Source: Candidatus Eiseniibacteriota bacterium
GTDB lineage: Bacteria > Eisenbacteria > RBG-16-71-46 > CAIMUX01 > VGJL01
DNA: 64,000 nt
Reading direction: 5' to 3'
Assembly (NCBI GenBank): GCA_041946735.1
Contig: JBHGAY010000016.1
Location: 32,001 to 96,000, forward strand
Translations under genes and position numbers: made by a program
Shown here: positions 1 through 64,000 of the stretch, piece by piece
How the letters are laid out: each line of letters starts with the position of its first letter
Numbering within the stretch: the stretch's first letter is position 1
The notes under the pieces: generated by a model
Databases searched by the model: none
Told to the model about the DNA's origin: nothing
The model's input: only the letters and a program-made list of their open reading frames with translations

Positions 1-2
1 GG

Positions 3-89
3 GAGAGACCCCGCTCGTCCGTCCAGATCGTCAACGTGACCCTCTTGAAGGGCCGGTACCGGAGCGGCACGCCCACGGCGGCATCCTAG
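3..89 (+). CDS. 3' end of a gene entering from the left edge (partial, unknown product)
   Basis: Open frame ...SSVQIVNVTLLKGRYRSGTPTAAS ending in TAG at 87-89; too short to identify. Confidence 0.3.
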   Translation, partial: ERPRSSVQIVNVTLLKGRYRSGTPTAAS

Positions 90-174
90 AGAAAGCCGCG
101 AGCCCAGGCGATCGGAAATTCGACCTTCGGTAGCGCCGGCGCCGAGGGCGCCGGGCGGCCTTCTCTCCCTGCGA

Positions 175-1365
175 TCATCGTGCTTGCGGCGCGCTCGTCT
201 CCTTCGTGGACGCGATCAGGCCGCCGTCGACAAGAAACCGGCCGATCGCAGAGCCGATGATCCGGTTGGCGCGGGAGTTCGGGTGCGGATCGGTGACACT
301 GACCCAGTACCTCGTGGCGGCCTTGCCCTGGAACTCCGGGAAAAGGTCAAGGACCGGGATGCCGTTGGTCCGGCAGAACTCCGTGACTGCCTCATGGTAG
401 GACGTGAGTGGGTAGGTCTTCCGGTCGAGAGAGACAAAGGCCGGGAACACGACCACGGCGGTGCGGGCGCCGATCGATCGGCTGACCCGGTCGATCTCGA
501 GCAACGCTTCGCGCGATCGGATCCACCCCGGGCTCTCCTCCGCGAATCCGGCGCGGTACGCGCCAACGTACCCGACGCTCTTCAGCAGCCCCATCTTGCG
601 TGCGAGGGCACCGACTCGTGGAGAGAGAAAGACAAGGAGCTGCGACTTGCCCTTCACGCGGAACATCGCGTTCGTGATCCGGGAACTGACGCTACGCGCC
701 GAGGAATCACTGCTCCTCACCGACGGCTTCTCGGCGGCGCCTTCTCCGTTGGAGGGAAGGTTGTCCGCCAACGCTGCCTCGTTCGCATTGCTCTTTGGAT
801 CGATATCGTTGTACAGGTAACCGACGAGCACGAGGTCGGGCTGGAAGCCGGCACCTACCTCGGTGAGGTACGCCAGCTCCTGCTCCGTGTTGTATCCCTC
901 GGTTCCGAAGTTGACCGTTTCCACGCGGCGGCCGGCCTCGATCCCGCGGGCATTCAGCTCCCGCTCGAGCACCTGAAGATAGGTGTCTTCGAAAGGCACT
1001 CCGGTCCCGAAGGTGAAGGAATCTCCGAGACCGATGATCCGGAACACGCCTGCCGGCTTCGGGATCGTGATGTCCGGCCCGCGTTGCCCTGTCGCATTCG
1101 TCTGGATGACGACACCGCTTCGGATCGCCTCGCGATTGGGCAGGAGTCCGCCAATCCGGCCGGAACCGGGGATGGGTGCGGAGAATCGGCGCGTGTCCGA
1201 TTTGGGTTGAAGCATTCGGATCGCGCCTTCGGCGACAGCGAGGGCGAGGGCCACGCTGACGATTACCAGGACCCAGTTGGCCAGCCGGGTTCCCGCGCCT
1301 GCCCTCCGGCCGCCGGCGCCGTGGCCCGCTTGCGAGGTCGCGCTCGTATCCGATGTCGTCCTCAT
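175..1365 (-). CDS. SGNH/GDSL hydrolase family protein with N-terminal TM anchor (SxtL-like position)
   Basis: GDSFTFG block I, NFGTEGY block II, C-terminal DPHPN; hydrophobic N-terminal helix; GGAGGAG RBS. Confidence 0.85.
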   Translation of the reverse strand: MRTTSDTSATSQAGHGAGGRRAGAGTRLANWVLVIVSVALALAVAEGAIRMLQPKSDTRRFSAPIPGSGRIGGLLPNREAIRSGVVIQTNATGQRGPDITIPKPAGVFRIIGLGDSFTFGTGVPFEDTYLQVLERELNARGIEAGRRVETVNFGTEGYNTEQELAYLTEVGAGFQPDLVLVGYLYNDIDPKSNANEAALADNLPSNGEGAAEKPSVRSSDSSARSVSSRITNAMFRVKGKSQLLVFLSPRVGALARKMGLLKSVGYVGAYRAGFAEESPGWIRSREALLEIDRVSRSIGARTAVVVFPAFVSLDRKTYPLTSYHEAVTEFCRTNGIPVLDLFPEFQGKAATRYWVSVTDPHPNSRANRIIGSAIGRFLVDGGLIASTKETSAPQAR

Positions 1366-1436
1366 CCCTCTCCTCCTCCAAGGGCGGCGCCGGAATGGCC
1401 CTCCCTCGCGCCCTTTCCCACAGGGAAGCCCCGGCC

Positions 1437-1595
1437 TCAGAAGAGCGTGTAGATGAAGGGAGCGACCGCGCTTCCTGCCGTCAGCGCGACCACCAGCCCG
1501 ATCGTCAGCAGCACGATGACGATCGGCATCAGCCAGAACTTCTTGCGGATCCTGAGGAAACCCCAGATCTCCCGCGCGGCCCCTAGATATCCCAT
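1437..1595 (-). CDS. DUF5989 / SxtK-like small membrane protein (52 aa)
   Basis: RKKFWLMP...SAVAPFIYTLF signature; follows carbamoyltransferase and SxtJ-like genes. Confidence 0.85.
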   Translation of the reverse strand: MGYLGAAREIWGFLRIRKKFWLMPIVIVLLTIGLVVALTAGSAVAPFIYTLF

Positions 1596-1691
1596 TCCTC
1601 GACTCCTGTGGCTGCAGTGCACCGGCGCTGCATCAAGCACCACCCTCTCGGGCGCAAGGGCTCCGGCGGTGCTTCGACCGGCGCCGACAAA

Positions 1692-2165
1692 TCACGAATA
1701 CGACCGTTCATAGCTCTTCGGGTCTGGTTCCGCCTGCGTCTCCGGGCGGTCGACCCAGTAACTCGGCCGCCGACGCTTCCAATCCATGTCGAGCGGGTCT
1801 CGCCGGAACGGCCGACTCACGACGCCGTAAGGCGTCACGATCAGGAAGTAGACGAGGGTCAGAATCACGCGGGTGGAAACCCAGGATAGCGCCTCGGCGA
1901 ATCGCATCCAGAGACGGAAGAAACGGATCCAAAGCGGACGAAGGAGGAACGCGCAGAGGAGCGAGAGCGCCCCGATCCCGGCGAGAATTTCAGCACGCGT
2001 TGGGTGGCCGCGCCACAGCGAGAGCGCTGCGATCGCCCCGGTCAGAAGCGCGAGAATGATCGAGAAGCGACGAGCTTCCGTCGCCTCGCTCCGTTGCCGC
2101 CTGGGTCTGAGGACCGGCGCTCCGTCCGTGAACGAAGGAGCCTTTTCCTTTCGTGGATCAGTCAA
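1692..2165 (-). CDS. SxtJ family membrane protein
   Basis: WMRFAEALSWVSTRVILTLVYFLIVTPYG...RDPL...SYW motif; start overlaps the carbamoyltransferase stop. Confidence 0.8.
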   Translation of the reverse strand: MTDPRKEKAPSFTDGAPVLRPRRQRSEATEARRFSIILALLTGAIAALSLWRGHPTRAEILAGIGALSLLCAFLLRPLWIRFFRLWMRFAEALSWVSTRVILTLVYFLIVTPYGVVSRPFRRDPLDMDWKRRRPSYWVDRPETQAEPDPKSYERSYS

Positions 2166-3981
2166 GGGCGAACTCCTTCATCCATGACGTGTCCGAGGCC
2201 GGCAACGACTGATCCTCTTTGCCGATCAGCCAGGAACCGAGGACGAGGACGTCCATGTCGGTCCGCATGAAGCAGCGCCAGGCGTCTTCGGGCGTGCAGA
2301 CGATCGGCTCGCCGCGCACGTTGAAGGACGTGTTGACGATGACCGGACAGCCGGTCTTCTCGTAGAAGCGCTCGATCAGCCGGTGGTACCGGGGAGAGTC
2401 CTCACGAGACACCGTTTGAATCCGCGCCGAGCGATCGACGTGCGTCACCGCGGGGATCTCGCTCCGGATCACCTTCAGCTTGTCGAGACCGAAGAGTCCA
2501 TCATCATCGCAGGGAAGGAGACGGTCTTTGTGAACGTCGGCGACGAGGAGCATGTACGGGCTCTCCGCGCCGTCCAGGTCGAACCACTCCGCCGCTCTTT
2601 CCTTGAGCGCGGATGGCGCGAACGGGCGGAACGACTCGCGGAACTTGATCTTCAGGTTCATTTTCGTCTGCATCTCGCGATTTCGGGCGTCACCGATGAT
2701 CGAGCGCGAACCGAGGGCCCGGGGTCCGAACTCCATCCGGCCGTCGAACCAGCCGATCACTTTGCCTTCCGCGATCATGTCCGTGACCCGGTCGACCAAC
2801 TCCTCGAAGTCCGACGCGCGCGAAGCCTTGATCTCGCGCTCGACGAGGAAGCGACCGATCAAGTCGTCGTCGAACGCGGGGCCAAGGAGGCTTGCGCGCT
2901 GCGAGTCATGGATTCCGTCGGCGCGGCGCTCGGCGCCCAGAATCTGATGATGGACGAAGAGGGCCGCCCCGAGTGCGCCTCCCGCGTCTCCTGCGGCCGG
3001 CTGGATCCATATCCGGCGGAAGGGCCCTTCGCGGAGGATCCGCCCATTGGCGACGCAGTTGAGGGCCACGCCACCCGCAAGAACCAGATTCTCGCAACCG
3101 GTCCGGTCGCGGGCGAACGCAGCCATCCGCATCATCACCTTCTCGGTGACGACCTGAATCGACGCCGCCATGTCCATCTCGCGTTGCGTGAGCGCGCTCT
3201 CCGGGGAGCGCGGCGGACCGTCGAAGAGCCGGGCGAACTTCTTGTTCGTCATCGTCAGGCCCGCGCAATAGTTGAAGTAGCGCATGTTCAACCGGAAGGA
3301 CCCGTCCTCGCGGATGTCGATCAGCTCGCGCTCGATCCGGTCGACGTAAACCGGCCGGCCGTACGGGGCGAGGCCCATCAGCTTGTACTCGCCGCTGTTG
3401 ACCTTGAAGCCCGTGAAGTAGGTGAAGGCCGAGTACAGGAGCCCGAGGGAGTGCGGGAAGTGGATCTCCTTCAGGATGCGGATCCGATTCCCCTCGCCGA
3501 CTCCGAGGCTGGCCGTCGCCCACTCTCCGACCCCGTCGATCGTCAGGATGGCGGCCTTCTCGAAGGGCGAGGGGAAGAAGGCGCTGGCGGCGTGCGATTC
3601 GTGGTGCTCGGTGAAGAGGATCTTTCCCTCGTACCCGAGCTCTTGCCGGATGTCCTCGCGCATCCAGAGCTTCTTCTTGAGCCAGAGCGGCATCGCCAGG
3701 AGGAACGAAGAGAGCCCGGCGGGCGCGAACCGCAGATAGGTCTCGAGGAGGCGCTCGAACTTGAGAATCGGCTTGTCGTAGAAGACGACGTAGTCGAGCT
3801 GGTCGACCGAATCGAGTCCGCCCTCGCGCAAGCAGTAGGAGATCGCGTTTCGGGGGAACCCGAAGTCGTGCTTCTTGCGAGTGAAGCGCTCCTCCTGAGC
3901 GGCTGCGACGATCCGGCCCTCGTCGACGAGGCACGCGGCGCTGTCGTGGTAGTAGGCCGAAATGCCGAGAATCCTGCTCAC
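2158..3981 (-). CDS. Carbamoyltransferase (NodU/CmcH/SxtI family)
   Basis: ILGISAYYHDSAA, EERFTRKKHD, EHHESHAASAF, GEYKLMGLAPYG, GGVALNCVANG, EFGPRALG, NTSFNVRGEPIV; GTG start with GGAGG RBS. Confidence 0.95.
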   Translation of the reverse strand: MSRILGISAYYHDSAACLVDEGRIVAAAQEERFTRKKHDFGFPRNAISYCLREGGLDSVDQLDYVVFYDKPILKFERLLETYLRFAPAGLSSFLLAMPLWLKKKLWMREDIRQELGYEGKILFTEHHESHAASAFFPSPFEKAAILTIDGVGEWATASLGVGEGNRIRILKEIHFPHSLGLLYSAFTYFTGFKVNSGEYKLMGLAPYGRPVYVDRIERELIDIREDGSFRLNMRYFNYCAGLTMTNKKFARLFDGPPRSPESALTQREMDMAASIQVVTEKVMMRMAAFARDRTGCENLVLAGGVALNCVANGRILREGPFRRIWIQPAAGDAGGALGAALFVHHQILGAERRADGIHDSQRASLLGPAFDDDLIGRFLVEREIKASRASDFEELVDRVTDMIAEGKVIGWFDGRMEFGPRALGSRSIIGDARNREMQTKMNLKIKFRESFRPFAPSALKERAAEWFDLDGAESPYMLLVADVHKDRLLPCDDDGLFGLDKLKVIRSEIPAVTHVDRSARIQTVSREDSPRYHRLIERFYEKTGCPVIVNTSFNVRGEPIVCTPEDAWRCFMRTDMDVLVLGSWLIGKEDQSLPASDTSWMKEFALD

Positions 3982-4118
3982 ATTCCTCCCCCCCATCGCC
4001 GAGGGTCGATTCTACCATGTATCGTCAATTCCCGGAGCCGGCATTAGCCTGCGGGACTGCCGAACGCGTCGCGGCGAGGCAGGCGGGACAGCGCGAAGCG
4101 GAGTATCATTCCCCTTCG

Positions 4119-5237
4119 ATGAAGAGCATCCCCGAGAACGAACCGGTTGCGGCCGCCCTCCTGGGCCTCATCGATCGGTACGAGAAGGAAAGCGGCTTCT
4201 GGGGCGCATTCCTGATCGAGGCCCAGGGGCGGGTGCTCCTCTCCGGCGCACGCGGGTATGCGCACCTCGGGTTCGGCATCCCCAACCGGCCGGAGACCCG
4301 GTTCGATACCGCCTCTGTGACCAAGATCTTCACGGCGGCGGCCGCCTTCCGCCTGATCGACCGGGGGCTCGTCGGCCTCGAGGAACGCGTCCGTGACATC
4401 ATCGACCTCGGCGACTCGCCCATTCCTCACGAGGTCACGCTGGCTCATTGCCTCACCCACAGCTCGGGGATCGCGGACGATGCCGATGAAGAAGCGGGCG
4501 AGGATTACGAAGACATCTGGCGCGAGCGCCCCTGCTACATGGTGCGCGAGACGCGCGACTTCCTTCCGCAGTTCGCCGCAAAGCGGCCGCTCTTCCCGCC
4601 CGGGACGGCCTGCCGCTACAACAATTGCGCCTTCGTCCTCGCGGGGCTCGTGCTCGAGGACCGGACAGGGATGTCCTACCGAGACATCGTCGAGCGTGAG
4701 GTCTTCGCGCCGGCCGGGATGACGCGAAGCGGGTTCTTCGCCAAGGATGGGACCGAGCCCGACGTCGCGGAAGGCTACGCCGAGATGCAGGACGCCAAGG
4801 TAGCCGAGGTAGCCGACGCGCTACGCGACGACCCCGCTCGTTCCCCACGCCTTCGCAAGAACATCTATGCCTATCCGCCGGTCGGTTCCCCGGATGGCGG
4901 CGCCTACACGACGGTCGGCGACCTCCGGTCCTTCTTCGCGGCCCTGGAAGGTCCCGATTACCTGTCGCCGCCGTCGCGCGGGCGGATCCTGTCGCCCGTC
5001 CTGCACTATCGGGACCTGAAGGATGGAGGCGAGCGAAGGATGGGATATGCGCTGGAGCACGACTTCGACCCCTCGGGCAGTCGTGTGCGCTTCGGCAAGG
5101 ATGGCGTCAATCCCGGTGTCGCGGCGATCGCGATGCGCTATCCGGACAACGACGGGTTCATCGCCCTTCTCGCGAATCGGGACGCCGATGTATGGACCCT
5201 ATGCCGGGAGCTCGCTCGCACCGCCGGTCTCGTCTAG
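4119..5237 (+). CDS. Serine hydrolase, beta-lactamase/AmpC-like family
   Basis: SxxK (ASVTK), LTHSSG, YxN (YNN); start uncertain (ORF is open from 4017). Confidence 0.85.
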   Translation: MKSIPENEPVAAALLGLIDRYEKESGFWGAFLIEAQGRVLLSGARGYAHLGFGIPNRPETRFDTASVTKIFTAAAAFRLIDRGLVGLEERVRDIIDLGDSPIPHEVTLAHCLTHSSGIADDADEEAGEDYEDIWRERPCYMVRETRDFLPQFAAKRPLFPPGTACRYNNCAFVLAGLVLEDRTGMSYRDIVEREVFAPAGMTRSGFFAKDGTEPDVAEGYAEMQDAKVAEVADALRDDPARSPRLRKNIYAYPPVGSPDGGAYTTVGDLRSFFAALEGPDYLSPPSRGRILSPVLHYRDLKDGGERRMGYALEHDFDPSGSRVRFGKDGVNPGVAAIAMRYPDNDGFIALLANRDADVWTLCRELARTAGLV

Positions 5238-5384
5238 GGACACTCCGAGCAGACGTTCGGGATCCGCCCCGCCCCCCCTCTCTTTCCCACGAATTTCGCT
5301 TCTGAAGCGCCGAGCCTTGCATGTACGATCTCCCGTTCCTGACTTGTCCGCTCACTTCGATCGGGCCGCGCTGCAAGGATTCCG

Positions 5385-6176
5385 ATGGCAAGTACGCTCA
5401 CGTCCGTCGATCGCCTGCTCCGGCATCTCAATCTGGGGCGCGAGGCGCCGAGCCTCGACTATCTCCATCGCGTGATTCGCGAGCATCAGATGCGCGTGCC
5501 GTTCGAGACGTTGACCAAGCTGCTCGACTACGAGCCTGGACTGCGCCGTGGCGATTTCCTGCCGTCCTTCGACGAGTACGTCGAGCGGATCGTGACGAGA
5601 GGTGGCGGCGGGCTCTGTTGGACGCTTGCTCGCGGCCTTCACGTTCTCTTGACCGACCTGGGCTTCGATGCATCTCTCATGATCATGGAGCCGGGGCACT
5701 GCTGCGTGCGTGTCGAGCTGCCGGATGGGTCCTTCTACGCCGACGTGGGGTATGCAGCCCCTATCTTTCGCGCGTACCCACTCTACGAATCGTTTTCCCT
5801 CGATACGCCGCGCGAGAAGTTCGAGTACAAGGTCGGCGAGGATGGTATCTTCGTGACCCGCAATCCAGGGCCGACGAAGAAGCTCGATCCAACGCCACGA
5901 GCGATCGGGGATCTCCGCGGTCTCATCACAGCCGCCAATGACTGGACCGTTCCGCACAGCTTCCTGAGGCGGCTTGCCTATGCGGGCTATGTCGACGGGG
6001 TCTATACGAGCCTCAACAATGGCACCCTACGCCGCTACCTGCCGGGCGGCCTCGAGACGACAGAGCTCGAGCCCGCGGACATTCCGAGCGCCCTCGGCGT
6101 CACCTTCGGCGTCGATCCGGACCTCTATCGCGAGGCGGCAGCCGTCCATCGGCGTTACGCCCCTCCGTCCGAGTGA
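5385..6176 (+). CDS. Arylamine N-acetyltransferase family protein
   Basis: HQMRVPFETL, RGGGGLC (catalytic Cys), GH, ADVG consistent with the Cys-His-Asp triad. Confidence 0.8.
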   Translation: MASTLTSVDRLLRHLNLGREAPSLDYLHRVIREHQMRVPFETLTKLLDYEPGLRRGDFLPSFDEYVERIVTRGGGGLCWTLARGLHVLLTDLGFDASLMIMEPGHCCVRVELPDGSFYADVGYAAPIFRAYPLYESFSLDTPREKFEYKVGEDGIFVTRNPGPTKKLDPTPRAIGDLRGLITAANDWTVPHSFLRRLAYAGYVDGVYTSLNNGTLRRYLPGGLETTELEPADIPSALGVTFGVDPDLYREAAAVHRRYAPPSE

Positions 6177-6190
6177 ACGACGTCCCGGAG

Positions 6191-7417
6191 TTACGCGGCG
6201 CGCATCGCGTCGAGGACGCCGGGGAAGGGGCGTAGCGCGCGCTCGAAGACCCCGAGCGTCCAGGCGATGGCCATCCCGTAGTTCGTGATCGGCACGCCGG
6301 CCTGCCGGCATTTCAGGATCCGCGAGAGGACTTCGCGGCGGGTCAGCATGCACGATCCGCAGTGGACGACGAGCCGGTAGCTCCGCAGGTCGGGCGGAAA
6401 GTCGTGGCCCTGGCTGATGTGGACGTCGAGCGCGCCGCCCGCCTTTTCCGAAAGCCAGCGCGGGATCTTGACGCGTCCGATGTCCTCGCCGATCGGGTGG
6501 TGCGTGCACGCCTCCGCGATCAGCACGCGGTCGCCCGGCCGCAGTCCGGCGATCGTGCCCGCGCCGCGCGCGAACTCGGCGAGGTCCCCTTTCTGGCGTG
6601 AGAAGAGAATCGAGAACGAGGTCATGGGGATCTCAGGCGGCGTCTGGCGCGCGACCTCGGCGAAGGCTTGCGAATCGGTCACGACGAGCGCGGGAGGCTC
6701 GGCCGCCAGGCGCGCGATCGTGCGCGCGAGTTCCGGCACCTGGACGACGACCGAGCCCGCGTGGTGGTCCAACAGGTCGCGGATCACCTGCGCCTGCGGC
6801 AGAATCAGGCGCCCCTTCGGCGCCTCCTTGTCGATCGGGACGACGAGCACGGCCAGCCCGCCCGGCGGCACGAGGTCGCCCACGAGCGGCAAGGCGTTGA
6901 CGAAGTCCTCGGGCGCCGCCGCTACGATCGCTTCTCGCAGGCGGTCGATCCCGGCTCCGCTCGCGGCCGCCGTCCGCAGGAACGGGACTCCGCTCGCGCG
7001 GAAGCGCTCCTCGAGGTCGAGGTCGGGAGGACCGAGATCGCTCTTGTTCAGGACGACGAGTACCGGCGCCTCGCGCGCGGCCAGCTCCTGGAGCAGCGAC
7101 TCCTCGAAGGCCTCCCAGCGTCCAGCTTGCGCGACCAGGATGCCGAGATCGACGCGGTCGAGGATCGCCTTCGTGCGCGCGACCCGCTGGCCGCCGAGAT
7201 CGCTGGTGTCGTCGACGCCGGCCGTATCGATGAAGAGGACCGGTCCCAGCGGGGCCAGCTCCATCGGCTTCTCGACCGGATCGGTCGTCGTCCCCGCCAC
7301 GTCGGACACGATCGATACCTGTTGGCGGGTCAGCGCATTCAGGAGCGAGGACTTCCCTACGTTGCGGCGGCCGAAGATTCCGATGTGGAGGCGGTTGCCT
7401 TTTGGCGTTCGTTGCAT
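6191..7417 (-). CDS. hydF: [FeFe]-hydrogenase H-cluster maturation GTPase HydF
   Basis: RLHIGIFGRRNVGKSS, GTTTDPV, DTAG, NKSD, PKGRLILPQ, EACTHH, HCGSC. Confidence 0.95.
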   Translation of the reverse strand: MQRTPKGNRLHIGIFGRRNVGKSSLLNALTRQQVSIVSDVAGTTTDPVEKPMELAPLGPVLFIDTAGVDDTSDLGGQRVARTKAILDRVDLGILVAQAGRWEAFEESLLQELAAREAPVLVVLNKSDLGPPDLDLEERFRASGVPFLRTAAASGAGIDRLREAIVAAAPEDFVNALPLVGDLVPPGGLAVLVVPIDKEAPKGRLILPQAQVIRDLLDHHAGSVVVQVPELARTIARLAAEPPALVVTDSQAFAEVARQTPPEIPMTSFSILFSRQKGDLAEFARGAGTIAGLRPGDRVLIAEACTHHPIGEDIGRVKIPRWLSEKAGGALDVHISQGHDFPPDLRSYRLVVHCGSCMLTRREVLSRILKCRQAGVPITNYGMAIAWTLGVFERALRPFPGVLDAMRAA

Positions 7418-7467
7418 GGCGCTCCTCCGGTTTGCCCTCCGGTCCCCGGGATCCGTGTCGTCTCCTC

Positions 7468-8949
7468 TCAGAAGTAGAGGTCGCGGTCGTCCGTCTCGCG
7501 GATTCGCCGAAGCCGCTCTTGGACCGCCGCCCGAACTCGCGCGTCCTCGATCCCGGCCAGCTCGCGCTCGATCTGCGCCATCCCCGCCGCGCGAGTCTCG
7601 GGCGACGCGTAGTCCACCAGATACTCGGCAAGGGTCGTCAGCGCGTTCGGCGCGCAGAAGCGCTTGATGAAGCCGGGGACCGCGAACTCCATGAAGTGCT
7701 CGCCCGTTCTTCCCAGGCGGTAGCACGCGGTGCAGAAGCTTGGGAGGTGGCCATCCTCGATCAGCTCGCGCATCACGTCGTCGAGCGGCCGGATGTCCCC
7801 GAGGCGGAACTGCTCGCGCTCCATCTGCTGCGCGTCCCCCGCCTCGGTATAGCCCCCCAGTTCGATGCGGCTGCCCGCGTCGATCTGCGAGACCCCGAAA
7901 TCCATGAGGGATCGCCGCAGCGCCGGATCCTCACGGGCCGTCAAGATCAGTCCCGTGTACGGGACGGCCAGACGAAGCAAAGCCACGACGCGCCGGAACG
8001 ACTCGTCCGACACCGGCACGCCCCCGCGAAGGTCGACGCCGGCGGCCGGCTGGAGGCGCGGGAAGCTGATCGTATGCGGCCCGACGCCGTAACGCTCCTG
8101 GAGGTGCAGGGCGTGCGCGACGAGCCCCAGGATCTCGAAGCGCCAGTCGTCGTGCAGCCCGAACAACGCGCCGATCCCCACGTCGTCGCACCCCGCCTCC
8201 ATGGCGCGGCCGGGGGCGTCGAGCCGCCAGAGGTAGTCGGCCTTCCTCGTCCCTTTCGGATGAACGCGCGCGTAGGTCGCGTGGTGGTAGGTCTCCTGGA
8301 AGATCTGGTAGGTGCCGATCCCGGCCGCCTTCACCGTCGCGAAGCCCTCGTGGTCGAGCGGGGCGGCGTTGATGTTCACGCGACGGATCTCGCCGTGTCC
8401 GCTGCGCGTTTCGTAGACCGTGCGTACCGTCTCGGCGATATAGGTCGCGTCGTAGCGCGGATGCTCCCCGAAGACGAGGATCAGCCGCTTGTGTCCCATC
8501 GCTTCGAGCGCGAGCACCTGGCGGCGCACCTCCTCGTCGTCGAGCGTGCGGCGCACCGCTTCGCGGTTCGAACGCCGGAAGCCGCAGTAGGCGCAGTCGT
8601 TCACGCAAAGATTGCCGACGTAGAGCGGCGCGAACAGGACGATCCGGTTGCCGTAGACGTTCCGCTTGAGAGCGCGCGCCGCCTCGAAGATCTCCTCGAG
8701 GAGGTCGGTGTCGGTCACGCGCAGGAGCGTGGCCGTCTCGTCCACGCTCAGCGCCTGCTTCGCCAGGCTCTTCGCGAGGATCTCCCGGACCTTTGCGGGA
8801 TCGGGACGGTCGACCGCATCATCTTTGGCTCCGAGCAGCGCGGCGAGACGGGCGTCGTCGATGAAGTCCCTCGCGCCAGCCGACAAGCCGCGCCGCGGGC
8901 CGGAGGCCGCGGACGCGGACCGCTCCGCGCTTCGAGACGCTTCCATCAT
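7468..8949 (-). CDS. hydG: [FeFe]-hydrogenase maturation radical SAM protein HydG
   Basis: CxxxCxxC (CVNDCAYC), IFQETYH, GPHTISFPR, C-terminal SFCTACYR...FC. Confidence 0.95.
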   Translation of the reverse strand: MMEASRSAERSASAASGPRRGLSAGARDFIDDARLAALLGAKDDAVDRPDPAKVREILAKSLAKQALSVDETATLLRVTDTDLLEEIFEAARALKRNVYGNRIVLFAPLYVGNLCVNDCAYCGFRRSNREAVRRTLDDEEVRRQVLALEAMGHKRLILVFGEHPRYDATYIAETVRTVYETRSGHGEIRRVNINAAPLDHEGFATVKAAGIGTYQIFQETYHHATYARVHPKGTRKADYLWRLDAPGRAMEAGCDDVGIGALFGLHDDWRFEILGLVAHALHLQERYGVGPHTISFPRLQPAAGVDLRGGVPVSDESFRRVVALLRLAVPYTGLILTAREDPALRRSLMDFGVSQIDAGSRIELGGYTEAGDAQQMEREQFRLGDIRPLDDVMRELIEDGHLPSFCTACYRLGRTGEHFMEFAVPGFIKRFCAPNALTTLAEYLVDYASPETRAAGMAQIERELAGIEDARVRAAVQERLRRIRETDDRDLYF

Positions 8950-10082
8950 GGGATCCTCCGCGGCCGTCGTGGCGATGCCTGTGGCGCGGCGCACGCCTGC
9001 GGCGATCGTTTGCGCGCGTTCGCGGATCCGCCAGGGCCGGCGCCCACGACCCGCCCGATCGCGCGGATCTTGCCCTCCACCGACCGGCCCGAGGTGGGCA
9101 GTTCTGACGCCCGGGCATCGGATGGCGTCTCGCTGAGGCACGCCTTTTCCGGGTAGATCTCATAGAGGCGCCGGTACCGCATGGGTGTCACGTTGGGCAT
9201 CAGGACGTTTGCACCACGCCGCAATCCGCGCTCGCGCCCTTCGGCAGGGTCGAGCGTCGCGAGCGCCGTCGTGCTCGGAATGTTCGCGTCGGGACAGAGG
9301 AGGCGCGCCAGCGCGATCACGCGGTAGGTCGCCTCCGGCGTGTGGGGGACGCCGCCTCCCGCGCCGGCCGCCGACGCGAGCGGGGTGTCCGGGTGCGGCA
9401 CGTAGGGGCCGACTCCGATCATGTCGAGATCGAGGTCGCGGAACGCGAGCAGGTCGTCCGCGAGATCCTCCCATGTCTGCCCCGGGATGCCCACCATCAC
9501 GCCGCTTCCCACCTCGTAGCCGATCGCGCGCAACGCGCGCAGGATCCGAAAGCGATCGGACTCGCTCCCCGGACGGCGCGCCGGATGGATCGCGTCGTAA
9601 AGCCGCCGGTTCGACGTCTCGAAGCGGAGCAGGTACCGGTCCGCTCCGGCCGCGCGCCACAGCGTCAGGTCCTGTTCGCTTCGCTCCCCGAGCGAGAGCG
9701 TGACCGCCAGGCCGGTCGCCTCCTTGATCCGCCGGACGATCGACGCGATCCCCGGTCCGTCGTAGAAGGGATCCTCGCCGGACTGCAAAACGACCGTCCC
9801 GTAGCCGAGCCGCGCCGCGTCCGCGGCCGCCGCGACGATTTCATCTCCGCTCATCCGGTAGCGGACGAGGCCGCGGTTCTCCGCGCGGATCCCGCAATAG
9901 GCGCACGCGCGCACGCAGTAGTTCGAGAACTCGATCAGTCCGCGCAGGTGCACCTGGTCACCGACATGCTCGCGGCGGACCCGATCGGCGAGATCCCAGA
10001 GGATTTCGAGCCGCTCGGGATCCTCCTCGCGCAGCCAGAGCAGGATCTCCTGCCGGCCGAGTTCTGCGTGGGCCCCGGGCAT
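8946..10082 (-). CDS. hydE: [FeFe]-hydrogenase maturation radical SAM protein HydE
   Basis: LRGLIEFSNYCVRACAYCG, VLQSGED, YLLRFET, DMIGVGP, GANVLMPN, YEIY; TGATG coupling with the upstream gene. Confidence 0.93.
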   Translation of the reverse strand: MPGAHAELGRQEILLWLREEDPERLEILWDLADRVRREHVGDQVHLRGLIEFSNYCVRACAYCGIRAENRGLVRYRMSGDEIVAAAADAARLGYGTVVLQSGEDPFYDGPGIASIVRRIKEATGLAVTLSLGERSEQDLTLWRAAGADRYLLRFETSNRRLYDAIHPARRPGSESDRFRILRALRAIGYEVGSGVMVGIPGQTWEDLADDLLAFRDLDLDMIGVGPYVPHPDTPLASAAGAGGGVPHTPEATYRVIALARLLCPDANIPSTTALATLDPAEGRERGLRRGANVLMPNVTPMRYRRLYEIYPEKACLSETPSDARASELPTSGRSVEGKIRAIGRVVGAGPGGSANARKRSPQACAAPQASPRRPRRIP

Positions 10083-11323
10083 CAGGATCCTGTCTCGGGC
10101 GACCGGTCTTGAGACGCGGAGGCAGCCGCCGTGGACGCAGCCGCGCCAGCAGCCGCGGCCGGCGCTCCCGCCAGTGTCTGGGCCCCCGGGGCAGGCTCCG
10201 GCCACCGGAGCGTGACCGTGAACGTGCTCCCCACCCCGCGCTCGCTCTCGACGGTCGCCTCTCCTCGATAGGCGTGCGCGATCTTCCTGACGATCGACAG
10301 TCCGAGTCCGCTCCCCAGGACGTTTCGCGTCTCGTCGTTCTTGATCCGTACGAACTCCTGGAACAGCCGCGCCGCTTCCGCCGGCGTCAGCCCGATGCCC
10401 GTGTCGCGCACGCGCACGACGGCGCCGTCCGGACCGGACTCGATCGCCACCTCCACCTTCCCGTCGTCCCGGTTGTACTTCACGGCGTTCGTGATGAGAT
10501 TGTTCAGGATGATCTCCATCTCGCCGCGATCCGCTTCGAAGGGGACCGGTCCCGCCTCGGGCGTCGCCAACGTGATCGCGATCCGGCGCGCCTGCGCATC
10601 CGGTGTGACCGTGTCGATCGAGGCTTGCGCGATCTCCCGCAGGTCGACCGGGACGAACTCCCGCTTCTTCTGCCCCGACTCCAGGCGCGTCAGGTCGAGC
10701 AGATCGAGGATCAGCTTGCGCATTCCCTCGACCCGGACGAGCGACCGCTCGATGGCCTTTTCGTAGGAATCGAGCGAGTCGCCCGAGTAGCGGTTCTTCA
10801 TCACATAGAGGTATCCCTCGATGGCCGCCAGCGGCGCCTTCAGTTCGTGGACGAGCACCGAGATGAACTGGAAGCGGATTTGCCGCTTCTCCTCGGCCAG
10901 CTTGCGCGCACGGCGCTGCAGGAGGAGATGGTTCGACGCCTTCCGCAGCGCCGCTTTCAGTTCCTCCGGCGTGAATGGCTTGGCCAGGAAGTCGTAGGCT
11001 CCGCGCTTGGTCGCGATGACCGCAGTTTCCAGCGAGGCGTAGGCAGTGATCATGACAGTCAGCATGTCGAGGTCCCGGCCGGCGAGGTTGTTCAAAAGAT
11101 CGAGCCCCGTCATTCCCGGCAGCTTGTGGTCGAGCAGGATCAGGTCGGGCGGCTCTGCCAGGATCCGCGCGAGCGCTTCCTCCCCCGAGTCCGCTTGCTC
11201 GACCCGGAAGCGCACCTCCTCGTCGCAGTCGGGGAGATGCGCCGCGTAGCGCTCCAGCGTGCGCACGACCGCCATGCGCATTCCCGGCTCGTCGTCGACG
11301 ATCAGGACGCGGAGAGGATCCAT
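10082..11323 (-). CDS. Hybrid response regulator receiver - histidine kinase
   Basis: LIVDDE, LILLDHKLP, FLAKPF; H-box HELKAPL; NLITNAVKY, DTGIG, GSGLGL. Confidence 0.9.
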   Translation of the reverse strand: MDPLRVLIVDDEPGMRMAVVRTLERYAAHLPDCDEEVRFRVEQADSGEEALARILAEPPDLILLDHKLPGMTGLDLLNNLAGRDLDMLTVMITAYASLETAVIATKRGAYDFLAKPFTPEELKAALRKASNHLLLQRRARKLAEEKRQIRFQFISVLVHELKAPLAAIEGYLYVMKNRYSGDSLDSYEKAIERSLVRVEGMRKLILDLLDLTRLESGQKKREFVPVDLREIAQASIDTVTPDAQARRIAITLATPEAGPVPFEADRGEMEIILNNLITNAVKYNRDDGKVEVAIESGPDGAVVRVRDTGIGLTPAEAARLFQEFVRIKNDETRNVLGSGLGLSIVRKIAHAYRGEATVESERGVGSTFTVTLRWPEPAPGAQTLAGAPAAAAGAAASTAAASASQDRSPETGS

Positions 11324-11337
11324 CTTGAGCCTCCGCC

Positions 11338-11757
11338 TCAGCCCTTCAGCAGGCGATCGATCTCGCCCCGGAGCTGCTCGTAGCGAACCGGCTTCGTGAG
11401 GACCGCGTCGACCTTCATCCAGGACCGCTCCTCGTGAGTCGTCGCGTCGAACTCGATGCCCGTCTCGCTCGTGACGCCGGTGACCAGGATCACGGGCATC
11501 ATCGGGTGCTGCTTCTTGATCCGGTAGGAGAGGACGAAACCCGCGTCCATCTGCTCCATCATCAGATCGAGGACGGCCAGGTCCGGCTGCCGCTTCGCGA
11601 GGAGTTCTTCCGCCTGCTTCTCCCCCACCGCCGCGAGGACCTCGAAGCCGTCCGCCTCGAGGCGCATCCGCTGCAGCTCGAGGAAGTCCTCGTCGTCGTC
11701 GACGAGGAGGATCGTCCGGCCCCTCTTGTTCCGCCCGGAGTTGCCTTCGCTTTGCAT
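11338..11757 (-). CDS. Single-domain response regulator (receiver only)
   Basis: ILLVDDD, VLDLMM, ILVTG, LTKPV. Confidence 0.9.
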   Translation of the reverse strand: MQSEGNSGRNKRGRTILLVDDDEDFLELQRMRLEADGFEVLAAVGEKQAEELLAKRQPDLAVLDLMMEQMDAGFVLSYRIKKQHPMMPVILVTGVTSETGIEFDATTHEERSWMKVDAVLTKPVRYEQLRGEIDRLLKG

Positions 11758-13760
11758 CAGTCCTGCTCTCCCTTCCGGGGAAGGGTGACGAGGAACGTCG
11801 TTCCGTGATCGTCACCCGGCCCGGTCTTCGACTCGACGCGGATATCTCCTCGGTGCATCTTCACGATTCCGTAGGACACAGCAAGCCCGAGTCCGGTCCC
11901 CTTGCCGATCTGCTTGGTCGTGAAGAACGGCTCGAAGAGCTTCTTCCGATTCTCCTCGGGGATTCCGACACCGGTGTCGGCGACGGAGATCGCGACCCTC
12001 TTTTCGTCCCCGGACGTGGAGATGGTCAGCGATCCTCCCGAAGACATCGCCTCGTACGCATTGCTGATCAGGTTGATCAACACTTGCGTGATCTGGTCCC
12101 CGTCAATCTCGGCGATCGGATCGGCGAGCTGATGGCGTATGCGGACGATCACGTTCGGAGGCGTACGCATGGTCTTCAGGCTGCGCGCCACGATCTCGCG
12201 CAAGTCGACAGGCTCGAGAACGACCTTGTTCTGGCGCGCAAAGTTCAGCAATCCCGCGACGATCTTCTTGCAGCGATCTGTCTCCTTGGCGATCATCGAC
12301 AGGTCGTCGCGCATCTTCGAACCCTCCTCGCATTCGTCGAGGAGCAAGTGCGAATAGAGGAGGACGACCCCCAGCGGGTTGTTCACTTCGTGCGCGATCC
12401 CCGCCGCGAGCTGCCCCATGCTAGCAAGCTTCTCGGACTGCACGAGCGCCTGTTGCGCGCTCGCGAGCTTCTCGTGCGAGATCGCCAGCTCCTTCACGGT
12501 CTTGCCGAGTTGGTCGATCGTATAGGGGAGACACATCTCGCTTTCGGCCAGCCCGCGATGGATCGCCATCGCGTGGTCGCGACAGGTGTCGTAGCCGCAC
12601 GCGCCGCAGTTGAGCTCGTCGCTGGGGCTGGTCTTGCCCATCTGCGCCATCAGGCGAGTGAGCTCCTCCTCGGACGGCGGATCGATCCGGTGATCGTTCT
12701 CGGTGAACCGCCGCGAGAGGTCGAGGTCGGCGACGCTTTCCAGCTCCATGCGCGCCGCCTCCCGGTCGACCTCTCTCCATCGCCGCCGCACGTACCCGCT
12801 CACCTTCGATCGCCTCTTGAAGTGCGCCGCGTGTGTCGTCATCCCCGGCCCCATGATGCAGCCACCGCAGCAGAGGACCTCCAGGAGACGCGCGTCCAGA
12901 TCGCCCGTCTCGAACTCCCGGATCGCCTCCTGGAACTCGGAGCGCCCGTTGGCGGTCATGATCTCGCCCGCCATGAGGTCCTCGGTCACGTTCGCGGCCT
13001 GCAGGAGCCCTCGGCTGATGGGGAAGAGCGCGCCCAATCCGCTGCGCGGCGGGTCGAAGTCCGACGGCTCGACGGCCAGCGGATCGATCTCGCGCGCGGA
13101 GAACATCTCGCGCAGCTCGCGGAAGGTGATGGCCGCGTGGACCTCCCCGGCGGCGTTCTCGCTCGTCGCCTCGATCTTCTTGGCGATGCACGGTCCGATG
13201 AACACGATCTTCAGATCCTTCCCGTACATCTGCTTGAGCGCGCGCGAGGCGGCGAGCATCGGCGATACCACCGGCGCGAGGAATCCGATCAGATTCGGGT
13301 AGTACCGCTCGACGTACCCGACGACGGCGGGGCAGGTCGTCGCAATGTAGCGCTCCGCCGGATGCTCGGCGAGAAGCCTCCGGTATTCCCGCGCCACGAG
13401 GTCCGCGCCGAAAGCAACCTCGGCGACGTAGTCGAACCCGAGAGCGCGGATCATTCCCACCAGCCTGCGGTAATCGAGGTCGATGAACTCTGCCGGGAAG
13501 CTTGGCGCGAGGCAAGCGGCGACCCGGTGCCGTGATGCGAGCAGGCGCATCACGCCGGGGATGCAGTTCAGCACCTGCTTCGCCTGCTGGCTGCAAACGC
13601 GAATGCAGTTGCCGCAGCCGATGCAGCGCTCGCTGATCACCTCCGCCTGTCCGTTCGAGATCCGGATCGCCTTGGCGGGGCATTCCCGCACGCAGGTGTA
13701 GCAGACCCGGCAGCGCTCCTTGATCGTGGTGACCAGCGCGACGTCCGCGGCGTTCCTCAT
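11757..13760 (-). CDS. Putative sensory [FeFe]-hydrogenase (group C type) fused to a histidine kinase
   Basis: 2x[4Fe-4S] motifs ([19 protein letters not shown]), [30 protein letters not shown], FeS domain CGACGYDTC...MC, then AHEVNNP and HATPase boxes. Confidence 0.88.
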
Positions 13761-13815
13761 CGCTCACCCCTTCGTGGACTCCGGAGCTCTCGTCCGGTCC
13801 CGCGCGCGCCCATGG

Positions 13816-15579
13816 CTAGCTCACCGTCTCACGCGCGACGTAGTGCGTGTGCAGCAGCTCATGGCTCTTCTCGCCGCACGGATCCCCGAGGAACTCCGCG
13901 TAGAGACGGTTGACCGAGGGATTGCGGTGCGACGCAATCAGCCGGTCCTCGCGGTCGATGTTGTACAGCGCCTGCATGCGGGACCGCACGGCTGCCGAAT
14001 CGAGCCGGTGAGGCTGGCCGCCCCCGCCCACGCAGCCCCCCGGGCAGGTCATCACCTCGACGAAGTGGAGGTCCTTCCTGCCCTGGCGGATCTGCTCGAG
14101 CAGGCGCCGCGCCTGGGCGAGGCCGTTGACCGCCGCCACGCCCAGCTCGAGGTCCCCGATGCGAACGCGCGCCTCCTTGATCCCGGCCGGCCCGCGGAGG
14201 GCGGGGATCCTCGGCTGCGGCATCTCCGTGCCTGTGAGGAGGAAGTGCGCGGTTCGAATCGCCGCCTCCATGACCCCGCCGGCCGCTCCGAAGAGCTTGC
14301 CCGCGCTGCTGCGCTCGCCGAAGGGATTGTCGGCCGCCTCGGAGACGCACCCCTGGAGATCGAGCCCGTGCATCCGGATGATCTGCACCAGCTCGCGCGT
14401 CGTGAGGACGGCGTCGACGTCGGGGACCCCGCCGGGGCCCATCATCTCCGGACGTCCCGCCTCGAACTTCTTCGCCGTGCAGGGCATGATCGAAACGCTG
14501 AAGATCCGGGCGGGATCCAGGTGCTGTTGCTCGGCGAAGTAGCTCTTCACGACCGCCCCCATCATCTGCTGGGGACTCTTGCACGTGGAGACGTGCCCGA
14601 GCAGGTCAGGATAGAACTGCTCGACGAACTTCACCCAGCCGGGCGAGCAGCTCGTCATCATGGGAAGAGGCCCGCCGTTCTGAACGCGATGGACCAGCTC
14701 GGAGGCCTCTTCCATGATCGTCAGGTCGGCTGCGAAGCCCGTGTCGAACACGCGGTCGAAGCCGAGTTTCCTCAAGGTCGCCGTCATGATGCCGGCGACA
14801 TCGCTTCCCGGACGGAGGCCGAACTCCTCGCCGAGGGTCACGGAGACAGACGGGGCGTGCTGCGCGATCACGTAGAGGTCCGGGTCGTTCAGCGCGTTCA
14901 GGACCTCTTTCGCATGGCTCTGCTCGCTCAGAGCGCCGGTCGGGCAGACGACGATGCACTGTCCGCAGTTGATGCAGCTCGAAACGTTCAGGCCCCGCCG
15001 GAAGGCCGTGTCGACGACGGTGTGACACCCGCGGTGCACGAAGTCGATCGCCCCCACGCCCTGGATCTCTTCGCAGACCCTCACGCACTTCCCGCACAGG
15101 ATGCACTTGGCCGGGTCGCGAATGATCGAGGGGCTCGACATGTCGACGTCCAGGTTCGACCGGTTGCCCGCGTACTGGCGCTGGCGCACTCCGAGTTCCG
15201 CGGCGAGCTTGCGCAGGTCGCAGTTCGCGTTGCGCACGCAGTAGAGGCAATCGTCGGGATGGTTGGCGAGAAGCAGCTCGACGATCGTCTTGCGCGCGCG
15301 CACCGCCCGGGGTGAGTGGGTGCGGATCTTCATCCCGTCCGCCACCGGATGCGCGCAGCTTGGGATCAGGTTCCGCTGACCCTCCACCTCGACAACGCAC
15401 ATGCGGCAGGCGCCCGTGGGCGCCATCCCTTCCATGTGGCAGAGCGTCGGCACCTGGATCCCCGACCTGCGAAGGGCGGAAAGGATCGTCTCGCCGGGCT
15501 TCGCCTCGATGGGACGCTGATTGACCTCGATCGTGATCATCTGTCTCGAACCCTCCACGCTTCGCTCCTTCGACGCCAT
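13816..15579 (-). CDS. hydA: [FeFe]-hydrogenase group A catalytic subunit (HydA/HndD-like)
   Basis: N-terminal 2Fe-2S, HxxxCxxC, 2x4Fe-4S; H-cluster motifs TSCSPGW, MPCTAKKFE, EVMTCPGGCVGGGGQP; alternative start 15540. Confidence 0.95.
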   Translation of the reverse strand: MASKERSVEGSRQMITIEVNQRPIEAKPGETILSALRRSGIQVPTLCHMEGMAPTGACRMCVVEVEGQRNLIPSCAHPVADGMKIRTHSPRAVRARKTIVELLLANHPDDCLYCVRNANCDLRKLAAELGVRQRQYAGNRSNLDVDMSSPSIIRDPAKCILCGKCVRVCEEIQGVGAIDFVHRGCHTVVDTAFRRGLNVSSCINCGQCIVVCPTGALSEQSHAKEVLNALNDPDLYVIAQHAPSVSVTLGEEFGLRPGSDVAGIMTATLRKLGFDRVFDTGFAADLTIMEEASELVHRVQNGGPLPMMTSCSPGWVKFVEQFYPDLLGHVSTCKSPQQMMGAVVKSYFAEQQHLDPARIFSVSIMPCTAKKFEAGRPEMMGPGGVPDVDAVLTTRELVQIIRMHGLDLQGCVSEAADNPFGERSSAGKLFGAAGGVMEAAIRTAHFLLTGTEMPQPRIPALRGPAGIKEARVRIGDLELGVAAVNGLAQARRLLEQIRQGRKDLHFVEVMTCPGGCVGGGGQPHRLDSAAVRSRMQALYNIDREDRLIASHRNPSVNRLYAEFLGDPCGEKSHELLHTHYVARETVS

Positions 15580-15589
15580 CGCATCGCCT

Positions 15590-17587
15590 TCATGCCACCA
15601 GGACCGCATTCAGCTTGCACACTTCCAGACAGGTGCCGCAGCCGATGCACTTTTCCTGGATCACGTAGTGTGGACTCTTCGGCGCTCCGAGGATTGCCTC
15701 GGACGGGCACTTCCGGGCGCACAATCCGCAGCCCTTGCAGGCGTCTGGATCGATCGAGTAGGTCACCAGCTCCTTGCAGACCCCGGCGGGGCATCGCCGC
15801 TCGTAGATATGAGCCTCGTACTCGTCAGGGAACCAGCGCAGCGTCGAGAGGACCGGGTTCGGGGCGGTCTGCCCGAGCCCGCAAAGGCTCGTCTCCTTGA
15901 TCACCTCGGCCAGCCGGTTCAGGAGCATGACCCCCTTGAACCTCTGCAGCGCTTGTACGCCCGCCTCGCTGCGCCGTCCCCGCGTGATGCTTTGCATCAC
16001 CTCGAGCATGCGCCGCGTTCCCTCGCGGCATGGGATGCACTTGCCGCAGCTCTCTCGCTGGATGAAGTCCATGAAGAACTTCGCGACGTCGACCATGCAG
16101 GTCTCCTCGTCCATCACGACGAGCCCGCCCGAGCCCATCATCGCGCCGACCTTCTTCAGGGACTCGTAGTCGATGTCGATGTCCAGGTGCCTTTCGGGAA
16201 TACAACCCCCCGAAGGTCCGCCGATCTGCACCGCCTTGAAGGCCTTCTCCTTCGGGATGCCGCCGCCGATGTCGAAGACGATCTGCCGCAGGGGCGTTCC
16301 CATCGCGACCTCGACAAGACCGGTGCGCGCGACCTTCCCCGACAGGGCGAACACCTTTGTCCCCTTGGTGCCGGACGTCCCGATGGCCGAGAACCAGGCC
16401 GGGCCCCGATCGACAAGAGACGGGAGGTTCGCGAGAGTCTCGACGTTGTTGATGATCGTCGGATGGTCGAAGAGTCCTCGCACCGCCGGGAAGGGGGGAC
16501 GCGGGCGCGGCATGCCGCGTCTCCCCTCGATGCTGTTGATCAAGGCGGTCTCCTCGCCGCAAACGAATGCGCCCGCCCCCATCTTGATCGCGACGTCCAG
16601 GTGGAATCCGCTGTCGAGGATGTTATGCCCGAGCAGCCCGAGCGCACGCGCATCGGCGATCGCCTTTCGCAAGCGAGCGATCGCCAGCGGGTATTCGGCG
16701 CGCAGGTAGACATACGCCTTGCTCGCTCCAATGGCATAGGCGGCGATGGCGACTCCCTCCAGGAGCCGGTAGGGATCGCCTTCGATGACGGCGCGATCCA
16801 TGAATGCGCCCGGGTCTCCCTCGTCCGCGTTGCACACGAGGTACTTGGTGTCGCTCGCCGTCTTCAGGGCGATCTTCCACTTCGTGCCGGTCGGGAAACC
16901 GCCTCCTCCGCGTCCGCGCAATCCGCTCGACTCGACCAGGTCGCAGACATCCGCGGGCGCCATCGTGCGGATCGCGTGGGCGAAGGCCCGGTAGCCGCCG
17001 CGCGCGATGTACTCCTCGATCCGGCCCGGATCGATCAGCCCGCAGTTCGCGAGGACCCAGCGGGTCTGTGGCGCGAAGAAGGGATGCTGAGCCAGGCGCG
17101 GCACCCCCTCCCACGGTTCCAGACCTTCCTGATCGTGCTGCCCGAGAAGATGATCGGAGGGCGGCGATCCCCCGAGGGTGCGGTCGAGCAGGTCGACGAC
17201 TTTCTTCTGCGTGACCGAGTGGAAGCTGAGACGGCGCCGGCCGGGAAGCTGCACGTCGACTATCGGCTCAGCGGAGCAGAGTCCGATGCACCCGACCTCG
17301 ACGACTTCAACGTCGAGGCGCCGTTCCTCCAGATAGGCCCGGACGGCGGCAAGCGTCTTACCCGCTCCCGCTCCAAGCCCGCATGTGCCGGTGCCGACGT
17401 AGAGGATCGGACGCGTGGTGCTTGCGCGCCGATGCCGTGCAACCTCGGCAGAGCGGTGCTCGTGGCAGCCTTTGCTCTCGTGGCACAGCGGCCCGTTCGA
17501 GAAGCACTCGATCAGGTCCGGACAGGGACGATCGGGATGATGCCAGCACGCGTCGCAGCAGCGGAAAGTCGAGCGCTCCTCAGACAT
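15590..17587 (-). CDS. hydB: NADH/FMN-binding hydrogenase subunit HydB (NuoF-like) with thioredoxin-like 2Fe-2S and C-terminal 2x4Fe-4S domains
   Basis: GLRGRGGGGFPTG, NADEGDPGAFMDR, GAGAFVCGEETAL, GGPSGGC, ESCGKCIPCREG, SLCGLG. Confidence 0.95.
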   Translation of the reverse strand: MSEERSTFRCCDACWHHPDRPCPDLIECFSNGPLCHESKGCHEHRSAEVARHRRASTTRPILYVGTGTCGLGAGAGKTLAAVRAYLEERRLDVEVVEVGCIGLCSAEPIVDVQLPGRRRLSFHSVTQKKVVDLLDRTLGGSPPSDHLLGQHDQEGLEPWEGVPRLAQHPFFAPQTRWVLANCGLIDPGRIEEYIARGGYRAFAHAIRTMAPADVCDLVESSGLRGRGGGGFPTGTKWKIALKTASDTKYLVCNADEGDPGAFMDRAVIEGDPYRLLEGVAIAAYAIGASKAYVYLRAEYPLAIARLRKAIADARALGLLGHNILDSGFHLDVAIKMGAGAFVCGEETALINSIEGRRGMPRPRPPFPAVRGLFDHPTIINNVETLANLPSLVDRGPAWFSAIGTSGTKGTKVFALSGKVARTGLVEVAMGTPLRQIVFDIGGGIPKEKAFKAVQIGGPSGGCIPERHLDIDIDYESLKKVGAMMGSGGLVVMDEETCMVDVAKFFMDFIQRESCGKCIPCREGTRRMLEVMQSITRGRRSEAGVQALQRFKGVMLLNRLAEVIKETSLCGLGQTAPNPVLSTLRWFPDEYEAHIYERRCPAGVCKELVTYSIDPDACKGCGLCARKCPSEAILGAPKSPHYVIQEKCIGCGTCLEVCKLNAVLVA

Positions 17588-18056
17588 GGGCCACCACCTT
17601 CTTGCGGCATTCGTCGAGAATCTTCTTGATGCCGTCCGGTGTGACGCCGCCGTAGAACTCTCCGTTCACGGAGATCAGGGGGGCGAGACCGCAGGCGCCC
17701 ATGCAGGCGACGACCTCGAGGCTGAACATTCCATCCTTCGTGGTCTGCCCCGGCTGGATCTTCAGCGTCCGCTTCAAGGCCTCTAGAATGTTCGCGGAGT
17801 TCTTAACGTGGCAGGCAGTGCCGCGGCAGCACTGGACGTGCAGAAGTCCCGGCGCCTGGAAGCGGAACTGGTTGTAGAAGGTCGCCACCCCGTACACCTT
17901 GCTCGCAGGAAGCCCGAGATGGCGGCCGATCGCCAGCACCGTTTCATGGCTGAGGTAACCGCAGACATCCTGGATCTCCTGCAGGATAGGGATCAAGAAC
18001 TCGCGCCGCCGGTCCGGATAGCCGGCGAGGACCTTATCGACTTCCTTCGTGCTCAT
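17580..18056 (-). CDS. hydC: 2Fe-2S hydrogenase subunit HydC (NuoE-like)
   Basis: LIPILQEIQ, GVATFYNQF, CRGTACH, VACMGACGLAP. Confidence 0.93.
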   Translation of the reverse strand: MSTKEVDKVLAGYPDRRREFLIPILQEIQDVCGYLSHETVLAIGRHLGLPASKVYGVATFYNQFRFQAPGLLHVQCCRGTACHVKNSANILEALKRTLKIQPGQTTKDGMFSLEVVACMGACGLAPLISVNGEFYGGVTPDGIKKILDECRKKVVAHV

Positions 18057-18696
18057 GGCTCTCTTCCCTGGCAACGGCCAGTCGGGCGAAGTAAGCGGTC
18101 TTTTCGAGGAACATGGTGATATCGAGCGACTCCAGGTGGACTCCGGGAGGAACGCGCAGAGGAATTGGCGCGAAGTTCACGAGTCCTCGGACCCCGCCGG
18201 CGATGAGCTGGTCGGCGATCGCCTGAGCTTCGGAAGCCGGGAGGGTGAGAATCGCGACACGGGGCCGGCGTTCCGCAAGGACCGAGGAAAGCTCGGCGAG
18301 GGGGCGGCAAGGGCACCCATGGACCATCCGCCCAACCTTGGACGGATCCGTGTCGAAGGCGGCGATGATCGGGAGCTTGCCCTGCCCTTGGAAGTAGGCG
18401 AGGATCGCCCGGCCAAGGTTGCCGACCCCGATCAAGACTGTCGCCTCCGCGGCCGCTGAGTCGAGGAACCGGTCGAGCGTCCTGGCCAGCTCTGTGAGGT
18501 CGTAACCGCGGCTCGGGGTCGCGGTGAACCCGATGCTCATGAGATCACGCCTCACCTGCGCCGCCGTAACTCCTGCGTGGGATGCGAGTTCATGGGAGTA
18601 GACCGCCATCGTGCCGCGGCGGATCAATCCCGAGACAAGCCTCCTGTACAGGCTCAGTCGGCCAACCACCTTCGCGTTCAACGGATTGCCGGCCAT
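18034..18696 (-). CDS. rex: Redox-sensing transcriptional repressor Rex
   Basis: RLSLYRR, SHELA...TAAQVRRDL wHTH, GVGNLGRA Rossmann motif, NFAP. Confidence 0.92.
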   Translation of the reverse strand: MAGNPLNAKVVGRLSLYRRLVSGLIRRGTMAVYSHELASHAGVTAAQVRRDLMSIGFTATPSRGYDLTELARTLDRFLDSAAAEATVLIGVGNLGRAILAYFQGQGKLPIIAAFDTDPSKVGRMVHGCPCRPLAELSSVLAERRPRVAILTLPASEAQAIADQLIAGGVRGLVNFAPIPLRVPPGVHLESLDITMFLEKTAYFARLAVAREESHEHEGSR

Positions 18697-18729
18697 CGAC
18701 TCCTCGGGGTTGTCGTCTGTGGAATGGCA

Positions 18730-18764
18730 CTGTGAACACAGTCACAGCGTGAACCATTTCACAA
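18730..18764. promoter_or_regulatory. Two tandem Rex operators
   Basis: CTGTGAA-CACA-GTCACAG (18730-18747) and GCGTGAA-CCAT-TTCACAA (18747-18764) match the Rex consensus TTGTGAA-N4-TTCACAA, directly upstream of rex. Confidence 0.85.
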
Positions 18765-18768
18765 CGGA

Positions 18769-18797
18769 AGCATCGGCCAGGAGAAGGGCGATGTCAA
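18769..18797 (-). promoter_or_regulatory. Sigma70-type promoter of the rex-hyd operon
   Basis: TTGACA (18797-18792), 17-nt spacer, GATGCT (18774-18769); predicted TSS falls in the Rex box. Confidence 0.6.
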
Positions 18798-19061
18798 CTG
18801 CTTATTCGACCCGAGGAGCGGGGAAAGGAGACCTTATGCGGCTCGCGTCCCCCCCCGCCTCGATGGGGGACGGACACGAGCCTGACGTGGGAGGGAACCG
18901 CCCAGCGAGGGGGTGGCCGAACCGCCTCCTCCACCGGCCCCGATCTGACACCGCTGGGGTATACTCGACGGCGTCGAACCTGTGTTCACCCCTGAAGAGA
19001 TCGAACCGAAGGACTTGGGGGGTCCTTCCTCGGGTGCGTTCGGAAGCCAGAGGTAGCGAAG

Positions 19062-20588
19062 ATGAAGGCCGCAATCCGGTTCCTGTTCCTTCTTCTCCTG
19101 TGCATCGTCGCTGCTCTGCCTGCCGTTGCGGGCAAGAACGCGGGCGGCGCGCTGATCGTGCACACGAATGACCAGGCCAACTACTTCCGGGCCGGCTACG
19201 ACTACTGCGCGCCACCGTACGACGCCTACTTGCCGCCCACATGTCAGGAAGCGGTCACGCGCTCCGAGAAAGATCCTTCCCGGCAGGCCATCATCTGGTT
19301 CCTCGCGGCACTCCCCGCCTCATCGGAACCGGCGATCGCCGAGATTCGTTTCGGTGTCCGGCACAACCTTCCGATCAGCCAGGGGTTCGTGACCGCGAGC
19401 GGAGCATGCGGATTCCCGCCCATCCAGGCGCAAGACCCCGGCCCAGGTTTCCCCGACACGCCAGGAGGCAATCGCATCGTCTATGCCGCTCCCGTCGAGC
19501 ACACCTTCTTCCCGTTCTACTGGTTCGCCGTCTACGGCCTGCAGTGGGGATACTTCGGAACGGGACCCGACCCTCGAGCGGGATACGCCAGCTTCATCGA
19601 TGACAACACTCCTCCGGTGGAGGACCCGATCGAGCGCTTCGGTGAGGTTCGTTGGTACCAAGAGGGCTACAACCAGTGCCCCGATACCGCCATCGCCGCT
19701 TGCTGCCGTTCGGACGGGACCTGCGTAGTCGACGAGGTCGACCGGTGCCTCGCCGTCGGAGCCAAGGTGTACTACGGAATCCTCTCTTGCGATCCCGACC
19801 CATGCGGATTCGTGCTCGGCGCTTGCTGCACGGAGCTTCTTTGCACCGTAGTCAGTCGCGCCGTTTGTGAAGCAGCCGGCGGGGACTTTGCCGGGGAAGA
19901 AACGCTCTGTGATCCCTCCCCTTGCTCCGCGCCCGGAGCCTGCTGCCGGGGGACGACATGCTCCATGGAGCGCAAAGGAGTCTGCCTCGAGTTCGGAGGT
20001 TCGTGGAAGGGCGAGGGAGTGCCCTGCGATCCCAATCCATGTGACGTTGGCGCCTGCTGCTTCGACTCGGTCTGCACCGTGATCCTGCATGACGAATGCG
20101 ATGTGGCCGGGGGGCAGTTCGCAGGCAATGGATCCACCTGCGATCCGAATCCTTGCCTCGCAGGAGCCTGCTGCGTCGGCCACCAGTGCACGGTCGAGAG
20201 TCGCCACCAATGCAAGCTCGCCGGAGGCGAATTCCACGGTCCGGCAAGCCAGTGTTACCCGAACCCTTGCGGGCCGGAGCCCCCGCCGGGAGCCTGCTGC
20301 TTCCTCTCGTCTTGTACCGAGATGAGCGTGTTGCAGTGCGAGGTGGCGGGCGGCGAGTTCTTCGGCGAGGATGTGCCCTGCGAACCCAATCCGTGCCCGA
20401 ATCCGGGGGCGTGCTGCCTGCCGGATGGAAGCTGCGCGATCCTTCACAAATCAGCGTGCCTAGCCGCTGGCGGCGTGTGGACGACCGAGAACATACCGTG
20501 CGATCCAGATCCCTGCCACGCAGCTGGAGCGCAGCCGACGGCGGTGCAACCAACGACCTGGGGCCGCATCCGGGCGACCTATCGATAA
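19062..20588 (+). CDS. Secreted protein with seven GACC Cys-rich repeats and C-terminal TTWGRIR tail
   Basis: Signal peptide; repeats GACC-x4/5-C-x6-C-xxxGG...C-xPxPC; ends VQPTTWGRIRATYR. Confidence 0.85.
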   Translation: MKAAIRFLFLLLLCIVAALPAVAGKNAGGALIVHTNDQANYFRAGYDYCAPPYDAYLPPTCQEAVTRSEKDPSRQAIIWFLAALPASSEPAIAEIRFGVRHNLPISQGFVTASGACGFPPIQAQDPGPGFPDTPGGNRIVYAAPVEHTFFPFYWFAVYGLQWGYFGTGPDPRAGYASFIDDNTPPVEDPIERFGEVRWYQEGYNQCPDTAIAACCRSDGTCVVDEVDRCLAVGAKVYYGILSCDPDPCGFVLGACCTELLCTVVSRAVCEAAGGDFAGEETLCDPSPCSAPGACCRGTTCSMERKGVCLEFGGSWKGEGVPCDPNPCDVGACCFDSVCTVILHDECDVAGGQFAGNGSTCDPNPCLAGACCVGHQCTVESRHQCKLAGGEFHGPASQCYPNPCGPEPPPGACCFLSSCTEMSVLQCEVAGGEFFGEDVPCEPNPCPNPGACCLPDGSCAILHKSACLAAGGVWTTENIPCDPDPCHAAGAQPTAVQPTTWGRIRATYR

Positions 20589-20748
20589 CGAGCGATTCGG
20601 GCGGCAGTGGATCCGCGGTCCTCGGAAGCCGTCGCGCCCCTCAGGCGGTAAGGTTTTCGGCGCCTCTCGCGGCGAGCATCGCTGGGCGATTCAACGCCGT
20701 CCGCGCGAGCGTCTGAACGAGTCGGCCGTTGCTGGCCGCGCCGTCCTG

Positions 20749-22080
20749 CTATTTGATCCGCAGGACCGTGCGGCTCTCTTCGATCCCCTCCGCCCGCAGA
20801 CGAACGAAGTAGGTCCCGGCAGGCGCGCGGCGGCCAGAGCGATCCGAGCCATCCCATGTGAGCGAGTGTGGACCGGCCGAGCGCACCCCGGCGTCCAGCA
20901 AGCGGACGAGGCGGCCGGCCGCGTCGAAAACGGCGACCTGCGCGGTCGAGGTCCGATCGGTCGTGTAGTCGATCCGGATACCTGATGTGAACGGGTTGGG
21001 CTCGCAGCGCAGGGATCTGGGCGTCGGAACGATCGCGTCCTGCGTAACCTCCGCCGTGATCTCCCCGCCGGTCACGGTGTGGAGGATCGTGCCGTTGTCG
21101 CCGACGGCCGTGCCGACCCACGCGTCAACGAACTGGATGGCGTGGAGATCCTCGGTCGTCCCGCTCGGCTGCTCGGTCCACGAGGAGCAACCGTCCTCGG
21201 TTCTCTGAATCGCACCATCGTCCCCGGCCAGCCATCCAAGGTCAGAGGTCTCGAACCAAACGTCATGGAACCCGTAGTCGAACTGGCAGGCCTCGTCCCA
21301 GGAGACGCCTCCATCGGTCGTTCTTTCCAGCCCGCCGCCCGGAGGGAGATCCGACGCCAACGGTCCTCCGAAGCCGGTCTCGCCGTCGACGAAGCGCAGC
21401 ACATGCAGGATCTCGGTGTGCGACGGATTGCCGAACGTGTTGCAGCCATCGGTGGTCCGGAAGCACAGTCCGTAGCGCGAGTAGTCGTAGCGCGTGATCT
21501 CACAGGAGAGGACCGCCGTTGTCGCGGTGAACCCCGCAACGTCGAGGGAGGCGACGGAGCAGGGATGGCCGTCGTTCCAGCTCAGAATGTTCCGGCTCCA
21601 AGTCGCCCCGCCATCGGTGGTGACACCAACTCCACCGCCTGAGTACGGATACCCATAGGCGGTCCAGGCCTCCCAGACGGTGAGACTGTCGACCACCGAG
21701 ATTGCGCCCAGTGGCAGGGACTCATAGTCCCCTTGATGGACGACCATCCAGCTCATCCCCCCGTTCGTCGTGCGCAGGAGCGTCCACTGGTCGGCGGCGG
21801 CGTAGCCATTCTCGCGGTCGCAGAAGTCGATGTCGTGAATTCTCCCGGCGACTCCGGACTCCTGCTCGACCCAGTTCGTGCCTCCGTCGGTCGTGTGAAG
21901 GATCGTCCCACCGCTCCCGCCGATCCATCCGTAGGATGGATCGACGAAGTCGACGCAGCGAAGCGCGGCGGGAACGGGGGAGGTTTGCGGGTACCAGCCG
22001 GGCTCGGCACGCACGGCCGACGACATGGACAGAACGATCAACAAGGCGCACAGGTAAATCGACCGAGTTAGGGGAGTCAC
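20749..22080 (-). CDS. Secreted YCF48/BNR (Asp-box) beta-propeller protein with FlgD-Ig/T9SS-like CTD
   Basis: Repeated TTDGGxxW; CTD PNPF...VFDAAGRLVR...WDG...GTYFVRL; GTG start with AAGGAG RBS. Confidence 0.85.
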   Translation of the reverse strand: MTPLTRSIYLCALLIVLSMSSAVRAEPGWYPQTSPVPAALRCVDFVDPSYGWIGGSGGTILHTTDGGTNWVEQESGVAGRIHDIDFCDRENGYAAADQWTLLRTTNGGMSWMVVHQGDYESLPLGAISVVDSLTVWEAWTAYGYPYSGGGVGVTTDGGATWSRNILSWNDGHPCSVASLDVAGFTATTAVLSCEITRYDYSRYGLCFRTTDGCNTFGNPSHTEILHVLRFVDGETGFGGPLASDLPPGGGLERTTDGGVSWDEACQFDYGFHDVWFETSDLGWLAGDDGAIQRTEDGCSSWTEQPSGTTEDLHAIQFVDAWVGTAVGDNGTILHTVTGGEITAEVTQDAIVPTPRSLRCEPNPFTSGIRIDYTTDRTSTAQVAVFDAAGRLVRLLDAGVRSAGPHSLTWDGSDRSGRRAPAGTYFVRLRAEGIEESRTVLRIK

Positions 22081-22252
22081 GGCCGGCTCCTTTCTGAGGT
22101 CTCCACGGCGTTCTCACTGCAAGCATCGCTCCGGCGCTCCTGTTCGGGAGCGACCATCACAGTCTCTTCCAGGCGGTCCCTGGGTTCTCGCGGGGACAAT
22201 TATGCACGGGCTCGCCGGAGCATTCAAGGAATCGATTCAGTTGGGGGAGGCT

Positions 22253-22285
22253 GGAGCCGCATAGGAGCCGCATAGGAGCCGCATA
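22253..22285. repeat. Three perfect tandem copies of 11-bp GGAGCCGCATA
   Basis: Copies at 22253, 22264 and 22275 in a divergent intergenic region. Confidence 0.9.
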
Positions 22286-22389
22286 TCACGACCCATTCAG
22301 GGCCGATCCGGGATCCCCCGGCCTGGACCGGCTCCCGCGGCAGGCATAGAATTGCGCTGCTCCTGCAACAGAGGAAGGAGGGAGCGATC

Positions 22390-24543
22390 ATGGGCCGCCT
22401 GTTGCTTCCGTTGTCGATCCTGTTAGTCGTCGCATTCTCGATTCCATCGAATGCGCTTGCGATTCCACCGGATACTCCGAGCTTTCTCTCCTCGACGTTG
22501 TGGAGCAATCCGAACTCTGTGCGCGTCCTCGACGACAAGGCCTACGTCGTCTATCCGAACGGTCTCGCCGTCTTCGACGCATCGGACCCCACAGCCCCGG
22601 TTCTACTCGGACGCACGTACTCACCCGGTTGGCTGTCACGTCTGGAGTTGATGTGGCCGTACGCGTTCGTCGGCTCGACCGACTGCATCCGAATTTTCGA
22701 CATCAACGATCCGAAGTCGCCGCGCCAGATCGGCAGATACCCGGTCTCGGGCGAGCTCGCTGACTTCGCCTTCGCCAAGAACCTGGCCTACATCGAGGCC
22801 GGCGACTACGAAAGGACACTCGAGATCGTCGACTTCAGCGATCCGACTGCTCCGACCCTGCTCGGTTCGTGCGCCGCACCCGGTTTCACCATCGCGCTCG
22901 CCGGCGAGTACGTCTACATGCCGGCGTACCACGACGGCGTCTTCGTGATTGATGTGTCCGACCCTCGGCAGCCACACGTGGCGGGTCGCTGGGAGATGGG
23001 AATATTCTCGACGATCCGCGTCCACGGGGATCGGGCCTACTGCATCTGGATCAGTGGCGAGAAGGTGCAGGGGGAGGACGGCGAGGATCTGCGAGACGAC
23101 AGCGGCGTGATGGTCTATGACATTTCCCAGCCGCTTGAGCCGGTGTACTTGGGGGAGTACCGAGCGCAATACAATGTTGAATGGGTGAGCGACATCTACT
23201 TCGACTGCGGGCTCGCCTACCTGACCCCCGGCCCTGGAACCGCCCTGATCCTCGACTTCGCCGATCCCGCGAATCCGCTCGTCGTCGGGAACCTGGTCAC
23301 CCAGGGCGACTTCCGCGATCTCGATTTCCTGTGCGGGACGATGTACGTCGCGGACGGCCGCAACGGTCTGGTCAGCGTCGACGTCAGCGACCCCGCCGAA
23401 CCGTCCGTCCTCGGGAGTTGGTGGGAGGCTTCCTACCCTTCAGGGATCTCCGTGGACGATCGGGCTGCCTACATTGCCGACGGGATTTTCGGCCTGCACG
23501 TACTTGACGTCCACGATCCCCTCCATCCTGTGGTGATCTCGCGGCTGCCGATGGTCGATCCCCCGGACAACCTGGTTGTGGCTGGCGATTATGCTTTCTG
23601 CTGGGACAATCAGACTGGAGTGGACGTCATCGACGTCGCCGACCTCGATCACCCTGAGCCGGTCGCGCACATGAACGTTCCGGCCAGCGGGCTTGCCCTC
23701 GCCGGCGACGTCGCGTATGTCGTCCGAAGCGCGCAGTTCACCTCGATCGACATCTCCGATCCCGGCCACCCCGCGGTCCTCGGTGGCTGCGCAATCCCTC
23801 CGTACGCGGGATACGATGTCTGCACGCACGGCGATCTAGCCTACGTTGCCAATGGAGACGCGGGCCTCGTCATCGTCGATGTCTCGGATCCGGCACACCC
23901 GTTCCGGCGCGGAACCTGCGACCTCTATGACCGGCCGTACAACGTCGTAACGGACGGCTCGGTCGTCTACGCGAGCCTCTCGTACTACAAGCTCGGGGTC
24001 TTCGACGTCACAAACCCGGACCAGCCTTACTTCGTTCGCGAGATCGTGCTCCCCGGAGGGATGGGGATGATGCGGATCGTCGGGGATCGCCTCTTCGTCG
24101 ACGCGACACCCGGGATCCGCGTCTATGACATCTCGGACCCTCGTGATCCGATCGAGGTCGGTAGCACGGACGTGATTGCCGGGAGGTTCGACATCCGCGG
24201 GCCGTTTCTCTACCTCGTCGGCGGCGGCTCGTTCGTCGTCCTCGGTCCAGCGGCGGCGAATGCCGAGGCGGAGAGCGCAAGCCTCGCAGATCTCCGGGTC
24301 GTGGCGACCGACCCCGTGAGCGCCGAGGCGAGAATCCGAGTGCATCTGCGCCGGCCCGGAAACCTGACCGTCTCGGTCTTCGACGTGGCCGGCCGTCTCG
24401 TCGCGACGCTGTTCGATGGCTTTGCGGAAGCGGGGGAGCACTCCCTTCGCTGGACGCCGGGCTCGGCCGCGGCGGGGGTCTACTTCGTACGCGCCGAGTC
24501 CCAGGGACGGTCGGCGAGCCGTATGATGCACCGCATCCGGTGA
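22390..24543 (+). CDS. Secreted LVIVD-repeat protein with T9SS-like CTD
   Basis: Many AYV...GLxIxDVSDPxxP repeats; C-terminal VFDVAGRLVA...AGVYFVR. Confidence 0.88.
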   Translation: MGRLLLPLSILLVVAFSIPSNALAIPPDTPSFLSSTLWSNPNSVRVLDDKAYVVYPNGLAVFDASDPTAPVLLGRTYSPGWLSRLELMWPYAFVGSTDCIRIFDINDPKSPRQIGRYPVSGELADFAFAKNLAYIEAGDYERTLEIVDFSDPTAPTLLGSCAAPGFTIALAGEYVYMPAYHDGVFVIDVSDPRQPHVAGRWEMGIFSTIRVHGDRAYCIWISGEKVQGEDGEDLRDDSGVMVYDISQPLEPVYLGEYRAQYNVEWVSDIYFDCGLAYLTPGPGTALILDFADPANPLVVGNLVTQGDFRDLDFLCGTMYVADGRNGLVSVDVSDPAEPSVLGSWWEASYPSGISVDDRAAYIADGIFGLHVLDVHDPLHPVVISRLPMVDPPDNLVVAGDYAFCWDNQTGVDVIDVADLDHPEPVAHMNVPASGLALAGDVAYVVRSAQFTSIDISDPGHPAVLGGCAIPPYAGYDVCTHGDLAYVANGDAGLVIVDVSDPAHPFRRGTCDLYDRPYNVVTDGSVVYASLSYYKLGVFDVTNPDQPYFVREIVLPGGMGMMRIVGDRLFVDATPGIRVYDISDPRDPIEVGSTDVIAGRFDIRGPFLYLVGGGSFVVLGPAAANAEAESASLADLRVVATDPVSAEARIRVHLRRPGNLTVSVFDVAGRLVATLFDGFAEAGEHSLRWTPGSAAAGVYFVRAESQGRSASRMMHRIR

Positions 24544-24693
24544 CGATCTCGGAACCGGAAGGGCCGATCCTGGCCGAGAGACGATCGAGGTGAGGAGCGT
24601 CGTTGCGGCGTCGCGCGCCTTCGACCCCGTAGGTGTCGGCCGCCCCACCGGGCAGAACCGGATCCTGCGAGCAAGGGGCTCGCTCTTGGCGTT

Positions 24694-26766
24694 CTAGCGG
24701 ACGATGATTCTCTCCGCCTCGCGGTCGCCGGCCGCACTCACGCGAGCCCAGTACACGCCGCTCGGAACGACCGCGCCGTTCTCGCCGCGGCCGTCCCACC
24801 GGATCGAGTAGTCTCCCGCCTCCCGAACGCCTCCCGAGAGGTTACGCACGAGCCGGCCACCCGCATCGTAGATGTTCACCGTCACGGGACCGCTCGTACG
24901 CACGGAGTAGGCGATCGTCGTCCAACGATTCGCGTCCATCGGGTTCGGCGCGACGTGCATCCGCACCTCGCGGCCGGAGAGTGCGGGATCGGGCGCGGCT
25001 GCAAGATCGCAGTCGGGAAGCTGCGGAATCGGCGCTGCGTCGGTCCAGACCAGCTTGAAACAGGCCCAGTCGTCGCAGTCGACATCGCCGTCCCCGTCGA
25101 AGTCGCCCGCTTCGCAATCGGGACCGACCGGACCGCCTCCCGGGCCGGTATAGCAGGCCGCAAACCGCTCGTAGTCGGCCGTGTCCACGGCTCCGTCCTG
25201 GTCGAAGTCGCCGGCCCATCCCTTTCCCTCGAGGAGGTCCATCTGGGCGTAGTCGTTGGTGACGTCCTTGCCGGCGGCCAGGAGCTGGTTCATCGAGTTG
25301 TCGAGATAGGTGCGGAAGCTGCCGCTCGGCAGGTCGGGATCGGCGCTGGGGTTCGGCCATGGCGGGTTGAACCCGTTCGACAGGAAACCCGGGATCAGGA
25401 TGTTCTTGACCGACCAGCGATCGATCGCGATCGGATCCAGGCTCGCGACCAGCTCGTCGCGCCGCGTCGCGCCGGCGTAGGTCGTCTGGGGCCCCGTGTT
25501 CGGGTTCGCGTTGATCCAGATCGCGTCGACGATGTTCAAGTCGGCCGTCTGGATCTCGCCCATCAGGGCGCCCATGATTCCCAGCCGGATCGCGTTATGC
25601 GAGTTCGTCGAGAACTGGTCGGTCACGACTCCCATGTAATGCTTGGTGCAGACGGTCGCGCCATAGGTCGCGTGATGGGACTTCAGGACCGGCACGTTCA
25701 CGAACTTCAGGTGCGCGCGATCGTACTCCCCGGTCCCCGGATCCCATGTCCCGTAGCGCACGCTGACGTAGGTCCCGTAGGCGGTGCAGAACTTCGCGTA
25801 GGAGAGCTTGCCCTGGTACTGCCCGCTGTACCCCTCGACGACATATCCGTCGTTCATGTTGCCGGTCGTGTATTCAGTCACCTGGCTGGCACGGATCGAC
25901 GTCCAGTCGTAATGCGAAACGCGGTAGCCCTGCTCTTGGAAGCCGGCGACGACATCGTGCGGCGAGAGGCTGTGGTCCTGCGCGTTGTTGTTGGCGCGAT
26001 CGAAACCGTTGACCGGGTTGAACTGCGCGTTCTCGCACACGACGACCTCGCCGGTGAATCCGCCAGGATGGTCCACGATCGCGCGGATCAGGGCTCGGAG
26101 CAGATCGGTGTTCGTCCCGCCGCGTTGGTCCCACTGGTAGTTGATCTTGACGATGACCACGTCGTCCTTCGCGATGACGCCCTCGGGTCCGGAGAGCGGC
26201 GTGACCTCGTCGCTCTCGTAGAACTTGAGTCCGCCCCGTCCCATCGTCAGGAGGAGGTTGCTCAGTCCCACGAAGTGATCCCCGGCCGGGTCTTGCGGGC
26301 ACTCGCTCACATGATAAATCTGCGCCCGGTAGTCGGGGCGCGGGCTCGAGACCGGTCCCGAGTAGGTCGGGAGCGCCTGGGAGCGGTACGTCGCGAACGA
26401 GACAATGAGAACGGCCGCGACCAGGCCAGCCATCGCCAGGATCGGACTGCGGCGGTAGCATGCGATCGTGCTGCGCCGGGCTGCCAGGACCGCTGCGACG
26501 ACGGGGGCCGCGAACGCGGCCGTCGCCGTGCCGATCGCCGCCCGCTGGCAAGGGTAAGTCAGCCGGCTAGGCTTGGCTCCGCTCCTCAAGGCCAGCCACA
26601 CGAGCGCCAGCACGCCGCTCACGAATGCGTTCGCCAGGAACCAGCGTCCCAGGAATCCACGGAACGGTGCCGGCCAAGGGAGTCTTGGGTGCGAATGACG
26701 CCTGGGATGGGAATGGTGCCTCGGATGGGAAGGATGCGCGATCGGGGCGCGTCGGCCGTCGCTCAT
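24694..26766 (-). CDS. DUF362 (putative Fe-S) domain protein with dockerin/EF-hand-like repeats and FlgD-Ig CTD
   Basis: VIVKINYQW, NVPVLKSH, TVCTKHYMG, ASLDPIAID; GDFDQDGAVDTAD and GDFDGDGDVDCDD; PNP...WDGRGENG...SGVYW; GGAGG RBS. Confidence 0.75.
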   Translation of the reverse strand: MSDGRRAPIAHPSHPRHHSHPRRHSHPRLPWPAPFRGFLGRWFLANAFVSGVLALVWLALRSGAKPSRLTYPCQRAAIGTATAAFAAPVVAAVLAARRSTIACYRRSPILAMAGLVAAVLIVSFATYRSQALPTYSGPVSSPRPDYRAQIYHVSECPQDPAGDHFVGLSNLLLTMGRGGLKFYESDEVTPLSGPEGVIAKDDVVIVKINYQWDQRGGTNTDLLRALIRAIVDHPGGFTGEVVVCENAQFNPVNGFDRANNNAQDHSLSPHDVVAGFQEQGYRVSHYDWTSIRASQVTEYTTGNMNDGYVVEGYSGQYQGKLSYAKFCTAYGTYVSVRYGTWDPGTGEYDRAHLKFVNVPVLKSHHATYGATVCTKHYMGVVTDQFSTNSHNAIRLGIMGALMGEIQTADLNIVDAIWINANPNTGPQTTYAGATRRDELVASLDPIAIDRWSVKNILIPGFLSNGFNPPWPNPSADPDLPSGSFRTYLDNSMNQLLAAGKDVTNDYAQMDLLEGKGWAGDFDQDGAVDTADYERFAACYTGPGGGPVGPDCEAGDFDGDGDVDCDDWACFKLVWTDAAPIPQLPDCDLAAAPDPALSGREVRMHVAPNPMDANRWTTIAYSVRTSGPVTVNIYDAGGRLVRNLSGGVREAGDYSIRWDGRGENGAVVPSGVYWARVSAAGDREAERIIVR

Positions 26767-27058
26767 GGGGAGACCTCCCGGGTCGCTCTTGGCTGATCGA
26801 ATGCGTGACATACGAGTTCGTCTCACGAACTCCACCTGTTTTGCACGCGCAGAGCATACTCCATGCGTCCTCGGCGGTCGATCGGTGCTCGAGAGATCGT
26901 ACCGGTCCGTCTCTGACTTCTTCGCACTTCTGACCCGGACCGCCGCACTCGTGCTATCCTCGCGGGTTTCGTCCCGCCCCTCGATGGAAGGCCGCCCGGA
27001 CACGAAGGGCGCTGGAGCAGTGGGCCGCGCAGGAGACACACAGGGAGAGGAGCGGCTC

Positions 27059-27586
27059 ATGCTCAGAGGCAGGTCGGTCACGCTTCGCCCCGTCCTCGAG
27101 ACGGACCTCGATCCGCTCTACCGGTTCCACATCGATATCGACAACCGGGGGGAATTCTTCCCGCGCGGCATCGTCGCTCAACCTGCCTTCCGCAAGCAGT
27201 TCCTGGACTCCGGATTCTGGACGAAGGATGAGGGAATGCTGGTCATGGTGGGCCCGGAAGACGAGACGATCGGGCACATCGAATTCTTCAAGACCGTGAA
27301 CTACCTCGACGAGTATGAGCTCTCCTACCATATCTACGCTGCGGAGCATCGGGGTCGCGGGGCAGCGACCGAAGCGGTCAACTTGCTGGTGCGCTACCTC
27401 TTCGAGACCCGTCCGGTCCACCGGATCCGCCTGGTGATCCACCCCGACAACGTTGCCTCACGCCGGCTGGCGGAGAGGTGCGGCTTTCGTCATGAGGGGA
27501 CAGCGCGCGGGGCCTGGTTCCATCGTGGCGTTCACCGGGATGTCGAGATCTACGCCATCCTGAGGGGGGAGGCGATGGCCGGATGA
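27059..27586 (+). CDS. GNAT acetyltransferase, RimJ/RimL family
   Basis: LRGRSVTLRPV, HRGRGAATEA, NVASRRLAERCGFRHEG. Confidence 0.88.
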   Translation: MLRGRSVTLRPVLETDLDPLYRFHIDIDNRGEFFPRGIVAQPAFRKQFLDSGFWTKDEGMLVMVGPEDETIGHIEFFKTVNYLDEYELSYHIYAAEHRGRGAATEAVNLLVRYLFETRPVHRIRLVIHPDNVASRRLAERCGFRHEGTARGAWFHRGVHRDVEIYAILRGEAMAG

Positions 27587-27692
27587 TCCCCCAATCTTCC
27601 CCCACGAGGCGGTTGCGCTGGGCGCATTCGTCCTGCCGTTGTACAACCCGCCGAGCCAGGAGCGCCTTCTTGATGAGAACAACGGAGGTCCG

Positions 27693-28142
27693 ATGATGAC
27701 TCGTTCGCGCAGGATGCTTCTCCCGGTCGCTTTCGTGGCCGGCTTGATCGTCGGGATCGCCATACCGGGCGTGGGCGGTCCGGCCGGCTCGAAGGTCACG
27801 AATCTGCTCGCGGCGACTCTCTCGGAGGAGTTCACGCCCGGGCGCGAGGTGCTGATCGACCTGGTCGAGATTCCTCCCAACCAGAAGCTGGACTGGCACT
27901 GGCATCCCGGAGAGGAGTTTCACTACTACCTGGAAGGGAATCCGGTGATCGAACTCGCCGATGCGCCGCCCATCATCGGCGAGCCCGGGACGGTCGGCCA
28001 TGTCGCGTTCAAGCAGCGCCACCAGGCGACCGCCGGGGACAAGGGTGCGAAGATTCTCGTGTTTCGGGTGCACACCAAGGGAGAGCCTTGGCGTTATCTG
28101 GACGAAGAGCACGATCACGACCATCCTGTGACACGCAAATGA
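27693..28142 (+). CDS. Secreted cupin-domain protein
   Basis: Signal peptide; WHWHPGEEFHYYLEG...H cupin motif. Confidence 0.8.
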   Translation: MMTRSRRMLLPVAFVAGLIVGIAIPGVGGPAGSKVTNLLAATLSEEFTPGREVLIDLVEIPPNQKLDWHWHPGEEFHYYLEGNPVIELADAPPIIGEPGTVGHVAFKQRHQATAGDKGAKILVFRVHTKGEPWRYLDEEHDHDHPVTRK

Positions 28143-29047
28143 GCATGATGAGCTGGCTCCTCGACTCCGACCCGGCGATCCGATGGCAGGTCCTGCGCGA
28201 CGTCCTGCATGAGTCCGACGATGTCGTGACGGCCGAGCGTGCCCGCGTGGCGAAGGAAGGTTGGGGGGCGCAGCTCCTCGCCCGGCAGACGCCGGCCGGC
28301 CCATGGGGCGACGGCGAGGACGAAGGATGGATGACCACGATCCAGTTCCTGGATCTCCTGAAAGATTTCGGGATCGACCCAGCATCCGCGGAAGCGCGAC
28401 GCGCCGTCGGCCTCGTCCGCGATCGGCTCACCTGGTGGCAGCTTGACGGGAGGCCCTTCTTCGAAGGGGAGACAGAGCCGTGCATCAACGGGAGGATCGT
28501 CGGGATTGGCGCCTACTTCGGCGAGGCGACCGATCGGCTGGTCGAGCGCCTGCTGAGCGAACAGCTCGAGGACGGCGGTTGGAACTGTGAGGCCCCGCCG
28601 AGCGCATGCTCCTCGTTCCACTCGACAATCTGTGTGCTCGAGGGGCTCCTGGAGTACGAAAGGGCGAAGGGCGGCAGAGCGGGGGCGGTGAGGAAGGCCC
28701 GGCTGCGCGGGCAGGAGTACCTTCTCGAGCGCCGGATGCTGCGGTCCCGCCGCACCGGTGAGATCATCGACCGCAAGTGGACGCGCTTCTCGTTCCCAAC
28801 TCGGTGGCATTACGACGTGCTGCGCGGCCTCGATTACATGCGGAAGGCCGGGATCGAGCCGGACGAGCGGGTCGCAGAGGCGATCAGCATCGTCGAGCAA
28901 CGGCGCCACCAGAACAAGCGCTGGCCGATGAACCTCCTCCACTCCGATCGGATCCCCTTCGATATGGAGACGGGGGTGGGCCGTGCGAGCCGCTGGATCA
29001 CGCTCCGTGCGCTTCGGGTGCTGGAGTGGGGAGGGAAGCGAGGGTAG
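28139..29047 (+). CDS. Conserved hypothetical protein, prenyltransferase/squalene-cyclase-like alpha-barrel
   Basis: WLLDSDPAIRWQV, EPCING, QLEDGGWNC, SFHSTICVLEGL, FPTRWHYDVLRGL; ATGA overlap with the cupin gene. Confidence 0.7.
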   Translation: MSMMSWLLDSDPAIRWQVLRDVLHESDDVVTAERARVAKEGWGAQLLARQTPAGPWGDGEDEGWMTTIQFLDLLKDFGIDPASAEARRAVGLVRDRLTWWQLDGRPFFEGETEPCINGRIVGIGAYFGEATDRLVERLLSEQLEDGGWNCEAPPSACSSFHSTICVLEGLLEYERAKGGRAGAVRKARLRGQEYLLERRMLRSRRTGEIIDRKWTRFSFPTRWHYDVLRGLDYMRKAGIEPDERVAEAISIVEQRRHQNKRWPMNLLHSDRIPFDMETGVGRASRWITLRALRVLEWGGKRG

Positions 29048-29137
29048 CCGCCGCGCGCTTCCCTATCATGGCGCACTCCGGTGCTCGGCATGGTGTGTGC
29101 TTCCACCCACGCCGTCGCTCCTACCTACGCCAATCGA

Positions 29138-31066
29138 TCAGGCGCGCGTCGAGATCGAACCAGGACCGAGGGTGACGTCAGCGATCTCTGCCACGGGGCC
29201 GGATGCGCCCGCACCTCCGCTTCCCGCCGTCCCGCCGCTTCCACCCTCGAGTCGGAAGACCACCTCGGTGTGGTGCGCGGGTCCCCTTGGAGATTCGGGG
29301 GCTACCGGAACGAGCGCCGTGTAGCACAGCCGCCTCCACTCCGGCGTCAGCTCGTAGGACTTCGCGGCGGTCCCTTGCACCGGGGCGCCGGGAGCATCGA
29401 ACTGCTGATAGAGGTATACCGAGAGTGTGCCGCCCCGCGGTCCTCGAGCCACGAACTCGAGCGATACGAACATGCCGCTCAACCGGTCCAGTTTCGAGAT
29501 CCGCTGTAGAAGCAGCGTAGGGGGCGAACTGCCCGCTCCGCCGCTCCGCGGTCCCTCGATTCGCACGTATGGAAGAACTTCCCCCTCTTTGCCTCGGGGC
29601 CCTGGACCGGCGCTATCCGCGCCGGCCTCTCCTCGGATGACTCGGGAACCGGCCGGGGCGAGCAGCTCCCAATGAAGCGGAGTCTCCTCCTTCGCCGATC
29701 TCCGGCGCCATTGCTCGAAGCGCCCGTTGCGCAAAATGTCTGCGCGGACCGTGGAGCGCAACGCGGCCGGCGCGGGGGCGCGGTAGAAGCCCCGGATCGC
29801 GTCATCGCCGGCGATCGGATCGTAGAAGTCGAGACCGAGGCGCCCGGCGGCGTGCCTGTCGAGAGAGACGCGAAGAAACCGCTCGAGCCACTCCGGATCG
29901 TTCAGGCAGAGCGGCTCGGGAATGAAGTAATGGCGGACCATCCATCCAACGACTCCGTCGCGGTCCGCGATCGGATCGAGGTCTCGGCCGGGATCCAGAT
30001 CGGCGAGGCTGTGGACCGACGCGTACGGCGCGAGGTGGCTCCATCCAGGGGAGACGAGCGGCTTCCTCCAGAAGAGGGCCTGAAGGCCGAGGGAAGAGCT
30101 GAGACAGATCACGGCATCCGCGTGCAGGAGGAGCATCTGGCTGCCGTGAAGCACGACGGAGGGATCGACGAAGACCGCCTGAGGCCACCGGGAACGTAGA
30201 TGTTCGCGCGTTTCGTCGTCGAAGCTGTCGCCGAGCAACCGCGCCGACGGATGCTCGGTCACGATCAACCCGACCGAGTCGGGAAGCCGCTCGAGGACAT
30301 GGAACAGATACTCCGCCTGGTTGCGGAACGGTCCGTTCACGTCGAATCCTGCCTCGCCGCCGAACTGAAGCGGCAGCAGGACGACCCGGCGGAAGCGGCG
30401 GCGAAGCTCCATCTCGAGGCCGCCAAAGGGGGACGCGGCGAGGAGCCACGCGCGCAGCTCCTCGCGCAGACCGTCCAGCCAGGCGTGCTCCCGGGCGTCG
30501 GGGCGACGAGCGAGCAGAGCCTCGGCATGCACCCCGAGAGTCGAGCGCGCATACAGCCCGAGAGGATCGAAGTAGTGCGTCACTGGGAAAGGATGGCGCG
30601 AGAAGAACCCGAACTCGCTGTGGAGCACAAGCGCGCCGGGGAAGGCCGAGGCCAGGTGATCCGAGGGTGTGAAGGTCAGGATCACATCGGGCTCGAAGCC
30701 GGACAGCGCCGCGCGCAGGTCCTGCCCGCACGCCTGGACGCGCTCCGCGGGCCATCGTCCGTGGTGCAGCCCTTCGAGGATCGCGACGTTGGGCGCATCG
30801 AAGTGGCGCCGCAAGAGGCTCTGCGACAGCGGCACGACCCATTCTGGAGGTAGCCCTTCGTGTTTGCGGCGGTTGACCTCGTTCCCGGGACCGGGAGGGG
30901 CGACTGCGCGGCCGGCGAGCGCTTCGTTGGTCACCAGGCGGATCTCGTGGCCGCCCCCAGTTGCGCGGAGCGCGTGGCCGATCGCGGCGGCGCGGTCGAG
31001 CCATGCCCAGTAATGGAGCGGCCGGTTGTGCATGATCAAGGGTTCCACGTACAGAAGCAGGCGCAT
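29138..31066 (-). CDS. KpsC/KpsS-like capsule polysaccharide-related glycosyltransferase with C-terminal CBM-like domain
   Basis: HSEFGFF, VLLPLQ, VTEHP, VICLSSSLGLQALFWRKP; C-terminal ILRNGRFEQW...LTPEWRR. Confidence 0.6.
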   Translation of the reverse strand: MRLLLYVEPLIMHNRPLHYWAWLDRAAAIGHALRATGGGHEIRLVTNEALAGRAVAPPGPGNEVNRRKHEGLPPEWVVPLSQSLLRRHFDAPNVAILEGLHHGRWPAERVQACGQDLRAALSGFEPDVILTFTPSDHLASAFPGALVLHSEFGFFSRHPFPVTHYFDPLGLYARSTLGVHAEALLARRPDAREHAWLDGLREELRAWLLAASPFGGLEMELRRRFRRVVLLPLQFGGEAGFDVNGPFRNQAEYLFHVLERLPDSVGLIVTEHPSARLLGDSFDDETREHLRSRWPQAVFVDPSVVLHGSQMLLLHADAVICLSSSLGLQALFWRKPLVSPGWSHLAPYASVHSLADLDPGRDLDPIADRDGVVGWMVRHYFIPEPLCLNDPEWLERFLRVSLDRHAAGRLGLDFYDPIAGDDAIRGFYRAPAPAALRSTVRADILRNGRFEQWRRRSAKEETPLHWELLAPAGSRVIRGEAGADSAGPGPRGKEGEVLPYVRIEGPRSGGAGSSPPTLLLQRISKLDRLSGMFVSLEFVARGPRGGTLSVYLYQQFDAPGAPVQGTAAKSYELTPEWRRLCYTALVPVAPESPRGPAHHTEVVFRLEGGSGGTAGSGGAGASGPVAEIADVTLGPGSISTRA

Positions 31067-31405
31067 GCGGCTGACTCTCCTTGTTCGCGTGCAGGATGGC
31101 AGGGGAAGTGGGCCGGCACAAGGGCCACCGGAAGGCAGTTCGGTCGCGATGGCGGGCCAGGATCTCTCCGAGCTCGTGAACGAGCGACCGGCGATCTCCA
31201 CTTCGGCGATCCGCCTGGCTTCCGACCCGAAGGGCAGAGGCGATACCAAAGCACTCGTCGAGTTCTCGGCTCACAGGTATGATGGCGGGCCGAGTCGAAC
31301 GAAATTCGTCCCTTCCGGGTCGGCTCGTCATTGCCAATCCCGTGAACCGAGAGGTTCCGGCCAATCCCGATGAAGAAGATTCCAGAAGATAAGGAGTAGT
31401 TCCGC

Positions 31406-32956
31406 ATGCCCCTTCGCAATCGCGTTCGCTCACTTTCCATCGCGGCGATCCTCTGCGCCGTCTCGACTCTCGGTTCGATAACGGTCGCGGCCCCCATCGG
31501 AACGGAGATCACGTATCAAGGCGCGCTGCAAGACGGGGGATCGCCCGCGAATGGCTCGTATGATTTCCGCTTCCGTCTGTTCGATGCTATTTCCGGCGGG
31601 AATCAGGTTGGATCTGGTGTCGCGGTCGAGAACCTGGCCGTGGCAAACGGCGTCTTCACGGCCGTCATCGACTTCGGCCAAAACGGATTCGGCCCGGACG
31701 GCCGCTGGCTCGAAGTCGGAGTCCGCCCCGGTGCCGATTCCGATCCCGCTCCCTACACGATTCTGACTCCCCGGCAACAGGTAACGGCGTCGCCCGTCTC
31801 CCTGTTCTCTCTGGGGTCGGGCGACAATCACTGGTCACAGAACGGTAGCGCCATCACGAACAACAACGATGGTTTCGTGGGCATCAACCGATCGACCAGG
31901 GTGACGACTTCGGAGTACTTCGGCGTTCAAGCGGCCACCAACGGCTATGGCGGAATGTACATGGCGACCGACGGGGCGGAAGGTCTGCCATTCTATGGTT
32001 ATTCCACGGGAGCCAGGAGCGCGTGGACCTACCTGGATGGGGCCAACGGGAACTGGTTCGTGCACAACGGGGCCGACCGGGTCGTCGTCACGAGCACGGG
32101 AGAGGTCGGCATTGGAACACTCTCGCCGGACTACCGTCTCGAGGTGACGTCCGGCGACGGAGACGCCATCCATGGATCGACCACCGCGGCATTCTCGGCC
32201 GGCATTTCGGGCACGGGAACGACTGCGGGGGTGAGCGGGATTTGTGGCACGAGCAATGGGTCCGGGGTCTTCGGCCAGAACAACAGCGCGTCGGGGACGG
32301 GTGTCCGAGGCGAAACCAGTGGGAACAGCGGAGCGGGTGTTGCCGGCTATGCCCCGTCGGGAACCGGCGTGTACGGCCAGACGAGCACCGGCTATGCCAT
32401 CTACGGCAGCAACGGCGGCAGCAACCTGAGCGGCTACGCCGGCTACTTCAACGGGCGAGTGCACGTCGCGGGGATTCTCTCCAAGGCGAGTGGGTCGTTC
32501 AAGATCGATCATCCGCTGGACCCGTTGAACAAGACCCTGAGCCACTCGTTCGTGGAGAGCCCTGACATGATGAACATCTACAACGGGAACGTCACGACCG
32601 ACGAGAAGGGACTTGCCCGTGTGGATCTCCCGGGATACTTCGAGGCTCTCAATCGCGACTTCCGCTATCAGCTCACCGTCCTCGGAGAGTTCGCGAATGC
32701 AACGATCGCGGAGGAAGTGAAGGACAACTCGTTCGTGATTCGCACCGACAAGCCCAGCGTGCGTGTGTCTTGGCAGGTGACAGGCATTCGGCACGATGCC
32801 TGGGCGGCCGCGCACCCGATAGTCGTGGAAGAGGAGAAGTCCTCGGCAGAGCAGGGACACTACATAAATCCCGGCGCCTACGGCACGGCAGATCTCGGAA
32901 GCGAGATGGCGACGCCTGCCGCCGATGCGGTCTCCGCCGCGGGGACGGCCCGATGA
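31406..32956 (+). CDS. Secreted 'ITYQG' N-domain protein with Gly-rich GVxG repeats and a tail-fibre-like SFKIDHPLDP C-terminal domain
   Basis: Signal peptide, ITYQGAL...YDFRFRLFDA...GVFT...WLEVGVR...LTPRQ; GEVGIGT; GVYG repeats; YQLT. Confidence 0.8.
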   Translation: MPLRNRVRSLSIAAILCAVSTLGSITVAAPIGTEITYQGALQDGGSPANGSYDFRFRLFDAISGGNQVGSGVAVENLAVANGVFTAVIDFGQNGFGPDGRWLEVGVRPGADSDPAPYTILTPRQQVTASPVSLFSLGSGDNHWSQNGSAITNNNDGFVGINRSTRVTTSEYFGVQAATNGYGGMYMATDGAEGLPFYGYSTGARSAWTYLDGANGNWFVHNGADRVVVTSTGEVGIGTLSPDYRLEVTSGDGDAIHGSTTAAFSAGISGTGTTAGVSGICGTSNGSGVFGQNNSASGTGVRGETSGNSGAGVAGYAPSGTGVYGQTSTGYAIYGSNGGSNLSGYAGYFNGRVHVAGILSKASGSFKIDHPLDPLNKTLSHSFVESPDMMNIYNGNVTTDEKGLARVDLPGYFEALNRDFRYQLTVLGEFANATIAEEVKDNSFVIRTDKPSVRVSWQVTGIRHDAWAAAHPIVVEEEKSSAEQGHYINPGAYGTADLGSEMATPAADAVSAAGTAR

Positions 32957-33498
32957 GATCCGCGCCGATTGTCCTCGCCGTCTTGGCGGCCTTGTCGGTG
33001 TTCAGCGGTGCCGGACAGGCTGAGGTCGCTATGCAGCGCTTCACGATGGACGGCGGGGGTGGGACCAGCTCTGGCGGAACGTACGCGCTGAGCGGAACGA
33101 TTGGGCAACCAGATGCAGGAGCGCTGTCCGGAGGAACCTATGCGCTCGCCGGTGGCTTCTGGTTTGGTGGAAGCGCAACCAGCGGGATCGAGCAGGATCC
33201 CTCGCCGGGGAACGGTGCGTGGATCACCGGCATCAGCCCGGCCGCTCCCAATCCGATGCGCGGTCAATCCGTCCTTGCTTTCCGCCTCGCCAGGCCGGAA
33301 GTGGTGCATCTCGAGATCTACAACATCGGAGGGGAACTGGTGCGCAACCTTTTGCGTGAGCCGCGTCCGGCGGGATCGTACCGGCTGGTCTGGGACGGGA
33401 AGGACGATCGAGGATCCGAGGTCGCGAGCGGGTTCTATTTCGTCCGATTCGTCACCAGTGAGCATGAGGACACCCAGAAGCTCCTGCTCGTCCGCTAA
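32953..33498 (+). CDS. Small secreted DGGGG/SGTIGQ-domain protein with FlgD-Ig CTD
   Basis: FTMDGGGG...YALSGTIGQPDAG...GGFW then PNP...WDGKD...SGFYF; ATGA overlap with the upstream gene. Confidence 0.82.
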   Translation: MRSAPIVLAVLAALSVFSGAGQAEVAMQRFTMDGGGGTSSGGTYALSGTIGQPDAGALSGGTYALAGGFWFGGSATSGIEQDPSPGNGAWITGISPAAPNPMRGQSVLAFRLARPEVVHLEIYNIGGELVRNLLREPRPAGSYRLVWDGKDDRGSEVASGFYFVRFVTSEHEDTQKLLLVR

Positions 33499-33551
33499 TC
33501 GTCGCGTAGACGACGCCGGGAATCCACGGTTCGCCTTCGCGTGCGGAGTTG

Positions 33552-33586
33552 TCGAGGGTGGGGGAGTGAAACTCCTTCACCCTCGA
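33552..33586 (+). terminator. 16-bp stem-loop downstream of the two-gene operon (possible terminator)
   Basis: TCGAGGGTGGGGGAGT / GAA / ACTCCTTCACCCTCGA with two G-U pairs; weak U-tract. Confidence 0.45.
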
Positions 33587-33899
33587 TCCGTTGTAGTAGT
33601 CACGACTTGACCTTAAAGGTCCCCCCCGTGCTCCCGTGCTATTCCGTCGGACGTCGTCATGGCTTCCTCCTTGTGCCTCTGTTTCGACCACAGAGATCTC
33701 TAGCACAGAGGGGAGCGTGACGACACTGGCTCCCCAGGAAGGCCTTCCGCCTTCCGGAAGGTCAACTGCCAAGCAAGAATCGGACTACCCCAGATGCGTT
33801 GCTGGCAGCCCCGGCACATACCTCCCGTACTCAAAAGGCAGGTCATGGTAGAATTTGCAGCGCGAAACGTGAGTCGTTCGGCAGTAGGTCGGTTCCGTG

Positions 33900-34939
33900 C
33901 GAAACAGGCCGCTTCCGAGGACTCGCGTTGCTCGGCGTGTGCTCCAAGAACGTCGCAGCTCCCGGTTCAATGGTGATCGCCGGGGACCACATCTACGTCT
34001 CCAATACATTCAAAGCGGACATCTACAGGATCCTCGCCTCCCATCTTCCGGAGTGGGTGCGAACCTTCGACGAGGCGTGGATCGACATCGCGGTCCGGGG
34101 CTCCCACGCCTATCTGACGAGCGAGGTCGGCTTCTACGGGATCCGGGTGATGGATCTGTCGACACCAGAGGTGCCGGCCATCGTCAACGATGCCCTGCCA
34201 GGACATCGTCCGGGAGATCACGCTGGGAGAGGCGCACGCCTATACGTGCGGCGAGGGGCAAGGGCCGGATCGTCTCCTGGATGCCCGCGAGGGGCGTGGT
34301 CGAAACAATCGCCGGGGACAGCGGATCGTGCACGTCGATGACGTACAGGTAGAACAGATCCGGCTCTGGGGCAGGCCCAACATTGCCACGCTCCGCGGCG
34401 CGGTCCCGGTCTGCGAGGTCGAAGACCCGCAGTACCTCTACATTGGCGGAGAGCGTCTCACAGTCGTTGATGCGCACGACCCGCTTACCCCGCGTGTTCT
34501 CGGGAACCTCGGCCCTCCTAGCGAGGTCAACGCCATCATCGCCCTGGACGAGTACCTCTTCACGACCGGCGCAGGCTGGCAGGAGGGGCTCGTTGTCCTG
34601 CCGGCGCCGTGCAACCCGGCGCATGCGATCGATGACGGCTCGCTCCTCGGTCTTCGGGACGGTCTGCGCCTCGGCGCTCCATACCCGCAGCCCTCCGCCG
34701 CGGGGATCACCATTCCCCTCGATCTGCCTGCCGACGCAACCGCGCGCGCGAACGTCTACGACGCGGGGGGGCGACTCGTACGCGCGATCGCCACCGCCTC
34801 TCTCGGGCAAGGCGGCCGGCAGGACATCGCCTGGGACGGCCGGGACGACGACGGACACCGCGCGCCCGCCGGGGTCTACCTGGTGCGTGTCCGCGCGATG
34901 GGAATCGAGGCGACGTGCACCGTCGTACTCGCGCACTGA
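33900..34939 (+). pseudogene. Degraded LVIVD-repeat/FlgD-CTD gene: 5'-truncated, frameshifted and with an internal inversion
   Basis: LVIVD repeats in two + frames (shift near 34190) and on the - strand at 34259-34432; intact CTD to TGA 34939; no signal peptide. Confidence 0.7.
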
Positions 34940-35173
34940 CGCGCTGACGCCGCGCCGGCGTGCGCGCGGTCACCGTGGCGAGGGCACGATGCAGGGCCGC
35001 CAGAAGAGAATGGCTTTCCGTCCGATGCTGCATCCGGTGATGTCCAGATCCGCGGCAACACGATCCAGTATCCGAGCCCACGCGGGTCGATCGCGCTAAC
35101 GAAGAGCGCGGAGGCGGAACTTCTCTCCGTCCCCGCGCTCGTCTGCCGGACGATCGGGATCCGTGGCCGAATC

Positions 35174-36862
35174 TCAGCGGAGCAGGACGACCGGCCTCCT
35201 CGCCACCTCGCTCCCGTCGCGCATCACACGGACGAAGTACACGCCGGCGGGCAGTCGCGTTCCGTCTGAGTCCCGCCCGTCCCAATGGAACGCGGACTCC
35301 GGCCTGTTGCGGAGGAGCCGTCCCGACGCGTCATAGATCCGGATCTCGATCCGGCTCCCGGGCTCCGTAGAAGAGAAGGCGATGCTCGCGGATCCCTGGA
35401 ACGGGTTCGGAGCGATCCGCAGTCCCGAGATCCAGGAAGTGTCTTCGTAGATGCCGGCGGCAGGGCATCCGATCCCGAAGGCGCCGATCAAGCCGCAACC
35501 GGGAGGCGACAGGTCGGGCATGCAGGGGGAGTCGCGTTGGAGCGTGAAGTCGTAGGCGGATGGATCGCAGAAGAGAGGATCCTCACTGATGTTCCCGTCG
35601 AGGCCGGTCGGATCCTGACAGACGCCGCCATAGTTGCCGTTCGCATGGCCGTACGCATCGTTGCAGTCGAAGTCGATCATGCCCTGCCCGGCGCAGGTGA
35701 AGCCGGCTCCCTCGCTTCGGTTTGCATAGACGATGTTGCGGGAGAAGCTGGGGGTGGAAGCGCCGTAGACGGCGACCCCTCCGCCATCGACAAGGGCGAC
35801 GTTTCGGGCAATCGTGTTCTCCGCCACGGATCCGTAGCAGTTGTGAAGGAAGAGACCGCCACCTTCGCCGCGAATTGGATAGTTCTCGTAGGCGGAGCTG
35901 TCGGTGTTGGCGGCGAAGAGGTTCCGCTCGATCCTCACGCCGCACTCGTATGCGTAGAGAGCTCCTCCTTCTGTCGCGCGGTTCTCGAGGAACCGATTCT
36001 CCAAGATCGTCACGTCCCCGCAGCTCTCGAGATAGATTGCTCCGCCTCGTGCGACGGCGTCTGGTTCGGCCTGCCAGCCGATCGTCTGACAGTCCGCAAA
36101 GAGGTTCCGCTCGATCTCGATCCGGCCGGGCACCGAAGATGCCTCAATGGCAGCCCCTCGTCCCGAGATGCCGTCGTCGCTCATGGCCCTGCAGTGGAGG
36201 AAGAGGTTGTCGTGGATCGCCGCGGCGGGGGCGAGCACGTTGACCCCTACGGTTTCGATGAACTGGTTCGACTCGATCCCAACCCCTCCGGCATCGACCT
36301 GCACCGCAGGGTTGGTGTAGAACCAGCGCAACTCGTTCTCTCGCACGATGGCGCCCGGGCCTCTCACCCAGACGCCGCCCCCCCAGCCGTGGTGTTCGAG
36401 ATTGTTGTCCTCGATCACGACTTCTGCAGACTCCTCGAGGATCGTGATCGCCCAGCCCATGAAGCTGACGATGTTGAACCCCTCGATCCGGCTGCGTGAT
36501 CCATGGACGAGGATCGTCGACTCCCAGTCATCGAGGACGAGCGTCGCCTTGGCCGAATAGACGGAGAGCAGCGTCACGTCGGAGCGCGGCATGGTCAGCC
36601 CTTGGGCGCCAAGGTCGTAGCCACCGGGCCAGACCGCGACCGTGTCGCCAGGCTGCGCCAGGTCGAGCGCTTCTTGCACGGTCGGGATCTCGTTCGGGAC
36701 CTCCCAGGTCTCGGCGTACGCGATCCCGGCCACAAGCGCGAGCAAGGTAAGACAGACGGAGAGGCGGTTAAGAGGATGGAGACAATAGAAACGGTGGAAA
36801 CCACCGAGACAGACAGGGCCGGCGCGAGCCGATCTTGCCGTCGGTCCCGTTTCCTGGTTCAT
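35174..36862 (-). CDS. Secreted right-handed beta-helix (pectin-lyase-like) protein with FlgD-Ig CTD
   Basis: PTVQEALD...GDTVAVWPG, repeated IxxNxF, GGAI; GNISEDPLFC; PNPF...WDGRD...GVYFV; AAGGAGG RBS. Confidence 0.82.
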   Translation of the reverse strand: MNQETGPTARSARAGPVCLGGFHRFYCLHPLNRLSVCLTLLALVAGIAYAETWEVPNEIPTVQEALDLAQPGDTVAVWPGGYDLGAQGLTMPRSDVTLLSVYSAKATLVLDDWESTILVHGSRSRIEGFNIVSFMGWAITILEESAEVVIEDNNLEHHGWGGGVWVRGPGAIVRENELRWFYTNPAVQVDAGGVGIESNQFIETVGVNVLAPAAAIHDNLFLHCRAMSDDGISGRGAAIEASSVPGRIEIERNLFADCQTIGWQAEPDAVARGGAIYLESCGDVTILENRFLENRATEGGALYAYECGVRIERNLFAANTDSSAYENYPIRGEGGGLFLHNCYGSVAENTIARNVALVDGGGVAVYGASTPSFSRNIVYANRSEGAGFTCAGQGMIDFDCNDAYGHANGNYGGVCQDPTGLDGNISEDPLFCDPSAYDFTLQRDSPCMPDLSPPGCGLIGAFGIGCPAAGIYEDTSWISGLRIAPNPFQGSASIAFSSTEPGSRIEIRIYDASGRLLRNRPESAFHWDGRDSDGTRLPAGVYFVRVMRDGSEVARRPVVLLR

Positions 36863-37140
36863 GGATGGGCCTCCTTTCCAGGAATCGGTTGCGCGATCAG
36901 CCTCCTGCGAGCGGGGATAAGTCTACTCCTCCGGGGCTCCCCGATCCATCAAGCGTGGGGCTAGCCTCGAGCGAGCCGGCCGGCCAGCGCTCGGGGCCGA
37001 ACGAAACCCCGGCCTCGCGCTCGCCAGGCCGGGCCCTGCCCGCGCACCATGCGAGTACCCCTGATCGATGCAGCAGGTGATCGTTCCAGGTAGGGGGCGG
37101 CGGATCCGTTTGTGCAGTGCGCGGAGAGGCTTGGATCATT

Positions 37141-37902
37141 TCAGGCGAACATCGATCCCCCTCCCGTGACGTCGAGAATCAACCCCGTGATCCACCCGGC
37201 ATCGTCGGAAGCCAGGAACAGAGCCGCCCGGGCGACATCCTCCGGCGTCCCCAGCCTCTGGATCGGATGGACCTGGGCCAATGCCTGCCTCTGCTGCTCA
37301 GGAATCCATTGAAGGTTGCGCTCCGTCAGGATCGTTTCTGGGGCGATGCAGTTCAGGCGGACCCCATGCGGTCCCGCCTGAGTGGCGACGTCCAGCGTCA
37401 GGATCTGGACCCCAGCCTTCGCCGCGGCGTACGCGATCGGTGAGCGCGGGTGGGCCATTCGTCCACTCGTCGAAGAAATCGTGACGATGTTGCCGCTCCC
37501 GCGTTCCTTCATGCCGGGGAGGAAGCTCTTGATCGTGAGGAAGGTCGCCGTGAGATTGGCATCGATCGATTCGCGCCATTTCGCTTCGTCGATCTCCTCC
37601 AGCGGGCCGGGTGGGATCGGGCTGCCTCCAGCGTTGGCCACGAGGATCCCTACCGGGCCAAGCTCCTCCTCGATGCGATGGCGCATAGCTTCGATCTCAT
37701 CGAAGCGTGTGACGTCCGCCGCAACGGTGATTGCGTGGCCGCCGGACTGCTCGATCTCGGCTCTCACGGCGTTCATCGCCTGTCGATCCCGCCCATGTAC
37801 GGCGACACGGGCTCCTTCTTCGGCGAATAGCCGTGCGATCGCGGCCCCGATGCCGCGCGAGCTGCCGGTGACGAGCGCGACCTTGTTCCGCAAACGATTC
37901 AT
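37141..37902 (-). CDS. SDR family NAD(P)-dependent oxidoreductase
   Basis: TGSSRGIG, ANAG, YAAAK, WITG. Confidence 0.92.
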   Translation of the reverse strand: MNRLRNKVALVTGSSRGIGAAIARLFAEEGARVAVHGRDRQAMNAVRAEIEQSGGHAITVAADVTRFDEIEAMRHRIEEELGPVGILVANAGGSPIPPGPLEEIDEAKWRESIDANLTATFLTIKSFLPGMKERGSGNIVTISSTSGRMAHPRSPIAYAAAKAGVQILTLDVATQAGPHGVRLNCIAPETILTERNLQWIPEQQRQALAQVHPIQRLGTPEDVARAALFLASDDAGWITGLILDVTGGGSMFA

Positions 37903-38198
37903 GGTGGGCCTCTCTTGGTTCTTCCGGGATCTTCCTCCGGGGGAGCGGCATGACAGAGAGACATCGACCCGATCATCAGAGCGTTGGAGGCTCGGCTCTG
38001 TCAACAAAGGCGATCTCGGCGAGACCGATGAGCGAGACTCGATTTGTCACCGATGTGCCGGTCCCGACGCGCCGGTCGCAACACGGGGCGTCAACGACGC
38101 GCGAAGAAGCTCTTCCCCTAGGGGCCAGCTGGCACTAGCCTGAACGCGCGTCCGCATGCGTCGGGCATGAGGGCATGGGAAAGGGAGGGGAGGAGAGG

Positions 38199-38780
38199 AT
38201 GCCCGAATCGTCCCTCAAGCCGGCCAATCCGGCTCCACTGGGCCTTGTCGGATTCGGTTTGACGACTGTCGTCCTGAGTTCCATCAACGCTGGACTGCTC
38301 AGCCGCGACGCGCTGCCCGCTGTGATCCCGCTGGCGTTCGCCTTCGGCGGGCTGGCGCAGATCTTCGCCGGCTTCATGGAGTTCAGGAACGGCAACACCT
38401 TCGGAACCGTCGCCTTTACATCGTACGGGCTCTTCTGGTGGTGGTTCGCGCTACTGCACTGGACGATCGGAGCGGGACTGATCCAGGCGCCGTCGTCTAC
38501 GGGGCTCGGGGTGACGTTGCTGCTCTGGGGAGTGTTCACCCTCTACATGTGGATCTCGACCTTCCGGTCGGTCTTTGCACTCTGGACAGTGTTCCTGCTC
38601 CTCTGGATCACCTTCTTCCTGCTCGCGGGCGGGGACTTCGGATGGGGCACCGGTCGGTTGGGAGGATGGGTCGGTCTCGTCTGCGGTCTGAACGCGATGT
38701 ACGTTTCCTTCGCGGAGGTCGCGAATCAGACATTCGGGCGCGCAATTCTGCCGCTCGGGTCTCCGCTGCTGAAGACCTGA
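38199..38780 (+). CDS. satP: Acetate uptake transporter, SatP/YaaH (GPR1/FUN34) family
   Basis: NPAPLGL signature, FGGLAQ, GNTFG...SYGLFW. Confidence 0.88.
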   Translation: MPESSLKPANPAPLGLVGFGLTTVVLSSINAGLLSRDALPAVIPLAFAFGGLAQIFAGFMEFRNGNTFGTVAFTSYGLFWWWFALLHWTIGAGLIQAPSSTGLGVTLLLWGVFTLYMWISTFRSVFALWTVFLLLWITFFLLAGGDFGWGTGRLGGWVGLVCGLNAMYVSFAEVANQTFGRAILPLGSPLLKT

Positions 38781-38789
38781 CGGACCCCC

Positions 38790-38930
38790 GGCGGGGATCG
38801 CGCGCAGCTCGCGCCGGAGGACCTTGCCGGTCGGGTTGCGCGGCATCGTTTCCAGACGAATCACCCGCCGCGGAAACCTGGTGGGGCGCGAGGTCCTCTC
38901 GGCAGTAGGCTCGCAGCGCTGTTTTCGTCG
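38790..38930 (-). pseudogene. Frameshifted remnant of the C-terminus of an AMP-binding (acyl-CoA synthetase) gene
   Basis: ALRAYCREDLAPHQV, one extra base at 38874-38876, then PRRVIRLETMPRNPTGKVLRRELR (A10 motif). Confidence 0.7.
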
Positions 38931-39108
38931 AAGCCTTACTGCTCCCTGGAGACCGTCCACGACTCCGGCCCGACGCGCCACTGCGCGCACGCCCTCGCGG
39001 CCTGCGGAATGCGCGCGCCACGATGCGTCGTTGCGCATCCTGGCCGTCCGGACCTCATCCTCTCGGTGGCCGGGCAGCTGCGCGATGCCCCGAGTATCGC
39101 TGCTCGAG

Positions 39109-39873
39109 CTATGGGCAGTTCGCGTCTCCAGTCCGGCAGAGTTGCCGGTCATCGAAGTAGTAGCAGCCGCCTTCCGCGCCAGCACGGTACTGGATCGTCC
39201 GTCTGCCGCCGCCGGAGTAGCCGACCGTGATGGTGCCCTGTTCCCGGCTTCCCTGAATCGCCCAGTTGCCGGCTCCTCCCGACTGGCCCGCGGCCCCCCA
39301 AGCCATCGTCTGGTTCCCCAGTCCATCCGTCGAAGAACCGGAGTAGCTCGACTCGCTCGAGTCGAAGAACTGTCCGTCCGGGCAGAGCGTGATCTTGCTC
39401 TCCGTCGATCCTGAATATCCCCAGTAGGTGCCAGCCATCATCTGCGCCAGTTGGGGATCGCTCGGTCCGGCATCCACTGTCGGTCCTTTCACGGCGGCAT
39501 CGAGAGATCCCTTCACATAGTCCATTCTCCCGTCCGACGCGCTCAAATCGATGTCGAGCCGGACGTTCTTGTCGATGAGGACGACGTCTCGCGTGATCGA
39601 TCCGACCTGGACCTGATACTTTCCGGCGGGTAGATGATCGAAGCCGTACTTACCGAACAGGTTCGTCTGATCGGTCGCGATGGGTTGGCCGGTCGATGCG
39701 TCAACGAGGACCACTTGCTCGGACGAAGCCGCTTCCGTTGAAGACTTGCCGACGAAGCCGCCGATCTTGAGACCGGCGTCTCCGGCGATGCCAGGCTCCG
39801 GTCGGGAAGAGCAGGACGCGACAAGCAAGGCAACGGTAAGAAGTCCGACGACGGTGACAAGTCTCTCAGTCAT
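39109..39873 (-). CDS. Lipoprotein with carboxypeptidase-regulatory-like (CnaB-like) domain
   Basis: Lipobox LVASC; TNLFGKYGFDHLPAGKYQV; GGAGG RBS. Confidence 0.75.
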   Translation of the reverse strand: MTERLVTVVGLLTVALLVASCSSRPEPGIAGDAGLKIGGFVGKSSTEAASSEQVVLVDASTGQPIATDQTNLFGKYGFDHLPAGKYQVQVGSITRDVVLIDKNVRLDIDLSASDGRMDYVKGSLDAAVKGPTVDAGPSDPQLAQMMAGTYWGYSGSTESKITLCPDGQFFDSSESSYSGSSTDGLGNQTMAWGAAGQSGGAGNWAIQGSREQGTITVGYSGGGRRTIQYRAGAEGGCYYFDDRQLCRTGDANCP

Positions 39874-40687
39874 TTTCGGGTCCCTCCAGCCTACATTGGC
39901 CGGGTGCAAAGATAGTTCCGATCCTGTTGGCCTGGCAAGACAGGGAACCGGCAGATAGGGGGCGGCCGACGGTTTCGAGGCCACCGTCGATCGGCGCGAC
40001 CGTGGTCCTGGTCTTCTCTTCGCTAGATTGAAACGGGAAGCAGGATATCGGTCACGATTCCGCGAACGGCGGAAACTGCGTCTGCGTTCGTGGAGGCGCA
40101 GAATCGGATCACAGAATCCGAGTCGGAGGCGCCGGGCACTCGTGCTCGTCGTCGGGTCGACGAACCTGACCGAGGCGGCGCTCGACCGGAACCTGGGGGT
40201 CGGCCCTCCGGTCTGCGCCAAGGCGCCGTGCAATTCGGCGTGACCTGGTCAGGACAGCGCGGGGGACCCGAGCGTTTGGTCTGCCGTCGGCCGGTCCTGC
40301 AAGGATCGTCGCAGGGATTGGCGGCACCATCCCCGATCAGACGGTACGATCCTGGGCCTCTCCCGGCTCGCGGGGCGCGAGGCCTTGGACCGTCGTTGCG
40401 CATGCGGCGGAGGATCCTTCCTTTCCGGCAAGGCTGACAAAGACCCGACCACCGGCGGCCTGACCGACCGCGATCGGTCCCCGGGCTTCCGACTCCCCAA
40501 CGGCGCCCCTCCGATACTCGTCCCAAAAACCATTTGCATGTTCCGAGGGCCGATCGCGCATGAGCGATGTTGGACCGGCGCGAATCGACCTCGACTCTGG
40601 CTTTGCTCGACCGCGGATCGACCGCGCCACGGGAAATGGGAAACGACCCGTCGAACCGAAGGGAATCGGATCGACAAGGAGAAAGAG

Positions 40688-41194
40688 ATGTCGTCTGCAA
40701 GGAAGCTCATGACGGTTCTCGGTCTGATCCTGGCGCTTGGCGCTCCGGCGCTGACCTTCGCGGATACGAACTGGACGGCGCACGGGGCAACCGGATCGCT
40801 CGATGAATCGAACATCGATCCCAATGACTTCACCAAGAGCACCGGCGGTCTCGCGCGGCTGAGCACCTTCACCGGGACGCTGATCGCCTACTGGACGGTC
40901 GAGAACGTGGACGCTCCGAACACTCCGACTTGGGACACGCTCTCGCTTCTCAACTACGACAACAGCACCTCGGATACCATCCGGGCATATCTGTACCGAA
41001 TGGACCGAACGACTGGCAATGTCAATCTGGTCTCCTACGTTTCGAGCACCAACTCGTCTTCGACCAAGTACGACACGGCGACCTTCACGCACAGCTGGGA
41101 CTTCGACCGCTACACCTACTTCATCTACGCCTATATCAGTGGTTCGGACACCTCCGCGCAGCCGATCATCCGCGCGCTGACGGTCCGTGACTGA
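40688..41194 (+). CDS. Secreted hypothetical protein (Ser/Thr-rich, beta-rich)
   Basis: Signal peptide, AAGGAG RBS, strongly biased codon usage. Confidence 0.75.
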   Translation: MSSARKLMTVLGLILALGAPALTFADTNWTAHGATGSLDESNIDPNDFTKSTGGLARLSTFTGTLIAYWTVENVDAPNTPTWDTLSLLNYDNSTSDTIRAYLYRMDRTTGNVNLVSYVSSTNSSSTKYDTATFTHSWDFDRYTYFIYAYISGSDTSAQPIIRALTVRD

Positions 41195-41275
41195 TCCGGG
41201 GACCGGCAATACGAGCCCTGTTGTCGAGATCGAGAGAAGAACGATCCAAAGGGCCGCAGAAAAGGAAGAACTTCG

Positions 41276-42106
41276 ATGATGGCAACACTGCTACGAGGTA
41301 AGGGCGCAGGGAAGCCGGGAGGCGGCGGGTCGGCGATCCCGAGACCATGGCTGGCGGTGCCCGCCGTGCTGGGTCTCCTGTTCGGTGCCTCCGCCATCGC
41401 GGCTGCCGAGCCCGTCGATGACGAAGCGAGCGCCAGCGATCATTTGGGCTGGGTGCTCATCGACACAGCAGGTGGCACCCGTGAATGGGTCGTCGCTCCT
41501 CCGGAGCCGGGGACGCCGCTGGTGTCGGATGAGACCCTCGCGGTGGATCCGGTTCAGGCGGGCAATGCCGGTTGGATCGGCATCGTGTCGGACAGGGGAA
41601 CCGAGGAGTGGGTGGTTGCCCCGCCTCCTGGTGCCGTGCCGGGCGATGTGACGGCGGCCGACGCAAGCCTGGTCGACGAAGAGGCGGCCGTCTCCGAGTC
41701 GAGGCAGGACTGGGTCTATCTGGAGACGGGACCCGGGTGCGGCGAGTGGGTGGTTCGGCCCCCATCGGCGTCGGGATCTTCGGCCTCTCTTGCGAACGCG
41801 GCGGGCGCCGGCCTCCGGCTCGACGCCGTCCCGCCGGTCGTTGCGGAAGGGGAGAGGGTGACGTTCTCAACCAAGGACAACCGCGTCTCCTCGCTTCAGA
41901 TCCTTGTGTTCGACGTGACAGGACGGCAGGTGTACCAGAGCGCCGACGAGCCAGGCGGGACGGTCCGGTGGGATCTTCGTGACGATCGGGGGGCGCCCCT
42001 TTCCAAGGGGATGTACTTCTACAGCGCAAGCGGCCGGACATCCGCCGGCCGTCTGCAGTCCGCCAACCCGGGTAAGTTGCTGATCCTCGGCAGCGCTTCC
42101 AACTGA
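41276..42106 (+). CDS. Secreted protein with three W-x8-G-x2-EWVVxPP repeats and FlgD-like CTD
   Basis: WVLIDTAGGTREWVVAPP, WIGIVSDRGTEEWVVAPP, WVYLETGPGCGEWVVRPP; VFDVTGRQV...WDLRDDRG...GMYFY. Confidence 0.72.
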   Translation: MMATLLRGKGAGKPGGGGSAIPRPWLAVPAVLGLLFGASAIAAAEPVDDEASASDHLGWVLIDTAGGTREWVVAPPEPGTPLVSDETLAVDPVQAGNAGWIGIVSDRGTEEWVVAPPPGAVPGDVTAADASLVDEEAAVSESRQDWVYLETGPGCGEWVVRPPSASGSSASLANAAGAGLRLDAVPPVVAEGERVTFSTKDNRVSSLQILVFDVTGRQVYQSADEPGGTVRWDLRDDRGAPLSKGMYFYSASGRTSAGRLQSANPGKLLILGSASN

Positions 42107-42322
42107 GGCGAAGGGGGAACGAAGCGCACGCGTAACGAAGATCAGCCGAGTGCGCTCTGACCAGAAGGCAGAGCGAGGGGCCGCCGGCACAGGGAGGTGC
42201 CGGCGGCTCAGTACGTGGCCCGTTCGGTTCCCGGATCGACGATTTCATCGGGGGGGGACGTAGAACCGGCGCTCGTGCGGTCACACGAGCGCCGATCCCC
42301 GTTCTCGAGCCTTATCCGCGTG

Positions 42323-42430
42323 TTAGCCGTAAAGGCCCTTGACGTGACCCATGACGTGCGCTCGACCGCCGTGGGAGCGCCGGGGTGGAAGAAGAGGTTG
42401 GCGATCACGTACGCCTCGGCCGCAGTGCGC
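42323..42430 (-). pseudogene. 3' remnant of a gene with the SWGxVK C-terminal tail (1-nt deletion)
   Basis: Minus strand ...PTAVERTSW, then after restoring one G: GHVKGLYG-TAA (stop 42325-42323). Confidence 0.6.
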
Positions 42431-42507
42431 CTCCGCCGCAGCGCGAATCGTGGTAAAATGTCTGGCGCGGCGGTCCCCCCGGAACGATTACATGGAGGGA
42501 AATGCCA

Positions 42508-44559
42508 ATGCTTCGCAAGCGGTCTGTCTGGGCGTTCCTCGCGGTCACGCTAGTCGCTCTCGGCGCGTCAGCGTCTTCCGCATCTGTCCCGCGGGTCGTC
42601 GTGCTCGAGTCCTTCGGCTCAGTCCTCTGAGACTTCTGCGTCGGAGCCCGGTGCGGGCTCCAGGCTTTGCAGGCGGACTACGGGTTCGATTCGGTCGTCC
42701 ATTTCGAGCATCACGTCAGCGAGACGGATCCGTTCTGCACGGACGAGACGCTCGCCAGGTACGAATGGTACGGGGTCAACGGCGTGCCGGCCGTTGTGAT
42801 CGACGGCTCATCGAGGGTCCTGGGAACCACTAACTGCGCATCCGCGGGCAGCAAGTTCCGTAACGCGGTCAATCAGAGGATGGGTGCGACCGGGTGGACG
42901 AGCCCGGTCCGCATCTCGGCGCACATGGGGGTCGAGGGAGCCTTGGCCCGGGTCACGGCGAACTACGCGCTCGTCGATCCCGTAGCGCTCTCGAACCTTC
43001 GCGCGACGTTCGTCTTATACGAGGACAACGTCGAATGGTGCTGCGGATCGGGAGAAGTCCACACGTGGCACGGAGTGACACGGCGGATCCTGACGGAACC
43101 GATCGTCCTCCAGCGTATCGGGGACGAAGCGACCGTCACGATGGCGTTGCCGATCGACCCAGGATGGGACGCGGGAGAGCTGCACGCCGTCGCGTTCCTT
43201 CAGGACTCCGTCTCCAAGGAGATCTTCCAGGGACAGGTGGTTCGCGATCTCTCGGTCGTCTTCCTCTCCCACATCGACTCCGTCCCGGACGGTTCCGCCG
43301 CCGTTCATTTCCCCGGGACGTTGCGCAACCTCCTCGCGACCGAGGCGGAGTTCACCCTCCGGATCACGAACCCGTTCGGGGACTGGCCGACCGAGTTCTT
43401 CGTCGGCGGAGACCCGCAGCCGCACACGGCACCGTTCCGTCTGGCGATCGCCCCGGGCGGATCTTGCGATCTCGCTCTCCACGCCCGCACCGACACGAGC
43501 AAGGTCGCGCGTAGCGGCACGTTCGAGGTGACCTGTGAGAGCACGGGTTCGACGGAGCGCAACGACTTCCGCGTCTTCAACGGGACGCCCGCCGTGATCC
43601 TCGTGGATCATGACTGGGGGAGCGCCTATGAGGCCTCGATGATGCGCGCCCTCGGCGCGAACGGCGTTCTCTTCGATCGATGGAACGTCATGACGCGGCG
43701 AGGGACCCCTCCGCTCGGGAAGATGAAGGGGGCGGACATCGTGATCTGGTTGAGCGAGGGCGCGGTCACCGACGTGCTGACGGACGGCGACGCCGTTGGG
43801 CTCTCGGCGTTCCTCGATTCGGGAGGCGCCCTCTTCCTCGCGAGCAACTACTACCTGAACGCCCTCCAAACACAGGATCCCTCATTTGCGCGAGCCTACC
43901 TCGGCGTCGACTCCGGGAATCTCGACCTGGGATACCGCAGGATGGACGGCGTCGCGGGGGACGAGATCGGTGACGGCATGGTCCTGCCGCTCATCTTCCC
44001 CCACGAGGAGTGGGCCTCGGGAGGGGACGGCATCGTCCCGACGGAAACCGCGACGACCGACTTCGTCGCGGAAGGGGGCTCCCGCGCGATGATCCGAAAC
44101 ACCACGCCCGGGGGCGCCCGGTCGGTCTTCCTTGCCCAGCGCTTCGACGCGATCTCCGAGGACGATCCAGATCCGGACAACGCACGGACCCTGGTGAGGC
44201 GCATCTTCGACTGGCTGCGTCCGCAAGGGAATGCCGGCCTCGATGATCCGCCAGGCGCGGACGCCCTGCGGGAGGGAGTTCGGATCGTCGATGTCATCCC
44301 GAATCCCTTCCGCGGCGGCGTGCGGATCGCCTTCTTCCTCCCGGCATCGGATGTGGCGATCCCTGTGCGCCTCGACATCCTCGATGTGTCGGGACGGCGA
44401 GTTGCGACGGTTCTTGACGAGACGCTCGCGCCCGGACCCCACGTCGTTCGATGGGAAGGCCGGGACGAGGCGGGGCGGCGCGTCGCCCGGGGAGCCTACC
44501 TCGCCCGTCTCGTCACGCCTGGCGGGACGAGCTCGGCGAAGGCGCTTCTTTCGCGGTAG
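42508..44559 (+). CDS. Secreted Omp28/thioredoxin-like selenoprotein (UxxC) with FlgD-Ig CTD, 683 aa
   Basis: GGAGG RBS, signal peptide, RVVVLESFGSVL-TGA(42628-42630)-DFC in frame with the 42667 ORF; YGVNGVPAVVIDG; hairpin 12 nt after the TGA. Confidence 0.82.
42643..42661 (+). promoter_or_regulatory. Bacterial SECIS-like stem-loop
   Basis: GGAGCCCG-GTG-CGGGCTCC perfect stem with G-initial apical loop about 20 nt 3' of the in-frame UGA. Confidence 0.75.
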
Positions 44560-44749
44560 GCGAGCGTCCATGGGCCGCCGCTGGATCTCGAGTTCGAGAT
44601 CCGCCTGCCGGTGTCCAACGCGCAGCCACCGGCATCGAGAACCGGTGAACCGAGGATCGAGCAACCGCCTTGTCTTCTCCGCAGGATGACAGCAGCGGAA
44701 GCAGGATCAGGAATAGAGAGAGCGCGCGCACAGCGAGTAGCCGAGTCAT
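44513..44749 (-). pseudogene. Possible truncated lipoprotein gene
   Basis: MTRLLAVRALSLFLILLPLLSSC lipobox with GGAGG RBS and ATGA coupling to an upstream frame; runs into the convergent gene end. Confidence 0.35.
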
Positions 44750-45070
44750 GGGACCTCCGCAGCTTCGGACCTGACGAACGCGACGTGGAAGGTCATACCC
44801 TCGCCTCGCTGGAGTTCTGGTAGATCCGTCCGGAGCTGGCTGCAATTGACCTTCCCGTTGACGCTGCCCGGCCGCACCGGATTGCTGGAGCGGGACGCCG
44901 GGTGACAACCCCGCTGAGACGGAGAATCACTTTTCCCCGCACACCGCGTGCGCTTTTGCCGTGCTCCTTCGTTCCACCAGTGATAGAGCACCGCTCGGCC
45001 GCAACCGGAGGGCCTGCTCGCGCCCCCGGCAGGAAGCCAAGACGACGAAGCGAGGAGGGAAGGAGAAGCG

Positions 45071-45643
45071 ATGAAACCAGATCGAATCGCGGCGCTCGTC
45101 GCCCTCGGACTGGCGGCCTTTGGGTCGCCGGCCCTGGCAGACGAGTTCGCCATCCCGTGGTGGACGCTCGACGGTGGCGGAACGGTCGAAACGTTGGCCG
45201 GCGGTGGCTTCGCCGTCTCCGGAACGATAGGACAGCACGACGCCGGGCAGCCCATGATGGGCGGCACCTACCAGATCCAGGGCGGCTTCTGGACGGGGGC
45301 GCTGCGAATCGCGAGCGATGTCGCCGAGCAGGATGTCGAGGGCTCTGCGGGAGGGACGGGAGGCCTCGTCTTCGGCCTCGACGGCTCGGCGCCGAATCCG
45401 TTCCGCACACGGTCGATCGTCTCGTTCGAGCTGCCGAGCCGGCAGCCCGTCAATCTCGCGATCTTCGATCTTTCCGGGCGGCTGTGCCGCACCCTGATCA
45501 ACGAAGACGTCGAGGCAGGCCGGCACGAGCGCATGTGGGACGCGCGCGACAACGAAGGCCGCGAGGTCGCATCCGGAATCTACTTCGCGGTCCTCTCGAG
45601 CCCGCTTGGGCAACAGCGCCAGAAGCTCGTCAAGATCCATTGA
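45071..45643 (+). CDS. Small secreted DGGG/SGTIGQ-domain protein with FlgD-Ig CTD
   Basis: WWTLDGGG...VSGTIGQHDAG...GGFW; PNPF...WDARD...SGIYF; paralog of 32953-33498. Confidence 0.82.
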   Translation: MKPDRIAALVALGLAAFGSPALADEFAIPWWTLDGGGTVETLAGGGFAVSGTIGQHDAGQPMMGGTYQIQGGFWTGALRIASDVAEQDVEGSAGGTGGLVFGLDGSAPNPFRTRSIVSFELPSRQPVNLAIFDLSGRLCRTLINEDVEAGRHERMWDARDNEGREVASGIYFAVLSSPLGQQRQKLVKIH

Positions 45644-45766
45644 TCCGATCGCCCGTCGACCCGCGTGCAATTCGATGCGATCTGCCTGCGGGATTCGTCG
45701 GGACAAAGTCCAAACAAGCAGGTCGGATCGGCGCAAGAAGCCGGGCCCGGCAGGAAGGGGAAGACC

Positions 45767-46744
45767 ATGTCTCTCAGCATGATTCGGAGGATGGCAGTAG
45801 CGGCAGCATTCGCCGCCGTTCTCAGCACGGGCGTTGCGCGGGCCACCGAGCCGGCCTCCACCGCGTTCACCTATCAAGGACAACTCACGCAGGCTGGCAT
45901 TCCTGCGGACGGAGTCTACGAGTTCGAGTTCAGGCTCTACGACGCGCCGGCTGAAGGCAACCTCGTCGCCTCGATCCCAGGCCCGTACCCCGCCACCGTG
46001 ACGGAAGGCCTCTTCACCGCCCGTCTCGACTTCGGCGACGCCGCCTTCACCGGCTTGCAGCTCTGGCTGGAGATGGGCGTGCGGCCGGAGGGCGATCCCG
46101 GTCCCTTCACCATCCTCAGTCCACGCCAGGAGCTCTCGGCAACGCCCTACGCGAGCGTCGCTCTGAACTCTCCGTTCCTTCGCGCTGGTTCTGGCCTCTA
46201 CTACGAGGGACGCATGGCGCTCGGAAGCGATCAGCCGCCAGTCGGGATCCTCGACGTGGTCGGTCCGCCTCATGATGCGACCGTGATCTTGCCGAACAAT
46301 GCGATCTCCTCGGCCGAGTGCTTGGACGAGCCTGGGATAAGCGGCGCCTTCGCCACCGGGGAGGTCTGGTTCACCAGCGCGCCGGTGACGTTGCGCACCG
46401 CCAGCATCGAGTGCCCGGGACCAGGGTATGTACTCGCTCTCGGCAGCACCGACCTGAGCGGGGTTGCGTACAGCTCGGCAGGCGGATACGTCGGAATCGA
46501 GAACACCGCCGACCCCGGTTCCTCGGCGCCGCCCGACGCCCGCTGGGTCATCTTCGGCGACGACATGCCGAGCATCTACTACTCCTGCCCGGTCTCTGTG
46601 AACAAGGTTTTCCCGGTGACCGCAGGAAACCACACCTTCTATCTCCGCGGATGGCGCGGGTTCGGGGACAACTCGCCGCGGGCGAACCGCGCCGGCCTGA
46701 CCCTTCTCTTCATCCCGTCTGCCTACGGGGCCCTGCCGCTGTAG
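45767..46744 (+). CDS. Secreted 'FTYQG' N-domain protein with a distinct C-terminal domain
   Basis: FTYQGQL...YEFEFRLYDA...GLFT...WLEMGVR...LSPRQEL; N-domain paralogous to 31406-32956. Confidence 0.8.
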   Translation: MSLSMIRRMAVAAAFAAVLSTGVARATEPASTAFTYQGQLTQAGIPADGVYEFEFRLYDAPAEGNLVASIPGPYPATVTEGLFTARLDFGDAAFTGLQLWLEMGVRPEGDPGPFTILSPRQELSATPYASVALNSPFLRAGSGLYYEGRMALGSDQPPVGILDVVGPPHDATVILPNNAISSAECLDEPGISGAFATGEVWFTSAPVTLRTASIECPGPGYVLALGSTDLSGVAYSSAGGYVGIENTADPGSSAPPDARWVIFGDDMPSIYYSCPVSVNKVFPVTAGNHTFYLRGWRGFGDNSPRANRAGLTLLFIPSAYGALPL

Positions 46745-46873
46745 CGCCAGCATGGAAAGACCCCTCAGTCAGTCACTGAGGTGCGGAGGCGATCTTCTTC
46801 CCTTAGAGGATCGCCTCTTTCGCTTCGTTTTCGGGAGAGGACGGACAGGAAGGCTGGGCGTTTCGACGACGAG

Positions 46874-47419
46874 TCACGCTAGTATTCGCGGGTCGCGCCG
46901 GCGTCCCGGGCCGAGCCGCATGACTGCGATCCGTCGAGAGGAGTGCGCTTTCTGGTTCCGCTGGACGAGCGGAAGTAAGCGTCGCACCGCGCGAGCGAAG
47001 AGGGCGGGCGAGGCGCTCGCGCGAGCTCTCGCGCTTGCACAATCCCTTCCGCTGGCGCACCGGCCGGCCTGACGGCAGGCGATCAGCATCCGCACAGCGT
47101 CTTGCGAAAGCCCGGTCTCCCGCGCGATCCGCGGGATAGGAGCGCCGGCGCGCGCGAGACGCGCGGCGTCGGCGAGACGTCCGTCCGAGGCGAGCGGGAC
47201 CGCACGACGCAGCCGTTGCGCCCGTCCGCGAAACGCGACGAACGGAACGACGCCGATCGCGATGATGGCTCCGGCGGCGAGCCCCGCTAACCCTCCGCCC
47301 ACGGCGATCCCGGATCGATCGAGCCACGCCGCTGCCGGTCCTGGCAGCTTCGGCCCGACACCGGCTACGATCAGCAGCCCCGCGGCCGTCGCGACGGCGC
47401 GCCAGGTCTTCCGGTTCAT
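46874..47419 (-). CDS. Small membrane protein with HTH-like segment downstream of fliA
   Basis: Two hydrophobic segments; ARLARAGAPIPRIARETGLSQDAVRMLI; ATGA overlap with fliA; 3' end uncertain. Confidence 0.55.
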   Translation of the reverse strand: MNRKTWRAVATAAGLLIVAGVGPKLPGPAAAWLDRSGIAVGGGLAGLAAGAIIAIGVVPFVAFRGRAQRLRRAVPLASDGRLADAARLARAGAPIPRIARETGLSQDAVRMLIACRQAGRCASGRDCASARARASASPALFARAVRRLLPLVQRNQKAHSSRRIAVMRLGPGRRRDPRILA

Positions 47420-48192
47420 GCCGCCTCCTCCTTCACTCGCTCCATCTCCGCGATCCGCGCTCGCAGACGTTGGATCGTCCTCGTGTGGATCTGGCAGATC
47501 CGCGACTCTGTCAGCCGCAGCACGGTCCCGATCTGCCGGAAGGTCAGTCCTTCGTGGTAGTGGAGGGCGAGGATCGTCCGCTCCCTCTCCGACAGCGCGT
47601 CGAGAGCCGCAGCAAGCTCGCGCCGCTCCTCTGCGCGCTCGATCTCCTGTCCCGGCTCGGCGGCGCTGGCGTCGGCGATCGTCTCGGCCATTCGCGGGCC
47701 GCGCCTGCGTCCTTCCTCGCCCGGCGACTCGAGGTTCAGGAAGACCGGCGCTGCGCCGTCGTCCGCCCATTCCCGGTAGGTGGCGACCGGGATCTCCATC
47801 TCCTCGGCGATCTCCTCGCCGGCCGGCTCACGCCCGAGCCTCTGCTCGAGACGCGCGCGCGCCGCGTCGATGCGTCGGTTGCGCTCGCGCGCCGTCCGCG
47901 GGATCCAGGAAAGGCTGCGGCTCTCGTCGAGGATCGCGCCGCGGATCCGTGGCACCGCGAAGGAGCTGAAGGCGAGGCCTCGCGCGGGATCGAACGACTC
48001 GAGCGCCTGGACGAGACCGATCGTGCCGGCGCTGACCAGGTCCTCCAGCTCGAGCGTCGCGGGCAGCCGCTTCGCCAGATCGCGCGCGGCGTGGTGCACG
48101 AGACCGAGGTACTGATCGAGGAGCAAGTTGCGCGTCGCCTCGTCCCCGTACGCGCGGTAGCGCTGCCAGAGCTGATCGGTCAGGCGCGTCAT
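47416..48192 (-). CDS. fliA: Flagellar sigma factor sigma28 (FliA/WhiG)
   Basis: EDLVSAGTIGL, PRIRGAILDE, LTESRICQIH. Confidence 0.93.
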   Translation of the reverse strand: MTRLTDQLWQRYRAYGDEATRNLLLDQYLGLVHHAARDLAKRLPATLELEDLVSAGTIGLVQALESFDPARGLAFSSFAVPRIRGAILDESRSLSWIPRTARERNRRIDAARARLEQRLGREPAGEEIAEEMEIPVATYREWADDGAAPVFLNLESPGEEGRRRGPRMAETIADASAAEPGQEIERAEERRELAAALDALSERERTILALHYHEGLTFRQIGTVLRLTESRICQIHTRTIQRLRARIAEMERVKEEAA

Positions 48193-48238
48193 CGGCCGCT
48201 GTCCTCGCCGCCCGCGGTGAAGGAAGTCTTCCAGTCCG

Positions 48239-49144
48239 TCACTTCTCGGCCGTCTCCAGCAGGCGCGTGACGATCGGCTCGACGGCTGCCTGTGCCTCAG
48301 CCTCCGCCACGAGCAATCCTCCGGGCATGCGCGCGGCCCGCGCGAGCGAGGGGCGCTCCGGCACGGCGCCGAGATACGAGAGCGGGCGATTCAGGAACCG
48401 GCGTGCCGCGTAGTCCAGCCGCTCGAAGACGGCCGTGCCCTCGCGCTCCTCGGCGGCTCGATTGACGAGGACGTCGATCGGGAGCGAGGGAGCCTGCATC
48501 GTCGCCACTTTGATGAGCGCGTAGGCGTCGCTCAGCGAGGCCGGCTCGGGCACGGCGACGACGATCATCCTGTCGGCCCGCACCGCCGAACGAATCGGAC
48601 TTTCGATGCCCGGCCCGCCATCGACGACGACCACGTCGTGGTCCTCGTAGGCCGCGGTCAACTTGACGTGCAGGCGCGCCCGCTCGAGCGGATCGGCGGC
48701 GGCGCGCAGGCGGTCGCCGCTCGCCTCCGACGGCAAGAGCCACAGCCGGTCGACGACCGACACGAGCTTCTCGCGCGCCTCGACCTGTCCGGTCAGGACC
48801 TCGTCGAGGTGAACCGCCGGGCGCACACCGAGAAGCAGGTGCAGATGCCCTCCTTCCTGCGCGCCGTCGAGTAACAGGACGTTCCGCGCCCGTCTCTGGA
48901 AGGCGCCGGCGAGCAGCACGGACAGCACCGACTTGCCGACGCCTCCCTTGCCGCTCCCGAGAACGATCACCTGCTCGGGACGACGGGAAGGCGGGGCCTG
49001 GCATGCTGCCGGCCGCCGCTGCTGCTCGAGCCCCAGATGCTGCCGCGCGGGTGCGTCGTGCGACTGCTCCGGCGCCGAAGCGATCGAAGCGATCGGCCGC
49101 CCGCCCGCGCGGTGCCTCGTCAGAGGAATCTCGATCTCGATCAT
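48239..49144 (-). CDS. flhG: MinD-like flagellar number regulator FlhG/FleN
   Basis: SGKGGVGKS, DGGPG, PEPASLSDAYALIK; lies between flhF and fliA. Confidence 0.85.
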   Translation of the reverse strand: MIEIEIPLTRHRAGGRPIASIASAPEQSHDAPARQHLGLEQQRRPAACQAPPSRRPEQVIVLGSGKGGVGKSVLSVLLAGAFQRRARNVLLLDGAQEGGHLHLLLGVRPAVHLDEVLTGQVEAREKLVSVVDRLWLLPSEASGDRLRAAADPLERARLHVKLTAAYEDHDVVVVDGGPGIESPIRSAVRADRMIVVAVPEPASLSDAYALIKVATMQAPSLPIDVLVNRAAEEREGTAVFERLDYAARRFLNRPLSYLGAVPERPSLARAARMPGGLLVAEAEAQAAVEPIVTRLLETAEK

Positions 49145-50004
49145 TGCGGCCTCCCGCTCGTGCCGGCGCGCGGCGCCTGCCGCAGATCGCCGGGGATCTC
49201 CTGGCCGTCGCTCGCCCAGCGCATCGCCAGCTCGTGCTCGCTCGCCAGCTCCGCGATCGACCCGATCGACGGGTCGTCGCCGAACTCATCGAGCTTGGTC
49301 GGAAGCAGGTGCGTGACGCCGTCGGCGCGATGCTCGGCGATCCAGCGTCGCGCCAGTCTCGGATGCAGCCCGGCCGGCAGCGCGAGATGCACCTCGTCGG
49401 GAGCGAGCGCGCGCAGCATCTCGCGGACGAGCCCGATCTCCGCGCGACGCCCGGGCCCGCGCCCCGGCGTGTCGACGAGCAGCACGTCGCAGCCGCGCAG
49501 GCGCCGCACCGCGTCCGGCAAGTCGGTCGGCTCATAGGCGGCGGCGAACGGAATCCCCGAAAGCGCGGCGAACTGGCGGGACTGCTCGATCGCGCCGACG
49601 CGGTGGCTGTCCAGCGTGAGCACCGCGCACGACTTCCCGCCGAATGCCTGCGGGTGCGAGGCAAGCTTCGCGATCGTCGTCGTCTTGCCGCCTCCGGTCG
49701 GACCGACGAGCGCGAGCACGAAGGGCCGCCCGCCCCGCTTCGCCCGCTCCGGGATGGGGAACGGGACGGGCGTCGGACGCGACGCGGGACTATTGCCTGC
49801 CATCGACACTGCCGACGCGGGGTCACCGGCGACCAGCTCGAACCACGCGGCGGCTCCCTCACCGGCGTGCGGGCCGTGTCCCGCGGCACCGCGGCCGCCG
49901 CTCCTCCTGCGGATCTCCAGGACGACGGCGTCCTCGCCGATCGTCTCCTCGGCGCGCGCGAGCAGCGCCGGGATGCTCGTTCCCGAAAATGTCTCAAGCG
50001 GCAT
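49141..50004 (-). CDS. flhF: Flagellar SRP-like GTPase FlhF (compact)
   Basis: GPTGGGKTTTIAKLA, DSHRVGAIEQ, DTPG, TKLDE, GQEIP. Confidence 0.88.
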   Translation of the reverse strand: MPLETFSGTSIPALLARAEETIGEDAVVLEIRRRSGGRGAAGHGPHAGEGAAAWFELVAGDPASAVSMAGNSPASRPTPVPFPIPERAKRGGRPFVLALVGPTGGGKTTTIAKLASHPQAFGGKSCAVLTLDSHRVGAIEQSRQFAALSGIPFAAAYEPTDLPDAVRRLRGCDVLLVDTPGRGPGRRAEIGLVREMLRALAPDEVHLALPAGLHPRLARRWIAEHRADGVTHLLPTKLDEFGDDPSIGSIAELASEHELAMRWASDGQEIPGDLRQAPRAGTSGRPQ

Positions 50005-52210
50005 GGGGAAGCTCCCAGATTCGGACGGTCTGGATCGGCGTCTGCGGCGGTAACTCGGCGAGCGAGATGACCGGCAGGCGCGGGAGTGTCGGCTCGATCA
50101 GCTTGCGGATCCCGACGCGCAGCGAGGGCGGTGTCACGAGCGGCGGGACCTGGCCGTCCCGCTTCTGCTCGTTCGTGATCTTCGAGAGCGACTCGAGCGC
50201 GCGGGCGAGCTGCTCCGGCTCGAGCGCTGTCCGCTGCCCCTCGCCGGCGGGCGCGACGCGCGGGCTGAAGAGCTGCATCAGGGCGACCTCGAGGCGCGGT
50301 CCCACCGTGACCGCCTGCAGCGGCCGGTCGGTCCCGCCGAGCATTTGCACAATCGTGAGCGAGAGCGCGCGGCGCACCTGCTCCGCCAGCGCCTCGGGAT
50401 CCTTCGTCATCTCGGCCGCGTCGGAGAGCGTCTCGAGGATCGCCGCGAGATCGCGGATCGGGATCCCTTCGCGCAGCAGCTTCTGCAGCACGCGATGGAC
50501 GGTGCCGAGCGAGACGCGGTTGGGGATCACGTCCTCGACGAGGGCCGGGTTCGTCTCCTTCAGGCCGTCGAGCAGCTCGCGGGTCGCCTGGCGCGTGAGC
50601 AGCTCCGCGGCATGATCGCGGATCGTCTCCATCAGGTGCGTCGCGAGGACGGCCGGCGGCTCGACGACGGTGTAGCCGCTCGCCTCCGCCTGGCTCCGCC
50701 GCTCCGGACCGATCCAGACGGCGGGGATTCCGAAGCTCGGATCGCGCGTCGCGAGCCCGTCGACGGCGAGCGCGGAGCCGGTCGTGTCGAGCGCAAGGAG
50801 ATGCCGAGGCAGCAGCTCGCCCGAGGCGACCCGCACGCCGCGCAGCCGGATCACGTACTCGTTGCCTGAAAGCTGGATGTTGTCGCGGATCCGCGCCGGC
50901 GGGACGATCATCCCCAGCTCGAACGCGAGCTGCTTGCGCAGGATTCCGATCCGCTGCAGCAGGTCTCCGGACTGCGATTCGTCGACGAGCGGCACGAGCG
51001 CGTAGCCGATCTCCAGCTCCAGCGGCTCGACCTCGACCACCTCGCGCGGGTCCGGCGTGCCGGCGGGCGGAGCGCCGGACGGGATCGCGGCGTTCGAGCC
51101 CGCTGCGCCCGCCCCGCGCGCGTCCGCGTTCGCGGTCGCGCGCTGTCGCCGCGAAACCAGGTACGCGACGCCGCCCGCCACGCCGGCGAGCAGCAGGAAC
51201 GGCGCGGCGGGGAGCCCCGGGACGATCGCGAAGAGCGCGAGGATCGCGCCCGCGGTGCCGATGGCGCGCGGGTTGCGCGTGAGCTGGTTGCCGAGCGAGG
51301 GGCCCATCGCCATCCCGCCCGAGCCGTACGTCACGAGAATGCCTGCCGCCGTCGAGACGATCAGCGCCGGGATCTGCGTCACGAGGCCGTCGCCGACGGT
51401 GAGGGAGCTATAGGTCTGGAGCGACTCGCCCGCGGAAAGTCCCTGCTGCGTCATGCCGATGACGAAGCCGCCGATCAGGTTGATCGCCGTGATCAGGATG
51501 CCGGCGATCGCGTCGCCTCGCACGAACTTCGCCGCGCCGTCCATCGAGCCGTAGAAGTCGGCGTAGCGGCTGATCTCCTCGCGACGCCGACGCGCCTCCA
51601 TCTCGTCGATCAGACCGGCGCCCAGGTCGGCGTCGATCGACATCTGCCGTCCCGGCATCGCATCGAGAGTGAAGCGTGCGGCGACTTCGGCGATGCGGCC
51701 CGCCCCCTTCGTGATGACGACGAAGTTGATGACGACCAGAATCAGGAAGATCACGAGCCCGACGACCGTGTTGCCGCCGATCACGAAGCTGCCGAAAGCG
51801 GAGATCACCTTGCCGGCGTGCCCCGTGCTGAGGATCAACCGCGTGCTGCTGACGTTCAGGCCGAGGCGCAGCAGCGTGATCAGGAGCAGCAGGCTCGGGA
51901 AGATGCTGAACTCCAGCGGGTCGCGCGCGGAGAGGACGACCAGAAGGATCACGATCGACAGCCCGAAGCTGAGCGCCAGGAACGCGTCGAGCAGAAACGG
52001 TGGCAGCGGGACGATCAGGAGCGCCACGACGGCGACGACGCCGATCGCGAGGTAGGTCTCGATCGTCGGCGAGATCGACAGGCGCAAGCGGGCGGGGGCG
52101 GTGGGCTCGGAGCGGCCGGCGCCGCGCGAGGGCGTGGTCCGTCCCGCCGGACTGCCGGAGGCGGTCGAGACGACCGGCGCGGCGGCCTGCGCGAGCGTGA
52201 CTTCGCTCAT
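49994..52210 (-). CDS. flhA: Flagellar export gate protein FlhA
   Basis: FPSLLL, AEVAARFTLDAMPGRQMSIDADL, FYGSMDGAAKFVRGDAIAG, GDGLVTQIP. Confidence 0.96.
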   Translation of the reverse strand: MSEVTLAQAAAPVVSTASGSPAGRTTPSRGAGRSEPTAPARLRLSISPTIETYLAIGVVAVVALLIVPLPPFLLDAFLALSFGLSIVILLVVLSARDPLEFSIFPSLLLLITLLRLGLNVSSTRLILSTGHAGKVISAFGSFVIGGNTVVGLVIFLILVVINFVVITKGAGRIAEVAARFTLDAMPGRQMSIDADLGAGLIDEMEARRRREEISRYADFYGSMDGAAKFVRGDAIAGILITAINLIGGFVIGMTQQGLSAGESLQTYSSLTVGDGLVTQIPALIVSTAAGILVTYGSGGMAMGPSLGNQLTRNPRAIGTAGAILALFAIVPGLPAAPFLLLAGVAGGVAYLVSRRQRATANADARGAGAAGSNAAIPSGAPPAGTPDPREVVEVEPLELEIGYALVPLVDESQSGDLLQRIGILRKQLAFELGMIVPPARIRDNIQLSGNEYVIRLRGVRVASGELLPRHLLALDTTGSALAVDGLATRDPSFGIPAVWIGPERRSQAEASGYTVVEPPAVLATHLMETIRDHAAELLTRQATRELLDGLKETNPALVEDVIPNRVSLGTVHRVLQKLLREGIPIRDLAAILETLSDAAEMTKDPEALAEQVRRALSLTIVQMLGGTDRPLQAVTVGPRLEVALMQLFSPRVAPAGEGQRTALEPEQLARALESLSKITNEQKRDGQVPPLVTPPSLRVGIRKLIEPTLPRLPVISLAELPPQTPIQTVRIWELPHAA

Positions 52211-53358
52211 ACGGTGGCCCTCGCGCCGGCTCCCGCGGCGCCGGACGCGGCAGAGCCGGCCGAGCGGGCGATGGCCTCGCGCATCGAGCGGAGGCCCCCG
52301 CGCTGCCGGTAGACGTAGGCTAGGATCTCGGCCACCGCGGCGTAGAGCGCCGGCGGGATCGGCTTGCCGATCTTCCCCGTGGCGAGAAGCGCGCGCGCGA
52401 CCGGCTTGTTCTCGACGATCGGCACGCGGGCGTCGTTGGCGAGCGCGCGGATCCGCTCGGCAAGCTTTCGCTGTCCCATCGCGACGACGATCGGCGCGGC
52501 CGCCTTCGCCGGGTCGTACTTCAGCGCCACGGCGATCCGCGTCGGGTTGGTGACGACGACGTCGGCGAGCTTCACCTGCTGGAGCATCCGACGCCGCGCC
52601 TCGGCCCGCATCATCGAGCGGATCCGGCTCTTCACGAGCGGATCCCCTTCGCTCTCGCGATGCTCGTAGATCACCTCCTGGCGCGTCATCCGCAGGCTCT
52701 TCTCCATCCGCCAGTGCTGGAACGCGTAGTCGAAGAAGGCGATCGCGAGGAACGCGAAGCCGACGAGGACGGCGAGGCGCAGCAGGAGCGAGCGGATCAC
52801 GAGCGCGATCTCGTGCGGGCCTGATTCGGAGAGCGACATCAGTTCCGGCCAGCTCCGCCGGATCATCACGTAGGTCAGCAGCCCGAGAATGGTCAACTTC
52901 ACGAGCGACTTCGCCAGCGTGAAGAGCGACTCGACGCTCGCGATCCTTTTGAAACCCGCGATCGGATCGAGGAGCGAGAAGTTCGGCTGGAGCGGCTTGA
53001 GCGTCAGGACCCCGCGCGCCTGCCAGGCGCTCACCGCGAGGACGATCAGCGTGAGCCCGACCAGGAACGGCAGGATCGCCCGGGCGAAGCCGAAGCCGAG
53101 GGAACGCACGATATCGACCGCGCCCGCGGCGGTGAGCGGATCGGCGGCGAGGCGGGCGGCGGAGTCATGCGTGAACTGGACGGCGAACGCGTAGATCGGC
53201 GGCCCGCCGGCTGCAGAGAGCAAGAGCGCGCCGCCGAGAATGCCGATCGCCGCGTTCAGCTCGGGACTTCGCGCGACCTTCCCTTCCTCGCGCGCCTGCT
53301 GCCGGCGTCGCGGGGTCGGGGCTTCGGTTCTCTCCTGGCCACCCGAATCTTCGGACAT
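52207..53358 (-). CDS. flhB: Flagellar export switch protein FlhB
   Basis: ERTEAPTPRR, ESEGDP, TNPT autocleavage loop, ENKPVARAL. Confidence 0.95.
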   Translation of the reverse strand: MSEDSGGQERTEAPTPRRRQQAREEGKVARSPELNAAIGILGGALLLSAAGGPPIYAFAVQFTHDSAARLAADPLTAAGAVDIVRSLGFGFARAILPFLVGLTLIVLAVSAWQARGVLTLKPLQPNFSLLDPIAGFKRIASVESLFTLAKSLVKLTILGLLTYVMIRRSWPELMSLSESGPHEIALVIRSLLLRLAVLVGFAFLAIAFFDYAFQHWRMEKSLRMTRQEVIYEHRESEGDPLVKSRIRSMMRAEARRRMLQQVKLADVVVTNPTRIAVALKYDPAKAAAPIVVAMGQRKLAERIRALANDARVPIVENKPVARALLATGKIGKPIPPALYAAVAEILAYVYRQRGGLRSMREAIARSAGSAASGAAGAGARATV

Positions 53359-53375
53359 CCCTCGCTTCTCCTAGC

Positions 53376-54188
53376 TCAGCTTCCGCCGCCGAGCGGGCGG
53401 AACGCGTCGAGGACCGCTTGCACATTGCTGTCGAGACCCTGCATCCATCCGCCGATCGTCGCGGCGATCAGCGGCAGGGCGGCGCCGACCATCACGAGGC
53501 CGATGCCGATCGAGAGCGGGAAGGCGACCATCATCGTGTTGATCTGCGGGACGGCGCGATGCAGGAGCGCCATCGCGAGGTTGACGAGGATCAGCGTCAC
53601 CATGACGGGCGCCGCCGCGGAGAGCGCGAGCGCGAAGAGTCGCCCGAAGAGGGCGAGGATGCCGGCCGCGCCGTCCGTGAACGCGAAGGGATGGCCGGGC
53701 GGCAGCGCCTGCAGGCTGGCCGCCAGCCCGCGCAACAGCACGAGGTGGCCGTTCGTGAGGACGAAAATCAGCAGCGCGAGAGTGCTCTGGATCTGCCCGA
53801 CGCCGGCCGGCTGCGGCTCGGCCATCGGCGAGAGGACCGGCCCGAGCGAGAGACCCATCTGGATCGAGATCACTTCGCCGGCGAGCGAGGCGCCCTGGAC
53901 CAGCATCGCCGCGGTCAGTCCCACCGCGAGCCCGAGCAGGAACTCCATCGCGAGCGGCAGCGGAAGCTCGATCGCCTGCTCCGGCATCGCGGCCGTCGGC
54001 GCGAGCGGCAGGAGGAGGATCGTGATCAGGAGCGCGATCGCGGCGCGCGCCACGCGCGGGAGCGCGGAGAGCGACCAAAGCGGCGCGGCGATCATGAGCC
54101 CGCCGACCCGCGCCGAGACGAACGCGAACGTCGGCCAGCGGTCCGGCGCGAGCAGCTCGACCAGGAAGCCGGGGATCGGGAGGTTCAT
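53376..54188 (-). CDS. fliR: Flagellar export protein FliR
   Basis: AGEVISIQMGL, NGHLVLL, RAVPQINTMMVAFP; gene order. Confidence 0.9.
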   Translation of the reverse strand: MNLPIPGFLVELLAPDRWPTFAFVSARVGGLMIAAPLWSLSALPRVARAAIALLITILLLPLAPTAAMPEQAIELPLPLAMEFLLGLAVGLTAAMLVQGASLAGEVISIQMGLSLGPVLSPMAEPQPAGVGQIQSTLALLIFVLTNGHLVLLRGLAASLQALPPGHPFAFTDGAAGILALFGRLFALALSAAAPVMVTLILVNLAMALLHRAVPQINTMMVAFPLSIGIGLVMVGAALPLIAATIGGWMQGLDSNVQAVLDAFRPLGGGS

Positions 54189-54454
54189 CCGGCGAGCGAC
54201 CCCATCTGGTTGACGACGGTGACGAGGTACTCGACGAGCCGGACGATGATCCACGGCAGCGCGAAGAGGAACACGGCCCCGAGCGCGAGGAGCTTCGGCA
54301 CGAACGTCAATGTCTGTTCCTGGATCTGCGTGACCGCCTGGACGAGACTGATCAGGATGCCGACGGCGAGCGCCGTCACGAGCATTGGCGCGGAGACGAG
54401 CGCTGCGAGCATGACGGCGCGCCGGACCAGCTCGACCGCGAAATCGCCGGACAT
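54185..54454 (-). CDS. fliQ: Flagellar export protein FliQ
   Basis: VGILISLVQAVTQIQEQTLTFVPK. Confidence 0.95.
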   Translation of the reverse strand: MSGDFAVELVRRAVMLAALVSAPMLVTALAVGILISLVQAVTQIQEQTLTFVPKLLALGAVFLFALPWIIVRLVEYLVTVVNQMGSLAG

Positions 54455-54479
54455 CGTGCTCGCGATCCTCCCTCTCCTG

Positions 54480-56438
54480 CTAGTGGAAGCTGGCGACCAG
54501 GTTGCGGACGACCAAGGTCCAGCCGTCCGCGAGGACGAACAGCAGGAGCTTGAACGGCAGCGAGACCATCATCGGCGGCAGCATGAACATTCCGAGCGAC
54601 ATCAGGACCGAGGCGACGATCAGGTCCACGACGACGAACGGCAGGAACAGGACGAAACCCATCTGGAAGGCGGCGCGCAGCTCGCTCGTCACGAAAGCGC
54701 TCACCACGGTCACGGTCGGGATCTGATCGACCGAGTCGACCTCTTCGACCCCGCTCATTTCGCTGAACATCGCCAGGTCCTTCTCGCGAGTGTTGACGAG
54801 CATGAACTCGCGGAACGGCTTGACCCCTTCGCGGAACGCCTCCTGCTGGGTGATCCGTCCGTCGAGATACGGCTTCAGACCGGCTTGGTGCGCCTGCTGC
54901 AGGACCGGGTTCATCACGACCCCGGTCAGGAGGATCGCGAGCGCGACCAGGATCTGTCCCGGCGGCGTCGTCTGCGTGCCGAGCGCGGGGCGGAGGAAGT
55001 GCAGGACGATCAGGATCCGCGTGAAGCTCGTCATCAGGAGGAAGAGGGCCGGCAGGAGCGTCATCGCGCCGATCAGGACGACGAGGCCTACGGCACCCGA
55101 GAGGTGGAGCACGTCTCCGCCCTGGCCGATCGTCACCTCGACCTGCGGCGGGACCGGCCCGCGGACGCCCAGGCGGCGAGCCTCGGCCGAGAGCGCGGCC
55201 GCCTCGCCGTCGATCACGGACGCGTCGCCCGGGTCGAGGGCCGGCGCGGGGATCGTCACGTCGGTCGGGATCGTCTCGACGGTGCGCGGCGTGGGATCGG
55301 CGTTCGCGGGGACGTCGGCCACGGGGGACGAAGCGCTGTCTTCCGGCGCAGCGGCCGCCTCGCTCGCGGCCGTGGATGCGGCGGTGGTGTCGAACACCCC
55401 GTCGTGAACGAGCTCGAGCGCGAGGGGCGCTTGCGCAAGCGTGTCGGCGAGCGCGGGGGCCTGGAGGTCGGCCGGGACGTCGACCTGGAGATCGACGACG
55501 GGAGGAGCCGCCTCTTCCTGCGCCGCCGCGACGGTCGCGAAGGCGAGGAGAGCGACGACGATCGCCGGGAGGAACGGATCGTGCGCGTGAAGGCGCGCGA
55601 GCGCGAGCGAAGGCCCGGGGCCGATGCGGCTCGCCGCGTCCGGCTTCTCGAGGAGGCGTGGGCGGCGGCGGGCGGCCGGAGCGGCGGCCGGAACGGCCGG
55701 CATCGGCGGTGGTGTCGAAGGCGCGGCTGCGGCCTCTCGCCTGGCGGTAGCCGTCTTTGCCGTCGTGCGGCGCGGCCGCTTCGCTTCGGCCGTCGGCGTC
55801 GCCAGCTTCGGCGTCGCCGGCTTCGCAACCGATGTCCGGCACGCGGTTCTCTTCCGCGGCGCGGGAGGCGGCGCCAACGGCATCGGAGCGGAAACCGCCG
55901 GGCGTCGCAGCGGCGTGAGAGCGGCGACGCGGATCGCGCCCGCCGCAGCGGTGAGGCGACCGGCGTTCACGATCCCTTCGAGGCCGCGCAGGCCGTGCAG
56001 GCCGCGCAACCCGCGCACGCCGGGCAACCCTCGCAGGCCGCGCAGCCCGCCGAGCTGCATCTCGAGCGCGCGCCCGAAGGAGATCGCGCCGCGCCGCTCT
56101 GCGGATGGTGCCGCTGAGTTCTCGGCAGCCCGCTCCTCGGCAGCGCCCCCGTCGACGCCGGCGAGTGCATCGCGGCGCTCGTCGCCCGACAGCTCCACCA
56201 GCATCCGCGAACCGCCTTCGCTCGTGGAGATGACGAGCAAGCGCGGTCCCACCTGGATGAGAGCGATCCCCTGCTTCGGTCCGAGCGAGACGCGCTTGAG
56301 AACACGGAGCGTGAGGCCGCGCGCCGCGGTGCTTCCCGTCCCCTGCATCCGTCGCAGCAGGTGCAGGCTCGCGAAGAGGAGGCCGAGCGTCAGCAGCAGC
56401 GCGCCGGCCATCCCCGGGATTCCGCTTCCTCCTGTCAC
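54480..56438 (-). CDS. fliP: FliO-FliP fusion protein with long low-complexity linker (652 aa)
   Basis: N-terminal TM + LRVLKRVSLGPKQGIALIQVG (FliO); C-terminal MTSFTRI, AFVTSEL, SLPFKLLLFVLADGW (FliP); no stop between them; GTGA overlap with fliN. Confidence 0.88.
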   Translation of the reverse strand: MTGGSGIPGMAGALLLTLGLLFASLHLLRRMQGTGSTAARGLTLRVLKRVSLGPKQGIALIQVGPRLLVISTSEGGSRMLVELSGDERRDALAGVDGGAAEERAAENSAAPSAERRGAISFGRALEMQLGGLRGLRGLPGVRGLRGLHGLRGLEGIVNAGRLTAAAGAIRVAALTPLRRPAVSAPMPLAPPPAPRKRTACRTSVAKPATPKLATPTAEAKRPRRTTAKTATARREAAAAPSTPPPMPAVPAAAPAARRRPRLLEKPDAASRIGPGPSLALARLHAHDPFLPAIVVALLAFATVAAAQEEAAPPVVDLQVDVPADLQAPALADTLAQAPLALELVHDGVFDTTAASTAASEAAAAPEDSASSPVADVPANADPTPRTVETIPTDVTIPAPALDPGDASVIDGEAAALSAEARRLGVRGPVPPQVEVTIGQGGDVLHLSGAVGLVVLIGAMTLLPALFLLMTSFTRILIVLHFLRPALGTQTTPPGQILVALAILLTGVVMNPVLQQAHQAGLKPYLDGRITQQEAFREGVKPFREFMLVNTREKDLAMFSEMSGVEEVDSVDQIPTVTVVSAFVTSELRAAFQMGFVLFLPFVVVDLIVASVLMSLGMFMLPPMMVSLPFKLLLFVLADGWTLVVRNLVASFH

Positions 56439-56806
56439 GCCGCCGCCGACGTCCCGCACCCCGGCGCGGCGCCGCCCAGGAGCCTCGTAAGGCGGACGCC
56501 GAAGCGATCGCCGACGACCACGACCTCGCCCTGCGCGAGCTTCCGGTCGCTGACGTAGACGTCGACCGGCTCGCCGACCATCCTCTCGAGCGGGATCACC
56601 GATCCGGCGGAGAGCTGCAGGAGATCCTGCACCGTCATCTCCGTCCGTCCAATCTCGATCACGACCGGGATCGAGATGTCCAGCAGGCTGGCGAGACCCG
56701 CGCTTCCGTCTTCGGTCCCGCCACCGGCGGCGACCGCTCCGTCCGGGGCGCCCTGCTCCTGCGACCACGCCGCCTGCGCCTGCGATTCGCTCGGCGATTG
56801 CTCCAT
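56435..56806 (-). CDS. fliN: Flagellar motor switch protein FliN
   Basis: LLDISIPVVIEIGRT...GSVIPL...GEVVVVGDRFGVRL. Confidence 0.92.
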   Translation of the reverse strand: MEQSPSESQAQAAWSQEQGAPDGAVAAGGGTEDGSAGLASLLDISIPVVIEIGRTEMTVQDLLQLSAGSVIPLERMVGEPVDVYVSDRKLAQGEVVVVGDRFGVRLTRLLGGAAPGCGTSAAA

Positions 56807-56808
56807 GC

Positions 56809-57945
56809 TCACGACACCCTCCCTTTGCGAGCGCGCGGACCCTGCGGCGGGCCCGACGCGGGAATGGCCTGCACGATCCGGACGGCGAGCTGCTTGCGAT
56901 CGCGACCGGCGGCGGCGAGATAGCGAAGCGATCCGTTCAGGCGGACTTCGAGTAGCGCGTCGGCCGGGATGCCGGTGTCGATCGTCCGGCCGGGATGGAG
57001 AGACGCGACCTCGCGCGCGGACAGCACGAAGCGGGGGAGCCGCGCATCGACGGTGAGCCGGACCTGCGCGAGCGAGCTGAGGATCGCCTCGCTCTCCGGC
57101 CCGCCGGCCGCCGTCGCCGCGCCATCCGGATCGCCTGCGGTCGCGCCGTTGGCAGCGACAGCGCCGCCCGCGCGCCCATGCGCCACGCCATCCGCCCGCT
57201 GCAGCATGGGCGCGACCACCCTCATCGGCGCGGCGTACACGAGCGACCCGCGCGTCGCGCCGGCGCTCACGCGGAAGGTCGCGAGGAACATCTCCTCCTC
57301 GGGCGCCGGCAGCGGGAGCATCTCCGGATCGGCTTCGTGCTGCAGCGGCCGCGCGATGAGCTTCCACCGTCCTTCCCAAGCGATCGCGAGCCGCTCGAGG
57401 ATCGTCTCGGCGAGGGCGCGGATCGTCCCCTCCTCGATCGGCGTCATGCGCCGCCCGAGCGGGGCCGTCCGCTCGCCCGGACCGCCGAAGGAGCGGTCGA
57501 TCAGGAACGAGACGAGCGGCGGCGAAAGCTCGATCACGCCATGCTCCGCGCCGCCGCCATCGCCGCCCGCCCCGAACACGAACGCCGCGCAAGGCGAGGG
57601 CAGCGAGGACAGGAAGTCGATCGACGGGACCGATTCGACGCCCGCGAGCGAGATCTCGATCGGTGTCCGCAGGCGCGTCGACAGGACCGCCTGCGTCGCG
57701 GCGGCGAACCGGCCTTGGATGGAGTCGAGGAGCGGGCGCTTGTCGGGCGCGATCGCCGCCGGACGCGTGAAGTCGTAGGGGACGACGACGACCGGCTCGG
57801 CTTGGACGCTCTCCTCGGGCAGACCCTGGACGATCGCGTCGATCTGCCTCTGCGTGAGGATCGTCGAGAGGATCGTCGCCGGCGCGTTCGCTGCCCGCGT
57901 TGTCGTCATCGGCTCCGTCATCGGCTCCGTCATCGGCTTCGCCAT
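56809..57945 (-). CDS. fliM: Flagellar motor switch protein FliM (divergent)
   Basis: ILTQRQIDAIV (LSQxEID-like), YDFTRP, MTPIE, C-terminal SpoA-like domain; gene order. Confidence 0.8.
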   Translation of the reverse strand: MAKPMTEPMTEPMTTTRAANAPATILSTILTQRQIDAIVQGLPEESVQAEPVVVVPYDFTRPAAIAPDKRPLLDSIQGRFAAATQAVLSTRLRTPIEISLAGVESVPSIDFLSSLPSPCAAFVFGAGGDGGGAEHGVIELSPPLVSFLIDRSFGGPGERTAPLGRRMTPIEEGTIRALAETILERLAIAWEGRWKLIARPLQHEADPEMLPLPAPEEEMFLATFRVSAGATRGSLVYAAPMRVVAPMLQRADGVAHGRAGGAVAANGATAGDPDGAATAAGGPESEAILSSLAQVRLTVDARLPRFVLSAREVASLHPGRTIDTGIPADALLEVRLNGSLRYLAAAGRDRKQLAVRIVQAIPASGPPQGPRARKGRVS

Positions 57946-57964
57946 CGATGGCCTCATCGCGCGC

Positions 57965-58474
57965 CTACTGCAGGACGAACTGCGGAAGGTAGACACGGAT
58001 CCAAGCCGGATTGCCGGCGAGCGGAGCGACCGCTTCGCCGAGCATTTGCTTCAAGGAATCGCGGGCGTAGGGCTGGACGAGCAGCTCCATCCGTTGCGCG
58101 GAGAGGAGCGCGGTGATCTCGTCGCGCGCGCGTACCTCGTTCTCGCGGAGCAGCGCGTCGGACTTCGCGTCGGGAACCTCGAACGCGACCGAGGCCATCA
58201 AGAAGCGCGTCCCCTCGGAGCCGGCCGGATTCACGATGACGTTCTCGAGCTGGAAGACGGGTCCCCGCACCTCGGCAGCGGCGTGCTCCTGCCCTTGCTT
58301 CTGCTTCGATGCCGCCGCCCCGGCGTCCGTCCCCGTGGCTGCCCCCGCCGCCTTCGATGCGCGCGCGGCCAGGATCCGAGGACCCACCACCTGGCTGCCC
58401 GCCGCCCCGCCAAGAATCAGCGCGCCGATCATCATCCCAAGAAAAAGGAGCTTGTTGCGTTCGAGCTTGATCAC
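57965..58474 (-). CDS. fliL: Flagellar basal body-associated protein FliL
   Basis: N-terminal TM, LENVIVNPAG...RFL, RDEI, VYLPQFVLQ; GTG start with AAGGAG RBS. Confidence 0.88.
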   Translation of the reverse strand: MIKLERNKLLFLGMMIGALILGGAAGSQVVGPRILAARASKAAGAATGTDAGAAASKQKQGQEHAAAEVRGPVFQLENVIVNPAGSEGTRFLMASVAFEVPDAKSDALLRENEVRARDEITALLSAQRMELLVQPYARDSLKQMLGEAVAPLAGNPAWIRVYLPQFVLQ

Positions 58475-58560
58475 CGCCCTTGGTTCTCCTTTCGCCCGCA
58501 GTCCCGGCGCCCGCGCGCGCAGGCCACCCCGCACGAGGCGCGTTCCCCCGCATCCCGCTC

Positions 58561-58577
58561 AGCAATCGGCGTACCAG
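58561..58577 (-). promoter_or_regulatory. Sigma54 -24/-12 promoter of the flagellar operon
   Basis: Minus strand CTGGTAC-GCCGA-TTGCT matches TGGYAC-N5-TTGCW, about 87 nt upstream of fliL. Confidence 0.8.
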
Positions 58578-58905
58578 CGGAGGCAGGGCGGAGCGTCGCC
58601 GGCTTGCTGACTCACAACCTTGCCCTGCTCCGTCAGTTACATGCCGGAGGGACTGCCACACCGCCGATGATTCCCGGACCGCCCCAGCCAGCCTCCACCG
58701 TCGGCCCTGCAGGGATTGCCGGGCTCGGGCGGCCGATCTTTCCGGTCGGTCGGGGAGTTGTTGCCGGTGGGGCAGGTGCAGAAGCGGGCCGGCGGAGCGG
58801 GGGAGCCGGCTCCGCCGTCGACCGTCGACCGTCGACGGATCCTGCACGTTTCGCTAAACTCGAGAGGCGCAATTCCAGCAGCGTGTCCTATCTGAAGGGG
58901 AAGGG

Positions 58906-60138
58906 ATGGCCACCACGATGCGCAATGTCTCCGCAGCTTCCGGCTTCGTCGCTTCGGCCTCCGGCGCCTTTCTGTTCCTCGGCGCCTTTCTGCTCCTCGG
59001 CGCCTCTCTGCTACTCGGAGCCGTTCCGGCGGCCTTCGGGGTCGTCCGCACGGTCTACCCCGACGGCTCTGGCGAGTACCCAACGATCCAGGCGGCGGTC
59101 GATGCCTCGGTGGACGGCGACGTGATCGAACTCGCTCCGGGCACGTTCACCGGCGCCGGCAATCGAGACGTGGAGGTTCCCGCTCGGTCGCTCACCATCC
59201 GCTCCCAGTCGGGCGATCCCGACGCCTGCGTCGTCGATTGCGAGCACGCCGGCCGTGCGTTCTCCTTCGTGGCGCGCGCGGCGGGGCAGGCGCTCGAAGG
59301 CATCACGATCACCGGCGGGCTGACCACCGAGGGTGGCGGCGGCGCGCTCCGGCTGAACTCCGGAGTGACCGTCTCGGACTGCGTCTTCCAAGGCAATCAC
59401 ACGGAGTATGGGGGGGGTGCAGTGGTCGTGGACGAAGTCGCCCCGGTCTTTCTCCGCTGTCGGTTCCTGGACAACTCCGCGCAATACGCCGGCGGAGCCT
59501 TAGCCGGAGGCGGCACGGCGCCACAGCAGACATCCCCCGTGTTCGAGGACTGCCAGTTCGTGGGGAACGTGGCGGCCGACTTCGGCGGCGGCGCGGTCTT
59601 TCTCGAAGCGGTCGCGCTCCGGGATGCGACGTTCCGCGGCTGCACGTTCGCGCGAAACAGCGCGCAGCGCGGCGGCGCGCTCCTGCTCTACGGATTCTCG
59701 CCACTCCTCGAAAGCTGCACGTTCGTCCACAACGCGGCTTCCGGTGGCGGCGGCGTGGTCGAGTGCGTCTTCTCGGGCTACTGGCCGGCCAGTCCGACGA
59801 TTACCAACACGATCCTTGCCTTCTCGACTGTGGGCGCGGCCGTGACCTGCTCGGCCGGCAGCCAGCCCACGCTCCTTTGCTCGGACGTCTACGGCAACGC
59901 GGGAGGGGACTGGGTCGGTTGCATCCAGGATCAAGCCGGGGAGGAAGGGAACATCAGCGAAGACCCGCTCTTCTGCGGGGACGAAGAAGACGACTACACG
60001 ATCGCGAGCGGCTCGCCCTGCGCGCCACAACACGATCCCGACTGCGGCCTGATCGGCGCCTGGCCGGTCGGCTGCGATGGACCGGTGCCGGTCGTCGTGA
60101 CGAGTTGGGGACGGATCAAGAGAGGATATGGTCGCTAA
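58906..60138 (+). CDS. Secreted right-handed beta-helix protein with C-terminal TSWGRIK tail
   Basis: YPTIQAAVD...GDVIELAPG; repeated CxFxxNxA..GGA; GNISEDPLFC; ends VVVTSWGRIKRGYGR; alternative start 58918. Confidence 0.85.
   Translation: MATTMRNVSAASGFVASASGAFLFLGAFLLLGASLLLGAVPAAFGVVRTVYPDGSGEYPTIQAAVDASVDGDVIELAPGTFTGAGNRDVEVPARSLTIRSQSGDPDACVVDCEHAGRAFSFVARAAGQALEGITITGGLTTEGGGGALRLNSGVTVSDCVFQGNHTEYGGGAVVVDEVAPVFLRCRFLDNSAQYAGGALAGGGTAPQQTSPVFEDCQFVGNVAADFGGGAVFLEAVALRDATFRGCTFARNSAQRGGALLLYGFSPLLESCTFVHNAASGGGGVVECVFSGYWPASPTITNTILAFSTVGAAVTCSAGSQPTLLCSDVYGNAGGDWVGCIQDQAGEEGNISEDPLFCGDEEDDYTIASGSPCAPQHDPDCGLIGAWPVGCDGPVPVVVTSWGRIKRGYGR
58963..59016 (+). repeat. Three imperfect 18-bp tandem repeats in the signal-peptide coding region
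   Basis: GGCGCCTTTCTGTTCCTC / GGCGCCTTTCTGCTCCTC / GGCGCCTCTCTGCTACTC. Confidence 0.8.
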
Positions 60139-60216
60139 CAGTTTCCGAGGGTAAACCACCGTGGGTTTTGTCTTTCCGCGCTGAAGCGATCCTGCCGTTC
60201 CTTCGAAGGAGGAATC

Positions 60217-61449
60217 ATGCGAGCCGCGGCCGCCGTTTTGCTCCTATGGCTAATGTCTCTTGTCTGGTTCTTCTCCGGCGCCGCCTTTGCCGACAAGATC
60301 GGCGGTCCCGAGAAGCTATGGCGTCCCATTTCCCCACCCGCGCGAGCCATCTATCCGGAGCAGGAGCCCAACGATTCCTGCCCGGGGCAGTTGATTTCCG
60401 GGGGGGACACCGTCTCGCCCGCTTCCTATGACCCTTCCAGCGACGATGACTGGTATCAGTTCTTCGCTGTCGCTGACGTCCAGGTAACGATTGCGACCGG
60501 GACCTACGACGGTTCGGACGTGGACACGTATCTGGAGCTGTACGACTCGGACTGCGTGACCCTGCTGGCCTACAACGACGACGGCGGTCCGGGACTGTTC
60601 TCATTCCTCTCGAACTTCCAGGTCCCGCACACCGGCTATTACAACATCAAGAGCTTCTCCTACGGACACCACTACACCGGCTTCTACGAGCTATATCTGT
60701 ATGGCGCCCCTCCGCCGATACCCGATCCGAACGATGTCTGCACCACCGGCTATGTCATTTCCCGATGCGGAACCGGCACTGTGAGCGGCGACATGTCGCC
60801 GGATCACGACGACTACGATCCCGGAGCGGATGGCTGCGCCAATGGATATCCCGAGGCAGGAATCGACGTGACGTACCAGATGGATCTCGAGCAGGGCGAT
60901 TGGGTCGACCTCACGTACAACACTCCGAACCACGACGCGGCCATCTACATCATCACCGACTGCGAAAATCCGGCGGGGTCTTGCGTGGTTGGAGCGGACG
61001 CGGGATACGACACCGAGACGATCAACTGGATCGCTCCAGCGGCAGGCACCTACTACGTGATCCTGGATCACTACGGCACCGGCCAAGGCGCAGGACCGTG
61101 GACACTCGAGTACGACATGCTGAACTGCCCGCCGCCGGGCGCGGGGGCCTGTTGCTACGAGAACAACTCGTGTCACGTTCTTTGGCAGGAGGAATGCGAG
61201 GCCAGTGGCGGCATCTTCCATCCGGAGTGGGAGAACTGCGACGTCGCCGACTGCGGGGTTACCGACCCGCCGCGCGCGTGCTGCGTCGACGGCGATTGCT
61301 ACTTCGTTCCCTTCGATATATGCGTGATCGAAATGGGCGGTCAGTGGATGGGCGATCCGTCGTGCGAGGGGGTCGAATGCCCTCCGGTTGCGGCCATCTC
61401 CGTTACCTGGGGCAAGATCAAGGCTTCCTACCGAGGCGCGACCGAGTAA
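60217..61449 (+). CDS. Secreted protein with PPC-like beta-sandwich domains, two ACC Cys-rich repeats and TWGKIK tail
   Basis: EQEPND, DDDWYQF, DTYLELYD, YNDDGG, GTYYVILD; GACC/RACC repeats; ends SVTWGKIKASYRGATE. Confidence 0.85.
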   Translation: MRAAAAVLLLWLMSLVWFFSGAAFADKIGGPEKLWRPISPPARAIYPEQEPNDSCPGQLISGGDTVSPASYDPSSDDDWYQFFAVADVQVTIATGTYDGSDVDTYLELYDSDCVTLLAYNDDGGPGLFSFLSNFQVPHTGYYNIKSFSYGHHYTGFYELYLYGAPPPIPDPNDVCTTGYVISRCGTGTVSGDMSPDHDDYDPGADGCANGYPEAGIDVTYQMDLEQGDWVDLTYNTPNHDAAIYIITDCENPAGSCVVGADAGYDTETINWIAPAAGTYYVILDHYGTGQGAGPWTLEYDMLNCPPPGAGACCYENNSCHVLWQEECEASGGIFHPEWENCDVADCGVTDPPRACCVDGDCYFVPFDICVIEMGGQWMGDPSCEGVECPPVAAISVTWGKIKASYRGATE

Positions 61450-61475
61450 GACCGGCAGGCGAAAGGGGGATGTGA

Positions 61476-61835
61476 GAAGGACGGGAGACAGCGGCCATCC
61501 TGCATGCGTCGGGGAAGGCTCCCGGATCGACGAGCCGCGCCTACCATGCCGCCTTTCACGCTGCCCGAGCTCTGCTCCTGACCTTGGGACTCCAGCCGCG
61601 CAGCCACGAGGGAGTGCGCCACCTGCTCTCTCCTCTCTTCGTGAGAAGCGGCAAGCTTGATCCTCGGCTCGCGCGAGCGCTATCGAGTGTCGCGAGGACT
61701 CGCGAAGACGCAGACTACGACGCGGCCGCCGTCTTCACGACCGCCGACAGCGAGGAGGCGCTTCGCGCGGCGGAGCAGTTCCGGGCGGCCGCACGCGCGA
61801 TCCTTCAGGTGGACGGTTGGTTGAAGCGAGGGTAG
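61476..61835 (+). pseudogene. HEPN domain (UPF0332-like) gene lacking its start
   Basis: SRAYHAAFHAARALL...PRSHEGV...REDADY; in-frame TGA at 61473-61475 and no start codon before the conserved N-terminal helix. Confidence 0.7.
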
Positions 61836-62352
61836 CGAGTCCTCTTTGGGCAGGTCGGCGCCGAGCTAGGCCGTCGGGCCGATCTTGCGCCGCCGCATCT
61901 TCCGCCATCCGGCCCGGCACAGCACCTCAGGGGGAATGTGGGGCCGCCGGCCATCGAGGCATCTCAGCACCGGCGGCCCCAGGCTGACTTTCACCCGGCG
62001 CCCCGTCGGGCGCCGGCCCGTAGCGTTTCCGCAGCGCGGCGGCCGGCTACGCGGCCGGGTCCATCGAGGCGCCGGCCGTCCCGGCCGTCCCCGTCCCGGT
62101 CGTCGCGTCCGATGTCGCCTTCACTTCAAGCGGGATGAGAGCGCGCGCTCCCGGACGATTGCCGCGCCTCCAGGCTTGAGCCGGGGAGAAAGGGCCTCGG
62201 TGGCGGGGCGACGACGACTCCTCGTGCGTTCCGGGTTCGAGATGTCACGGGTTCGAGATTGGAGGAGCAGAGCGGACGGCCTACAATTGCCTCCCGGTAC
62301 AATCGAGCCGGCGCTCTCTGTGGAAGTACGAATGAGAGGGGAGGCACGTACG

Positions 62353-63117
62353 ATGCCCAAGAGCCTCGGGTCGCTCGGGGGAGAAGAGCCGGGTTCCTTG
62401 CTGTCATTCGAGCGCGTGCCGGCCGTTCGCTCCCGCGTTGTCGCCGTGTACCTTCTCGCGGCGCTCGCGCTGGCGCTGGCCGTGCCGGGGGCGCGGTCCA
62501 ACGGCGCGGCGGAGAAGAGCGCCGGCGGGACGGGGAGGAGCGACCTCCAGCGCACCTTCGTGGGACCGGACGCCTTTGCAGTGAGCTTCGATTCGGAGTG
62601 GATCCGGCTCGCCGTCCTCGGCGACAGCCTGGAGGTCCGAGCGAGCTACTTCCTCCGCTGCCGCGAGCCCGACGGCGCTCGCGTCACCCTGTTCTTCCCT
62701 TTCCCGGAGGACTCGCTCCTCGGTCCGGCGCGGATGATCTCGCTTCATGCAGGCGTCGAGCGCGCCGCGCTGTCGGCCATCCCGTGGCGTCCGATGCCTC
62801 CCACGTCTGCCATGTCTGCGGTCCGGTTCGAGACGCCGCCGTGCACCGGGGACACTGTCTTCGTCGACGCGGTCTACCGGCAGCAACTCCTGGGCCCCTA
62901 CGCCCGATACATCGTGACGACCACCCGGGCCTGGCATCGCCCGCTCCGGCACGCCCGGTTCGACGTCCGTTTGCCCGAAGGCGCGGTCCCGATCGACTTC
63001 AGCTTTCCGTTCGAGGCCCGCGAGGACTCGGTCGGGCGCTTCTACTCCTACGAGGTCGACTCCTTCTATCCGGATCGCGACATAATCGTCCGCTGGAAGG
63101 GGGTAACGGGCGAGTAG
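62353..63117 (+). CDS. Exported hypothetical protein (DUF4424-like)
   Basis: Hydrophobic segment, SFDSEWIRL...LFFPFP...YIVTTTRAW; GGAGG RBS; start uncertain. Confidence 0.6.
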   Translation: MPKSLGSLGGEEPGSLLSFERVPAVRSRVVAVYLLAALALALAVPGARSNGAAEKSAGGTGRSDLQRTFVGPDAFAVSFDSEWIRLAVLGDSLEVRASYFLRCREPDGARVTLFFPFPEDSLLGPARMISLHAGVERAALSAIPWRPMPPTSAMSAVRFETPPCTGDTVFVDAVYRQQLLGPYARYIVTTTRAWHRPLRHARFDVRLPEGAVPIDFSFPFEAREDSVGRFYSYEVDSFYPDRDIIVRWKGVTGE

Positions 63118-63360
63118 CTCGAACGTTGTAGCCACCCGCTGCCAGCAGGCGGTCCCGCGGCTCCTGTCAATCCGACGCGTCCTCCTGCGGCTCCCGGATG
63201 GGCGGCGATCGTTGCTTGCGACCTGCACGCACACGCCTCGCGATTGATGTCCTGGCAGGAGAGGCGCATACTCTCTGCGCGTCATTCCATCGTGATTGCG
63301 GTTCCGGGGGTGCCGCAGCCCGGACAGCGCGCGGCGGGTACCCGGAGGAAGGAGACCACC

Positions 63361-64000
63361 GTGCCGCGCCACACCTTCACCGCTCCGCGTTCGATCGCGC
63401 TTCTCGTCCTGATCCCTCTCGCCGGCGCTCTGAGCGGACTCGTCGATCCGCAAGCGGCGCAAGCCAACCTCGGCCCGGCGGCGTTGATCTACTTCGATGT
63501 GCGTCCGTTCGAGGGCCCTTACCCGTGTGAACCGCCTTCGATGGACTGCGAGGACATGCAACAGACGACCCCCGCGGAGGGGTACGTCGAATTCAAGATT
63601 TACGTCCAGAGCAACTCCGGGACCCCCGTGACCAGCTTCACGGCCGACATGACTTGGCCGGATGAATGGTGGCTCTACGACTTCTCGTTCTGCCAGGGGG
63701 GAACCGGCACGTTGGATTACTGGGGAGGGAATCCGCACCGCCTCGAGGTTCACTTCCCGTGCGAGGGCCAGCCGTATCCCTTCCTCGCTGTGCATATGAT
63801 CATGTCGGTTCACGGCTATGGCAAGCTGACCACGGACAACGCCCACTTGTGGGCACATTGCCCACCCGAGGGACATGACGTGATAGCCGACTCCATGTAC
63901 GGCGAGGCGGGTCCCGGCTGCGAGTTCACGAACCAGCCATGCGACTTCTGGGAATTCGCCTGTGAGCCTAACTTCTCTCAGGACCACTTGGACTTGTCGG
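63361..64000 (+). CDS. Secreted Cys-containing hypothetical protein, partial (runs off the window)
   Basis: GGAGGAAGGAG RBS, GTG start, signal peptide, open frame to the window end; absent from the ORF track because it has no stop. Confidence 0.7.
   Translation, partial: MPRHTFTAPRSIALLVLIPLAGALSGLVDPQAAQANLGPAALIYFDVRPFEGPYPCEPPSMDCEDMQQTTPAEGYVEFKIYVQSNSGTPVTSFTADMTWPDEWWLYDFSFCQGGTGTLDYWGGNPHRLEVHFPCEGQPYPFLAVHMIMSVHGYGKLTTDNAHLWAHCPPEGHDVIADSMYGEAGPGCEFTNQPCDFWEFACEPNFSQDHLDLS

Follow-up and report, generated by a model that had tools for sequence, protein, structure and literature searches.

A tail-fibre-like surface protein and a small glycine-rich partner form a conserved two-gene unit that may fasten the fibre to the cell

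Twice in the 64-kb window (the whole stretch of DNA that was analysed) a gene for a large fibre-like protein lies beside a gene for a small protein ending in a CTD, which raises the question of what the small partner does for the large one. The two copies of this unit, A1/B1 and B2/A2, comprise the following features.

31406–32956, + strand: fibre gene A1, 516 aa; signal-peptide-like residues 1–29, TYQG N-domain, Gly-rich shaft and phage-tail-fibre-like C-terminal domain
31493–31804, + strand: TYQG N-domain of A1 (HMM E 4e-42), a six-strand beta-sandwich directly behind the signal peptide
32486–32899, + strand: C-terminal domain of A1 (residues ~361–498), containing the motif SFKIDHPLDP
32953–33498, + strand: small partner B1, 181 aa; signal peptide, Gly-rich module and CTD
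33022–33162, + strand: Gly-rich module of B1, ~47 aa (HMM E 2e-25), with DGGG/SGTIGQPDAG/GGFW
33247–33495, + strand: CTD of B1, a FlgD-Ig-like, T9SS type A sorting domain (PF13860, E 1.8e-10)
45071–45643, + strand: small partner B2, 190 aa, of B1-like architecture; module at 45143–45295, CTD at ~45392–45640
45767–46744, + strand: fibre gene A2, 325 aa from its ATG; signal peptide, TYQG N-domain and tip
45854–46156, + strand: TYQG N-domain of A2 (profile HMM match)
46187–46741, + strand: tip of A2, 185 aa, unrelated to the A1 tip

These open reading frames, confirmed at the coordinates listed, bear out the sequence-only reading, which had reported the pair twice in opposite gene order and its first copy as translationally coupled: the start codon ATG of B1 and the stop codon TGA of A1 overlap as ATGA, and in the second copy the order is reversed, with a gap of 123 nt between B2 and A2. 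The A2 frame stays open upstream from a GTG at 45665. By six-frame tblastn the N-terminal modules of fibre and partner were each found exactly twice in the window, where the neighbours are CTD-bearing proteins, a dehydrogenase and a flagellar operon.

The fibre proteins combine a constant base with a variable tip. A1 and A2 align only in the N-domain (51/109 identical, 47%, E 9e-27), with nothing significant elsewhere, so that the common N-domain and unrelated C-termini proposed for the large partners are both observed. Profile searches matched neither protein to any Pfam or NCBIfam family; A1 and A2 therefore lack a CTD, which agrees, as far as the CTD is concerned, with the proposal that the large partners carry no sorting tag. 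The A1 model has a mean pLDDT of 75.8, reaching 82–97 across the 10-residue blocks of residues 31–130, where a six-strand beta-sandwich is modelled at ~30–128, and mostly 83–98 in the C-terminal domain, with a single block at 51. The family of A1 numbers 35,640 cluster representatives at E <= 0.001. A search of the PDB with the N-domain profile found no chains; structure matches in the Atlas (TM 0.85–0.92) lie in proteins with many different tips, among them Collagen, Sortilin-Vps10, S74, YadA_head, DUF7452, DUF1936 and FGE-sulfatase, while the A2 tip led only to C1q/TNF-like clusters with every Atlas score below 0.9. In 22 of 23 pairs of fibre paralogues from one locus, conservation is higher in the N-domain than in the remainder (median 64%). 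Together with the A1/A2 alignment and the variety of Atlas tips this supports the idea of an exchangeable tip on a common base, and A is presumably a Sec-exported, tail-fibre-like surface fibre, presumably trimeric.

The small partners align over 166 aa with 41% identity (E 4e-37), their common parts being a Gly-rich module of ~50 aa and a FlgD-Ig/T9SS-type CTD. The composition earlier read from the sequence, a Gly-rich domain plus a FlgD-like CTD, thus holds in the window, since FlgD_ig scores above the Pfam cut-off of 27 in both (41.1 bits in B1, 34.1 in B2). Both also pass TIGR04183 'T9SS type A sorting domain' (26.2 and 30.5 bits; NCBI cut-off 23), and both stay under the Pfam cut-off of 27 for Por_Secre_tail (PF18962; 20.8 and 15.8 bits). 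The CTD of B1 is modelled with pLDDT > 90, and its fold matches FlgD as well as PorU and PorZ chains. By tblastn the CTD recurs at five further places in the window at E <= 3e-4, seven counting B1 and B2. The Gly-rich module is of another kind: no Pfam or NCBIfam model matches it, it has 925 small homologues and in B1 it shows a two-fold internal repeat SGGTYAL-x-G, and when B1 is folded alone it reaches only pLDDT 42–50, though it is strongly conserved across 51 sequences. In these 51 aligned partners FlgD_ig is present in 9 and Dockerin_1 in one; other C-termini are a beta-domain with the ending FYRLxxP or a short tail of the form YLPLxxR, and the Chloroflexota partners end in a short motif that is not any recognised anchor. 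This corrects the sequence-only reading on one point: what is conserved in the small partner is not the CTD, which gives way to other elements outside this lineage, but the Gly-rich module alone. A C-terminus swapped by lineage behind a constant module fits an 'anchor of choice' better than an export adaptor specific to the T9SS.

Whether the two modules keep company elsewhere was examined in 79 genome loci fetched through the fibre N-domain, a census that reads in the direction from fibre to partner only. The Gly-rich module was found in 60 of them, and in 12 of the 19 loci without it the sequence breaks off at the fibre gene. Every one of the 64 module copies shares the strand of the fibre gene; 60 follow it directly and 4 precede it. 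From the end of the fibre frame to the start of the module the median distance is 110 nt, which takes in the coding sequence for the partner's signal peptide. Where a start codon ATG could be assigned (n = 48) there are 14 ATGA overlaps and 4 one-base overlaps, with a median spacer of 10 nt. Beyond 4 kb from any fibre frame, 378,167 nt of sequence contained no module copy. Same strand, close proximity and absence beyond 4 kb mean that the adjacency is not due to chance, and the neighbourhood of the two domains expected in other genomes is strongly confirmed. In 7 loci no module was detected at E <= 1e-3 despite at least 3.6 kb after the fibre gene (L010, L045, L052, L063 and L072; L064, with a weak match at E 0.0075; and L071, where part of the sequence right after the fibre gene is masked). 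By a hand tally of the 79 loci, 40 belong to Chloroflexota, 32 to Planctomycetota and 7 to others, which include Eisenbacteria, Sumerlaeota, Acidobacteriota and Bacillota labels. In the cultured Herpetosiphon aurantiacus DSM 785, plasmid pHAU01 carries Haur_5099, a TYQG fibre (HMM E 1.9e-26), followed with an ATGA overlap by a 95-codon frame with the Gly-rich module (E 5e-13). A placement of the pair within a tail gene cluster was considered and rejected, as the neighbours scanned in the window are cellular and no third conserved gene accompanies the pair in the 79 loci, the runner-up neighbour family occurring in 10.

We propose that each pair is a conserved two-gene operon in which B anchors the base of the fibre in trans through binding of its module to the N-domain, a reading to which we give a probability of roughly 55%. 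In this mechanism A would consist of an N-terminal beta-sandwich base of ~105 aa, a Gly-rich shaft and a swappable C-terminal tip serving as the adhesin or receptor-binding end. B would be a small Sec-exported protein whose module has no fold of its own and whose C-terminus is the surface-anchoring or sorting element of the lineage, in the window copies the T9SS type A/FlgD-Ig CTD. Binding of the module to the conserved N-domain would fix the base of the fibre to the cell envelope, and in the diderm lineage studied here B may lend A the missing CTD for both passage through the T9SS and attachment. A single B could also serve multiple fibres with differing tips.

The phage relationship of the fibre bears on this proposal. 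The C-terminal 176 aa of A1 match tail-fibre or minor-tail genes of 14 phage records at 34–37% identity (tblastn), for example the tail fiber of Prochlorococcus phage P-SSM2 (E ~1e-9), with a weak match to a PHROG tail protein (E 2.9e-4), and 75 BFVD matches at E <= 0.001 were obtained with the A1 model; the label 'tail-fibre-like' given to A1 was therefore apt. In the fold search Bd2133 (8ond_B) is the best PDB match (E 5.8e-4), and Bd3182, R-pyocin and phage fibres are listed too, all with low TM-scores of 0.12–0.15 for the monomer model that was used. Neither the N-domain nor the Gly-rich module (tblastn) has a match in 50,697 phage records, and phage homologues are thus those of the A1 tip only, which fits a cell-anchoring base that has taken the place of a virion-binding one.

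Phage tail-fibre genes are paired with downstream chaperone genes of the Tfa or gp38 type, and B could likewise be a periplasmic or extracellular assembly chaperone that aids folding or trimerisation of the fibre and perhaps stays attached to it. As in the system of phage Mu, a fibre gene is here followed directly by a small, translationally coupled gene, the module of B is Gly-rich and disordered when alone, and the fold search with A1 lists the Mu tail-fibre-chaperone complex 5yvq, though with E 0.03 and a probability of just 0.14. In contrast to the phage system, however, the partner is secreted and bears a lineage-specific sorting or anchor domain, which a pure chaperone would not need, and neither B1 nor B2 matches a PHROG family at E <= 0.1. 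Moreover, many of the fibres carry an intramolecular chaperone of their own, Peptidase_S74 (PF13884), found in 21 of the 120 listed relatives and in 8 of 34 in another set. Known phage fibre chaperones target the variable tip, whereas the conserved B follows fibres with varied tips; of 61 B genes counted, 7 stand behind several fibre genes, so that B cannot be tip-specific there. Together with the conservation of the N-domain among paralogues and between A1 and A2, this points to the base of the fibre as the part that the module contacts. We consider a chaperone role rather unlikely.

Slightly less probable still is that A and B are surface or secreted proteins under common regulation but without mutual binding, B being perhaps an independent small surface protein required for the process that A serves. 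A shared operon alone is no proof of contact, and no fusions were found: the N-domain is absent from all 22 longer module-bearing proteins, and the DGGG-HMM had no reported match among 149 top fibre representatives. In 19 of those 22 longer proteins the module is N-terminal, beside large domains of their own (DUF11, He_PIG, Big_9), and is hence usable in other contexts. A further point against the anchoring proposal is that divergence of N-domain and module correlates only weakly (Spearman 0.24), a value confounded by phylogeny. Against mere co-regulation stand the extreme positional conservation and ATGA coupling over distant phyla, typical of stoichiometric partners, and the want of an own fold in the module, which argues against autonomous function. 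Prediction of a 1:1 complex between the A1 N-domain and residues 24–80 of B1 adds evidence on both sides. Its scores, 0.49, 0.49 and 0.50, are weak, yet they lie at least 0.38 above all three controls (best 0.11), and the runs share at least 71% of their contacts with a partner pLDDT of at least 48. Of 157 solved complexes in the benchmark of the method, 116 reached the passing mark, as did 2 of 215 mismatched pairs; with scores of <= 0.60 it was reached by 18 of the 157 and by both of these mismatches. The counts are only rough for this pair because the alignments were made in this analysis. The tool itself warns that a pass in this weak band is wrong more often than right, except where the pairing was already likely. 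The predicted interface between N-domain and module is weakly supported, and the pLDDT of the module stays at ~49 in the complex, which gives no sign of folding on binding; on this modelling the Gly-rich module may bind the N-domain.

That the pairs are prophage or tailocin remnants, a tail fibre with an accessory gene that stayed behind in the chromosome, is very improbable, for despite the phage homologues of the A1 tip and a model resembling phage and R-pyocin fibres, there are no phage-type families in the 10 neighbouring frames (34–45 kb) or in 37 further frames of the window, the surroundings are cellular, both proteins have signal peptides, both conserved modules are absent from phage records and the pair is kept as a chromosomal unit across phyla.

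Anchoring of the fibre base by B can be compared with known display systems. In Bacteroidota the T9SS provides CTD-dependent secretion and surface attachment of cargo, and the CTDs of B1 and B2 pass TIGR04183, with at least six other proteins of the window ending in this domain; unlike in type A cargo, A as the presumed passenger is here a separate polypeptide from B with its CTD, and a T9SS cargo that relies on the CTD of another protein is not known to us. No T9SS machinery genes were detected among the frames scanned in the window. The 'choice-of-anchor' families of NCBIfam and cohesin-dockerin display are known concepts of surface display. The small partners share with these one conserved module joined to differing, lineage-specific C-terminal anchors, in one case Dockerin_1, and differ from them in that the module has no NCBIfam or Pfam model and is tied to a neighbouring fibre gene.

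The statement that no function had been characterised for such a pair needs a qualifier, as the large partners resemble the mosaic adhesive trimer (MAT) fibres that Caulton et al. (2024, PMC10769870) reported from Bdellovibrio bacteriovorus. According to the passages of that paper searched, MATs carry a conserved beta-rich N-domain right behind the signal peptide (~130 aa there, ~105 aa here), a likeness by description, and phage-like fibres end in a mosaic of S74 and non-S74 tips, as is also found here; FGE-sulfatase and Peptidase_S74 tips, the former listed in its Table S3, occur on the N-domain fold here too (PMC10769870). The fold match of A1 to Bd2133 and Bd3182 points the same way, the Bdellovibrio MAT entries in the PDB being C-terminal fragments only. 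The present fibres differ in being shorter (325 and 516 aa vs ~600–1,900; PMC10769870), and the organisms are not known predators. The MAT N-domain presumably binds a surface element whose identity the paper leaves open, and its passages searched say nothing of a partner gene, of the gene neighbourhood or of a secretion route (PMC10769870). It is a tentative and rather doubtful extension of our proposal that the module protein anchors the whole MAT-type superfamily, in a phylum-spanning display system in which fibres with a TYQG base would plug into a small adaptor that folds on binding and whose C-terminus is swapped to suit the envelope; in T9SS lineages this would be the first case of a CTD provided in trans to a cargo without one.

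A widespread two-gene unit, undescribed before, thus comes into view, in which B probably fastens the conserved base of the fibre to the cell surface. The fibre family is very large, and yet its N-domain and the module of its partner are both without a Pfam or NCBIfam model; two new domain families would become annotatable if the proposal holds. How the fibre is held on the cell is left open in the MAT paper (PMC10769870), as far as the passages searched go, and the coupled partner with its lineage anchor is a candidate for this role. Herpetosiphon aurantiacus DSM 785 offers a cultured, non-pathogenic carrier of the pair. If the proposal is true, it would account for the display of tail-fibre-like adhesins on very different envelopes, and the unit would offer a modular scaffold of constant base, swappable tip and swappable anchor.

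The window holds two gene pairs, each made of a large fibre-like partner (A1, A2) and a small partner (B1, B2), delimited by the following open reading frames (ORFs):

31406-32956, plus strand, A1, ORF of 516 aa
32953-33498, plus strand, B1, ORF of 181 aa
45071-45643, plus strand, B2, ORF of 190 aa
45767-46744, plus strand, A2, ORF of 325 aa

In the first pair the stop codon of A1 and the start codon of B1 overlap as ATGA, and in the second the gene order is reversed, with B2 lying upstream of A2 across a gap of 123 nt. Around both pairs a promoter scan returned no promoter-like site and a terminator scan a single terminator-like site, on the opposite strand. Inspection of the translations by eye shows a basic segment, a hydrophobic stretch and an Ala-x-Ala-like site, in this order, at the start of each of the four proteins. 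The alignment between A1 and A2 is confined to residues ~30-138 (51/109 identical, E 9e-27), which define a shared N-terminal domain (N-domain), and neither protein matches any Pfam or NCBIfam family. B1 and B2 are 41% identical across 166 residues (E 4e-37); both score above the Pfam cut-off for FlgD_ig and above the NCBI cut-off for TIGR04183 (T9SS type A sorting domain), the Por_Secre_tail (Pfam) score staying under the gathering score, and the Gly-rich part that precedes this C-terminal domain (CTD) has no Pfam or NCBIfam match. By six-frame tblastn each N-terminal module, that of A and that of B, is present in exactly two copies in the window, and the CTD in seven places, namely B1, B2 and five others at E <= 3e-4. 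Thus, the ORF, alignment and family results agree with the sequence-only reading wherever it could be checked: there are two pairs in opposite order, the large partners share an N-domain, have unrelated C-termini and carry no sorting tag, and the small partners consist of a Gly-rich domain followed by a FlgD-like CTD.

The region between the pairs (33800-44600) and the DNA further upstream are dense in secreted proteins ending in a CTD of the FlgD-Ig/T9SS type, among them beta-helix, Omp28-like, BNR/Ycf48-like and DUF362 proteins, and from these sequences the host appears to use this domain widely. Together with the other neighbouring features they are located as follows:

6191-17587, minus strand, [FeFe]-hydrogenase cluster (HydF, two radical-SAM maturases, a HydA-like enzyme and a NuoF-like subunit)
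20749-22080, minus strand, CTD-bearing protein
24694-27081, minus strand, CTD-bearing protein
34190-34939, plus strand, CTD-bearing protein
35174-36862, minus strand, CTD-bearing protein
41276-42106, plus strand, CTD-bearing protein
42667-44559, plus strand, CTD-bearing protein
47416-57996, minus strand, flagellar export/regulation operon, starting ~670 nt past A2

The flagellar operon encodes a FliA-like sigma factor, a MinD/FlhG-like ATPase, FlhF, FlhA, FlhB and FliM, and a 762-aa ORF combining FliO and FliP domains. Within the hydrogenase cluster, the protein at 11757-13760 (minus strand) combines an iron-hydrogenase large-subunit domain with a histidine kinase and may be a hydrogen-sensing kinase.

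In order to follow the pair across genomes, from the fibre N-domain towards the partner module, we scanned genome contigs with the N-domain alignment and obtained 79 loci out of 223 confirmed matches. By a hand tally of record labels, 40 are Chloroflexota, 32 Planctomycetota and 7 others (Eisenbacteria, Sumerlaeota, Blastocatellia, Heliomicrobium, Hyphomicrobiales, one Bifidobacteriaceae-labelled and one unclassified). HMMs of both modules, built from homologue searches, were run on all stop-to-stop ORFs of these loci. The Gly-rich module occurs in 60/79 loci, with 64 copies in total, and lies on the strand of the nearest fibre ORF in 64/64, so that the adjacency of the two domains is borne out in other genomes. 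It is downstream of the fibre ORF in 60 copies and upstream in 4, the latter being the order of the B2-A2 pair. The 378,167 nt lying over 4 kb away from any fibre ORF contain no copy, and all 64 fall within the other ~627 kb. The distance from fibre ORF end to module start has a median of 110 nt (quartiles 96-160), mostly taken up by the signal peptide of the partner itself; where the partner ATG could be assigned (n=48), it overlaps the fibre stop as ATGA in 14 cases and by one base in 4, with a median spacer of 10 nt. Partner genes (n=61) are directly preceded by one fibre gene in 46 cases, by two in 5 and by three in 2, the gap exceeding 700 nt in the remaining 8.

Twelve of the 19 loci devoid of the module end within 500 nt past the fibre ORF (L003, L024, L027, L029, L030, L037, L040, L044, L046, L054, L055 and L069), and where at least 500 nt follow it, the module is found in 60 of 67 loci. 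L071 has a masked stretch exactly downstream of the fibre ORF, L064 shows a weak module match (E 0.0075), and in L010, L045, L052, L063 and L072 the HMM found no module among the locus ORFs despite downstream sequence. No third conserved gene family accompanies the pair; the next-best one is present in 10 loci which, judged from example loci, appear to be one clade. A mirror-tree style correlation between N-domain and module identities (66 pairs, Spearman 0.24) was discarded as evidence because shared phylogeny explains it.

An independent check on this conservation is provided by a complete genome of a cultured organism. The one N-domain match in plasmid records is in Herpetosiphon aurantiacus DSM 785, where Haur_5099 ('hypothetical protein') on plasmid pHAU01 matches the N-domain HMM at E 1.9e-26. 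Its stop codon is overlapped by the ATG of a 95-codon ORF that encodes the module (E 5e-13) between a signal peptide and a FLPAAIR-type tail, an ORF absent from the pHAU01 gene table shown, which is declared incomplete. Six glycosyltransferase genes on the opposite strand (positions 1-5030 of this locus, L080) flank the pair on one side and an integrin-alpha beta-propeller repeat protein (8453-10099) on the other, and the neighbourhood is therefore surface-related. The two-gene observation is thus confirmed and generalises strongly.

The large partner is built as a base, a shaft and a tip. The A1 N-domain query retrieved 395 proteins at E <= 0.001 among 783 candidates; in the best 120 of these, Peptidase_S74 is found in 21 and a T9SS CTD or FlgD_ig in none, and the few named ones are 'tail fiber domain-containing protein'. 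An exhaustive HMMER search with full-length A1 gave 35,640 cluster representatives at E <= 0.001 (7,276 at E <= 1e-30), and all 149 newly returned top matches contain the N-domain, which starts within the first ~70 residues in nearly all. The AlphaFold2 model of A1 (56 sequences aligned, mean pLDDT 75.8) shows the N-domain as a beta-sandwich of six strands, whose blocks across residues 31-130 lie at pLDDT 82-97; confidence is low to medium in the Gly-rich middle and high in the C-terminal domain (residues ~361-498). Foldseek gave two PDB matches at E <= 0.001, the Bdellovibrio fibre Bd2133 (8ond_B, E 5.8e-4, probability 0.89) and the R1-pyocin fibre (6cl5_A, E 9.4e-4), with Bd3182 fibre entries and phage tailspikes lower in the list and low TM-scores throughout; against BFVD there were 75 matches at E <= 0.001, mainly phage tail fibre and minor tail proteins. 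Searching PDB sequences with A1, A2, B1 and the profiles of both modules returned chance-level or FlgD-to-CTD matches only.

In the ESM Atlas the N-domain fold (TM 0.85-0.92 over 104-106 residues) opens proteins of Pseudomonadota, Verrucomicrobiota, Chloroflexota and Planctomycetota ending in Collagen, Sortilin-Vps10, Peptidase_S74, YadA_head, DUF7452, DUF1936 or FGE-sulfatase tips. The same fold bears many different tips, and the fibre is therefore a constant base with swappable tips. Among fibre paralogues of one locus the N-domain is better conserved than the remainder in 22/23 pairs (median 64%). The A2 tip (46187-46741, 185 aa) has no family match; its Atlas leads are C1q/TNF-like, collagen-tipped and PTL_trimer clusters (feature score 0.87, TM up to 0.58), all scoring < 0.9 and hence below the level at which the tool treats them as more than leads.

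The small partner combines a constant module with a changing C-terminus. With B1 residues 20-80 as query, 925 of 1,166 candidates passed E <= 0.001, with lengths of 99-317 aa; FlgD_ig is found in 8 of the best 120. All the sequences inspected have a signal peptide and then the module, with DGGG, SGTIGQPDAG and GGFW in order and a two-fold repeat visible in its sequence. What follows the module differs from one lineage to another:

FlgD-Ig/T9SS CTD, in the closest relatives of B1 and B2 and in the Eisenbacteria genome L001
dockerin-like domain, in Planctomycetota partners (Dockerin_1 matched in 1/51 aligned partners, E 3.9e-5)
beta-domain ending FYRLxxP, in Verrucomicrobia-type sequences
short tail ending YLPLxxR and nothing else after the module, in Chloroflexota partners

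When B1 was folded alone (51 aligned sequences), the CTD exceeded pLDDT 90, matching PorU and PorZ chains as well as FlgD structures, and the strongly conserved module reached 42-50. Of 22 longer module-bearing proteins, 19 have the module at the N-terminus, two close to the C-terminus and one in mid-chain. Fused A-B (Rosetta-stone) forms were found neither there (N-domain in 0/22) nor among the 149 top A1 matches.

Chloroflexota partners have ~95-100 aa and a conserved motif (V/I)YLP(L/I/V)xx(R/K) at the extreme C-terminus (L002, L006, L011, L014, L015, L019, L022, L023, L047, L049, L053, L057, L074 and others; L080 at 7965-8249), with a Dehalococcoidia/Tepidiforma variant ending LPMLAKDGTN. 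We know of no named sorting signal resembling this motif, which could represent a new anchor or a donor strand. In Planctomycetota the Cys-framed dockerin-like domain of ~65 aa (LPADL-x-D ... DL ... WL) ends in CPYxWPL(K/R) (L026, L028, L032, L033, L036, L038, L041-L043, L051, L058, L060, L067, L073, L076 and L079). L078 (9998-18076) has three fibre genes and two FYRLxxP-type small partners; elsewhere this type occurs in proteins named Verrucomicrobiae or Limisphaerales by source, and the content of the record does not seem to fit its Bifidobacteriaceae MAG label.

Of the systems described, the closest is that of the mosaic adhesive trimer (MAT) fibres of Bdellovibrio, whose architecture the large window proteins resemble and one of which is the best fold match of A1. 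According to the available parts of PMC10769870, 21/21 MATs carry a beta-rich domain, conserved and ~130 aa long, straight after the signal peptide, for which there is no structural homologue in the PDB and which presumably binds an element of the surface; their mosaic tips include S74 and non-S74 forms, and Table S3 includes MATs from the FCB group and Omnitrophica and also one that is FGE-tipped. The C1q/TNF-like and collagen leads for the A2 tip are kinds reported for some MAT fibres. By architecture and modelled fold, the fibres can be likened to MAT-like, phage-tail-fibre-like adhesins. Those parts of PMC10769870 make no mention of neighbouring genes or secretion of MATs, the literature on 'mosaic adhesive trimer' announces no surface anchor in its titles and opening abstract lines, and the accessible portion of a 2026 review (PMC13689555) mentions none. 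Searches combining MAT, tail-fibre and anchor found nothing, full-text searches with peptide motifs of both modules gave no match, and nothing relevant or specific was retrieved on tail-fibre-domain proteins in Planctomycetes and Chloroflexi or on Eisenbacteria with T9SS or FlgD; neither N-domain nor module has a Pfam or NCBIfam model. As far as these literature and family searches reach, neither the partner gene nor the two-gene unit appears to have been described: the kind of fibre is already known, and the new element is the coupled 'anchor of choice' partner.

Contact between the partners was explored by 1:1 complex prediction with the A1 N-domain (34-row alignment) and B1 residues 24-80 (50 rows). 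The three scores of 0.49, 0.49 and 0.50 compare with 0.11 for the highest of three controls, and the runs share at least 71% of contacts with partner pLDDT of at least 48. The pass mark is reached by 116/157 solved complexes and 2/215 mismatched pairs, and passes at 0.60 or under comprise only 18/157 solved complexes plus both passing mismatches, counts that hold only roughly here because our own alignments were used. According to the tool, passes of this kind are wrong more often than they are right, except where the guess was already a likely one; the prior for A-B contact is high because the operon is coupled and conserved. The module is still poorly folded in the model and the verdict is weak, so that binding of the module to the N-domain receives modest support.

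The earlier proposal of an adaptor is partly supported, the conserved, coupled pair being borne out across genomes; for its mechanism we infer, with the help of this one weak structural prediction, the following as most likely. A would be exported by Sec to form a fibre, presumably a trimer as in S74-type and MAT fibres, with its variable tip pointing outward; B would bind the conserved N-domain of A through its own conserved module and fix the complex to the envelope through its C-terminus. Here this C-terminus is the T9SS type A CTD, by which B could also carry A through T9SS onto the surface, a reasoning on passage and attachment drawn from the Bacteroidota system. An assembly chaperone at the fibre base is an unlikely role for B, and the anchor or adaptor is preferred over a tip-specific chaperone because several fibres share one B, the tips vary on a constant base and the C-terminus of B tracks lineage. 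Co-regulation of A and B without contact would likewise fit coupled genes and is slightly less probable still, the predicted interface speaking against it. That the pairs are a prophage remnant is very improbable. In favour of it, the C-terminal 176 residues of A1 match 14 phage records by tblastn at 34-37% identity, among them the tail fiber of Prochlorococcus phage P-SSM2 and minor tail proteins of Arthrobacter phages; against it, neither the N-domain nor the module has a match in 50,697 phage records. The module has no match in plasmid records either. The pair defines two unannotated domain families and is a concrete candidate for what holds such fibres on cells.

Follow-up and report, generated by a model that had tools for sequence, protein, structure and literature searches.

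A predicted selenocysteine-containing thioredoxin-fold protein with a type IX secretion-like tail in Candidatus Eisenbacteria

Gene layout and domain organization

The gene described here is found at 42508-44559 on the plus strand of the window, by which is meant the whole stretch of 64,000 nucleotides that was analysed, and the other features discussed are on the same strand unless stated otherwise. A Shine-Dalgarno-like GGAGG (42494..42498) is followed by ATG codons at both 42502 and 42508, all read directly from the sequence. The probable start is the ATG at 42508..42510, which is located 9 nt past the GGAGG and makes the TGA at 42628..42630 codon 41; the alternative in-frame ATG (42502-42504) is only 3 nt past the GGAGG. 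The TGA is in frame with a 630-aa open reading frame, which under translation table 11 starts at a TTG (42667..44559) and harbors neither a signal peptide nor a UxxC motif. When the TGA is read as selenocysteine (Sec, U), a single 685-aa frame runs from 42502, with the TGA as U43, to a directly read TAG stop codon at 44557..44559, and the translated context is ...RVVVLESFGSVL-U-DFC-VGARCGL. The preliminary description had set out this arrangement, with a ribosome-binding site and start at 42508, a signal peptide, one TGA at codon 41 leading into the 630-aa frame, a U-D-F-C context and a perfect hairpin 12 nt after the TGA, and the sequence agrees with it exactly. The locus is confirmed as a genuine gene of a Candidatus Eisenbacteria bacterium, encoding one protein of about 683 residues. 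The phylum was assigned from FlhA, whose best matches (73-78% identity) come from MAGs of Candidatus Eisenbacteria.

The protein begins with a putative signal peptide (42508..42582), assigned by inspection and alignment, which has a basic N-terminal end, a hydrophobic core and a small-residue cleavage site between SSA and SVP; the site was positioned via alignment to the paralogues, which read AxA before the cut and GVPK after it. This is followed by a thioredoxin-fold and beta-sandwich domain of the HBP35, Omp28 and DUF1223 kind (42586..43251; AlphaFold2, Foldseek and NF045500), in which sequence, model and profile place a U-D-F-C redox motif (42628..42639) at the N-terminal end of helix 1. 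A SECIS-like hairpin (42643..42661), recognized by its fold and its conservation, overlaps the coding sequence just beyond this motif. The remainder of the protein consists of an Ig-like all-beta domain (43252..43581; model m97afc32341e2, strands E2-E112), an alpha/beta domain (43582..44220; model and structural matches) and a putative C-terminal sorting domain of the FlgD_ig-like or type IX secretion type (44287..44514; Pfam, the tail of the PorU model, and paralogues).

Selenocysteine machinery and homologues

The genome encodes the full set of components for selenocysteine insertion, the presence of which had been put forward as a check on the reading. These are selA (478.9 bits), selB (349.1 bits), selD (388 bits) and tRNA-Sec (72.1 bits, called as SeC(tca) by ARAGORN), each scoring above its curated cut-off. 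The genome's selD carries one in-frame TGA of its own.

The family to which the protein belongs is present in 38 of 41 related genomes. Among the 150 family matches listed from these genomes, counted by hand, 109 have exactly one in-frame TGA, 40 have none and one has a TGA together with a TAG. The N-terminal domains of 58 homologues, 51 flagged as having a TGA and seven as having none, were compared by alignment. In all 51 TGA-bearing homologues, which show 24-46% identity, the TGA is at the first position of the U/CxxC motif, and in all seven Cys forms the same column is TGC or TGT, so the expectation that TGA and Cys codons would alternate in this column is borne out. The 52 database representatives that cover the column have Cys in 50 cases, Ala in one and Ser in one. 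The flanks of the TGA are conserved on both sides, as ..VPKVxxxEEFGATW-U-xYCPxARCGL... An upstream start codon is found in 58 of 58 homologues (57 ATG, 1 GTG) when the start is taken as the farthest ATG 20-70 codons upstream of the U/C codon, or else another start codon; the ATGs are 34-70 codons ahead, and the U/C codon is at 39-47 in most homologues. A hydrophobic, signal-peptide-like stretch comes after the start in the homologues read. Five homologues have a second TGA, located upstream of the ATG.

The same family also employs TGA as a normal stop codon. Fourteen homologues were read past the N-terminal domain, one of which ran off the end of its locus, and 5 of the 13 that reach a stop codon end at TGA; the genome's own paralogues on contigs C71 and C18 likewise have a TGA stop after the tail domain. 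The preliminary description had held that there is no genome-wide recoding, and a changed genetic code is indeed unlikely because TGA serves as a stop within the family.

The SECIS-like hairpin

The hairpin, GGAGCCCG-GTG-CGGGCTCC, starts 12 nt past the TGA and forms a perfect 8-bp stem, closed by the loop GUG (42651-42653), within the minimum-energy fold. Its single-sequence folding energy is unremarkable (z = -1.51; 15 of 200 shuffles are equally stable), and its significance comes from conservation across homologues rather than from this energy. Among 49 Sec forms of the order, the loop is GTG in 47 and all five core pairs form in 40. The pair 30-38 is CG in 35 sequences, GC in 13 and UG in one, and is unpaired in none. 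Paired cells amount to 70.3% in these 49 sequences compared with 61.8% in shuffles, none of 500 of which reach 70.3%, and the covariation score of 0.220 exceeds both the shuffled value of 0.099 (0/500) and all six slid registers; as the sequences are kin, the shuffle controls overstate the significance of the hairpin. The five core pairs are absent from all 20 distant Cys forms and occur in three of seven near Cys forms, but there with the loop CTG. The same geometry is seen in the hairpin of the genome's selD, where 12 nt of spacer precede a stem of 8 bp and a loop of 3 nt with G first. A conserved SECIS hairpin, as had been suggested for this gene, is thus upheld by its retention among Sec forms, its G-first loop and the compensatory pair 30-38.

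The hairpin's loop and upper 5 bp coincide with codons for a conserved A-R-C-G, which means that its conservation in nucleotide sequence is partly that of the protein. Lower stems occur in many sequences in a variable register; at the fixed register (pairs 24-44 to 27-41), the lower stem is paired in a minority of sequences, and a 9-bp stem at that register was rejected as its lower four pairs suit only this minority. A scan of 42400-42900 with Rfam, at E up to 10, gave no match, which carries no weight either way.

These observations also bear on whether the UGA might be decoded in some other way, by a near-cognate tRNA for Trp, Cys or Arg or through a local or genome-wide change of the code. 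With plain read-through, selection would likewise act on the frame on either side of the UGA. Against this, the genome has a complete Sec set including tRNA-Sec(tca), the column is occupied by Cys and not Trp in the Cys forms and in nearly all database representatives, the hairpin is conserved at a spacing shared with selD, and TGA ends genes of the same family. Such decoding appears highly improbable, and, as judged from the comparative sequence evidence, the TGA at 42628 almost certainly encodes selenocysteine.

Truncation of the gene in public databases

Standard gene callers were expected to truncate the gene, and this is what has happened, in that the public protein cluster (P0002) is the 630-aa form. 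A word-index search with the whole protein returned eight matches, consisting of its own 630-aa form, one 54%-identical fragment and matches to the tail only. As this search gave so few, an exhaustive search with the N-terminal domain was needed to see the family, and it yielded 1213 matches at E <= 0.001. The N-terminal domain alone, when compared with genome contigs, found no confirmed relative. In 97 of the best 150 database representatives the start is placed just past the CxxC position, a pattern that marks systematic mis-calling; these 97 are left without signal peptide or Sec/CxxC motif. Sequence comparison thus suggests that the family of this gene is large in its order and for the most part mis-annotated; with the correction made, each Eisenbacteria genome would gain several selenoproteins.

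The annotated form corresponds to a reading in which the TGA is a true stop. The locus would then be a pseudogene, the product of faulty assembly, or two units: an upstream open reading frame of 42 codons and, independent of it, a 630-aa protein with its start at TTG 42667. Table 11 yields exactly those two frames, and the public cluster agrees with the second of them, but such a 630-aa protein would have a thioredoxin fold without its CxxC, and no signal peptide. Moreover, conservation of the sequence runs across the TGA, the TGA occupies the same column in every TGA-bearing homologue despite their low identity, and a start just past the CxxC position is the common pattern among the best database representatives. 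Contigs from two other studies span the TGA with 0 differences (42526-43341 and 42400-42639), which makes an assembly error unlikely. A true stop is, on this evidence, the least credible account of the locus, with hardly any probability left to it.

Fold and family of the N-terminal domain

The N-terminal domain is modelled by AlphaFold2 with a pLDDT of 94.7 as a thioredoxin fold combined with a beta-sandwich. The best Foldseek match is the hemin-binding protein HBP35 (5y1a; E 4.9e-11, TMq 0.71, 249 columns), with further matches to DUF1223 (2axo, E 5.1e-10) and Omp28 (2r2c, E 4.7e-4). In the model, U43-C46 opens helix 46-60, and strands are found at 33-39, 65-71, 97-100 and 104-107. The family profile matches the thioredoxins 1fo5 (E 2.5e-8) and 1nho with the CxxC motifs aligned, and P96, presumably the cis-Pro position of thioredoxins, is invariant in the family alignment. 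The hallmarks of the fold, a U/CxxC at the N-terminal end of helix 1, a beta-alpha-beta-alpha-beta-beta-alpha core and a conserved Pro before strand 3, are all present. The Omp28/thioredoxin-like domain that had been proposed from the sequence is therefore in agreement with the predicted fold and the Foldseek matches. Omp28 and DUF1223 are thioredoxin-clan kin, although their Pfam scores are under the gathering cut-offs: PF11551 gives 14.6 bits over residues 88-244 (cut-off 34.9) and PF06764 gives 13.7 bits over residues 34-234 (cut-off 30.7). The DSBA Pfam match is weak and also below its cut-off. The signal peptide has no lipoprotein Cys, in contrast to what would be expected from the name of NF033782, the Omp28 lipoprotein model.

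The best NCBIfam match of the N-terminal domain is NF045500, 'Omp28-related selenoprotein' (E 3.7e-12), which is matched over positions 38-266 of 377 with 46.3 bits for the domain and 42.9 bits for the whole protein. This is well short of the cut-off of 200, and the NCBI selenoprotein model of the nearest family consequently misses this branch. The model is matched by 46 of 47 family members at E <= 0.001, the best having an E of 9.7e-21. Judged by these profile matches, the protein is a distant relative, on a divergent branch, of NF045500 (GOS_C). The link to a known family comes from this match together with Table 1 of PMC13188914, where GOS_C is entered as a 'Hypothetical protein' with a UxxC motif and one Sec.

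GOS_C was first predicted in 2008 by Zhang and Gladyshev, with 74 Sec and 312 Cys sequences, a fold like that of Trx and a SECIS-like hairpin (PMC2398784). It shares with the present family a thioredoxin-like fold, a UxxC that opens with Sec, the existence of homologues in Cys form and, just past the UGA, a hairpin that has a G in its apical loop. In contrast to NF045500, the long form of this protein adds Ig-like and alpha/beta domains, and the family is one of soil-type Eisenbacteria, whose genomes carry at least six Sec paralogues each, in many cases in tandem. Other predicted UxxC selenoproteins include DsbA-like, DsbG-like and thiol:disulfide interchange proteins (Table 1 of PMC13188914). 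These also combine the thioredoxin fold with UxxC and, going by their names, are extracytoplasmic, but they belong to other families (PF01323, NF041057 and PF13098). In the passages of PMC13188914 that concern them, none of these UxxC selenoproteins is described as type IX cargo, and the terms 'T9SS', 'signal peptide' and 'secreted' are absent from its main text.

The novelty implied by the preliminary description is lowered by this catalogued family of Omp28-related UxxC selenoproteins. The finding is solid but incremental, as the recoding is textbook, the mechanism is not new and the type of protein was predicted in 2008 from ocean metagenomes. A literature search found no paper pairing Eisenbacteria with selenocysteine or selenoprotein, selenoprotein with Omp28, or HBP35 with selenocysteine. 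In the main text of the BSepDB paper (PMC13326102) the family was not found by a search of terms; its database or supplements could list it.

Middle domains, C-terminal tail and type IX secretion

The best structural matches of the alpha/beta domain are to OST48/Wbp1 and to a portion of GH42 glycosidases that we take to be their non-catalytic alpha/beta domain. The structure search returned only multi-domain glycosidases, peptidases and OST subunits, and gave no functional or catalytic assignment for this domain.

The C-terminal tail was originally described as FlgD-like, a view that holds. FlgD_ig of Pfam matches residues 609-668 with 29.2 bits (cut-off 27), and the tail aligns along its full length with paralogue tails that pass the type IX model TIGR04183, on which C23 scores 37 bits and C18 23.7 bits against a cut-off of 23. 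A further match is to the PorU model's tail (contig coordinates C8:76287-76514), which about 45 other open reading frames of the genome match as well. With respect to the secretion apparatus, PorU (596 bits, cut-off 420) and SprA (492 bits with its neighbours, cut-off 200) are both encoded.

It could also be that the protein does contain Sec but is periplasmic or released, the FlgD-like domain being a mere Ig-like module here. This would suit the score of the tail of this copy on TIGR04183, which at 11.5 bits is below the cut-off, and the best PorV-like match in the genome, which at 111.2 bits is below the cut-off of 250. The alignment with the passing paralogue tails, the shared match to the PorU-model tail and the scores of PorU and SprA are set against it, as is the closest solved structure, HBP35, which is type IX cargo according to passages of PMC3120885. 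A periplasmic or released protein seems unlikely, though it retains appreciable weight, and export by way of the type IX tail is preferred.

The resemblance to HBP35, a 35-kDa hemin-binding protein of P. gingivalis, extends over the whole fold of the N-terminal domain and includes a thioredoxin-like motif. Passages of PMC2907840 and PMC3120885 describe a conserved C-terminal domain of HBP35 for attachment to the cell surface, and Por-dependent (type IX) secretion. However, HBP35 shares only 14% identity with the present protein, has Cys rather than Sec, and is without the Ig-like and alpha/beta middle domains.

Proposed mode of action

Taken as a whole, the evidence is best explained by a Sec-containing UxxC thioredoxin-fold protein that is exported with a type IX tail, an explanation that is very probably correct. 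In such a scheme, SelB and Sec-tRNA(Sec) would bind the hairpin with the ribosome at the UGA, and selenocysteine would be inserted. In the product, helix 1 of the thioredoxin fold would open with an active site of the form U-x-x-C. The signal peptide would direct this protein across the inner membrane through the Sec translocon, after which the FlgD-like/Por tail may allow its handover to the type IX system, with the SprA translocon and the PorU sortase, for export. By analogy with HBP35 of Porphyromonas gingivalis, it would probably then be anchored at the cell surface. The likely activity is a thiol/selenol-disulfide exchange on extracytoplasmic substrates.

The earlier suggestion that the protein acts on many Cys-rich secreted proteins encoded nearby is not supported by the neighbouring open reading frames that were looked at. 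Only one of these, at 35174-36862 on the minus strand, combines a tail with a high Cys content (15 Cys in 562 aa), and the suggestion was rejected.

Paralogues and evolution

Counting this gene, the genome contains at least six paralogues with Sec. A wider reading is that Eisenbacteria maintain batteries of Sec enzymes outside the cell, with every paralogue exported by the type IX system. On this view, the Cys forms dispersed within the Sec clade would reflect repeated losses of Sec in favour of Cys; the family tree is a quick tree with SH-aLRT support and a midpoint root, and does not itself give the direction of Sec/Cys change. Taken jointly with these losses and with the evolutionary coupling considered below, this reading is tentative and rather doubtful. 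If true, these paralogues would provide the first demonstrated case of bacterial selenoenzymes that act at the cell surface, here in an oxidising soil setting. A selenol withstands irreversible over-oxidation better than a thiol. With its annotation corrected, the family would more broadly point to a redox chemistry that uses selenium outside the cytoplasm, in a soil phylum that is common and uncultured.

Under the same reading, evolution would have tied the RNA signal, through the A-R-C-G codons, to what may be a third redox Cys. The Arg codon of this A-R-C-G is CGG in the Sec forms and CGC in the near Cys forms.

The in-frame TGA and its reading

The gene at 42508-44559 on the forward strand is supported as a genuine, mis-annotated gene for a predicted exported UxxC selenoprotein with a putative type IX secretion tail, in line with the selenoprotein interpretation of the preliminary description. 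A GGAGG element (42494-42498) precedes two candidate ATG start codons, at 42502 and 42508, the second of which lies at a good distance from it. By inspection, the start is followed by a signal peptide, basic and then hydrophobic, and the residues ...RVVVLESFGSVL lead into a TGA at 42628-42630 that is succeeded by D-F-C. This TGA is codon 41 when counted from 42508, and is called U43 here by counting from 42502. The frame continues unbroken into a 630-aa open reading frame, for which the table 11 start is the TTG at 42667, and closes with a TAG at 44557-44559. Twelve bases 3' of the TGA is found a perfect hairpin, GGAGCCCG-GTG-CGGGCTCC (42643-42661). The start, signal peptide, TGA, frame and hairpin had all been described exactly, as reading the sequence confirms. 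Taken as a single sequence, the hairpin is not unusual in G+C-rich DNA (z = -1.51, equalled by 15 of 200 shuffles), and the case for selenocysteine (Sec) is therefore built on comparison with relatives.

Two other readings of the TGA can be set aside. An error is excluded, as the identical TGA occurs in metagenome contigs of two other studies, labelled as industrial-waste and landfill, which cover it with no differences (record 6 of one set, 42526-43341, and record 9 of the other, 42400-42639); a further contig set that may be the origin of this DNA is left out of the count. A changed genetic code is likewise excluded, because genes of this family also use TGA to terminate: when 14 homologues were read past the N-domain (the thioredoxin fold and beta-sandwich), a stop codon was reached in 13 and was TGA in five of these, and the paralogues on contigs C71 and C18 of the same genome also terminate at TGA. 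The earlier view that there is no genome-wide recoding is thus borne out by the family genes themselves.

A family with TGA or a cysteine codon at one position

A search of 41 related genomes that read through stops, using the N-terminal 253 residues with the TGA taken as C, gave matches in 38 of them. In a hand count of 150 listed matches, with 25 further matches outside the count, exactly one in-frame TGA was present in 109, none in 40, and a TGA together with a TAG in one. There are up to 11 copies per genome, commonly in tandem. Among 58 N-domains that were fetched and aligned, the TGA opens the U-x-x-C motif in all 51 flagged as TGA forms, and the same column holds TGC or TGT in all seven flagged as having none; the homologue alignment proposed earlier thus gives only TGA or a Cys codon. 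Conservation extends to both sides of the TGA (consensus ..SVPKVxxxExFGATW-U-xYCPxARCGL..). With the start set to the most distant ATG lying 20-70 codons 5' of the U/C codon, a start codon was assigned in 58/58 (57 ATG, one GTG), 34-70 codons before it and mostly 39-47, and a hydrophobic, signal-peptide-like stretch follows in those homologues that were read. In five family copies a second TGA lies 5' of the ATG.

The genome itself contains eight family matches, and of the seven listed, six have one TGA and one has none. The Sec paralogues are G000:C23:404-2428, C24:1203-1922, C24:2116-4146, C71:58371-59453 and C18:15226-16263, and the Cys paralogue is G000:C12:233432-235489. A long architecture of 675-685 aa is found in the window gene (contig C8), on C23, in the two C24 copies and in the C12 Cys form, and a short one of 346-360 aa, consisting of the N-domain and tail, on C71 and C18. 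The C24 pair is in tandem, and its first member extends past the contig end. Tandem arrays of three to five copies also occur in three relatives (G022:C10:35397-48546, G015:C7:841364-853174 and G004:C6:967502-972839). The G015 array includes one Cys-form member, and one G004 copy lies in two frames (972109-972570 and 972558-972839), possibly as a frameshifted pseudogene.

Hairpin conservation and the selenocysteine machinery

An ungapped alignment of the order's 49 Sec forms, running from -9 to +63 nt around the TGA, places a core, GCCCG-GUG-CGGGC, 15 nt 3' of the UGA. The hairpin is conserved in homologues, with the GTG loop present in 47 of the 49 and all five core pairs in 40; at a fixed register, the lower four pairs suit just a minority of the sequences. 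Pair 30-38, which joins a synonymous Ala third position to the second position of the next Gly/Ala codon, is C-G in 35, G-C in 13, U-G in one and unpaired in none. Over nine pairs, 70.3% of cells are paired against 61.8% in shuffles, and covariation scores 0.220 against 0.099, above all six slid registers; neither value was reached in 500 shuffles, although the sequences are kin. The upper stem coincides with the codons of a conserved A-R-C-G. The Cys forms provide a control: the distant ones, of the A-Y-Q/A-G type, have all five core pairs in 0/20. Among seven near Cys forms, the stem is kept in three with a CTG loop (Arg as CGC, not CGG), and GTG is kept in one. Local fold energy is lowest in Sec forms (-12.9), followed by near Cys (-10.1) and distant Cys forms (-8.1), a difference with a Mann-Whitney p of 6e-6 that is overstated by kinship. 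Rfam gave no family match for the hairpin region of the window gene.

The genome (4.89 Mb, 72 contigs, 94.8% complete), in which the window is G000:C8:32001-96000, encodes all four components that had been suggested as a check: selA (478.9 bits), selB (349.1) and selD (388), each above the NCBI cut-off, and tRNA-Sec (72.1 bits; SeC with anticodon tca by ARAGORN). Its selD (G000:C2, ~108941-109867, minus strand; locus L018) is also a selenoprotein gene, with a single in-frame TGA at the usual ...AGU... position. A 12-nt spacer separates this TGA from an 8-bp stem whose 3-nt loop starts with G. This geometry matches that of the window gene, which makes selD a positive control from within the genome, and it could also seed a scan for selenoproteins across the genome.

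Relation to known selenoproteins and evolution

NF045500, 'Omp28-related selenoprotein', is the NCBIfam model that fits the N-domain best, but its 46.3 bits fall below the cut-off of 200; 46 of 47 family members match it at E <= 0.001 (best 9.7e-21). Table 1 of a 2026 review gives NF045500 as 'Hypothetical protein GOS_C', a UxxC protein with one Sec (PMC13188914). The prediction of GOS_C from ocean metagenomes (Zhang and Gladyshev 2008, PMC2398784) comprised 74 Sec and 312 Cys sequences, for which UxxC, SECIS-like hairpins and a Trx-like fold were noted. The kind of protein is thus already known, and the present gene belongs to a distant branch of it, which the curated model misses and gene callers truncate. 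The expected truncation is evident in the public protein cluster, which holds the 630-aa form, and in the best 150 of 1213 database matches, 97 of which start just past the CxxC position. That position is covered in 52 of the same 150, as CxxC in 50, AxxC in one and SxxC in one, with one other representative borderline. Literature searches found no paper joining 'Eisenbacteria' with 'selenocysteine' or 'selenoprotein', BSepDB entries and supplements being outside their scope, and none joining 'Omp28' or 'HBP35' with selenoprotein terms. The finding is solid and of moderate interest, and it is of use for annotation.

A quick-search tree was made for 78 N-domains, rooted at the midpoint and with SH-aLRT support. 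In it, one clade (support 97) contains the 49 Sec forms of the order and seven Cys forms, scattered singly bar one pair, and a separate clade (support 99) contains 17 Cys forms of the A-Y-Q/A-G type. Well-supported branches of this quick tree force at least six Sec/Cys state changes. The pattern tentatively fits repeated Sec-to-Cys replacement, the midpoint root leaving the changes undirected.

Structure

An AlphaFold2 model of the N-domain from a 47-row alignment (mean pLDDT 94.7) comprises a thioredoxin fold, in which U43-x-x-C46 stands where helix 46-60 begins, and then a beta-sandwich. Porphyromonas gingivalis HBP35 ranks first in Foldseek (5y1a; E 4.9e-11, TMq 0.71, 249 columns), with DUF1223 (2axo) next and Omp28 (2r2c) lower. 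The CxxC is in register where the family profile matches small thioredoxins (1fo5, E 2.5e-8). Among the residues that vary little or not at all are U/C43, C46, C51, H71, R86, P96, G102 and C112. The rest of the protein (pLDDT 82.7, 11-row alignment) is modelled in three parts: an all-beta, Ig-like part; an alpha/beta domain whose matches, led by multi-domain GH42 glycosidases and OST48/Wbp1, assign it no function; and a disordered linker leading to a beta-sandwich tail.

C51 (42652-42654) and C112 (42835-42837) are kept by almost all members of the Sec clade and absent from the all-Cys A-Y-Q/A-G clade; two Sec forms (loci L062 and L063) lack C51 and have C112. One possibility is a structural disulfide, another a resolving Cys linked to the A-R-C-G motif that encodes the SECIS. 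A vicinal-Cys motif, W-C-C-G-x-G, lies in the beta-sandwich half (43033-43053, residues 178-184, W-C-C-G-S-G-E). It occurs in a subset of the family, in Sec and Cys forms alike, with unrelated residues in other members, and may form another redox site or a metal site. A weak second phmmer alignment, of residues 89-183 (part of the thioredoxin domain) with 431-523 (the alpha/beta middle domain), may reflect chance or a distant common alpha/beta core.

Predicted secretion, proposed mechanism and genomic surroundings

The tail matches Pfam FlgD_ig (29.2 bits, cut-off 27) and also the tail of the PorU model, and the corresponding tail in the C23 and C18 paralogues passes TIGR04183, 'T9SS type A sorting domain'. 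PorU (G000:C10:77116-80520, 596 bits) and SprA (G000:C14:38532-42638, 492 bits) are encoded above cut-off, and a PorV-like protein (G000:C11:95072-95749) below it. About 45 other open reading frames of the genome have tails resembling the one in the PorU model and so, with this type IX core, point to a large set of exported cargo.

The observed elements are the recoding signature, the Sec machinery, the modelled fold and the FlgD_ig-type tail. In the mechanism proposed from them, the GUG-loop hairpin would be bound by SelB, which would bring Sec-tRNA to the UGA. The protein would cross the inner membrane via the Sec translocon and be exported by the type IX system, with probable surface anchoring by PorU, and its U-x-x-C site would carry out selenol/thiol-disulfide exchange. 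Its candidate functions, taken from the analogy to HBP35, are hemin binding and thioredoxin activity (PMC2907840).

On the minus strand at 35174-36862 is a tail-bearing right-handed beta-helix protein that contains 15 Cys; other neighbours are a short-chain dehydrogenase and a small tail-bearing open reading frame (41276-42106, plus strand). Among the neighbours examined, the beta-helix protein alone is both tail-bearing and Cys-rich, and the suggestion that the enzyme acts on many Cys-rich proteins nearby is accordingly without support. A tail of this kind (..G.Y..R.....K..LL.) also closes the open reading frames at 32770-33498 and 34190-34939 on the plus strand. A flagellar export cluster on the minus strand (48239-53358) comprises FlhB (52207-53358), FlhA (49994-52210), a probable FlhF of the SRP54 GTPase type (49141-50004) and a ParA/MinD-like ATPase (48239-49144). 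The FlhA is 73-78% identical to that of Candidatus Eisenbacteria MAGs.
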